Of a stretch of DNA of 32,000 bases, positions 1-32,000 are shown piece by piece (positions within the stretch are counted from its first letter, which is position 1; the number at the start of each line of letters is the position of its first letter). The stretch lies in assembly GCF_000014785.1 (NCBI RefSeq), contig NC_008340.1, forward strand, positions 1,680,001 to 1,712,000. The letters run 5' to 3'. Made by a program: the position numbers and the translations under genes. The notes beneath the pieces are model-generated. The model ran no database searches and had not been told where the DNA came from. It saw only the letters and a list, made by a program, of their open reading frames with translations. Source of the stretch: Alkalilimnicola ehrlichii MLHE-1. GTDB taxonomy: Bacteria; Pseudomonadota; Gammaproteobacteria; Nitrococcales; Halorhodospiraceae.

Positions 1-1
1 G

Positions 2-2110
2 CTTACCCCGCAACTGGAGACGGACATCCGCGCCGCCGACAGCAAGACCCGGCTGGAGGACCTCTACCGCCCCTATCAGCCCAAGCGTCGCACCAAGGCC
101 CAGATCGCCCGGGAGCTCGGCCTGGAGCCGCTGGCCGACAGCCTGCTGGAGGACCCCTCGCAGGCGCCGGAGGCGCTGGCCGCGGACTATCTGGTGCCCG
201 CGGGCCCGGACGGCAAAGGCGGCGTCCCCGATGCCCAGGCGGCACTGGACGGCGCCCGTCAGATCCTGATGGAGCGCTTCGCCGAGGATGCCGAGCTGGT
301 CGGCCGGCTGCGCGAGTGGGCCTGGGGCAACGCCCGGCTGCGCAGCCGGGTTATCGAGGGCAAGGAGCGGGAGGGCGCCAAGTTCCGTGACTACTTCGAG
401 CACGAGGAGCCGCTGGCCCGCATCCCCTCCCACCGTGCGCTGGCCCTGTTCCGCGGCCAGAGCGAGGATATCCTGCAATTGAGCCTGATCTGGGAAGGGG
501 AGGACGGCGAGAGCCCCACCGCGGAGGGCATGATCGCGCGCCGCTTCGGTATCCGTCATGGGGACCGTCCCGCCGACGACTGGCTGGCCCGCACCGTGCG
601 CATGAGCTGGCGCGTCAAGCTGTCGCTGCAGCTGGAACTGGCCCTGAAGCGCCGGCTGCGCGAGGCCGCCGAGGAGGAGGCCATCCGCGTCTTCGGGCGT
701 AACCTCAACGACCTGCTGCTGGCCGCCCCGGCCGGTGCGGTCGCCACCATGGGGCTGGACCCGGGCATCCGCACCGGGGTCAAGGTGGCCGTGGTCGACG
801 GCACCGGCAAGGTGGTAGACACCGCGACGGTGCACCCCTTCCCCCCGCGCAATGACCGCAACGGTGCCCTGGCCACCCTCGCCGGGCTGGCCAAGCGGCA
901 CGCCGTCCGCCTGGTGGCCATTGGCAATGGCACCCATTCGCGCGAGACCGATGCCCTGGTGGCGGAACTGATGCAGGCCATGCCGGAACTCCCACTCACC
1001 CGGGTCACCGTCTCCGAGGCCGGGGCCTCGGTCTACTCGGCGTCTGAGTACGCCAGCCGTGAACTGCCGGAACTGGACGTGGCCCTGCGCGGGGCGGTCT
1101 CCATCGCCCGGCGCCTGCAGGACCCGCTGGCCGAGCTGGTGAAGATCGAGCCCAAGGCCATCGGCGTCGGCCAGTACCAGCACGATGTCAGCCAGGTGAA
1201 GCTGGCGCGCACCCTGGACAACGTGGTGGAGGACTGCGTGAACGCCGTGGGCGTGGACGTGAACACCGCCTCCGCCCCGCTGCTCGCCCGGGTCGCCGGC
1301 CTCACCCCCGCGCTGGCCGAGAACGTGGTCAGCCACCGCGACCGGCACGGGCCCTTTCCCGACCGGAAGACCCTGCTCGAGGTGCAGCGCCTGGGCCCCA
1401 AGGCCTACGAGCAGTGCGCCGGTTTCCTTCGGATCCGCGGTGGCCGCAATCCCCTGGATGCCAGCGCCGTCCACCCGGAGGCCTATCCGGTGGTCGAGCG
1501 GATCCTCAAGGACAGCGGCAAGTCCATTGACCAGCTCATCGGCGACAGCCCATTCCTGCAGCGGCTCGAACCGGCCCGCTACACCGATGACCAGTTCGGC
1601 GAGCCGACGGTGCGCGACATCCTCGCCGAGTTGGACAAACCCGGTCGTGACCCGCGCCCGGAGTTTCGCACCGCCCGCTTCCGCGAGGGGGTGAACACCC
1701 TGCAGGACCTGGCGCCGGGCATGGTGCTGGAGGGAACGGTCACCAACGTGACCAACTTCGGCGCCTTCGTCGATATCGGTGTCCACCAGGACGGTCTGGT
1801 GCACATCTCGGCGCTGGCCGAGCGCTTCGTGCGCGACCCGCACGAGGTGGTCAAGGCCGGCGACATCGTCAAGGTGAAGGTCATGGAGGTGGACCTCGAG
1901 CGCAAGCGCATCGGCCTGTCCATGCGCCTGGATGACGAACCCGGAGAGGGCCGGTCGCGCCGCGGCAGCAAGCCGGCCGATGGCGCCGCGGCCCGGCGGG
2001 GTAAGGGCGGCAAGGACAACCGGCCCCAGGGGGGGCGCGGCGCCCGTCGCGAGGAGAAGCCCATGGGTGCCATGGCCGAGGCACTGGCGGCCCTGAAAAA
2101 GGGGCAATGA
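2..2110 (+). CDS. tex: Tex-like transcription accessory protein (N-terminus cut by window edge), C-terminal S1 RNA-binding domain
   Basis: Frame 2 is open from nt 2 and reads [46 protein letters not shown], the conserved Tex core. It continues into ORF 194..2110. S1 motif [31 protein letters not shown] lies near the C-terminus. Stop TGA 2108-2110. Confidence 0.9.
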
Positions 2111-4461
2111 GCGACGCCGGTACGCCACTGCCCATCGACGCCCTGCGCGCGGATTTCGCGCAGGCCCTGGCCGCGGGCCACGTGGTGGTTACGGCCGCCA
2201 CCGGGTCGGGGAAATCGACCCGGCTGCCGGTCTGGGCCCGGGAGCATGGCCGGGTACTGGTGGTCGAGCCGCGGCGGCTCGCCGCCACCAGCCTGGCCCG
2301 CTTTGTCGCCCGCACCCTGGACACCCGTCTCGGCGGCGGCGTCGGCTACGCCATCCGCCTGGATGCCCGCCACGGTCCCGATACCGAGGTGGTGTTTGCA
2401 ACCCCGGGGATTGCCTTGCGCTGGTATGGCGAAGACCGGCTGCGCGGCTTTACCACGGTGGTGCTGGATGAGTTTCACGAGCGGCGCTGGGATACCGACC
2501 TGCTGCTGGCGCTGCTCCAGGCCGGGGCGAGCCACCGCCTGGTGGTCACCTCGGCCACCATCGCCGGCGCCCGGCTGGCGCAACATCTAAGCGCACGGCA
2601 CCTCAGCTCCGAGGGCCGCAGCCATCCGGTGGACATCGAATACCGGGCCCCGCAGCCCCGCGCCATGCCGGAGACCCGGGACCTGGCGCGGCGGGTCGCC
2701 GGGGCCGTGCAGAGCACCCTGCAGGCCCAATCCGGCGATTGCCTGGTGTTCTTGCCCGGCAAGGGCGAGATCCAGGCCTGTTACCAGGCCCTAAAGGGGA
2801 TCGGGGCCACGGTGCTGCGGCTGCACGCCAGCGCACCGGCGGCGGATCAGGCGGCCGCGCTGGCAGCGCCGGCGCCCGATGCCCCGCCCCGGGTCATCCT
2901 CTCCACCAACGTGGCGGAGACCTCGCTGACCGTCCCCGGGATCACCGCGGTGATCGACAGCGGGCTGGAGCGGCGCACCCACCGTCGTAACGGACGCACC
3001 GTGCTCAGCCTGCAGCCCATCGCCCGCGCCAGCGCCGATCAACGGGCCGGCCGCGCCGGGCGCCTGCAACCGGGCCGCTGCCTGCGCCTCTGGGGCCATC
3101 AGGCACCGCTGGCCGCGGTCACCCCGCCCGAGATCCAACGCGAGGACCTCAGCGATCTGGTCCTTGCGGCCGCCTGCGCCGGGGCCCGGGCCGAGGCCCT
3201 GCCCTTCCCCGAGCCCCTGCCCGCACCGGCGTTGGAGCAGGCCGTGGCCGGCCTGAGGGCGCTGGGCGCCCTGGACCCGCAGGGCCGGGCCACCGAGCGG
3301 GGGCATCGGCTCTTTCAGCTCCCGGTGGACACCGAACTGGCGCACCTGGCGGTGGCCATGCCGGATACGGAGAGCGCCGGTTTCATGGCCGATCTGGCCG
3401 CCGCGCTCAGCACCGGGCGCCGCTGGGTTCAGCCGCCAGCCGACCCGGCGGACGAGGACGCGCTGGCCCGTGCCCTGCCCCGGCGCTGTGACGCCACCCT
3501 GCTGGTCGCGGCGTTGCGCCTCGACAAACTGCCGGGGGTGCGGGTGGACCGCGCCAGCCGCAAGGAGGCCCGGCGTCTGGCCGACCAACTCCGGGGGCTG
3601 ATGAACCTGCCCGCGCGGCCGGTAGCCCTGGAGGGGGACCCGACCGCGGCCTTTGCCGCAGCCGTCCGGGCCCTGCCCCGGCGCACCTACGTCCGGCGGG
3701 AGCGGCGCCGCCAGGCCATGGGCAACGGCGGTGATGAATTGTTGATCAGCGACCAATCGCGACTGGACCCCGAGGCCGAGGCGGCCCTCTGCCTGGATGA
3801 GCACAGCGTTCCGGGCCGGGGCACCCGCCAGACGGTGACCCTGGGAACCTGTCTCGCACCGGTCCCGCTGCAGGCCCTCCTCGACGCCGGGCTGGCGGAG
3901 GCCACCCTGCAGGCCCCCCGGCTGGAGGAGGGCCGGCTGCTGGCCCGGCGCAGTTGGCGGTACGCCGGCCGCACCCTCCACAGCGAGGACGTGGTGCCGG
4001 AGGGCGCCCCGGCACGGGAGGCCATGGCCGAACTGATCCTGGCCGACCGGCTGTTGCGACCAGCCGGCGCACGACTACGTGACGACCTCGCCGCCTGGGC
4101 GCTGTACGTGGCGCTGGGCCAGGGTCAGGGCACGGTGCCCTCCCCCCGGCCGTGGCTGGTGGAGCAGCTGACCGAGCTAGGGGTGGAGAACCAGGAGGAT
4201 CTGCAACTGATCGAGCCTGAGGACCTCGCGTTCGAGGGCGTGCCGGAATGGGAGCGGGCGCGCTTCGATGAGCACTACCCGCGCCGGATCCAGCTACCGG
4301 ACCTGCTGCTCCAGGTGCACTACGACGTGCGGCGCCGAGTCATCACTGTGGAGAAGGTCCGCGGCAGCCGCAAACGGGACCCGCAGCGCTGGGAGCTGCC
4401 GGCCTGGCCGGGGTGGCGGATCAAGTACCAACGCGCCAGCCGGGTGGTGGAGGTGCGGTGA
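2107..4461 (+). CDS. DEAH/HA2-type ATP-dependent helicase (HrpB-like N-terminal two thirds, unassigned C-terminal ~330 aa)
   Basis: 784 aa ORF. Motif [14 protein letters not shown], motif II DEFHER, motif III SAT, motif [12 protein letters not shown]2-like segment [42 protein letters not shown] 2107 overlaps the tex stop (ATGA). Confidence 0.85.
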
Positions 4462-4501
4462 GCCCGACATTGCCCGCAAACCCGCGACCCGAGCCACCCG
4501 C

Positions 4502-5497
4502 TCAGCGGTATAGGCCGATCAGGCCGCGGGCCACCGTGGCGATCTCCTGTCGCAGCCGTTGCGGGCGCAGGACCTCCACCTTGTCCCCGAAACCGAGCAA
4601 CCACCAGCGCAACTGGTGGGTGTCCTCCACCTCGGCACGCACCCGTACCCAGCCGGAATCGCCCTGCTCCCGCTCCAACTGCTGGTCCGGAGCCAGGGGC
4701 GTCTCCTGCAGGTGGTAGCCGGCATCCGGGGCGAAGCGGGCCTCCAATTCGATGGCGCACGCGCCGGCGCGATAGTCGAACCCACCCTTGCGGATCCAGT
4801 CATCCAGGTCGAACCCCTCCGGCGTTCGCGCCGGCGCATCCAGGAGCCTGGCCGCCTGAAAGCGGTGCAGGGCCAGCGGCAGGACGTCCGGGTAATCCCA
4901 CAGCGACGCCACCAGGTAGGCCACCGCATCGCGGAAGGCCAGCCCCAGCGGGTTGACCCGGTACTGGCGCGGACCGCCGCTGCGGGGCACATAGGTGGCC
5001 TCCAAGCACCGGCCCTCGAGCAGCCCGTGATAGAGCACCTCCACCACGGCGGGCTGAACCTCCGGCGGGTGCAGGGGCTGATACCGCGGCAGGATGCGGA
5101 TGCGCTCACGCCACTGCGCCAATCGCCCCCCCGCCGTGCTCAACGCCCGCCTTGCCTGGAGGAAGTGGGGCTCCAGATGCTTGACCACCCCTTTCGGCAG
5201 CATGTCGCCCAGGTGCTCCTCGACCAGACAGAAGGTCAGCGCGGTCGGTGGGTCCATGTGTGGCAGTTCAATCAGGGCCCCATCGCCTTTCCAGGACCAT
5301 CCATGGGGTAGTTCCCGCTCATCGCAGATCAGCGGGAACATCGCCGAGAGCCGCTGCAGATCCCGCTGCACCGTCCGGTGGGTGACCGAGAAGCCCAGCT
5401 CTGCCAGCCGATTCCGGATCTGGGTGCTGGAGACCTTGCGGGGCTCCCGGGGGATCAGCCGGAGGGTCTGCAGGTGGCGAATGCTGGTTTCCGACAT
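4502..5497 (-). CDS. WYL-domain transcriptional regulator (wHTH-WYL-WCX architecture, YafY/CapW/BrxR-like)
   Basis: 331 aa. N-terminal wHTH VSSTQIRNRLAELGFSVTHRTVQRDLQRL. Central WYL-like block RVNPLGLAFRDAVAYLVASLWDYPDVLPLALHRFQAARLL. C-terminal WVRVRAEVEDTHQLRWWLLGFGDKVEVLRPQRLRQEI. GGAGGA sits 6 nt upstream of ATG (complement of 5495-5497). Confidence 0.85.
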   Translation of the reverse strand: MSETSIRHLQTLRLIPREPRKVSSTQIRNRLAELGFSVTHRTVQRDLQRLSAMFPLICDERELPHGWSWKGDGALIELPHMDPPTALTFCLVEEHLGDMLPKGVVKHLEPHFLQARRALSTAGGRLAQWRERIRILPRYQPLHPPEVQPAVVEVLYHGLLEGRCLEATYVPRSGGPRQYRVNPLGLAFRDAVAYLVASLWDYPDVLPLALHRFQAARLLDAPARTPEGFDLDDWIRKGGFDYRAGACAIELEARFAPDAGYHLQETPLAPDQQLEREQGDSGWVRVRAEVEDTHQLRWWLLGFGDKVEVLRPQRLRQEIATVARGLIGLYR

Positions 5498-5771
5498 CCA
5501 TCGTCCTCCATCGCGCTACGCAGGCGCTGCCGGTTCCACTTATTTCCATACGTGACGCCATGCCTTTCTTATAAAATGCCACACCCCCATAAAAACGCCT
5601 ACATGCGACAAATGGTGTCGGTTCGCACCGAGCCCCGCCGTCGGGCGCGCGAGGCACGGGGAAAATGCGCGGCAGTGGCATTCAGCTAAGGTATAGTCAG
5701 TCGTCGGTGTCATGGCGCACGCACTCAGCCCATGCACCAGCCATCCGCGAAGGTGTCCCGAAGGAGGCCCC
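5498..5771. promoter_or_regulatory. Divergent promoter/leader region between the WYL regulator and the ATP-grasp operon
   Basis: 274 bp non-coding gap between divergent start codons. It contains a locally AT-rich patch (about 5540-5615, e.g. cttataaaatgcc, ccataaaaacgcc) in an otherwise GC-rich context. No confident -35/-10 pair or operator palindrome could be fixed by eye. Confidence 0.4.
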
Positions 5772-6995
5772 ATGGAAAAGAACCCCGACAAAGGTTTTGT
5801 AGCCCTGCTGGGCTGGAGCCTGAACGCCGTTGAAGCCGCTGAGAACTTCGACCGGCGCTACGTGGTGGTGGCCCCGGACTGGGCCGAGGATTACTGTCAA
5901 CAGCACAATATCCCCTATGTGCCCTGGAACTTCGAGCGCCTCAACGACCGCTCAATGGAGATCGCCCAAACCCTCAAGGACATGGGCGTGGATGTCGCCA
6001 TCCCGCTGTTCGAAGAGACCGTGGAGTGGGCGGGGGCCATCAATGCGGTGTTGTTGGACAGCCCCAAGCTGCTGGGTCAATCGATGCTGCTGCGCGACAA
6101 GTCGCTGATGAAACGCCGCGCGCAGCTCGGCGGTATCCGGGTGGGCATCTTCGAGGAGGCCCATGACAAGGATGACGTCATCCGTTTTCTCAAGCGGGTC
6201 AACCAGACGCTGCTAAAGCTGGACGGCGATCCCAACGACCCCATCCACTTCAAGGCGTTCGACAAGGCCGGCTGCCTCGGCCATCGGGTCATCCGCACCC
6301 CGGATGACGTCGATACCATCCCCGAGGAGGAGTTTCCGGCGCTGATGGAGTCCCATCTGGACGGCTGGGAGTTCGCCGTGGAGGCGTGGGTCCAGAACGG
6401 CAAAATCCGCTTCATGAATATCTCCGAGTACGTCACCCTGGGCTACTCGGTGTTCGTGCCCGCCTCGCCGGAACTCGAGGCCCACCGGCCCGCCATCCGA
6501 AGGGAGCTGGAAAAGCTCATCAAGGCCTTCGACATCGAATTTGGCTTCGTCCACCCGGAGTACTTCGTCACCAACGACAACGAGATGTATTTTGGCGAAG
6601 TGGCCTACCGGCCGCCGGGCTTCAAGGTCTTCGAGCTGCTGGAGCGGGTCTACGGCTTCAACGCCTACCAGGGGCTGATCCTCTGCTTCGACCCCAAGAC
6701 CACCGAGGAGGAGATCACGGCCTTCTTCCCGCGCGAGGTGGTGGATGCGGATGGGCATGCCGGCTGTTTCGGCGTCTATCCGCGGCGCCGTGTGGTCAGC
6801 CGCCTGGAGATCCCGGAGGAGACCGAGAATCACCCCTACTTTGAGTCCCACGAGCTAACCCCGCCACTGGAGGAGACGGTGACCAAGCGCACCGCCTTCG
6901 GTACCCACTGGGGCCTGATTTACTTCCGCGGCGAGGACCCCCACGTGCTTCGGGATCTGCTGAAACACCAGGAGGATCTGGACTTCTACGTCTAG
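5772..6995 (+). CDS. ATP-grasp fold ligase (carboxylate-amine/amidoligase type), substrate unknown
   Basis: ORF 5712..6995. The preferred start is ATG 5772 (MEKNPDKG), preceded by AAGGAGG at 5761-5767. ATP-grasp landmarks: LLRDKSLMKRRAQLGGIRV, HFKAFDKAG (Lys strand), ESHLDGWEFAVEAWVQNGKIRF, and FVHPEYFVT...MYFGEVAYRPPG, which resembles the PurK/PurT-type EVAPRP Mg-ATP loop. Confidence 0.8.
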   Translation: MEKNPDKGFVALLGWSLNAVEAAENFDRRYVVVAPDWAEDYCQQHNIPYVPWNFERLNDRSMEIAQTLKDMGVDVAIPLFEETVEWAGAINAVLLDSPKLLGQSMLLRDKSLMKRRAQLGGIRVGIFEEAHDKDDVIRFLKRVNQTLLKLDGDPNDPIHFKAFDKAGCLGHRVIRTPDDVDTIPEEEFPALMESHLDGWEFAVEAWVQNGKIRFMNISEYVTLGYSVFVPASPELEAHRPAIRRELEKLIKAFDIEFGFVHPEYFVTNDNEMYFGEVAYRPPGFKVFELLERVYGFNAYQGLILCFDPKTTEEEITAFFPREVVDADGHAGCFGVYPRRRVVSRLEIPEETENHPYFESHELTPPLEETVTKRTAFGTHWGLIYFRGEDPHVLRDLLKHQEDLDFYV

Positions 6996-7036
6996 CGTTG
7001 CATTATGGAGCCAAACGACGCGGTCAGGGAGTCAGC

Positions 7037-9061
7037 GTGAGCGATCAGGATCATCCCGGGGTGCCACCGGAGGACAGGCTCCGTCCATTGCTGAAGCAAC
7101 TGGACGCGGCCATCCATGCCTTGGCGCAGTCCCCCACCTTCACCAAGGCCACCCGGCTGCCCCGGGTGCTGGACATCGCCCGCCGGGTGATGCTCCAGCC
7201 CGGGGGCTGCACGGCCGTCGAGGAGCGGGCCGCGGCGTTGGAAGAGGCCGGGGTCTTCGCCGGCTCGGACTGGGCCACCCCGGAGATCCTGGTGCCGACC
7301 CTGTCCACCCACGCCTTGGGCAGCCCCGATGCCAACACGGTCGTGGTGGAGGCCCTCAGCCAGTTGCGGATGCTCGCCGTGGCCACCGGCGGCTACACCC
7401 ACCCAACCCTGTCGTCAGAGCAGGCCCACCACTTTCTGACCCAGGTCCTGGCCCTGAACCTCAACTACCTCTTCCTGGCCCCCAGCGAGGCGGAGCGGAC
7501 CGCCCAGGGGCGCCTGGCGCAACTGCCAAGGGCGCTGTTCATGCACCTGGCAGAGCGCATCGGCTACGAGCACGTGATCGACCGGCTGATCGATGAGATC
7601 TGGCGCATCCTTCAGCAGCGTCCGATCCAGACCGAGGCGGTCAAGCGGATGGTCACCCAGATCGCCATCTGCCGCGCCAATCCGGCGATCGACCTGGGGG
7701 CCAGCGGCCACGGCGCGGAGCGGCTGGTCAGCAGCCTGTTCGGCCCTACCCAGGGGTGCCGGGAGGACCCCGGCGTGGCGGTCTATGAGCAGCGGCTGGC
7801 GAGTATGGACGGCGGCGCCCTGCAATCGGAGGCGATCGGTTTCGCCCGCGCCATGCACGACACCGGCCTGGTCTCCCCCTACCACCCGGTACTGCTCCGC
7901 TTCCTGCTCGGCCACGGTGATCACTTGGTGGCCGAGGCCATGGGGCTGTCCGCCACCGGGCGCGACTGTTTGCTCTGCTACTCCGACCTGGTCCGGGCAC
8001 TGATCAATGAAGCGGTCCACCCAGACACCGCTCAGGCGATATACGGCCTCGCCCTGCTGCTGGAGCGAGGCAGCCTGTACCAGCCGCCGGTGGCCCCCGC
8101 CCTGTGGCGTCAGCTGGCGCTGCCGCTGTCCGAATGGGCGCGAGAGCGGCTGCACGCGGCCACCGGCGCGACGGTCCATCCGGAGGCGCGGTTGCTGGAG
8201 GGGGTCCTCTGCCTGCTCGGGCAACCGCTGGGGGTGGGTCAGGGCAACAACCCCACCTGCCAGTCGGCGCGGGCCCTCTCCATGTGGGCCTACAACGACC
8301 CGGACTACCTGCTGCAGATGGTGGCCTGGGCGGCGCGCGATGACGAGATCATCATGCACTTCGAGGGCCAGCCCATATCATCGCGGGAGAGCGTTTCCGG
8401 TGTGGCCGATGAACTGCCCATGGACCTGGACCCGGTCTCGTTGCTGGTGGTCCCCCACCTAGACCGAATCTACGCCGAAATGGGACGCCGCTGTGCCAAC
8501 CGCCAGGGCGATCCCCACCGCTGGGTCAACCCGGAGTTCCACGGCTGGTGGGCAGGACGGGGTTTCCGCATCAACGTCGACGTGGACAGCGGCCGGCTTA
8601 CCGGCCTGGAGGACTTTCTCCGCCACTTCTACGCCTGCTACCACCCCTATTACAACGGCAATCAGCCCATTATTCATCCGCAGCCCGCGGGCGTGGCGGT
8701 CACCGACAGTGCCGCCCGGTTCATCGGCTGGCACGCCATCACCCTGCTCCGCGTGGCCCTCGACCCTTCCAACGTCATGCGGGTCTATTTCTACAATCCC
8801 AACAACGACAGCGGCCAGGACTGGGGGGATGGGGTGACGGTGAGCACCGCCGGTAACGGGGAGTACTACGGCGAGGCCTCCCTGCCCTTTCCGCAATTTG
8901 CCTCACGGCTCTACATCTTTCACTACGATCCGCTCGAGCGCGGCGAGCTGGCACGAATCAGCCAGGCGGAATTGGACGAGGTCGTCGGCCACATCCAGCG
9001 CAGCTGGGGGGCGGACCGCCTGCCGGAGATCGGCGACGGCGCCTGGACCCAGCAGCGGTAG
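7037..9061 (+). CDS. Large hypothetical protein: helical N-terminal ~400 aa plus C-terminal papain-like (clan CA-like) thiol peptidase/transglutaminase-like signature
   Basis: ORF 6998..9061 (687 aa from TTG 6998). GTG 7037 is preferred because GGGAG lies at 7027-7031. The gene starts 3-42 nt after the ATP-grasp stop, so it is probably in the same operon. Motifs: GQGNNPTCQSARALSMWAY (Gln415, Cys421 = nt 8258-8260) and GWHAITLLRVALDPSNVMRVYFYNPNNDSG (His579 = nt 8732-8734). No family recognised by eye. Confidence 0.75.
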   Translation: MSDQDHPGVPPEDRLRPLLKQLDAAIHALAQSPTFTKATRLPRVLDIARRVMLQPGGCTAVEERAAALEEAGVFAGSDWATPEILVPTLSTHALGSPDANTVVVEALSQLRMLAVATGGYTHPTLSSEQAHHFLTQVLALNLNYLFLAPSEAERTAQGRLAQLPRALFMHLAERIGYEHVIDRLIDEIWRILQQRPIQTEAVKRMVTQIAICRANPAIDLGASGHGAERLVSSLFGPTQGCREDPGVAVYEQRLASMDGGALQSEAIGFARAMHDTGLVSPYHPVLLRFLLGHGDHLVAEAMGLSATGRDCLLCYSDLVRALINEAVHPDTAQAIYGLALLLERGSLYQPPVAPALWRQLALPLSEWARERLHAATGATVHPEARLLEGVLCLLGQPLGVGQGNNPTCQSARALSMWAYNDPDYLLQMVAWAARDDEIIMHFEGQPISSRESVSGVADELPMDLDPVSLLVVPHLDRIYAEMGRRCANRQGDPHRWVNPEFHGWWAGRGFRINVDVDSGRLTGLEDFLRHFYACYHPYYNGNQPIIHPQPAGVAVTDSAARFIGWHAITLLRVALDPSNVMRVYFYNPNNDSGQDWGDGVTVSTAGNGEYYGEASLPFPQFASRLYIFHYDPLERGELARISQAELDEVVGHIQRSWGADRLPEIGDGAWTQQR

Positions 9062-9421
9062 TCAGCCCCCCTCCCCATTGGGGCGGGCGAAGACCAGCAC
9101 GCCGGACTGGCTGGACTGCAGGATACCGCCAAAGGGCAGCGGCTGCTCCGCACCCGCCTCGAGGTAGGGACGCAGGGGCTCGAACGGAGCGTCCCGCTTT
9201 AGCAGATAGGCCTCGCACTGGTGGCCGAAGGGGAAGTCCTGCTCGGAGAAGCAATACCAGAAATAACGGGGCCCCCAGGGGGTGTCCAGCCGGGCCTCGT
9301 ACACCCGGTGGTACATCCGCTCCTCGTACTTCCAGTCCCGTGCATTCACACTCCGAAACGCCAGTGTCACTGCGTCCTGTCCCGCCCCGACGGTATAGCT
9401 GTGCGGGTTATCTCTCCACAT
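9062..9421 (-). CDS. Hypothetical protein, 119 aa, Trp/Tyr/Phe-rich, no recognisable domain
   Basis: ORF 9062..9448 (TTG start). ATG at the complement of 9419-9421 is preferred, with GGAG 7 nt upstream. Third-position GC is high and the amino-acid composition looks globular. Its stop is directly adjacent to the stop of the 7037..9061 gene. Confidence 0.6.
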   Translation of the reverse strand: MWRDNPHSYTVGAGQDAVTLAFRSVNARDWKYEERMYHRVYEARLDTPWGPRYFWYCFSEQDFPFGHQCEAYLLKRDAPFEPLRPYLEAGAEQPLPFGGILQSSQSGVLVFARPNGEGG

Positions 9422-9620
9422 TGGTGCACTCCGGTCGTTGGTCGACAATGGCAGCAGACATTACCGTACTGGACCGCCCGATACCATTACCAATAAGCCA
9501 CTATGCCGTTCGGCGTGGTCCGCACGCCCCGGCACGGAGCCGGCCACTGCCCATCCACTTGCAAGCCCCCGAAAAACTGCCAGCATAGATTGTGTACCCC
9601 CACCCGCAGCGGAGTACCCC

Positions 9621-9908
9621 ATGAGCGAGCGCAACGAGTATCTCGAGAAGATCAAGGCAAAGATCGACGAATGGAACGCGGACATCGAAAAGCTGCAGGC
9701 CAAGGCCCGCCAGGCGGAGGCCGAGGCACGGATCCGCTACCGCGACCAGATCGAAGAACTGCGACGCCAGCGCAATCGCGCCGAGGAAAACCTCAAGGAG
9801 GCGCGGGGGGCCAGCGAGGAGGCGTTCCGCGAGATGCGCACGCGCTTGGAAGGGGCCTGGGATGACATCTCTAAGGCCTTCCGCAAGGCCGTCGATCGGT
9901 TCAAGTGA
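9621..9908 (+). CDS. Small coiled-coil protein (95 aa), function unknown
   Basis: The internal ATG 9621 of ORF 9438..9908 is preceded by GGAG (9611-9614). Sequence MSERNEYLEKIKAKIDEWNADIEKLQAKARQAEAEARIRYRDQIEELRRQRNRAEENLKEA is a charged heptad-like helix. A strong terminator follows. Confidence 0.7.
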   Translation: MSERNEYLEKIKAKIDEWNADIEKLQAKARQAEAEARIRYRDQIEELRRQRNRAEENLKEARGASEEAFREMRTRLEGAWDDISKAFRKAVDRFK

Positions 9909-9970
9909 GCGCCGCTGGCGGATCAACCCGCACCCCTTCCCGCCAGGGCTGAAGGCGGCCGTCGAAAGAC

Positions 9971-10004
9971 AAAAAAAAGCCAGGTCATAGGACCTGGCTT
10001 TTTT
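9971..10004. terminator. Bidirectional Rho-independent terminator
   Basis: A8 run (9971-9978), stem GCCAGGTC (9979-9986), loop ATAG, stem GACCTGGC (9991-9998), T6 run (9999-10004). It can serve the + strand coiled-coil gene and the - strand tRNA transcript. Confidence 0.85.
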
Positions 10005-10013
10005 GAATCAGAT

Positions 10014-10090
10014 TGGCGCGCCCGGGAAGATTCGAACTCCCAACCTCCTGATCCGTAGTCAGGTGCTCTATCCAGTTGAGCTACGGGCGC
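10014..10090 (-). tRNA. tRNA-Arg (anticodon ACG)
   Basis: Reverse complement is GCGCCCGTAGCTCAACTGGATAGAGCACCTGACTACGGATCAGGAGGTTGGGAGTTCGAATCTTCCCGGGCGCGCCA, 77 nt. It folds as a cloverleaf with anticodon loop CU-ACG-GA, T-loop GTTCGAATC and an encoded CCA. Confidence 0.95.
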
Positions 10091-10136
10091 CGAAAGAGCG
10101 CTTATTATGCCTAGCGCCGCAGGCCTCGTCAATGCC

Positions 10137-10228
10137 TGGCGGAGAGAGAGGGATTCGAACCCTCGATGGGCGTTTAAGCCCATACTCCCTTAGCAGGGGA
10201 GCGCCTTCAGCCACTCGGCCATCTCTCC
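10137..10228 (-). tRNA. tRNA-Ser (anticodon GCU), long variable arm
   Basis: Reverse complement is GGAGAGATGGCCGAGTGGCTGAAGGCGCTCCCCTGCTAAGGGAGTATGGGCTTAAACGCCCATCGAGGGTTCGAATCCCTCTCTCTCCGCCA, 92 nt. Acceptor GGAGAGA/TCTCTCC, anticodon loop CU-GCU-AA, class II variable arm. Confidence 0.95.
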
Positions 10229-10317
10229 GGTATTCAACGTTGGGCGGCCGCTTAGCCGCCGCAACGGGTGCATACGATACGCGAAAGCGCGTTACAGGTA
10301 AAGGCCAATACCGGGTG

Positions 10318-10518
10318 CTACTCGGAATTGCCCTTGTCTTCCGGACCACCCTCTTTTTCGTGGCGGATACGGTCGTAAATCTCTTCACGATGCACGGACA
10401 CATCACGCGGCGCATTCACGCCAATACGCACCTGGTTGCCCTTGACACCGAGCACGGTCACGCTGACGTCGTCTCCGATCATCAGCGTCTCACCAACGCG
10501 CCGAGTGAGAATCAACAT
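10318..10518 (-). CDS. csrA: Carbon storage regulator CsrA (RNA-binding translational regulator)
   Basis: [48 protein letters not shown] is near-canonical CsrA. The start is taken at the internal ATG (complement of 10516-10518) with GAGGG upstream. The ORF-track start at 10542 is probably too long. Confidence 0.95.
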
Positions 10519-10675
10519 GTGCTTACCCTCGTAGCCATTCAACCCATTCTTGGGTGGTTGGGCGGGGCTGCCCGGTCACCGCCGCGCCCCACCCCTTCTG
10601 CTGTCATGCCCGGACACGACCCAGGGTCAATTGTCCGGGCACTCACACCCTGTGAGTCCGTGGAATCCTTAAAGT

Positions 10676-11926
10676 TCAGGCGTTGTCGCCTTCCACTTCC
10701 ACCTGGGCGTTCTCATCGTCGAGGCCGAAGGCGGTGTGCAGCGTGCGCACGCCCAGCTCGAGATACTTCTCGTCCACCACCACCGAGATCTTGATCTCGG
10801 ATGTGGAGATCATCTGGATGTTGATGCCCTCGGCCGACAGTGCCTTGAACATGGTGCTGGCCACCCCGGCGTGGGACCGCATGCCCACACCCACCAGTGA
10901 GAGCTTGACGATCTTCGGATCGCCGTAGATCTCCCGGGCACCCAGCTTGTCCTTGTTGTCCTGCAGGATCTTCAGCGCCTGCTCGTAATCCCGCTTGTGG
11001 ACGGTAAAGGTAAAGTCCGTCGCCCCGGAGGTGCTGACGTTCTGAATGATCATGTCCACCTCGATCCCCGCGTCGGAGATCGGGCCCAGGATGCTGGCGG
11101 CGATCCCGGGGACGTCCGGCGCGCCGAGCACGGTGAGCTTCGCCTCGTCACGATTGAAGGCAATGCCGGAGATCAGTGGTTCTTCCATTGGATTTTCCTC
11201 ATAGGTGATCAGCGTGCCAGGGCCTTCCTTGAAACTGGAAAGCACGCGCAGCGGCACCTTGTATTTCCCCGCAAACTCGACCGACCGGATCTGCAGGACC
11301 TTGGAGCCCAGGCTGGCCAGTTCCAGCATCTCCTCCACGGTGATCCGCTCCAGCCGGCGTGCCTTGGGCACCACCCGGGGGTCGGTGGTGTAGACCCCGT
11401 CCACGTCAGTGTAGATCTGGCACTCGTCGGCCTTCAGCGCCGCCGCGATGGCCACCGCAGTGGTATCGGACCCGCCCCGGCCGAGGGTGGTGATAGCGCC
11501 CGACTCGTCCACACCCTGGAAACCCGCCACGACCACCACGCGACCAAGACGCAGGTCGTCGTTGATCTGCTTGGCGTCGATGTCCAGGATCCGGGCGCGG
11601 CTGTGGGCGCTGTCGGTGAGGATGCGCACCTGCGGGCCGGTGTAGCAGCGGGCCGGCGTGCCGATGCTCTCCAAGGCCATTGTAAGCAGCGCGATGGTGA
11701 CCTGTTCCCCCGTGGAGACCAGCACATCCACCTCGCGAGCGGGCGGATTGGGCCCGATTTCCTCGGCCAGCGCCAGCAGGCGGTTGGTCTCGCCGCTCAT
11801 GGCGGAGACCACCACGACGACATCGTCCCCGCGCTCGCGACTGGCCTGGACCCGCCGGGCCACATTCTTGATTCTTTCGGTGGTGCCCACAGAGGTCCCA
11901 CCGTATTTCTGTACGATCAGTGCCAT
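10676..11926 (-). CDS. lysC: Aspartate kinase
   Basis: 416 aa. MALIVQKYGGTSVGTTERIKNVARRV, GRGGSDTTAVAIAAAL, and C-terminal ACT-domain repeats. Confidence 0.95.
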   Translation of the reverse strand: MALIVQKYGGTSVGTTERIKNVARRVQASRERGDDVVVVVSAMSGETNRLLALAEEIGPNPPAREVDVLVSTGEQVTIALLTMALESIGTPARCYTGPQVRILTDSAHSRARILDIDAKQINDDLRLGRVVVVAGFQGVDESGAITTLGRGGSDTTAVAIAAALKADECQIYTDVDGVYTTDPRVVPKARRLERITVEEMLELASLGSKVLQIRSVEFAGKYKVPLRVLSSFKEGPGTLITYEENPMEEPLISGIAFNRDEAKLTVLGAPDVPGIAASILGPISDAGIEVDMIIQNVSTSGATDFTFTVHKRDYEQALKILQDNKDKLGAREIYGDPKIVKLSLVGVGMRSHAGVASTMFKALSAEGINIQMISTSEIKISVVVDEKYLELGVRTLHTAFGLDDENAQVEVEGDNA

Positions 11927-11994
11927 ATTCTCTGAATTCGCAAAAGGGTAATTAAACTACAAATCTACCTGGTTTGAAAACCTGACCACAAGCC

Positions 11995-14604
<2,610 letters not shown>

Positions 14605-14652
14605 GTACTTGCCGTTGTCCGTTAGCCCGGCCGGTTTGGCCGGTGGTTGCCG

Positions 14653-15111
14653 TTAATCGGGCTGTGCCGCCGCCGACATCACCTGCCGGATATGCCCGGC
14701 GGCAAACCCCCTTCGTTCCAGATAGCGCTGCTGCCGGGCCCGCTCCCGCAGGTCCGCCGGGGCCGTCCCAAAACGGCGGGCCCACACCTGACGGGCCAGG
14801 TCTGCCCAGTCGATCTGCCGCTCCACCTCTGCCAATGCCGGGCCGGCCACGGCATCGGCCACGCCCCGCTCGCGCAACTCGGCACGGATCCGCAGCGGCC
14901 CGTACCCCTGCTCCACACGGTGGCGGACCCAGCTCTCGGCATAGCGGGCGTCGCTCTGCAGCCCCTCCTGCGCCAAGCGGGCGATGACGGCGTCGGCCAG
15001 TTCCTCGGGAACCCCTCGCCGGGTCAGCTTGAAGGCGAGTTCGCGGACGGAATGCTCACGCCGCGCGAGCAGGCGGATGGCCTGCTCGCGCACCTCGGCT
15101 TCGCGCTCCAA
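14653..15111 (-). CDS. recX: RecA regulator RecX
   Basis: The C-terminal 150 aa of ORF 14653..15267 match RecX repeats (AIRLLARREHSVRELAFKLTRRGVPEELADAVIARLAQEGLQSDARYAESWV...). The ORF-track start overlaps recA. I prefer TTG at the complement of 15109-15111, 7 nt after the recA stop, with AGGAGG upstream. The start is uncertain (the GTG at 15093 is also possible). Confidence 0.8.
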   Translation of the reverse strand: MEREAEVREQAIRLLARREHSVRELAFKLTRRGVPEELADAVIARLAQEGLQSDARYAESWVRHRVEQGYGPLRIRAELRERGVADAVAGPALAEVERQIDWADLARQVWARRFGTAPADLRERARQQRYLERRGFAAGHIRQVMSAAAQPD

Positions 15112-15118
15112 GGCGGCC

Positions 15119-16162
15119 TCAGGCCTCCTGACCGCTTTCGGTGCCCTGGGCCTCGCTGGATGGGGCCCGCCCGGGCAGCAGCTTGTCGCGGATCTGCTTT
15201 TCCAGTTCCGCGGCCAGTTCCGGGTGCTCTTTGAGGTAGTTGCGGACGTTGTCTTTGCCCTGGCCAATGCGGTCGCCGTTGTGGCTGTACCAGGCCCCGG
15301 CCTTCTCGATCAGGCCCTCCTTGACACCCAGGTCGATCAACTCCCCCTCGTGGGAGATACCCTGGCCGTAGAGGATCTCGAACTCCGCCTGCTTGAACGG
15401 CGGCGCCATCTTGTTCTTGACCACCTTGACCCGGGTCTCGTTGCCCAGGACCTCGTCGCCCTTCTTGATGGCACCCAGGCGACGGATATCCATGCGCACC
15501 GAGCTGTAGAATTTCAGCGCGTTACCCCCGGTGGTGGTCTCGGGGCTGCCGAACATTACCCCAATCTTCATGCGGATCTGATTGATGAAGATAACCAGGG
15601 TGTTGGAGCGTTTGATGTTGGCGGTGAGCTTGCGCAGGGCTTGGGACATCAGCCGCGCCTGCAGGCCCACGTGAGAGTCGCCCATCTCGCCCTCGATCTC
15701 GGCCTTGGGCGTGAGCGCGGCGACCGAGTCCACCACCACCACGTCCACGGCGCCGGAACGGACCAGCATGTCGGTGATCTCCAGCGCCTGCTCGCCGGTG
15801 TCCGGCTGGGAGACCAGCAGGTCGTCCAGGTTGACCCCCAGCTTCTCTGCGTAGTCGGGGTCCAGTGCGTGCTCGGCGTCGACGAAGGCGGCGGTGCCGC
15901 CCGCCTTCTGCGCCTCGGCGATCGCGTGCAGGGTCAGGGTGGTCTTGCCGGAGGACTCCGGGCCGTAGATCTCCACCACCCGCCCCTTGGGCAGGCCGCC
16001 CACGCCCAGGGCGATATCGAGCTGCAGCGAGCCGGTGGAGATGACCTCCACGTCGCCGCGCACGGCGCGGGCATCACCCATGCGCATGACCGCGCCCTTG
16101 CCAAACTGCCGTTCGATCTGTCCCAGGGCAGCGCCCAGTGCTTTCTTGCGATTTTCGTCCAT
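15119..16162 (-). CDS. recA: Recombinase RecA
   Basis: 347 aa. [24 protein letters not shown], Walker [45 protein letters not shown]. Confidence 0.98.
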
Positions 16163-16173
16163 GTGCGGCCCTC

Positions 16174-16187
16174 GTGAACCGGTTCAC
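16174..16187. promoter_or_regulatory. Perfect 14 bp palindrome GTGAACCGGTTCAC immediately upstream of the recA Shine-Dalgarno
   Basis: The minus strand reads GTGAACCGGTTCAC-GAGGG-CCGCAC-ATG(recA). This is a GAAC-N2-GTTC core. Its function is unknown; it could be an operator or a 5' UTR hairpin. Confidence 0.3.
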
Positions 16188-16295
16188 AAACGGGTGCCCG
16201 CCACTCCCGGCGCCGGGCGTAAAGGGGGGACATTATTCCATACTAGGCCTGGGTCTCGCACCCTTGCGTGGGAGACGGCGCCGGCGGCGCCAACC

Positions 16296-16802
16296 CTAGC
16301 CGGCGTCGCCGCCGAGGCGCTCCCGGAGACCATCCAAGGCCAGGGCCACGGCCTCCCGGCGCACGGCCTCGCGATCACCGGCGAACAGGCGGCGCTCGCA
16401 ACAGACGCGCCCGCTCGGCAGGGCCCAGCCGAACCAGACCAGGCCCACCGGTTTCTCCGCCGTGCCACCCGTCGGACCCGCCACACCGCTGACCGACAAC
16501 GCCGCATTGGCGCCGGAGCGTTCGCGGGCGCCGGCCGCCAAGGCCTCGACCACCGGTGCGCTGACCGCCCCGTGGCGTGCCAGCAGCGCCTCCGGCACAC
16601 CGAGATCGGCCACCTTGGCGGCATTGGAGTAGACAATCCAACCGCGCTCGAACCAGTCGGAGCTCCCGGCCAGATCGGTGATCACCTTGCCGATCCAGCC
16701 CCCGGTGCAGGACTCGGCCACCGCCAACCGCCATTGCCGGCGCGTGAGCAGCTCGGCCAGGCGCCCGGCCCGTTCCGCCAGGGCCGCATCATCGTTTAGC
16801 AT
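16296..16802 (-). CDS. pncC: Nicotinamide-nucleotide amidohydrolase PncC / CinA C-terminal domain protein
   Basis: 168 aa. [38 protein letters not shown] is the CinA/PncC signature. The position upstream of recA matches E. coli and Pseudomonas. Confidence 0.9.
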
Positions 16803-16848
16803 GAGCCCCCTTCCCCTTTACGGCAGTCGATGGAGCATAACCAGCACA

Positions 16849-19485
16849 ATGGCCCAGTCCAGTCCCAAGGCATCGTCGCGGCATACGCCCATGATGCGCC
16901 AGTTCCTGCGCATCAAGGCCGAACACCCGGACATCCTGCTCTTCTACCGGATGGGCGATTTCTACGAACTATTCTACGAGGATGCCGAACGGGCCGCGAA
17001 GCTGCTGGACATCACCCTGACCACCCGCGGGCAGTCCGCCGGCGAACCCATCCCCATGGCCGGCGTGCCGGTGCACGCGGTGGAGAGCTATCTGGCGCGG
17101 CTGGTGCGCCAGGGCGAATCGGTGGCCATCTGCGAACAGATCGGCGACCCGGACAACAGCAAGGGCCCGGTGGAGCGGCAGGTGGTGCGTATCGTCACCC
17201 CCGGCACCCTGACTGACGAGGCCCTGCTCGAGGAACGTCAAAGCAACATCCTGGCGGCCCTGAGCTGCCATCAATCGCGCTGGGGGCTGGCCAGCCTGGA
17301 GCTCTCCAGCGGCCGGTTCAGCCTCACCGAACCTGCCGACGAGCAGGCCCTTGCCGCCGACCTGGAGCGGCTGAACCCCGCCGAGTTGCTGGTGGACGAG
17401 GCGCTCACCCTGCCCACGGGCCTGGCCGTGGGGCCGGGGCTCACCCGCCGGCCACCCTGGCACTTCGAGCTCGATACCGCAACCGACCTACTCACAGAGC
17501 AGTTCGGCACCCGCGATCTGGCCGGCTTCGGCGCCCAGGACCACAGCGCAGGGCTCGCCGCCGCCGGCGCCCTGCTCCAGTACGTCCGTGAGACCCAGCG
17601 CTCCGCCCTGCCCCATATCCGCAGGCTGCAGGTGGAACACGGCGATCAGGCCATCGTCATCGACGCCGCCAGCCGCCGGAACCTTGAGCTGGAACGCAAC
17701 CTCTCCGGGGGCACCGAACACACCCTTGCCTCGGTGCTGGACAGTACCGTCAACGCAATGGGCAGCCGCCTGCTGCGCCGCTGGCTCAACCGCCCGCTGC
17801 GCGACCGCACCACCCTGCAGGCCCGCCACCAGGCCGTGGAGATCCTGATGGCCGAGTCCCTGACCGAGGCGCTTCGCCGCCAGCTCCGGGGAATCAGCGA
17901 CGTGGAGCGCATCCTTGCCCGGGTGGCATTGGGCAGCGCCCGGCCCCGGGATCTCACTGGCCTGCGGGAGACGCTCGCCCGGCTCCCGGACATCCAGGCC
18001 ACCCTCACCGGTGCCGGCGCTCCTCGGCTGGTGGACCTGGCGGCGCAGTGCGGGGAACACCCGCAGACCCTGGACCACTTGCGCCGCGCCCTGGTGGACC
18101 AGCCACCGGTGGTGATCCGCGACGGCGGGGTCATCGCCGAAGGCTATGATGCGACCCTGGATGAGTTGCGGACGCTTTCAGAAAACGCCGATAACTACTT
18201 GTTGGAACTCGAACAACGCGAGCGGGAACGCACGGGGATCAGCACCCTGAAGGTGGGTTATAACCGGGTACACGGCTACTACATCGAGGTCACCCGCGCC
18301 CAGGCTGATGCGGTGCCCGCCGAGTATGTCCGACGCCAGACCCTCAAAGGGGTGGAGCGCTATATCCTCCCTGAACTCAAGGCCTTCGAGGACAAAGTGC
18401 TGTCGGCACGTGAAAAGGCCCTGGCCCGCGAGAAGGTCCTCTATGAGCAATTGCTCGCCAGCCTGGCCAGCGACCTGGCGCCGCTTCAGGACACCGCCGC
18501 GGCACTGGCGGAGCTGGACACCCTGGCCGCCTTCGCGGAACGCGCGCAGGCGCTGGACTACTCTCGCCCGGAACTGCGCGATGGGGCGGGACTGCGCATT
18601 GAGGCCGGCCGGCACCCGGTGGTGGAATACAGCCTCGACGGCCCCTTCGTCCCCAACGACCTGACACTGGACGACCGCAGGCGGATGCTGATCATCACCG
18701 GGCCCAACATGGGGGGCAAGTCCACCTATATGCGCCAGGTGGCGCTGATCACCCTGATGGCGCATATCGGCAGTTTTGTACCGGCGCGCGCCGCCAGCCT
18801 GGGCCCGGTGGATCGGATCTTCACCCGGATCGGCGCCTCCGACGACCTGGCCGGTGGCCGCTCCACCTTCATGGTGGAGATGACCGAGACGGCGAACATC
18901 CTGCACAACGCCACCGCGCAAAGCCTGGTGTTAATGGACGAAATCGGGCGAGGCACCAGCACCTTCGACGGCCTGGCCCTGGCCTGGGCGACCGCCGAAC
19001 GGCTGGCCCGCGACCAGCGCGCCTACACCCTTTTCGCCACCCACTATTTCGAGATGACAGCGCTGCCCGAGCAATGTCCCGGTGCCAGCAACGTCCACCT
19101 GGATGCCGTGGAGCACGGCGAGCGCATCGTCTTTCTGCATGCGGTCAAACCCGGCCCGGCGAGCCAGAGCTACGGCCTCCAGGTGGCCGCGTTGGCGGGC
19201 GTCCCCGGGCCGGTGCTGGAGGCCGCCCGCGAGAAGCTGCGGGCGCTCGAAGAGGAGAGTTCCCGCCAGAGGGCCGAGCCGGATCAGCTCTCACTCTTCG
19301 CGGAACCGGCGCCGCCCCCACCCCTGCCCAGTGCCGCCGAGCAGGCGCTGTCGGAGGTGGACCCGGACGAACTCTCACCCCGCCAGGCCCTGGACCTGCT
19401 CTACCGTCTGAAGGCGTTGACCAGTGGCGAGGAAGGGGCGGACAAAAAGGCGCGGGGCGATGCAGTCGATGCCCGGAGTCGCTAG
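16849..19485 (+). CDS. mutS: DNA mismatch repair protein MutS
   Basis: The internal ATG 16849 of ORF 16678..19485 gives [42 protein letters not shown], the canonical MutS N-terminus. Walker A is [13 protein letters not shown]. The gene is divergent from pncC with a 46 bp gap. Confidence 0.97.
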
Positions 19486-19592
19486 AATAGCGCCGACCCG
19501 GCAGGCGTGAGACCCTGCCAAAACGGATCAGACACCCGCGCGGCGGGCCCTCGGCCCGCTGCGTATCGACCTTGCGATTAGGGAGCGACGCA

Positions 19593-19916
19593 ATGACCTA
19601 CGTCGTCACTGAGAACTGCATTAAGTGCAAGTACACGGATTGCGTGGAAGTGTGCCCGGTGGACTGCTTCCACGAAGGCCCGAACTTCCTCGTGATCGAT
19701 CCCGATGAATGCATCGACTGCACCCTCTGCGAGCCGGAGTGCCCCGCCGAGGCGATCTACTCGGAGGATGACCTGCCCGCCGGTCAGGAGGAGTTCCTGG
19801 CACTGAACGCGGAACTGGCCCAAGAGTGGCCGGTGATCACCGAGCAGAAGGACCCGCCGGAGGATGCCGACGAGTGGGACGGCAAGCCCAACAAGCTGGA
19901 GCTGCTCGAGCGCTGA
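19593..19916 (+). CDS. fdxA: 7Fe ferredoxin (Azotobacter FdI type)
   Basis: [51 protein letters not shown] carries the [3Fe-4S][4Fe-4S] Cys pattern. GGGAG lies at 19581-19585. mutS-fdxA adjacency also occurs in Pseudomonas. Confidence 0.93.
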
Positions 19917-19950
19917 CCCGGCGCGGCGGCAGACCATCGATCCTCACGCC

Positions 19951-19980
19951 AAAAGGGCGGCCATATGGCCGCCCTTTTTC
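19951..19980 (+). terminator. Rho-independent terminator of fdxA
   Basis: Stem GGGCGGCC (19955-19962), loop ATAT, stem GGCCGCCC (19967-19974), T5 run (19975-19979). Confidence 0.85.
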
Positions 19981-20221
19981 AATAGGTTAACGGATATTTC
20001 TCCCCGTCACCGCGAGGGCCAGCGGGTTTCTCCCCGTCATCGCGAGCCCCCCTCCCCGCTGCGCGGGCCCGAATCAACGAGGAACGGGGCACCCCCGGTC
20101 ATCGCGAGCCCGCCCCCCGCTGCGCGGGCCCGAATCAGGGAAGAACGGCGGGGCTGCCATGGCGAGGGCCGCGGGTTTTCGGTCGTCATCGCGAGGGGGG
20201 CGCCCCACCCGTCATCGCGAG

Positions 20222-20395
20222 GGCCGAAGGCCTTTCCCCCGTCATCGCGAGGGCCGAAGGCCCGCGGCGATCCAGGGCGGTAGACTGCCACGTCGGCTTC
20301 GCCTCCTCGCAGTGACGGTGGGGGGGGTCCGCGCTCGCAGTGAGGGTAGGGGGCGCCCGCAGCGTCTGGCCATGTTCATCAAGAGGGCCGAAGGC
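20222..20395. repeat. Long direct repeat copy A (~174 bp)
   Basis: Aligns with 20474..20648 with fewer than 10 mismatches or indels by eye; period is about 252 bp. It contains an ~80 nt hairpin unit at 20239-20318 (CCGTCATCGCGAGGGCCGAAGGCC ... GGCTTCGCCTCCTCGCAGTGACGG). Confidence 0.85.
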
Positions 20396-20473
20396 TTTCC
20401 TCGTCATCGCGAGCCCCCCGCCCCGCTGCGCGGGCCCGAATCAACGAGGAACGGGGCACCCCTGTCATTGCCA

Positions 20474-20648
20474 GGGCCGAAGGCTTTCCCCCCGTCATCG
20501 CGAGGGCCGAAGGCCCGTGGCGATCCAGAGGGGTAGACTGCCACGTCGGCTTCGCCTCCTCGCAGTGACGGTGGGGGTGGGTCCGCGTTCACAGTGAGGG
20601 TAGGGGGCGCCCGCAGCGTCTGGCCATGTTCATCAAGAGGGCCGAAGG
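20474..20648. repeat. Long direct repeat copy B (~175 bp), followed by a partial third copy to about 20711
   Basis: Same sequence as 20222..20395. The hairpin unit is at 20492-20571. The segment 20649-20711 repeats 20261-20323. Confidence 0.85.
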
Positions 20649-20742
20649 CCCGCGGCGATCCAGGGCGGTAAACTGCCACGTCGGCTTCGCCTCCTCGCAG
20701 TGACGGTGGGGGCGCGGCGCCTCCTCGCAGTGACCGGGTGGT

Positions 20743-21480
20743 TCAGGGCTGCTTGCTGCTGTTAGCCGCCGCTTCCAGTACCTGCAGCAGGTTCTCCGGC
20801 GAGGCGTAGCCCTGCTGCATCACCCCCTCGCTGCTGATCATGGTGGGGGTGCCGCGCACCTGCAGCTCCCGGGCCAGGGCCAAGTGATCGGCGATCGGGG
20901 TCTCGCACTCCGCCCCGCTCTCCACCGGTTCGCCCCGTTTCGCCTTGGTCATGGCGGCATGCCGGTCCTCGGCGCACCATACCGCTTCCGACTGCCGATA
21001 GGACTCACTGCCCTCGCCGGCCCGCGGCATGAACAGGTAGCGGATCTCGATGCCCTTGTCGGTGTAGTCGTCGATCTCCTGGTGCATCCGCTGGCAGTAG
21101 GGGCATTCGATGTCCGTAAAGACATTCACCACATAGCGCGTCTCACCATTGGCGGGATAGATCAGCAACTGATCACTGCCCAGCTCCGCGATCCGGGCAG
21201 CCCGCTGCTCTCCGCGGCGCAGCTCGGTGAGTGATTGCCGGCTCTCCAGGTCCACCAGTTCGCCCTGGAAGAGGAACCGGCCGTCACCGGTCATGTACAC
21301 CACGTCACCCGAAACGATGACCTCATAGAGCCCGTCCACCGGTGTCTCGTTGACCGCATCGGCACTCAGTTCCGGGCTCAATCCATGAAGCGCCTCATCG
21401 ATGCGCTCGTGCACGTTGTCGGCCCAGGCCAGCATGGGCAGACTCCAGAGCACCAATAGAACGGGAAGGGTTTTGCTCAT
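20743..21480 (-). CDS. dsbC: Periplasmic thiol:disulfide interchange protein DsbC-like
   Basis: 245 aa. Signal peptide [20 protein letters not shown]. Thioredoxin-fold active site [19 protein letters not shown] lies upstream. It is adjacent to xerD, as in E. coli. Confidence 0.88.
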
Positions 21481-21576
21481 CGTCTTCTGACTCCTTTGGG
21501 TGTGTGATGCCTGTTTGATCAGGGTATTGGGTCCAGGTTCCCGGACCGTGTCCGGTTGCTGATCGGTTGTACCCGG

Positions 21577-22542
21577 CTAGCCCCGGGGGTGGTGCTCGGC
21601 ATGCAGGGTCTGCAGCCGCTGTCGCGCCACATGGGTATAGATCTGGGTGGTGGAGAGATCGCTGTGGCCGAGCAGAAGCTGTACTACCCGCAGGTCGGCG
21701 CCATGGTTCAGCAGATGGGTGGCGAAGGCATGCCGCAGCGTGTGCGGCGAGATGGGGCGCGTGATACCCACCGACCGGGCGTGCTTCTTCACCCGGTACC
21801 AGAACGCCTGCCGGGTCAGCCCCTCACCCCGGCCGGTGACAAAGACCGCGTCGCTCACCCGTCGCCCCAACAGGGCCGGCCGGCCTTCCCGCAACCACTG
21901 TTGCACCTGCTCCAACGCCGTTTCGCCCAGCGGCACCAGCCGCTCGCGCCCCCCCTTGCCCACCACCCGGACCAGCCCCTGGGACAGGGACAGCTCCGAC
22001 AGGCTCAGGCCGACCAACTCCGACACCCGCAGGCCGCTGGCGTAGAGCACCTCCAGCATGCAGCGGTCGCGCTGGCCCAAAGGGGTCTCCGGGTCCGGGG
22101 CGGCGAGCAGGCGCTCGACCTCTGATTCACTCAACCCCCCCGGCAACGGCCGCCCCAGCCGCGGGCTCTCTACGTCCCGTGTCGGATCCTCGGCCACCCG
22201 GCCCTCGCGAAGCTGATAGCGGTAAAACCGGCGGAGGCTGGTGAGCAGGCGGGCGACACTGCGCGGTTTTGCGCCCTGACCCAACCGCCCGCCCAGATAG
22301 GCCAGCACCTGATCGCGCCGGGCACTCAACAGGCTGCCGCCCTGCCCGCCCAGCCAGCGCTGGAAGCCCAACAGGTCGCTGCGATAGGCGGACAGGGTGC
22401 GCTCACCCAGGCCCTGCTCCATCCACAAGGCATCGAGGAAGGCCTCCAGTTCCGCTAATGGCGTCTCAGCGCTGTTCGTCGCTGCTGTCACCGCTTCGGT
22501 CGTCCGAATCGTCGAAGGCCGCGGCCATACGGTTGAACGCAT
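21577..22542 (-). CDS. xerD: Tyrosine site-specific recombinase XerD
   Basis: [29 protein letters not shown] resembles the XerD N-terminus. Catalytic residues appear in [26 protein letters not shown] and [16 protein letters not shown]. The start is uncertain: ATG 22542 has GGAG 7 nt upstream but overlaps the upstream gene by 77 nt, and GTG 22491 is the alternative. Confidence 0.9.
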
Positions 22543-23263
22543 TCATCATCTCCAGCGGCAGCGGGAAGATGATGGTGGAATTCTGCTCTCCGGCGATATT
22601 GCTCAGCGTCTGCAGATAGCGCAACTGCAACGCCTGCGGGTTACGGGACAGGATGTTGGCCGCCGCGGTGAGCTGCTCCGATGCCTGGCGCTCACCCTCG
22701 GCGTGAATGATCTTGGCGCGCCGGCTACGCTCGGCCTCCGCCTGCTGGGCAATGGCGCGGATCATGCTCTCATCGATGTCCACGTGCTTGATCTCCACGT
22801 TGGAGACCTTGATGCCCCAGGCATCGGTCTGGGAGTCGAGAATGTTCTGGATATCCTCGTTGAGCTTGTCACGTTCCGCCAGCAATTCATCCAACTCGTG
22901 CTGGCCGAGCACTGAGCGCAACGTGGTCTGCGCCAGCTGGCTGGTGGCGGCGAAGTAGTCCTCCACGTTGATCACCGCCCGCTCCGGGTCAACCACCCGG
23001 AAATAGATCACGGCATTCACGCTCACCGACACGTTGTCCTTGGTGATGACGTCCTGGCTCGGCACGTCCATGGTCACCGTGCGCAGGTCGGTCCGCACCA
23101 TCTGTTGGATGATGGGGATGACCAGGATCAGGCCCGGCCCCTTGACCTTATAAAAACGCCCGAGCTGGAAGATCACGCCGCGCTCATACTCGCGCAGCAC
23201 CCGGATCGCCGACGCGATGATCGCGACGATCAGGGCGAGAACGACAATCAGTGTTGTCTCCAT
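22466..23263 (-). CDS. SPFH/band-7 (stomatin-like) membrane protein
   Basis: 265 aa. N-terminal TM helix [16 protein letters not shown], then [30 protein letters not shown]...[28 protein letters not shown] is typical of stomatin/QmcA-like proteins. No NfeD partner gene is adjacent. Confidence 0.9.
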
Positions 23264-23404
23264 GAAGTGCTCCTTATCAGATTAACCCGCTGAGAGTGAC
23301 CGAATCCTTGGAACCGCTGCTCGTTACAGAATAGACCCGTGGTCACGCTGCCATCCAGTACTCGGGAACACAAGCGCGGGACCGGCACGGGTTACAATGC
23401 CGTC

Positions 23405-24487
23405 ATGACAGAGCGAGACCCGATACCAACGCGGCATGCCACCCGCTGGCTGCTGCAATGCCGCCCCGGCTTCGGCGCCGACCTGGCCGCGGAGCTCGCG
23501 GCCTGGAGCAGCGATGCCGGGGTGGCCGGCTGGCCGCGCGTGGAGAACGACCAGGGCCGGGTGGATTTCCACAGTGCGGATGGCCGGCCGCTGCCAACCC
23601 CACCGGCACTCACCTTCGCCCGCCAGGCCTGGCCGGTGGTGGCGGACTGCCCGCAATTGCCGGAACGGGACCGCGTCGGGGCGCTGCTGGAGGCGCTGGC
23701 GCCCCACCTGCCGGAGGCGTTGGCCGGGGTCTGGCTGGAGCATCCGGACACCAACGACGGTAAGGCGTTGGGGCGGTTCTGCCGCAAATTCCGCCCGCAC
23801 CTGGAACGGGCCCTCCGGGAGCGGGGGGTGGCCCTGGAGCGTGCCGGCGCGCCCCGCTTACACCTCTGGTTTGCCGATTCCCGCCAGGTGGTCGCCGGCC
23901 TGGCCCCCGCCGGCAGCGGCCGGCCCTGGCCCATGGGCATACCCCGCCTGCGCCTGCCCCGCGCCGCCCCCAGCCGCTCTGCCCTGAAGCTGGAGGAGGC
24001 CGTCGGTTGGTTACTGACACCGGTGGAGCGTGAGGCTGCACTGCGGCCCGGGATGAGCGCGGTGGACCTGGGTGCCGCGCCGGGCGGCTGGACCTGGGTG
24101 CTCCGCCAGGCCGGTCTTCACGTGACCGCCGTGGACAACGGGCCGCTGGCCGAGTCGCTGCGCGCCGACCGCGCCGTCCGCCACCTGCGTGAGGACGGTT
24201 TTCGCTATCGGCCGCCCCACCGGGTGGACTGGCTCGTCTGCGACATGGTGGAGCAACCCCATCGGGTTGCACGCCTGGTCCGCCACTGGCTTGTCTCCGG
24301 CTGGTGCGGCCGCGCCCTGTTCAACCTCAAGTTGCCCATGAGGCGGCGATGGCAGTGCGTGGCCGAGTGCCGCGCGCTGGTCACCGGCGGCTCCGGCGAA
24401 CTCGGCTGGCGGTCGGCCCAGCTCTACCACGACCGCGAGGAAATCACCGTCCTGGCCTGGCGGCCGGCCGCAGGGTCACGGGGTTAG
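23405..24487 (+). CDS. rlmM: 23S rRNA (cytidine2498-2'-O)-methyltransferase RlmM
   Basis: LLQCRPGFGADLAAEL (N-terminal THUMP-like region), SAM motif AVDLGAAPGGWTWVL, DWLVCDMVEQP, and FNLKLPMRRRW as in YgdE/RlmM. The start is taken at ATG 23405, which has no SD; GTG 23339 is possible. Confidence 0.88.
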   Translation: MTERDPIPTRHATRWLLQCRPGFGADLAAELAAWSSDAGVAGWPRVENDQGRVDFHSADGRPLPTPPALTFARQAWPVVADCPQLPERDRVGALLEALAPHLPEALAGVWLEHPDTNDGKALGRFCRKFRPHLERALRERGVALERAGAPRLHLWFADSRQVVAGLAPAGSGRPWPMGIPRLRLPRAAPSRSALKLEEAVGWLLTPVEREAALRPGMSAVDLGAAPGGWTWVLRQAGLHVTAVDNGPLAESLRADRAVRHLREDGFRYRPPHRVDWLVCDMVEQPHRVARLVRHWLVSGWCGRALFNLKLPMRRRWQCVAECRALVTGGSGELGWRSAQLYHDREEITVLAWRPAAGSRG

Positions 24488-24568
24488 ACGCCGGCCCTCC
24501 CCCACGTTATCATCGGGATATCTCACCGCTTACGAGCGGCGCCCCGCCGCCGGCCAAAGTAGATTGTT

Positions 24569-24988
24569 ATGAACCTTCAGGAACTGCTTGAAACCTTTGA
24601 ACTATTGGATCAATGGGATGAGCGCTACCGGGTACTGATCGACCTGGGGCGCAGCCTCCCGGCGTTTCCAGAGGAGGCCCGCACCGAGGACAACCGGGTG
24701 GAGGGCTGCACCAGTAACGTCTGGTTGATCCACGAGACCACCGACGATGAGCCGCCGCGGCATGTCTTCCGTGCCGACAGCGATGCCTTTATCGTCAAGG
24801 GCCTGATCGCCATCGTGCTGATGGCCTATTCCGGGCGCACCCAGGAGGAGATCCGCGGGACAGACATCCGCGATATCTTCACCCGCCTCGGGTTGGAGCA
24901 GAACCTGAGCCCCAACCGCCGTGACGGTTTCTACGCCATGGTCGAGCGCATCCACGAACTCTCCGGTGCCCAGACCCAATCCGCCTGA
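24569..24988 (+). CDS. sufE: SufE/CsdE-type cysteine desulfuration (sulfur acceptor) protein
   Basis: 139 aa. WDERYRVLIDLGRSLPAFPEEARTEDNRVEGCTSNVWL contains the conserved persulfide Cys in the GC(T/Q)S.VWL motif. Confidence 0.88.
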   Translation: MNLQELLETFELLDQWDERYRVLIDLGRSLPAFPEEARTEDNRVEGCTSNVWLIHETTDDEPPRHVFRADSDAFIVKGLIAIVLMAYSGRTQEEIRGTDIRDIFTRLGLEQNLSPNRRDGFYAMVERIHELSGAQTQSA

Positions 24989-25018
24989 TCGTACGATTCA
25001 ACCCTCAAATAACGGTCA

Positions 25019-25186
25019 ATGAAGACAGGAAAAGAAGACCGCATCAGCGAAATCACCCTCAAGCGGCTCACCCTCGAAGAACTCCAGGCCCTGGCCAAGC
25101 GGGTGGAAGACGAACTGGAGACCCGGGCCTTCGCCGAGAGCATGGAGGCTCAGGTGCGACTGTTCATGCGGCGACGCGACGCCTGA
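25019..25186 (+). CDS. Tentative small ORF (55 aa, charged helical peptide)
   Basis: Not in the ORF track (below its length cut-off). ATG 25019 to TGA 25184-25186 encodes MKTGKEDRISEITLKRLTLEELQALAKRVEDELETRAFAESMEAQVRLFMRRRDA. Third-position GC is high, like real genes, but there is no clear SD. Confidence 0.35.
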   Translation: MKTGKEDRISEITLKRLTLEELQALAKRVEDELETRAFAESMEAQVRLFMRRRDA

Positions 25187-25221
25187 CCGGCGTCGGCCGC
25201 CCCTTCGCCAGGCAGGCCCCC

Positions 25222-26226
25222 ATGCGCCGTCCCGCAGGTTTCACCGCCCTGGCCCTGATACTGGTCTTCCTGCTGGCGGCCTGCAGTGTCCACGGGGCGG
25301 ACCCGAGGGCGCCGGCCGGGCCCGGCAGTGCGCACCTCGAGCCCGGCCATGTCCGCATGGGCGACGGCGAGCCGCTGCGGCTGCGCCGTTTCGGGCCGGA
25401 ACAGGCACCTGACGCGGTGGTCCTGGCACTGCACGGGCTGAACGACCGTGCCGAGGCCTTTGTCAGCCTCGGCGAGACCCTCGCCGACCACGACATTGCG
25501 CTCTACGCCTACGACCAACGCAGCTTCGGCGCCAGCGCCTATCAGGGCCGGTGGCCCGGTGAAGCCACCCTGGTGGAGGACAACCTCGCCATTCTGGCCG
25601 CGCTCAGAGAGCGCTACCCCCATCGCCCCCTCTACCTGGCCGGCGAGAGCATGGGCGCCGCGGTGGCCATCCTGGCCGCCGCCCACGCCCCCGATGCCGC
25701 TGATCGCCTGATCCTGCTCTCCCCGGCCACCTGGGCCCGGCGCACCCAGCCATGGTACCAGCGCCTGGCCCTTTGGCTGGCGGTCCGCCTGATCCCGGAG
25801 CGCACCTTCACCGGCGAGTCCCTCGGTATCCGGCCCACCGACAACGAGGCCGAATTGCGGGCCCTGGGCCGGGACCCGCTGTTCATCAAGGAGACCCGGG
25901 TGGCCACCCTCTACGGGGCCACCAACCTGATGGACCATGCCCTGGAGCGGGCCGCCCAGCTCCAGACCCCCACCCTGCTGCTCTACGGGGCCCACGACGA
26001 AATCATCCCCCCTGAGGCCATCTGCGCGCTGATCCGGCAACTGCCCCCGACGCTGGATTGGCACTTCGCCTGGTACCCCGACGGCTGGCACATGCTCACC
26101 CGGGACCTGAGCGGCGAGCGCGTGCGTACAGACCTCGCCGCCTGGATCCACGACCCCGGCGCCGCCCTGCCCTCAAACGCCCTCCGCCCCGCCGACGAGG
26201 CGGTGCACCGCCTCTGCCCGCGCTGA
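25222..26226 (+). CDS. Lipoprotein alpha/beta hydrolase (lysophospholipase/monoacylglycerol-lipase-like)
   Basis: 334 aa. Lipobox LLAAC (LILVFLLAACSV), oxyanion HGLNDR, nucleophile elbow GESMGAAVA, acid GAHDEIIP, His DGWHML. Confidence 0.85.
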   Translation: MRRPAGFTALALILVFLLAACSVHGADPRAPAGPGSAHLEPGHVRMGDGEPLRLRRFGPEQAPDAVVLALHGLNDRAEAFVSLGETLADHDIALYAYDQRSFGASAYQGRWPGEATLVEDNLAILAALRERYPHRPLYLAGESMGAAVAILAAAHAPDAADRLILLSPATWARRTQPWYQRLALWLAVRLIPERTFTGESLGIRPTDNEAELRALGRDPLFIKETRVATLYGATNLMDHALERAAQLQTPTLLLYGAHDEIIPPEAICALIRQLPPTLDWHFAWYPDGWHMLTRDLSGERVRTDLAAWIHDPGAALPSNALRPADEAVHRLCPR

Positions 26227-26271
26227 TCCTGCGACGTTATGCCGCGGGTCAACTCCGGGGGGTGCGACAAC

Positions 26272-26301
26272 TTGACCCGTACATTCTCATTTTGCTATAT
26301 T
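26272..26301 (+). promoter_or_regulatory. Sigma70-type promoter with extended -10 for the sqr operon
   Basis: TTGACC (26272-26277), 18 nt spacer, TGc-TATATT (TG 26293-26294, hexamer 26296-26301). It sits inside a conspicuously AT-rich patch (26280-26340). The predicted leader to ATG 26496 is about 190 nt. Confidence 0.6.
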
Positions 26302-26495
26302 AGTTAGCGTTCTCAGCTTATTCATTATCAATATAAGGGACGTGGCCGGATGGCGACTCGAACCTTCCCGGTCAGAGCGCTCTTTACGGAGCACTGCACT
26401 ATATTTTCCGGCGGATAGGGATCACTGGCCGGCCATCCTTGGAAAGGACACGCGTCAACCAGATGCAAGAAGCGCCAGAGGGCGCGGAGGAGATA

Positions 26496-27866
26496 ATGAG
26501 CAACCGTAGCATCAAAACAGAACGCGCAATCCATAAAGCGCTTACCGAGGCAGGTCTGTCCCGTCGTGATTTCCTGCGCTACTCCGGTGTCGGCGCCATC
26601 GGCGCCAGCGCCGTTATGGGCACCGGCGCCCTGCTGCACAGCGGCGAGGCCCAGGCGGTCACCACCAATGCCCGCGTGGTCATCGTAGGCGCCGGCGCGG
26701 CCGGTATCTCCTGTGCCAACCGCCTCAACCGCCAGCTCCGGGGCGCCGATATCACCGTCATCGACCGCCGGGAAGACCACCAATACCAACCCGGTCTGAC
26801 CCTGGTGGCCACCGGCGTCTGGGAGCGCGATAAGGTCGTCGACCGCAACGCCAACTTCCTGCCCTCGGGCGTGAACTGGGTCAAGGCCATGGTCAAGGAG
26901 TACGACCCCGACAACAATCGGGTGATCACCGATGACGGTCAGACCATCGAGTATGACTACCTGATGGTGGCCACCGGGCTGCAGGTCAACTACGACGCCT
27001 ACGAAGGCTACAGCCGCGAGCTGATCGGCGACCATGGCATCGGCTGCGTCTATGACAACGCGGATCATGCCGCCCGCACCTGGCGCCAGATCGACCGCTT
27101 TACCCAGAGCGGCGGCAAGGGCCTGTTCATCCGCCCGCCCGGTGCCATCAAGTGCGCCGGCGCGCCGCTGAAGGTCACCATGCTGACCGAGGACCGTCTG
27201 CGCCGCCGCGGCACCCGTGCCAATACCGAAATGCACTATTTCGCGCCGGGCACCGGGATGTTCTCCCAGCCGGATATCGACGAGTTCCTCAAGGGGCACT
27301 TCCCGGAGCGCGATATCAACCTGCACTGGCACCACGTGGTCAAGGGCATCGACCCGGCGGCCCAGGAGGTGGTCTTCGATACCCCCGACGGTGAGCGTAC
27401 GGAGGATTACGACTTCATCCACCTGGTGCCGCCGATGAGCGCGCCCGACAGCCTGCGCAACAGCGCCCTGGCCGCCGGCGAGGACAGCAACTTCACCGGC
27501 TGGCTGGAGGTGGACCGTTACACCATGCAGCACCAGCGCTACGAGAATGTCTTTGGCGCCGGTGACATCAACGGCGTGCCGATCGGCAAGACGGCCGCCA
27601 GCGTCAAGGCGCAGGTGCCGGTCGCCGTGAATAACATGGTGTCCCACATGCAGGGGCGGGAGATGACCGAGTCCTATGACGGCTACACCTCCTGCCCGCT
27701 GATCACCGGTATTGGCAAGGCGATCCTGGTGGAGTTCGATTACAACCTGGACATGGTGCCGTCCTTCCCCTTCATCAGCCCCTACGACGAGCACTGGGTG
27801 CCCTGGGTGATGAAGGACCGCCTGCTGCATGGCGCCTACAACGCCATGATGCGCGGCCGGGTATAA
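26496..27866 (+). CDS. sqr: Type II (SQOR-like) sulfide:quinone oxidoreductase with Tat signal peptide
   Basis: The internal ATG 26496 of ORF 26439..27866 is preceded by GGAGGAG (26486-26492). Twin-arginine motif LSRRDFLRYSG. FAD fold VVIVGAGAAGISCANRL. HQYQPGLTLV. Redox cysteines in AIKCAGAPLKV and YDGYTSCPLITGIGKAILVEFDY match, from memory, the human SQOR motifs IKCAGAP and YTSCPLVTG. Confidence 0.85.
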   Translation: MSNRSIKTERAIHKALTEAGLSRRDFLRYSGVGAIGASAVMGTGALLHSGEAQAVTTNARVVIVGAGAAGISCANRLNRQLRGADITVIDRREDHQYQPGLTLVATGVWERDKVVDRNANFLPSGVNWVKAMVKEYDPDNNRVITDDGQTIEYDYLMVATGLQVNYDAYEGYSRELIGDHGIGCVYDNADHAARTWRQIDRFTQSGGKGLFIRPPGAIKCAGAPLKVTMLTEDRLRRRGTRANTEMHYFAPGTGMFSQPDIDEFLKGHFPERDINLHWHHVVKGIDPAAQEVVFDTPDGERTEDYDFIHLVPPMSAPDSLRNSALAAGEDSNFTGWLEVDRYTMQHQRYENVFGAGDINGVPIGKTAASVKAQVPVAVNNMVSHMQGREMTESYDGYTSCPLITGIGKAILVEFDYNLDMVPSFPFISPYDEHWVPWVMKDRLLHGAYNAMMRGRV

Positions 27867-27902
27867 CGCCGCCCCGGTATCGGACGAATCCAAAGGAGGA
27901 AA

Positions 27903-28298
27903 ATGATCATGGCCTTTTCGTTGATGGGTATTATTACAGTCGTGCTGGAGGTCTTCCGGGGCCTGCTGCCGTTCGTTCTGCTCTGGGTGGTCATCGACCT
28001 GGCGCTGCTTGGCCTGTTTATTGCCCGCAAGTCCTCCCGCAGCGTCAACCTGGCGCTGCCGGTGAAGGCGTCGGTGGGGGTTGGTGTGGTGGTGGCCGTA
28101 GTGGCCTTCATCATGCTGCCCGGCTTCACTGGTGCCAGCTTCGCCAACCTGAGCGGCGCGCTGGACTATCTCTCCCTGATCGGCGGCAGCATCGGCTTTG
28201 GCGTGGCCTTCGGCGTCCTCGCCTTCCCGCCGCTGCTCTACGTCCTTGGCCTGGGCCCCAGCGAGAGCCACGCCGGGAGCACTGCCACCCAGTCCTGA
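27903..28298 (+). CDS. Small integral membrane protein (about 4 TM helices), co-transcribed with sqr
   Basis: 131 aa. AAAGGAGGA lies immediately upstream of ATG 27903. Hydrophobic segments: FSLMGIITVVLEVF, LLPFVLLWVVIDLALLGLFIA, VGVGVVVAVVAFIMLPGF, LSLIGGSIGFGVAFGVLAFPPLLYVL. Confidence 0.75.
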   Translation: MIMAFSLMGIITVVLEVFRGLLPFVLLWVVIDLALLGLFIARKSSRSVNLALPVKASVGVGVVVAVVAFIMLPGFTGASFANLSGALDYLSLIGGSIGFGVAFGVLAFPPLLYVLGLGPSESHAGSTATQS

Positions 28299-28322
28299 CC
28301 GGCCCATCCGCCGGTGACACCA

Positions 28323-28357
28323 AGCCCCGGGGGCCCGCCCCGGGGCTTTTGCGTTTT
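28323..28357 (+). terminator. Rho-independent terminator of the sqr operon
   Basis: 10 bp stem AGCCCCGGGG (28323-28332), loop GCCCG, stem CCCCGGGGCT (28338-28347), followed by TTTTGCGTTTT. Confidence 0.85.
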
Positions 28358-28468
28358 CACAAGGTATGATTCCGGTCAACAAATGGTACGCTGTTAGCGA
28401 GGCCACCCCGTAGTCGGACGGGTGAAATGGGGCCGGCCTCTCACGGTACGGCGAGAAGAGGGCGCCAC

Positions 28469-29137
28469 ATGGAAACGGGTTCCCCAGGCTACCGCGTGGG
28501 GACGGCCGACCCGCTTACCCGGGGCGATCCGGCGGATTGGCTGCAGGCGTTGCGCGACGGCACGCGGGCCGCTCACCAGCGGGTAGAAAGCCACCCCGTA
28601 CTCCTGCCGCTGCAATCGGATCGGCTCACCATGGCGCAGTATCGCCGGGCGCTAGCGGTCTTTCTCGCCTATTTCGCCGCCCTGGAGGCGGTGTTACCCC
28701 CCTGGCTCGAACGCTTCCCGCAAGCGGGCTACCGCTACCTGCCGCGCCACCCCCTGATTCGGCGCGACCTGATGGATATCGGTGCCGTACTGCCAGAGGG
28801 CCATTCGGGCGCCGTTCCCCAGCTGATCTCGCGCAACCACCTGCTGGGCGTGCTCTACGTGCTGGAAGGGGCCACCCAGGGCGGCCGTGTGATCGCGCCC
28901 CGCCTGCAGCGGCGGCTCGGACTCGATGCCCGGCGCGGGGCGCGCTACTTTCATCTCTACCACGCCGGCCAATGGCGCAGCTTCCGGGCGTCGCTCGGCG
29001 GGGCTGCCCCCCGGGGCGGGCTTGAACAGGCACTCGCCGGGGCGCGGTCGACCTTCCATGCCCTTGAGGCGCACCTCGCTGCAGCTAATAGCGAACAGCC
29101 CAAGGAGAGCCTCCATGGCGCCTACCGACCCCTCTGA
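28469..29137 (+). CDS. bphO: Heme oxygenase (biliverdin-producing, BphO-like)
   Basis: ORF 28427..29137. LRDGTRAAHQRVESHP (proximal His helix) and LYVLEGATQGGRVIAP are heme-oxygenase-like. It lies directly upstream of, and overlaps, a bacteriophytochrome gene. The start is ATG 28469 (GAGGG 6 nt upstream) or ATG 28427. Confidence 0.8.
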   Translation: METGSPGYRVGTADPLTRGDPADWLQALRDGTRAAHQRVESHPVLLPLQSDRLTMAQYRRALAVFLAYFAALEAVLPPWLERFPQAGYRYLPRHPLIRRDLMDIGAVLPEGHSGAVPQLISRNHLLGVLYVLEGATQGGRVIAPRLQRRLGLDARRGARYFHLYHAGQWRSFRASLGGAAPRGGLEQALAGARSTFHALEAHLAAANSEQPKESLHGAYRPL

Positions 29138-31184
29138 ACTGGCCCGGGCACAGGAGGCCTGCGCCCGCGAGCCGGTGCATATCCCCGGGGCGGTGCAACC
29201 CTCCGGGTGTCTGGTCAGCCTTGACCAGCGGTTGCGACGTCTTCTGCAGGCCAGCGCCAACCTGCACCGGTTTTTCGGTGTAACTCCCGAGCAGGCGCTG
29301 GCTTCCGACCCCAAGGCCCTCCTGGGGCGGCATCTGCTTCGCCGGATCAGCGCCTCGCTGCCGCAGGCTCCGCTCCAGCCAGTGAGCCTGGTAGCGGGTA
29401 TGCGCCTGCGGGGGAGGAACCGGCGCTTTCGAACCACGGCCTATCGAAGCGGGGAGCGGGTGGTGCTCGAATTCGAGGCGCTTTCCGGTCCCGATACCCA
29501 AACGCTGTTCCCCGCGATGGGGGACTGGTTGTCGCACCTGGCCGGAGCCCGCACGGCGGGGGCGCTCCTGGAGACCCTCGTCGCGGCGGCGCGGGATCTC
29601 ACCGGACACGAGCGGGCGATGGTCTACCAGTTCGATCCCGACTGGCATGGCTGCGTGGTGGCCGAGAGCCGGTGCGAGCATATGGACAGCTATCTATCGC
29701 ACCACTTCCCGGCCAGCGATATCCCGCCACAGGTACGGCAGCTCTACGACGTTAATCCGGTTCGTAGCATCCCCGATGCCCCGGCCGCTCCGGTGCCATT
29801 AGTACCGACAGAGGACCCACTGGACCAGCACCCGCTGGACCTTTCCGCCGGTGTGTTGCGGGCCGTCTCGCCGATCCACCAGGCCTATCTACACAACATG
29901 GGCGTGAAGTCGGCCCTGTCCGTGGCCATTCGGGACGATGCCGAGGGTCTTTGGGGGCTGCTTGCGTGTCATGGACAGGAGGCGCGCTCCCTGCCTCCCA
30001 CCCTGCGCGATGCGGTCCTGGCCTTAGTGCAAGTGGCTCAATCCCGTTTGATGCTGCTCAATGCCCAGCGCAATGCCCGCTATCAGCGGAGAGTAAGGGC
30101 TTGTCGCGCCCGCCTCGTGCTGGAACGCCGGCCACGGGCAACCCGGTTGTCGGAACTGGTGGCGGATCATGGGGCGGATTGGCTGACGCTTTTCCGGGCG
30201 TGTGGTATCGCCCTGGCCTATCGCGGTCAGTATCACACCTTCGGCACGGCACCACCCGACCGGACGCTGGCAGCCTTGGTGCAGGGCCTGGTCAGGTTGG
30301 CGCCCAGGGATGCATCCTGGAGCTGGCACTCTCCGGACGACTGGCCGGTGGCGGCCGAACTCCCGCGCGGGCGCTGCTGCGGTCTGTTGGCCGCACCGGT
30401 GCTGGTGGATTCGGAGCAGCCGGCGTTTCTGCTCTTCTTTCGGGCCGAGAACGTTCAAACCCGGCTTTGGGCAGGCCGGCCTGAGGCCCTCTGGGGCGCC
30501 GAGAAGGTCGCCGCCCCCCTCACCCCCCGCCATTCCTTCGCGGCCTGGCGCGAGGAGGTCCGCGGCCACAGCGCGCCATGGCGTGATATCGAGCGAGAGG
30601 CGGTCCTGGACCTGGCCGACGAAGTGGCCGTGCTGCTCTCCAGAAAGGAGATCGACCTGCTCAATGCCCAGTTGACCGAGGCCAACCGGCGGCTGAAGCG
30701 CCAGGCCACCACCGATTCACTCACCGGCGTCTGGAACCGCTACCGCATGCAGGAGCAGATCGAGCTGGAGCGCGGCGCCCACGAGCGGTATGGCACCCCC
30801 TGTTCGTTGCTGCTCTTCGACATCGATCATTTCAAGGCCGTCAACGACCAGTATGGGCACGAGGCCGGCGACCAAGTCCTGGTCGCCCTGGCCCGCGCGG
30901 TGGTGGGGGAACTCCGGGCCACCGATTTTCTCGGTCGCTGGGGCGGTGAGGAGTTCATCGTGCTGGCCACGAACAGTGCCCCGGAGGAGGCATGGACCCT
31001 GGCCGAGCGGCTGCGACAGTGCATCGCCGGGCTGCGGTTTCCCGGCGTGGGACCGGTCACCATCAGTGTGGGGGTGGCATCGCTGAGCCGCGGGGATACG
31101 GTGGATCGCCTGATCGACCGCGCAGACCGGGCGATGTACCGGGCTAAGCAGCGCGGCCGTAATCGGGTGGAGCAGGCCGAATGA
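29115..31184 (+). CDS. bphP: Bacteriophytochrome photoreceptor fused to a GGDEF diguanylate cyclase (PAS-GAF-PHY-GGEEF)
   Basis: The internal ATG 29115 of ORF 28926..31184 is preceded by AAGGAGAG. Biliverdin Cys16 in QEACAREPVHIPGAVQPSG. GAF motifs FPASDIPPQVRQLY and SPIHQAYLHNMGVKSALSVAI. PHY tongue LTPRHSFAAWREEVRGHSAPW. GGDEF domain DIDHFKAVNDQYGHEAGDQVL and RWGGEEFIV, with an RATD I-site 5 aa upstream. Confidence 0.92.
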   Translation: MAPTDPSELARAQEACAREPVHIPGAVQPSGCLVSLDQRLRRLLQASANLHRFFGVTPEQALASDPKALLGRHLLRRISASLPQAPLQPVSLVAGMRLRGRNRRFRTTAYRSGERVVLEFEALSGPDTQTLFPAMGDWLSHLAGARTAGALLETLVAAARDLTGHERAMVYQFDPDWHGCVVAESRCEHMDSYLSHHFPASDIPPQVRQLYDVNPVRSIPDAPAAPVPLVPTEDPLDQHPLDLSAGVLRAVSPIHQAYLHNMGVKSALSVAIRDDAEGLWGLLACHGQEARSLPPTLRDAVLALVQVAQSRLMLLNAQRNARYQRRVRACRARLVLERRPRATRLSELVADHGADWLTLFRACGIALAYRGQYHTFGTAPPDRTLAALVQGLVRLAPRDASWSWHSPDDWPVAAELPRGRCCGLLAAPVLVDSEQPAFLLFFRAENVQTRLWAGRPEALWGAEKVAAPLTPRHSFAAWREEVRGHSAPWRDIEREAVLDLADEVAVLLSRKEIDLLNAQLTEANRRLKRQATTDSLTGVWNRYRMQEQIELERGAHERYGTPCSLLLFDIDHFKAVNDQYGHEAGDQVLVALARAVVGELRATDFLGRWGGEEFIVLATNSAPEEAWTLAERLRQCIAGLRFPGVGPVTISVGVASLSRGDTVDRLIDRADRAMYRAKQRGRNRVEQAE

Positions 31185-31288
31185 GCTCGATCGTGGCTCT
31201 GGGCAGTGATCGCTGGCCGCCGCCCTTGTACTTCCGGCGGGGAACAGCGATCATCCCCGGGGTCTAACACTTCCTGCCCAGGCGATTC

Positions 31289-32000
31289 ATGTTGTTCGAG
31301 ACCAGCCCGGCCAACCAGGGCGAACATCGCTGTACGCTGGTTGCCAGCGACGGGACCCGCCTTGCCTACCAGATCCGGCCCACCAGCGGCCGCCGCCGGG
31401 GCGTACTGGTCGCACTGCACGGACTGAGCAGCAACATGAGTCGCTGGGCTGAGTTCAGCGCCCAGACTCGCCTGACCCGCAACTGGGAGATTATCCGCAC
31501 CGATCTGCGCGGCCACGGCCAGTCCCTGGACTGGCGGCCGGTGGACCTGGGGCGCTGGTGCCGGGACCTGCTCTCATTGCTGGACACGGAAGGGCACCAG
31601 CGCGCAGTGCTGGTGGGCCACTGCCTGGGCGCCGCGGTGGCGGCGGAGTTTGCGCGCCGCCACCCGGACCGGGTTCAGGGCTTGGTCCTGGTGGAGCCCC
31701 TGTTGCCAGAGGCGCTGCCCGCGCGGCTGCAACGCTATTACCGCTGGCGCGGCCTGCTCCGGCCGCTGCTGGCCGCGGCCCATGCCGCCTACGCCGTGGG
31801 GCTGCACCGGCGTCGCTACCGCAGCGTGGACCTGGTGGCGCTCGACCGCGCGGCCCGCGAGCGCATGGCCCAGGAGGGGGGGGCGGATGTCATCCGCAAG
31901 AGCCACGGCCGCCCCCTGGACGACATGCGACGCATGCCCTGGGCGCTCTATGTGGAGGCCCTGCTGGCCACGGTGGGGCTGCCGGGCGATCGTCTGGCGG
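31289..32000 (+). CDS. Alpha/beta-fold hydrolase (C-terminus beyond window), Cys in the nucleophile elbow
   Basis: Open frame from ATG 31289 to the window end; it is absent from the ORF track because it has no stop. VLVALHGLSSN (oxyanion HG), TDLRGHGQS, and elbow LVGHCLGAAVA with Cys112 (TGC 31622-31624) where Ser is usual. Confidence 0.75.
   Translation, partial: MLFETSPANQGEHRCTLVASDGTRLAYQIRPTSGRRRGVLVALHGLSSNMSRWAEFSAQTRLTRNWEIIRTDLRGHGQSLDWRPVDLGRWCRDLLSLLDTEGHQRAVLVGHCLGAAVAAEFARRHPDRVQGLVLVEPLLPEALPARLQRYYRWRGLLRPLLAAAHAAYAVGLHRRRYRSVDLVALDRAARERMAQEGGADVIRKSHGRPLDDMRRMPWALYVEALLATVGLPGDRLA

What the first reader, a model, noticed from the sequence alone, without database searches (positions are those of the whole stretch)
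4502..9448. Candidate uncharacterised WYL-regulated module: ATP-grasp ligase plus large thiol-peptidase-like protein plus abutting 119 aa protein
A wHTH-WYL-WCX regulator is transcribed divergently from a tightly packed two-gene operon, and a 119 aa unknown gene ends back-to-back with the second gene. WYL regulators of this architecture (CapW, BrxR, PafBC relatives) are known to sit next to stress- or phage-induced modules and repress them until a ligand is sensed. Pairing an ATP-dependent amidoligase with a putative cysteine peptidase recalls ligase/peptidase peptide-tagging systems described in comparative genomics, such as RimK-type ligases with dedicated peptidases. I do not recognise this particular pair as a named system. 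Working hypothesis: inducible ATP-dependent ligation of an amino acid or peptide onto a protein or metabolite, with the peptidase-like partner processing or reversing it. A small-metabolite biosynthetic role (L-amino-acid ligase plus BtrH-like transferase) is an alternative.
Basis: inference. Interest (0 to 1): 0.75.

Follow-up and report, generated by a model that had tools for sequence, protein, structure and literature searches.

The report
Conserved ATP-grasp ligase and cysteine-enzyme pair
The two central genes are a real, very strongly conserved, uncharacterised enzyme pair (an ATP-dependent ligase plus a new kind of cysteine enzyme) found mainly in salt-loving and marine bacteria and probably acting on a small nitrogen-rich metabolite, while the neighbouring WYL regulator and the 119-aa gene are local neighbours, not part of a conserved system.

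Summary
Only the two middle genes form a unit.

**The pair.**
- GRASP (5772-6995) and BIG (7037-9061) are adjacent and co-oriented in 80/80 genomes found through GRASP. The same holds in all inspected loci of a diverged clade (halophilic Bacillota, marine Myxococcota).
- GRASP is 80-89% identical across several phyla, although synonymous sites are near saturation and GC3 matches each host.
- GRASP is an intact ATP-grasp enzyme; its nearest solved relatives are L-amino-acid ligases.
- BIG has no Pfam, NCBIfam, PADLOC or PDB relative. A confident AlphaFold model shows a helical solenoid plus an alpha/beta domain with invariant Gln402-x5-Cys408, His566 and Asn587, which looks papain-like.

**The neighbours.**
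- The WYL regulator and the 119-aa gene accompany the pair only in one close relative.
- There are no viral hits, and the single plasmid hit is a 1.8-Mb replicon.

**Context elsewhere.** Recurrent partners are argB/C/D/J, GNAT or hexapeptide acyltransferases, HDAC-like and M20 deacylases.

**Verdict.** This is a carrier-free ligase plus Cys-acyl-enzyme cassette, most likely for a small (ornithine or N-acetyl-amine related) metabolite. It is not a WYL-controlled defence or tagging module. The chemistry is unknown and I found no description of it.

The parts
5772..6995 (+). GRASP: 407-aa ATP-grasp carboxylate-amine ligase, first gene of the conserved pair
   Evidence: The sequence is an exact match to ABI56824.1. 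Pfam ATP-grasp_4 scores E=5e-5, below the gathering cut-off here, but PF13535 is precomputed for many homologues. A profile search hits the L-amino-acid ligase RizA (4wd3) at E=3e-8 and BL00235 (3vot) at 1e-4. K149, K161, E193-x-H195-L196, H261-P-E263 and E276-V-A-x-R280-x-x-G283 are invariant across clades. Identity is 80-89% across phyla.
7037..9061 (+). BIG: 674-aa protein of an unmodelled family, second gene of the conserved pair
   Evidence: The GTG start has an AGGGAG ribosome-binding site and the sequence matches ABI56825.1 exactly. It has no Pfam, NCBIfam or PADLOC hit, and no significant PDB sequence hit. The family comprises only 279 clusters at 50% identity among 1.84 billion representative proteins. 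The AlphaFold2 model has pLDDT 88.3 and pTM 0.82.
7067..8221 (+). BIG N-terminal all-helical solenoid (residues about 11-395)
   Evidence: DSSP on the model shows about 25 helices and no strands. Foldseek gives only weak ARM/HEAT-type matches. This domain is less conserved than the C-terminal domain: median identity 0.63 against 0.79 in the core clade.
8222..9001 (+). BIG C-terminal alpha/beta domain with the putative papain-type catalytic set: Gln402 (8240-8242), Cys408 (8258-8260), His566 (8732-8734), Asn587/Asn589/Asn590 (8795-8806)
   Evidence: All these residues are invariant in 94 sequences that go down to 34% identity. Cys408 lies at the N-terminus of helix 408-420 and His566 lies in strand 562-575. 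The codons were checked by translation. Weak Foldseek matches to papain-like peptidases appear in two libraries, with probability 0.14-0.47 for the named papain-like matches.
5498..5771 (.). Divergent intergenic region holding the GRASP-BIG promoter and the WYL-gene promoter
   Evidence: Sequence blocks shared with the close relative L091 lie at about 5555-5613 and about 5683-5700, the latter containing TATAGT. The ribosome-binding site AAGGAGG precedes ATG 5772. There is no consensus sigma-70 match and no Rfam element.
4502..5497 (-). wHTH-WYL-WCX regulator: an adjacent gene that is not a conserved partner of the pair
   Evidence: Pfam WYL and WCX match, and PADLOC WYL models match. It sits next to the pair only in A. 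ehrlichii and in relative L091. It is absent near the pair elsewhere.
9062..9421 (-). 119-aa hypothetical protein abutting BIG tail-to-tail: lineage-restricted, not a conserved partner
   Evidence: The sequence matches ABI56826.1. It is 89% identical in L091/L092 and has no homologue in the other loci. It has no Pfam or NCBIfam hit and no significant PDB hit.

Best explanation
GRASP and BIG form a self-contained, chromosomally resident two-enzyme cassette, transcribed as one operon from the 5498-5771 region.

**Proposed mechanism (inferred).**
1. GRASP, an ATP-grasp enzyme of the L-amino-acid-ligase type, activates a carboxylate as an acyl-phosphate and joins it to an amine.
2. BIG uses Cys408, with His566, Asn587 and the Gln402 oxyanion residue, to form a thioester acyl-enzyme with that product or intermediate.
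3. BIG then passes the acyl group to an amine (transacylation, slightly favoured) or to water (amidase).
4. The helical solenoid of BIG probably docks GRASP, so the two work as a complex without a carrier protein.

**Proposed substrate pool (inferred from context in other phyla).** A small nitrogen-rich metabolite derived from ornithine or from an N-acetylated amino acid or amine. Acetyltransferases and deacetylases may add and remove a protecting group.

**Proposed role (inferred).** The host range suggests adaptation to saline or marine life, for example an organic solute or conjugate.

**Status of each claim.** Shown: the obligate pairing, the conservation, the intact catalytic motifs, the predicted fold and the recurrent contexts. 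Inferred: the complex, the reaction, the substrate and the physiological role. The WYL regulator may control the operon locally in Alkalilimnicola, but it is not part of the system.
For: **Pairing.**
- In 80/80 loci BIG lies directly downstream of GRASP on the same strand. The same holds in Halobacillus, Paludifilum, Gracilibacillus, the Nannocystaceae and Polyangiaceae MAGs and unnamed assemblies whose BIG is closest to theirs, Mycobacterium and Desulfurispira.
- The gene gap ranges from a 4-nt overlap to 83 nt.
- Pairwise identities of the two proteins correlate: r=0.93 overall, 0.65 within the core clade.

**Constraint without recent spread.**
- GRASP amino-acid identity is at minimum 0.80 and at median 0.85, with 234 of 407 columns invariant.
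- The proportion of synonymous differences is 0.46-0.86, and GC3 ranges from 0.53 to 0.96 with the host.

**Enzymology.**
- GRASP motifs are intact and its nearest solved relatives are L-amino-acid ligases.
- BIG has invariant Q402-x5-C408, H566 and N587 on a confident model, with the Cys at a helix N-terminus and the His on a strand. Weak papain-like Foldseek matches appear in two libraries.

**Small-molecule context.**
- In L082, L084, L086 and L089 (a Nannocystaceae MAG, a Polyangiaceae MAG and two unnamed assemblies) the operon reads argC-argB-argD-NAGS-like GNAT-argJ-GNAT-GRASP-BIG. It has a divergent sigma-54 activator and nearby M20 amidohydrolase, aminotransferases and amino-acid symporters.
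- An HDAC-type deacetylase lies within 1.6 kb or less in at least 5 independent arrangements, three of them directly adjacent.
- A hexapeptide acyltransferase lies directly upstream in mycobacteria. Eis-like GNATs lie downstream in Bacillota.

**Precedent.** ATP-grasp and papain-fold transacylases cooperate in closthioamide and butirosin assembly (PMC7183216).

**Host range.** Halomonadaceae, Marinobacter, Alcanivorax, Methylophaga, Ectothiorhodospiraceae, Halobacillus, Gracilibacillus, Pontibacillus and marine Myxococcota.
Against: - No substrate or product is known, and nothing here tests activity.
- In the core clade, which includes this window, the pair stands alone in varied housekeeping contexts without arg, GNAT or HDAC genes. 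The metabolic inference is therefore imported from other clades, and from only 14 of about 100 loci for the HDAC-like gene.
- The fold assignment for BIG rests on motifs and topology. No Foldseek match is significant (best E=0.07; the named papain-like matches have E of 0.25 or more).
- A 385-residue solenoid and 57% invariant residues in the ligase are more typical of proteins that bind macromolecules than of small-molecule enzymes.
- Some hosts are not halophiles (Mycolicibacter, Neobacillus, Azoarcus), and the enrichment in halophiles was not tested statistically.
- GRASP-BIG complex formation is not shown.
Confidence: 0.45

Rival explanations
1. Protein or peptide modification cycle. GRASP adds an amino acid to a carboxylate of a specific, highly conserved cellular protein. 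BIG recognises that protein through its solenoid and removes or trims the tag with its Cys peptidase domain. The analogy is to tubulin tyrosine ligase with vasohibin, or to RimK acting on ribosomal protein S6.
For: - The large helical solenoid resembles protein-binding repeat domains; the weak Foldseek matches are ARM/HEAT proteins.
- Sequence constraint is exceptional: 57% invariant columns in GRASP and 0.79 median identity in the BIG catalytic domain. A macromolecular partner would explain this.
- In the core clade the pair has no metabolic neighbours.
Against: - There is no conserved third gene or candidate target next to the pair. No small ORF is conserved across lineages in the 500 nt upstream or 400 nt downstream.
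- GRASP groups with free-amino-acid ligases, not with RimK or TTL families.
- The operons with argBCDJ, GNATs, deacylases and amino-acid transporters point to a small-molecule precursor supply.
Confidence: 0.2
2. This is a WYL-repressed, stress-induced or phage-induced module (with the 119-aa protein as a third component) that ligates an amino acid or peptide onto a target as a defence or stress response.
For: - A genuine WYL-WCX regulator is divergently transcribed from the operon across a 274-bp region.
- The arrangement and some intergenic sequence blocks are kept in one related genome.
- Relatives of this WYL protein elsewhere sit beside a UvrD-like helicase and an SOS-response peptidase-like gene. 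This fits the family's known link to DNA-damage or defence regulons (general knowledge).
Against: - WYL and the 119-aa gene are absent from about 95 other loci that carry the pair. No WYL Pfam hit appears in the 12 loci with precomputed Pfam annotation other than L091, the close relative.
- Other lineages have a divergent sigma-54 activator (L082-L089) or no adjacent regulator among the precomputed annotations.
- There are no PADLOC hits for GRASP, BIG or the small protein. There are no relatives in viral contigs and only a 1.8-Mb replicon among the plasmids.
- Slow evolution and host-matched GC3 are the opposite of what defence genes usually show.
- The WYL gene could equally serve itself or the convergent Tex/DEAH-helicase operon.
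Confidence: 0.07
3. Synthetase plus dedicated amidase for the same bond, as in glutathionylspermidine synthetase/amidase. GRASP makes an amide conjugate. BIG hydrolyses it, and the redox state of Cys408 sets the steady-state level.
For: - The domain logic is the same as E. coli Gss, which combines an ATP-grasp synthetase with a papain-fold CHAP amidase (established knowledge, not tested here).
- A polyamine or acetyl-amine flavour is present in some contexts: HDAC-type (acetylpolyamine-amidohydrolase-like) genes and a spermine-synthase-domain gene in L089.
- The nucleophile Cys is invariant.
Against: - No sequence relation to Gss or CHAP families was detected.
- A strictly co-transcribed maker and breaker at 1:1 is unusual outside fused enzymes.
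- This explanation cannot be told apart from the transacylase version with the present data.
Confidence: 0.15
4. Carrier-dependent (thiotemplated) or ribosomal-peptide pathway. This would be either a CtaD/CtaG-type or BtrJ/BtrH-type assembly on a phosphopantetheinyl carrier protein, or a graspetide-type ligase acting on a precursor peptide that BIG then cleaves.
For: ATP-grasp and papain-fold transacylase pairs are proven in closthioamide and butirosin biosynthesis (PMC7183216). Graspetide clusters combine ATP-grasp ligases with peptidases (PMC8939145 abstract).
Against: - No carrier-protein (PP-binding) family appears among the Pfam annotations of the 13 annotated loci.
- No small ORF is conserved next to the pair across lineages.
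- The 41-nt gap between the two genes cannot hold one.
Confidence: 0.05

Closest known systems
L-amino-acid ligases of the ATP-grasp_4 group (RizA 4wd3, BL00235 3vot, YwfE/BacD type)
   Same: They are the best solved-structure relatives of GRASP (profile E=3e-8 and 1e-4). Size is similar (about 410 aa). They share the E-x-A-x-R-x-G-G type catalytic loop (alignment) and work without a carrier.
   Different: Similarity covers only the central and C-terminal ATP-grasp core and is weak. Known L-amino-acid ligases work alone or in antibiotic clusters. None is known to be tied to a 670-aa Cys-enzyme partner or to be conserved at 85% across phyla.
ATP-grasp plus papain-fold transacylase pairs: CtaD/CtaG (closthioamide) and BtrJ/BtrH (butirosin)
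   Same: An ATP-grasp ligase cooperates with a clan-CA Cys-His-Asp/Asn enzyme that forms an acyl-enzyme and makes, rather than breaks, an amide bond (PMC7183216).
   Different: Those systems are thiotemplated on PCP/ACP proteins and lie in antibiotic gene clusters. Here no carrier protein is present in any annotated locus. BIG has an extra 385-residue solenoid and no detectable sequence relation to BtrH or C39-like families. The pair behaves like a conserved core-genome function.
Glutathionylspermidine synthetase/amidase (Gss) and trypanothione synthetase
   Same: They combine an ATP-grasp amide synthetase with a papain-fold Cys amidase that act on one small-molecule amide (established knowledge).
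   Different: In Gss the two activities are fused in one polypeptide and belong to other sequence families (GSP_synth, CHAP). No hit to either was found here.
NAGGN osmolyte pathway (Ngg GNAT-ATP-grasp fusion plus AsnO)
   Same: A GNAT and an ATP-grasp make an N-acetylated dipeptide solute in response to salt (established knowledge). The L082-L089 operons place a GNAT directly before GRASP.
   Different: The ATP-grasp family and the partner enzyme differ. There is no AsnO-type amidotransferase in the cassette, and no product is known.
WYL-regulated defence modules (CapW/BrxR type)
   Same: A wHTH-WYL-WCX regulator is divergently transcribed from an operon.
   Different: The linkage is confined to one lineage. 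The cargo matches no defence family and is neither mobile nor phage-associated.

Membership tests
WYL-regulated defence/stress module (CapW/BrxR-like) | A regulator with wHTH-WYL-WCX architecture lies next to the module | tested here: met
   Pfam WYL E=2e-10 and WCX E=2.6e-20. The HTH hits are only weak. PADLOC WYL models score E=4e-31.
WYL-regulated defence/stress module (CapW/BrxR-like) | Regulator and cargo are linked across genomes | tested here: not met
   No WYL relative was found by tblastn in 80 loci or by a subfamily HMM in about 95 loci. No WYL Pfam hit appears in the 12 Pfam-annotated loci other than L091, the close relative. Relatives of this WYL protein sit beside other genes.
WYL-regulated defence/stress module (CapW/BrxR-like) | The cargo belongs to a known or candidate defence family, or lies in mobile or phage contexts | tested here: not met
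   No PADLOC hits for GRASP, BIG or the small protein. No relatives in the viral contigs. One plasmid record, a 1.8-Mb replicon. Flanks are core-chromosomal.
WYL-regulated defence/stress module (CapW/BrxR-like) | The regulator binds the promoter and represses until a ligand is sensed | not testable with these tools
   The only data are sequence blocks in 5498-5771 shared with one relative.
ATP-grasp superfamily, L-amino-acid-ligase-like branch | ATP-grasp nucleotide-binding and Mg-binding motifs and the catalytic Arg loop are intact | tested here: met
   K149, K161, E193/H195/L196, H261-P-E263 and E276-V-A-x-R280-x-x-G283 are invariant in 13 sequences down to 46% identity. Pfam ATP-grasp_4 E=5e-5. 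PDB profile hits RizA at 3e-8.
ATP-grasp superfamily, L-amino-acid-ligase-like branch | ATP-dependent ligation of two free amino acids | not testable with these tools
   No biochemical data. No NCBIfam equivalog hit.
Papain-like (clan CA) cysteine peptidase/transacylase fold | Catalytic Cys at a helix N-terminus, oxyanion Gln about 6 residues upstream, His on a beta-strand, Asn/Asp on the next strand | tested here: met
   Q402-x5-C408, H566 and N587/N589/N590 are invariant in 94 sequences. Helix 408-420 and strands 562-575 and 581-586 appear in a model with pLDDT 88.
Papain-like (clan CA) cysteine peptidase/transacylase fold | Significant sequence or structure similarity to a known clan-CA family | tested here: inconclusive
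   No Pfam hit in any of 41 members and no PDB sequence hit. Foldseek gives only weak matches to Pd_dinase, staphopains and viral papain-like proteins (E of 0.25 or more, probability 0.14-0.47) using the whole two-domain model.
Thiotemplated ATP-grasp/papain-fold assembly (CtaD/CtaG, BtrJ/BtrH) | A phosphopantetheinyl carrier protein is encoded with the pair | tested here: not met
   No PP-binding family appears among the Pfam annotations of the 13 annotated loci.
RimK-type ligase with dedicated peptidase (peptide tagging) | The ligase belongs to the RimK family and a target or tag-related gene is conserved nearby | tested here: not met
   No RimK Pfam or NCBIfam hit. No conserved third gene and no conserved small ORF.
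Graspetide (RiPP) cluster | A precursor peptide gene lies adjacent to the ATP-grasp ligase | tested here: not met
   No small ORF in the flanks is conserved across lineages. The clusters found reflect within-family DNA synteny, for example the SRP RNA gene in Halomonas.

The most novel reading that the evidence does not exclude
The pair is a previously undescribed, carrier-free ligase/Cys-transacylase machine. It makes a new nitrogen-rich solute or conjugate, for example an ornithine-containing or N-acetylated dipeptide-like compound. The compound would be widespread in halophilic and marine bacteria of several phyla, and BIG would found a new papain-fold enzyme family whose solenoid clamps the ATP-grasp partner.
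Probability: 0.25. Interest if true: 0.8.

Novelty: new variant of a known kind. Interest (0 to 1): 0.6.

Why it matters
- A two-gene unit that stays 80-89% (ligase) and 55-80% (partner) identical from Gammaproteobacteria to mycobacteria, despite near-saturated synonymous sites, must do something important. Yet one partner has no family model, no significantly similar solved structure and no name.
- Its host range includes the model halophiles Halomonas elongata and Halobacillus halophilus. Its links to ornithine supply, acetyltransferases and deacetylases make a concrete question testable: is there an unrecognised metabolite or modification in salt-adapted bacteria?
- It would also extend the small set of cases where ATP-grasp and papain-fold enzymes build amide bonds together, here without a carrier protein.
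- For annotation, it shows that the WYL neighbour should not be used to label the pair as defence-related.

Tried and rejected
1. **Defence system.** PADLOC gave nothing for GRASP, BIG or the small protein. The viral-contig scan found no relative. The plasmid search found only a 1.8-Mb Halomonas replicon.
2. **Conserved WYL linkage.** tblastn and a custom HMM found none. A metagenome scan for WYL relatives returned six short contigs with unrelated neighbours.
3. **The 119-aa protein as a component or precursor.** It has no homologue outside the lineage, no family and no significant PDB hit.
4. **Recent horizontal sweep as the cause of the high identity.** Rejected because the proportion of synonymous differences is 0.46-0.86 and GC3 tracks the host.
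5. **First AlphaFold run with 32 close homologues.** It failed for the C-terminal domain (pLDDT below 50). It was solved by adding diverged homologues.
6. **Sequence route to a fold for BIG.** A PDB profile search gave only spurious PPR-repeat matches. A Pfam scan of 41 members gave nothing.
7. **Riboswitch or leader upstream of GRASP.** There are no Rfam matches. The conserved upstream block in Halomonas is the SRP RNA gene.
8. **Consensus promoter and terminator scan.** It was uninformative.
9. **Literature.** Nine full-text searches found no description of the pair. The library is incomplete, so this is not proof of novelty.
10. **Model coordinates.** They were not available for active-site geometry or a domain-only Foldseek search.

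Full report
**1. What is in the window**

The window comes from Alkalilimnicola ehrlichii MLHE-1; the proteins match that genome exactly. The region 4502-9448 holds four genes:

| Gene | Coordinates | Notes |
|---|---|---|
| WYL regulator | 4502-5497 (-), 331 aa | Pfam WYL and WCX; only weak HTH-like hits |
| GRASP | true start ATG 5772, ends 6995; 407 aa | AAGGAGG ribosome-binding site kept in a relative; homologues start there |
| BIG | GTG 7037 to 9061; 674 aa | AGGGAG ribosome-binding site; homologues and the database entry start there |
| SMALL | 9062-9421 (-), 119 aa | Its stop abuts the BIG stop with no spacer |

The flanks are core-genome:
- Upstream lie Tex and a DEAH helicase with partial similarity to HrpB.
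- Downstream lie an sll1863-family protein, tRNA-Arg, tRNA-Ser, csrA, lysC, alaS, recA and mutS.

**2. What belongs together**

A scan of one genome per GTDB species with GRASP found 298 relatives. In all 80 loci kept, a BIG homologue lies immediately downstream on the same strand. Homologues of WYL, SMALL, the helicase and the sll1863 protein were found in none of them.

- A profile built from this WYL subfamily also finds nothing in the six-frame translations of about 95 loci outside the Alkalilimnicola lineage.
- Only a close relative (GRASP 97%, BIG 88% identical) keeps the order helicase-WYL-GRASP-BIG-SMALL-sll1863.
- Relatives of the WYL protein (38-53% identity) from metagenomes sit next to other genes, including a UvrD-like helicase and an SOS-response-peptidase-like gene.
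- Neighbours of the pair in the core clade are just clade-specific synteny: TlyA, a mechanosensitive channel and the SRP RNA gene in Halomonas.
- No small ORF is conserved across lineages beside the pair.

The unit is GRASP plus BIG. WYL and SMALL are local neighbours.

**3. Conservation and spread**

GRASP is 84-89% identical to homologues in several phyla:
- Halomonadaceae, Marinobacter, Alcanivorax, Methylophaga, Ectothiorhodospiraceae, Guyparkeria and Wenzhouxiangella;
- Desulfurispira, a Planctomycetota MAG, and Mycolicibacter/Mycobacterium.

Among 55 full-length sequences:
- the minimum pairwise identity is 0.80 and the median 0.85, with 234 of 407 columns invariant;
- the proportion of synonymous differences is 0.46-0.86;
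- GC3 ranges from 0.53 to 0.96 with the host.

The genes are therefore long-resident and under very strong purifying selection, not recently spread.

BIG is 55-80% identical in the same set. Its C-terminal domain is the more conserved part: 0.79 against 0.63 for the N-terminal domain. GRASP and BIG distances correlate (r=0.93 overall, 0.65 within the core clade).

An exhaustive HMMER search of 1.84 billion cluster representatives found only 279 BIG-family clusters. A profile of the diverged members recovered a second clade, about 38% identical for BIG and about 50% for GRASP. It occurs in halophilic or halotolerant Bacillota (Halobacillus, Gracilibacillus, Pontibacillus, Thalassobacillus, Salimicrobium, Paludifilum) and in marine Myxococcota. 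The pair is intact in every locus inspected there.

There are no relatives in IMG/VR viral contigs, and the only plasmid hit is a 1.8-Mb Halomonas replicon.

**4. What the proteins are**

*GRASP.* It keeps the ATP-grasp lysines, the hinge, the Mg-binding glutamates and the E-V-A-x-R-x-x-G loop. Its best solved relatives are the L-amino-acid ligases RizA (profile E=3e-8) and BL00235. A diverged member also touches PylC, a 3-methylornithine-lysine ligase, weakly.

*BIG.*
- It has no Pfam, NCBIfam or PADLOC match, and this holds for 41 diverse members. It also has no PDB sequence relative.
- With a 94-sequence alignment, AlphaFold2 gives pLDDT 88.3 and pTM 0.82. The model shows a helical solenoid (residues about 11-395) followed by an alpha/beta domain.
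- In that domain, Cys408 opens a helix, Gln402 lies six residues before it, His566 is on a strand, and Asn587/589/590 follow on the next strand. All are invariant. Six residues is the spacing of the oxyanion Gln in papain (established knowledge).
- Foldseek finds nothing significant in the PDB or BFVD libraries. Papain-like peptidases recur among the weak matches: Pd_dinase, staphopains, and giant-virus papain-like and cathepsin proteins.

I conclude that BIG is a new family with a probable clan-CA-type active site. Membership of any known peptidase family is not shown.

**5. Clues to the substrate**

- **Nannocystaceae and Polyangiaceae MAGs and related unnamed assemblies.** The pair ends operons that read argC, argB, argD, a short NAGS-like GNAT, argJ and a second GNAT of 188-204 aa (60-67% identical between loci). 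These operons have a divergent sigma-54 activator and nearby M20 amidohydrolase, aminotransferases and Na-coupled amino-acid carriers.
- **HDAC-type deacetylase (PF00850).** It lies within 1.6 kb of the pair in at least five independent arrangements. It is directly adjacent in L082, L051 and L012, one gene away in L006 and L019, and nearby in the H. elongata group.
- **Mycobacteria.** A hexapeptide acyltransferase lies directly upstream.
- **Bacillota.** An Eis-like GNAT lies downstream; in Halobacillus it is followed by DDAH/ADI-like and DUF2817 genes.

None of these genes is in the present window. Most core-clade loci lack them too, so the link is suggestive, not general.

**6. Mechanism**

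The best-supported reading is a carrier-free pair. An L-amino-acid-ligase-type enzyme makes an amide through an acyl-phosphate. A Cys-His-Asn enzyme then takes the acyl group as a thioester and hands it to an amine or to water.

- Experimental precedent for ATP-grasp and papain-fold enzymes building amides together exists for closthioamide (CtaD/CtaG) and butirosin (BtrJ/BtrH) (PMC7183216). Those need a carrier protein, and none is found here.
- Glutathionylspermidine synthetase/amidase is the precedent for the maker-plus-breaker version.
- Tight gene spacing (from a 4-nt overlap to 83 nt), co-variation and the solenoid suggest a complex, but this is inference.
- The solenoid and the extreme constraint keep a protein-modification cycle alive as the main rival.

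**7. Verdict**

The WYL-controlled, phage-inducible or stress-inducible framing and the inclusion of the 119-aa gene are not supported.

The pair itself remains uncharacterised and unusually conserved. I found no paper describing it in nine searches of an incomplete library. I rate it a new variant of a known kind, with interest 0.6.

Noticed in passing
window 9624-9908 (+): An sll1863-family stress-response protein (NCBIfam NF052504, E=1.8e-30) lies just beyond the 119-aa gene. It keeps this position in the close relative L091. To my recollection, sll1863 is strongly salt-induced in Synechocystis, which would fit the halophile theme, but the adjacency is lineage-specific.
   Followed up: partly
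window 194-4461 (+): Tex (194-2110, N-terminus possibly upstream) overlaps by 4 nt the start of a 784-aa DEAH helicase. The helicase resembles HrpB only over its first ~440 residues and scores below the HrpB cut-offs. The WYL gene is convergent with this operon and might relate to it rather than to the ligase pair.
   Followed up: partly
L008 7676-7772 and L038 7673-7769 (-); L103; L104: In Halomonas the SRP RNA gene sits about 230 bp upstream of GRASP. The pair also lies a few kb from dnaX-ybaB-recR in both Halomonas elongata and the firmicute Gracilibacillus. This is an odd repeat of genomic location across phyla and may be chance.
   Followed up: no
L051 11290-12944 (+): The HDAC-like deacetylase directly downstream of BIG in this MAG is split into two ORFs (Pfam positions 2-99 and 187-297). 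This is a frameshift, a pseudogene or an assembly error.
   Followed up: no
L084 8205-11683 (+) and 11962-13578 (+): Two unannotated proteins (590 and 568 aa, no NCBIfam hit) follow BIG on the same strand in one diverged locus. A reverse-transcriptase-domain gene comes next.
   Followed up: no
L097 596-4074; L099 1220-2062: Relatives of the WYL regulator sit beside a 915-aa unknown protein plus a UvrD-like helicase (GAGSGKT motif), and beside an SOS-response-associated-peptidase-like gene. This suggests the WYL subfamily's usual partners are DNA-damage or defence genes.
   Followed up: partly
window 28926-31184 (+): A bacteriophytochrome-type sensor (PAS_2-GAF-PHY) is fused to a GGDEF diguanylate cyclase.
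   Followed up: no
window 25150-26151 (-) and 26328-28406 (-): Two long ORFs (333 and 692 aa) have no Pfam hit at E<=1e-5. I did not check whether they are real genes, and ORFs of similar length overlap both on the + strand (25222-26226, 26439-27866).
   Followed up: no
window 5001-7000: G+C drops to 0.62-0.63 against about 0.70 nearby, although GRASP GC3 is 0.86. The dip reflects the constrained amino-acid composition of the ligase rather than recent acquisition.
   Followed up: yes

Follow-up and report, generated by a model that had tools for sequence, protein, structure and literature searches.

The C-terminal third of a large protein encoded in the window (by which we mean the whole stretch of 32,000 nucleotides analysed from Alkalilimnicola ehrlichii MLHE-1) is very probably an active cysteine hydrolase of the papain/calpain fold. 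We regard the presence of a papain-fold active site in this domain as highly likely, with Gln415, Cys421, His579 and Asn600 as its predicted catalytic residues. The protein, referred to below as the candidate hydrolase, is this window's founding member of a large family that carries no annotation, and its gene is paired with a gene for an ATP-grasp ligase. The reading towards which we lean, with modest confidence, is that an α-helical solenoid fused to a divergent clan-CA hydrolase is encoded in an operon with the ATP-grasp enzyme, and that both proteins would share a single amide bond as their site of action.

The coordinates of the two genes and of the candidate catalytic residues are collected in Table 1. 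Residues are numbered according to the 687-aa product that begins at a TTG codon (Cys421 corresponds to Cys408 in the 674-aa numbering). The real start codon is probably codon 14, a GTG (nt 7037), because a GGGAG Shine-Dalgarno sequence lies upstream of it and because the database entry for the protein is likewise 674 aa long. The choice of the TTG or the GTG start has no effect on the active-site finding. On inspection nothing resembling a signal peptide was seen at the N-terminus, which suggests that the protein is cytoplasmic.

Table 1. Features of the candidate hydrolase gene and its ATP-grasp partner (positions in the window; residues in 687-aa numbering)
Feature	Position	Strand	Basis
ATP-grasp carboxylate-amine ligase, L-amino-acid-ligase type, 407 aa	5772..6995	+	PF13535, profile matches
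Candidate hydrolase ORF, 687 aa from TTG	6998..9061	+	Translation of window
Candidate hydrolase ORF, 674 aa from probable GTG start (codon 14)	7037..9061	+	GGGAG Shine-Dalgarno, database entry
N-terminal all-α, solenoid-like domain (residues 14-390)	7037..8167	+	AF2 model
C-terminal papain/calpain-fold cysteine hydrolase domain, predicted (residues 391-687)	8168..9061	+	AF2 model, Foldseek
Gln415 codon, predicted oxyanion-hole residue, six residues before Cys	8240..8242	+	Invariant, 43/43
Cys421 codon, predicted nucleophile	8258..8260	+	Invariant, 43/43; first residue of model helix
His579 codon, predicted general base	8732..8734	+	Kept in 42/43; on model strand
Asp589-Pro590 codons, rejected as third residue	8762..8767	+	D589 26/43, P590 28/43
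Asn600-Pro601 codons, predicted third triad member	8795..8800	+	N600 42/43, P601 43/43

Translation of positions 6998-9061 (+) confirmed the residues named in the original prediction: Q415 and C421, in Q-x5-C arrangement within GQGNNPTCQSARALSMWAY, H579 in GWHAITLLRV, D589 followed by Pro in LDPS, and N600 followed by Pro in VYFYNPNNDSG. The predicted spacing of 158 residues between C421 and H579 was likewise found. Conservation was assessed with a set of 43 homologues (29-52% identity), all of which carry Q415 and C421; H579 and N600 are each present in 42. Four of the five nominated residues fell among the columns conserved at 90% or more (77 of 674), the exception being D589. By our own binomial estimate, the chance of at least four of the five doing so is P ~8e-4, indicating that the residue pattern is more than chance. 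The original prediction had left the third catalytic residue as either D589 or N600, and only the latter stood. D589 was kept in only 26 of the 43 homologues and its neighbour P590 in 28, within a variable hairpin turn with indels, and the third catalytic residue is therefore predicted to be Asn600. The mean column identity of the C-terminal domain was 52%, compared with 40% for the whole protein. Elsewhere in the homologue alignment, the charged residues D478, R585, R595, E622 and E626 were invariant, and the conserved polar residues of the N-terminal domain included E118, R124 and a Q207-R208-P209 motif.

These residue counts bear on the reading of the protein as a non-catalytic scaffold or pseudo-enzyme, in which a papain-like fold would merely bind or chaperone the ATP-grasp enzyme. 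The candidate hydrolase is well conserved over its whole length and the C-terminal -D-F-Y-V tail of the partner is invariant, both of which fit a tight complex. However, pseudo-enzymes typically lose their catalytic residues, whereas here the Gln and Cys are invariant and the His and Asn are retained in 42 of 43 homologues down to 29% identity. In three-gene variants of the locus, both tandem paralogues also retain all four residues. We accordingly give the scaffold reading very little credence.

The AF2 model of the full-length protein (pLDDT 92.4, pTM 0.91) and that of the isolated C-terminal domain (pLDDT 91.2) were both confident. In the full-length model the chain is purely helical as far as about residue 435 (674-aa numbering), bearing out the expectation that the N-terminal ~400 aa would be helical, and as modelled the first ~390 aa form an all-helical solenoid. 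In the C-terminal domain, helix 408-420 (674-aa numbering) starts with Cys421, His579 lies on strand 562-575, a strand position that had been predicted from the sequence, and Asn600 directly follows strand 581-586 (both in model numbering). The order Gln-Cys-His-Asn, with the Cys at the N-terminus of a helix, the His on a strand and the Asn after the next strand, is the canonical papain order.

Structural neighbours were sought with Foldseek. Searching the PDB with the full-length model returned no significant match, the list being dominated by the solenoid, and for the N-terminal domain only weak, non-significant armadillo/HEAT/karyopherin-type repeats were found. For the isolated C-terminal domain, the top ~30 PDB neighbours were almost all clan-CA cysteine peptidases. 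The best was m-calpain (3df0_A; probability 0.97, E = 2.9e-3, 299 aligned columns) at a TM of 0.38, the highest obtained, with no match at E ≤ 1e-3, so that the similarity is marginal. Further calpain-core matches were 3bow_A and 1kxr_B, the calpain-I core being among the top entries, and other top matches were cathepsin B, falcipain-3, ananain, bromelain and staphopains A and C. Searching the viral library BFVD with the same domain retrieved viral papain-family peptidases (best E = 5.8e-4). Taken together, the conservation, the secondary structure of the model and the clan-CA neighbours, marginal as the individual matches are, support the original prediction of a divergent papain-like domain with a Gln/Cys/His/(Asp or Asn) signature.

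HMM and sequence searches of the whole protein and of its C-terminal domain against Pfam, NCBIfam, PADLOC and the PDB gave no meaningful match. No Pfam family was matched by sets of 43 and 32 family members at E ≤ 1 or E ≤ 10; matches to PPR repeats were rejected as noise, and the search for Transglut_core or related domains gave only a noise-level match to the TGL family PF20085 (E = 0.34) in one member. Neither phmmer nor hmmsearch against the PDB tied the domain to a peptidase family, and no calpain appeared in the profile search. Aligning the C-terminal profile with the calpain-1 core by hhalign gave a probability of 0.2%, and in hhalign comparisons with the calpain-1 core, papain and a small six-sequence C1 profile (one of the six sequences verified) the catalytic regions were never aligned. 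The sole hhalign match, at 'SWG', was judged spurious. The calpain-1 and papain reference sequences were 100% identical to 7w7o_A and 1khp_A, respectively.

Calpain (MEROPS C2, PF00648) ranks first among the structural neighbours of the modelled C-terminal domain. The two have in common a Cys-His-Asn triad (predicted in the candidate hydrolase) and a Gln six residues before the Cys. The Cys-to-His and His-to-Asn spacings are 158 and 21 residues, compared with 157 and 24 in calpain-1. The long Cys-His spacing, originally taken to indicate a divergent or insert-bearing member, is thus close to that of calpain and does not point to an odd insert. The family motifs QGxNPTC, xHA[VI][ST] and NPN can be set beside QGALGDC, GHAYS and RNPWG of calpain-1, a motif resemblance only, and the family motif H-A-[VIY]-[ST] agrees with both HAVA of papain and HAYS of calpain. 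More generally, the patterns QG-x4-C, H-A-x-[ST] and N-[PS] are in agreement with calpain-1 and papain. In contrast, sequence and profile similarity to calpain was not detectable and the TM was only about 0.38. The candidate hydrolase lacks the accessory C2-like and penta-EF-hand domains of calpain and has an N-terminal α-solenoid instead; unlike calpain, it is bacterial and its gene adjoins an ATP-grasp gene.

Papain, the cathepsins and the staphopains (MEROPS C1 and C47) were recurrent top structural matches, and their catalytic residues occur in the same order. Papain shares the QG-x4-C and H-A-V motifs with the candidate hydrolase, but its Cys-to-His and His-to-Asn spacings are 134 and 16, and its L-subdomain is much smaller. 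Moreover, the candidate hydrolase has no papain-type pro-peptide, signal peptide or disulfide cysteines, and hhalign between the two was empty. Judged from the models, the C-terminal domain appears to have its closest relatives in calpain (C2) and papain (C1) rather than in C39 or C58.

The last two families are those to which the domain had first been likened. A C39- or C58 (YopT)-type peptidase would use a Cys-His-Asp triad, with Asp589 in an h-h-D-P motif, and would point to a role in processing leader peptides or in effector-like cleavage. Both families have a papain-like fold and a Gln six residues upstream of a helix-opening Cys (Q-x5-C), an arrangement that recurs here, and D589-P is present in the window copy. 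However, the third residue of C39 and C58 is an Asp in a D-P motif, as opposed to Asn600 in the candidate hydrolase, and D589 is poorly kept and sits in an indel-rich hairpin turn. None of 43 members matched PF03412 or PF03543, Pfam gave no match even at E ≤ 10, and the Foldseek neighbours were calpain, cathepsins and staphopains rather than C39 or YopT. The surroundings also differ from those of C39 and C58: we found no ABC transporter or secretion context around the gene, no signal-peptide-like N-terminus and no sign of a precursor-peptide gene, in that no small ORF was conserved across loci in the 1.2 kb flanking each side. As the C-terminal domain has no HMM or profile tie to any family, it belongs with neither C39 nor C58 in sequence terms, and we consider the C39/C58 reading very improbable.

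The reading frame of the partner gene is open from position 5712. The ATG at 5772, with GAAGGAGG in front of it, is the likely start codon, as judged from the Arhodomonas orthologue (86% identical), which is 407 aa long. PF13535 (ATP-grasp_4) was matched by the window copy with E = 5e-5 and 23.3 bits, under the gathering score of 27; it is listed for partner orthologues in the precomputed Pfam record, where it is marked weak in one. When the partner family profile was compared with the PDB, it matched the L-amino-acid ligases RizA (4wd3, E = 2.1e-8) and BL00235 (3vot, E = 3.9e-5) and the PurD-like enzyme 4dim (E = 1.7e-6).

An ATP-grasp gene was located directly upstream of the hydrolase gene in 84 of 89 loci, with partner identities of 45-87%, and the two reading frames share 4 or 17 nt at some loci. 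Four of the five loci without an intact ATP-grasp gene retain a 3′ remnant of one. Both proteins of this two-gene module are 70-87% identical between Gammaproteobacteria and Nocardia. The genes lie on the same strand and probably form one operon. Their near-obligate pairing, together with the overlap or close spacing of the genes across phyla, argues for a shared pathway, and we consider it likely that the candidate hydrolase is functionally coupled to the ATP-grasp enzyme. It may also act independently of the ligase, because a few genomes keep it without an intact ATP-grasp gene. Fusions of the two proteins were sought among representatives of odd length and none was found: P0166 proved to be a frameshift artefact, and P0222 has a divergent helical N-terminus.

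The pairing also bears on whether the protein is a calpain-like regulatory endoprotease acting on cellular proteins, with the ATP-grasp enzyme acting elsewhere, or regulating or modifying the protease or its target, and no bond shared between them. That the calpain protease core is the best structural neighbour is consistent with such a role, and a large α-solenoid would suit protein-protein recognition; the few genomes that hold the hydrolase gene with only an ATP-grasp remnant fit as well, and the invariant tail of the partner could serve as a docking or cleavage site. However, the near-obligate pairing with the ATP-grasp gene across phyla argues for a shared pathway instead. Moreover, the sole homologue lacking His579 (P0186) lacks Asn600 and an ATP-grasp neighbour too, so that loss of the catalytic residues coincides with loss of the partner, albeit in a single case. 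We therefore regard the endoprotease reading as rather unlikely.

Homologues of the candidate hydrolase fell into 2,716 clusters at 90% identity and 279 at 50% identity, with relatives in at least 586 species. They occur in Gammaproteobacteria, Actinobacteria (Nocardia), Firmicutes and Myxococcota, are annotated as "hypothetical" throughout, and the paired loci are flanked by unrelated genes. The close clade is found chiefly in halophilic and marine Gammaproteobacteria, a bias that may only reflect loci scoring best against a halophile query. Flanking ORF families were conserved in at most 22 loci, as synteny local to the Halomonadaceae, and one distant module locus adjoins arginine-biosynthesis and GNAT genes. 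A third conserved gene, a carrier protein, a decarboxylase and an exporter were sought beside the module loci and not found, and the search upstream of the operon for a riboswitch or conserved leader returned none. The module thereby also differs from graspetide/RiPP ATP-grasp systems, in which a precursor-peptide gene is conserved beside the ATP-grasp gene. Carriage on plasmids or phages was searched for, the only match being a 1.83-Mb Halomonas replicon, with no phage match. Neither module protein matched any PADLOC defence-system model; a neighbouring WYL regulator did match PADLOC but is not conserved with the module, and a role as a defence system was rejected on these grounds. A literature search returned nothing on the module.

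In the reading that we prefer, the ATP-grasp enzyme would use ATP to join an amino acid or amine to the carboxylate of a peptide, a protein terminus or a small metabolite. In the hydrolase, Gln415 would form the oxyanion hole and Cys421, which begins a helix, would be the nucleophile; His579 on its β-strand would act as general base, and Asn600, after the next strand, would orient the His. Cys421 would attack the amide or peptide bond made by the ATP-grasp enzyme to give a thioester acyl-enzyme, which would be resolved either by water (an amidase, or 'deligase') or by an amine (a transpeptidase). The helical domain would supply recognition of the substrate or the partner. This logic of a ligase plus a hydrolase or transferase on one amide bond, with its shared substrate and its direction of reaction, is put forward tentatively.

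A related possibility is that the module is biosynthetic, the candidate hydrolase being a transacylase, transpeptidase or polymerase in which Cys421 passes an acyl or peptidyl group derived from the ATP-grasp reaction to an amine, yielding a peptide-type metabolite, possibly for osmoadaptation. Phytochelatin synthase, CtaG, BtrH and AdmF are precedents. Cooperation between papain-fold transacylases and ATP-grasp enzymes has been documented (PMC7183216). The partner resembles dipeptide-forming L-amino-acid ligases, the invariant D478, R585, R595, E622 and E626 suggest a small zwitterionic substrate, and both the mainly halophilic and marine close clade and the distant locus beside arginine-biosynthesis and GNAT genes would suit such a pathway. 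Against this, the module has no conserved carrier-protein, decarboxylase or exporter gene beside it, the flanking genes are unrelated across lineages, and the taxonomic bias may stem from the halophile query. We judge the biosynthetic alternative improbable.

A parallel in that direction is closthioamide biosynthesis, in which the ATP-grasp enzyme CtaD cooperates with the papain-fold transacylase CtaG (PMC7183216). Like the module, CtaD/CtaG and the enzymes of butirosin and andrimid biosynthesis combine an ATP-grasp enzyme with a clan-CA Cys-His-Asp/Asn enzyme in amide formation or transfer (PMC7183216). However, pathways of the CtaD/CtaG type are thiotemplated and need carrier proteins (PCP) and a decarboxylase, none of which is conserved beside the module. 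CtaG is also small and C39/BtrH_N-like, whereas the candidate hydrolase, at about 670 aa, has a solenoid and a calpain-like core.

For our preferred reading, by comparison, there are systems in which an ATP-dependent amide ligase of the ATP-grasp type attaches a group and a papain-superfamily Cys-His amidase or peptidase removes the same group, namely glutathionylspermidine synthetase/amidase and the pair of tubulin tyrosine ligase and vasohibin. The module differs in that homology to CHAP or vasohibin domains is not detectable and in that its two predicted activities lie on separate polypeptides. In 2009, Iyer et al. reportedly described in Mol Biosyst widespread bacterial operons of Alpha-E, circularly permuted ATP-grasp and transglutaminase-like peptidase genes, predicted to modify peptides. 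Such operons resemble the module in combining an ATP-grasp amidoligase, an all-α domain and a papain-superfamily thiol peptidase. In contrast to them, the module gave no hits to the Pfam models Alpha-E, CP_ATPgrasp and Transglut_core; its helical domain is part of the same polypeptide as the predicted peptidase domain, and its ATP-grasp enzyme belongs to the L-amino-acid-ligase type.

By analogy with these systems, the module might be a hitherto unrecognised, horizontally spread writer/eraser or writer/transferase pair that attaches a tag, either an amino acid or a peptide, to a highly conserved cellular protein or metabolite and takes it off again, an idea that we regard as speculative and doubtful. 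Such a system might be a bacterial analogue of tubulin tyrosine ligase/vasohibin or of glutathionylspermidine synthetase/amidase, and a tagging role of this kind could explain why both proteins are 70-87% identical between Gammaproteobacteria and Nocardia.

If the C-terminal domain is a calpain-like Cys-His-Asn hydrolase, it would represent a new clan-CA family and, joined to its solenoid, a new domain architecture, in a large and highly conserved family that has been annotated only as "hypothetical" and has no Pfam, NCBIfam or PDB relative. The near-obligate pairing with an ATP-grasp enzyme of the L-amino-acid-ligase type renders its function directly testable. Should the pair indeed make and break one amide bond, it would constitute a bacterial ligase/deligase system, or else a peptide-metabolite pathway, of a new kind, and one that would occur in industrially used halophiles such as Halomonas.

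Translation of the 687-aa open reading frame returned every residue named in the original prediction (Gln415, Cys421, His579, Asp589-Pro and Asn600-Pro) in exactly the contexts quoted, together with the stated Cys-His spacing. Translation probably begins at the GTG of codon 14, since a GGGAG Shine-Dalgarno sequence lies upstream and the identical database entry has 674 aa. Residues are numbered here on the 687-aa product; numbers in the structure model follow the 674-aa product and are 13 lower.

Features of the window and of homologous loci in other genomes (L numbers)
Feature	Location (nt)	Strand	Remarks
Target ORF	6998-9061	+	687 aa translated from TTG
Probable GTG start	7037	+	codon 14
Q415 codon	8240	+	translation
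C421 codon	8258	+	translation
H579 codon	8732	+	translation
D589-P codons	8762	+	translation
N600-P codons	8795	+	translation
ATP-grasp gene	5772-6995	+	407 aa; directly upstream of target; PF13535, E = 5e-5
ATP-grasp conserved tail	6978-6992	+	last five codons before stop; orthologues in L001-L091
HTH-WYL-WCX transcriptional regulator	4502-5497	-	divergent from module; matches PADLOC WYL models
128-aa ORF	9062-9448	-	convergent with target; ends one base past target stop codon
Housekeeping block	10014-10228	-
Housekeeping block	10676-19485
691-aa ORF	26328-28406	-	no Pfam match
Phytochrome-GGDEF gene	28926-31184	+
ATP-grasp 3' remnants	L044, L051, L057, L080, ~3530-3960 of locus		upstream of target; Vreelandella, Guyparkeria, Marinobacter genomes
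Orphan member, Mesobacillus zeae	L005 / L006 6001-7836
Module beside arginine-type genes	L008 1-5004
Three-gene variant	L091 1643-6788
Tandem paralogues, Chondromyces	L007 45-3977

Searches of Pfam, NCBIfam and PADLOC and of PDB sequences found nothing that matched the protein, and every family member carries the source name "hypothetical protein". It matched 2,716 clusters at 90% identity and 279 at 50% identity, the latter nearly all full-length (~610-690 aa), and a relative was present in at least 586 species genomes among those scanned. In an alignment of 43 diverse full-length members (29-52% identity to the window protein), Gln415, Gly416, Cys421 and Pro601 were kept throughout, and His579 and Asn600 in 42. 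Asp589, considered as third catalytic residue, was rejected because it was kept in only 26 of the 43, at an indel-rich hairpin turn; the predicted third catalytic residue is Asn600. Four of the five nominated residues fall within the 77 of 674 columns that are at least 90% conserved (chance probability ~8e-4, our own estimate), indicating that the proposed Gln/Cys/His/Asn signature is under strong selection. The sole sequence without His579 and Asn600 was that of Mesobacillus zeae (P0186), also the only member examined that had no ATP-grasp neighbour while lying outside the three-gene variants described below. That the window protein is a pseudo-enzyme is very improbable. The degenerate M. zeae copy carries Leu for His579 and Ser for Asn600; its neighbours are a divergently oriented LPG_synthase_TM (MprF-like) gene and, downstream, an amino-acid ABC transporter.

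HMM and profile searches with the C-terminal domain gave no link to the papain (C1), calpain (C2), C39, C58 or transglutaminase-like families, and hhalign comparisons with the calpain-1 core, with papain (each reference 100% identical to a PDB chain) and with a small C1 profile gave no match; by sequence, the protein thus belongs to none of these families. In its motifs and spacing it most closely resembles calpain. Around Gln/Cys the family reads Q-G-x-N-P-T-C (calpain-1, Q-G-A-L-G-D-C; papain, Q-G-S-C-G-S-C), around His x-H-A-[VI]-[ST] (G-H-A-Y-S; D-H-A-V-A) and around Asn Y-F-x-N-P (M-R-N-P-W-G; I-K-N-S-W-G), while His and Asn are 21 residues apart, compared with 24 in calpain-1 and 16 in papain. 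The Cys-His spacing of 158, originally regarded as unusually long, is normal for calpain (157; papain, 134). The suggested likeness to C39 and C58 peptidases found no support, and membership of either family, for which the Gln-Cys arrangement had been cited, is highly unlikely given the missing HMM and profile links, the poor conservation of Asp589 and structural neighbours of calpain, cathepsin and staphopain type.

A full-length AlphaFold2 model built from the 43-sequence alignment was confident (pLDDT 92.4, pTM 0.91) and was exclusively helical up to about residue 435. Cys408 (Cys421) opens helix 408-420, His566 (His579) lies within strand 562-575 and Asn587 (Asn600) follows strand 581-586, an order and placement that in the model are those of canonical papain. 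The full-length model matched nothing significantly among PDB structures; its best matches were armadillo, HEAT and karyopherin repeats aligned to the N-terminal half, with scattered papain-family proteases among the weak ones. When residues 391-687 were modelled alone (pLDDT 91.2), clan-CA cysteine peptidases accounted for almost all of the ~30 best PDB matches; they included m-calpain (3df0_A; probability 0.97, E = 2.9e-3, 299 aligned columns, TM 0.38), 3bow_A, the calpain-I core (1kxr_B), cathepsin B, falcipain-3, ananain, bromelain and staphopains A and C. An independent search of the viral BFVD library returned a Lausannevirus papain-like peptidase, a Tupanvirus cathepsin L2 and a Marseillevirus papain-family protease. 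The scores are borderline, yet every one of these matches indicates the same fold. In the models, a confidently predicted scaffold of papain type, fused to a helical solenoid, carries the conserved Gln, Cys, His and Asn.

An ATP-grasp gene of amino-acid-ligase type accompanies the target almost without exception, separated from it by a short gap or overlapping it. An orthologue lay directly upstream in 84 of 89 loci examined, including loci with unrelated flanks in which identity of the target to the window protein fell to 33-38%; in L003 and L008 the paired reading frames share 17 and 4 nt, respectively. The ATP-grasp family profile matched the L-amino-acid ligases RizA (4wd3, E = 2.1e-8) and BL00235 (3vot, E = 3.9e-5). 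Four of the five loci without an intact upstream copy retain a 3' remnant of 15-50 codons (up to ~100 in L051) just upstream of an intact target, indicating secondary loss or disruption of the ligase in a few genomes; in the fifth, L078, the order of the genes is reversed. With this pairing, a stand-alone calpain-like endoprotease, as the calpain core among the structural matches might suggest, appears unlikely. The ATP-grasp C-terminus, [LV]-D-[FY]-Y-[VIL]-COOH, is nearly invariant (82 of 84 intact copies, including some ~46% identical overall), which suggests that the tail docks onto the partner protein or resembles a substrate for it. The three-gene variant of a spore-forming Firmicute (L091) consists of the ATP-grasp gene, a ~653-aa paralogue and then a shorter one; a tandem pair also occurs in Chondromyces (L007), where the contig does not extend far enough to reveal the upstream gene. 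The shorter paralogues (595-613 aa) lack the C-terminal helix, and both members of each pair keep Gln, Cys, His and Asn.

No third conserved ORF, precursor peptide or carrier protein was found beside the module across the loci examined, nor any riboswitch or conserved leader. The WYL regulator, 128-aa ORF and phasin-like gene of the window do not travel with it: the regulator was next to the module in no other locus, and the 128-aa ORF, a putative gene with no Pfam match, had no counterpart beside the module in 89 other loci. The module is chromosomal and was absent from ordinary plasmids and phages. In the window, a housekeeping block of ~67% GC (tRNA-Arg(ACG), tRNA-Ser(GCU), RecA, MutS and, assigned by eye from translations, aspartate kinase and alanyl-tRNA synthetase) confirms a chromosomal gammaproteobacterial context. 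The window also encodes a second large ORF and a bacteriophytochrome-type sensor (PAS_2-GAF-PHY) whose fusion partner is a GGDEF diguanylate cyclase domain. Conservation of both module proteins between phyla is unusually high. Six Nocardia (Actinobacteria) assemblies carry the module on contigs of 28-590 kb (L075, L079, L082, L084, L085, L088), with 70-72% (target) and 81-84% (ATP-grasp) identity to gammaproteobacterial copies. This is far above expectation between those phyla and implies that the module has spread horizontally, is very strongly constrained, or both.

The ATP-grasp enzyme would form an amide between a carboxylate and an amino acid or amine through an acyl-phosphate intermediate, the general mechanism of ATP-grasp enzymes. 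Cys421 would attack that amide or peptide bond to give a thioester, resolved by water (an amidase or "eraser" role) or alternatively by an amine (a transpeptidase role), and the solenoid may bind substrate or ligase. A purely biosynthetic transacylase is slightly less probable than the endoprotease. Similar pairings of ATP-grasp and papain-fold enzymes are glutathionylspermidine synthetase/amidase and tubulin tyrosine ligase with vasohibin. Closthioamide CtaD with CtaG is another (PMC7183216). In one distant lineage (L008), the module lies directly downstream, on the same strand, of argB-like, argD-like, ArgJ and two GNAT genes; this single case may point to a substrate related to ornithine, arginine or glutamate.

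The central claim of the original prediction, a papain-like hydrolase domain in the C-terminal part of the protein, holds, supported by the conserved residues, the model layout and the clan-CA structural matches. Confidence is limited because the structural match is statistically weak, the triad geometry is that of a prediction and the gene neighbourhoods point to no definite substrate. As modelled, the proteins form a new, deeply divergent and unannotated clan-CA family with a new architecture, a solenoid plus a calpain-like core, and the ATP-grasp operon partner is new for such a family. The family is widespread and well conserved, yet unannotated, and the prediction is directly testable.
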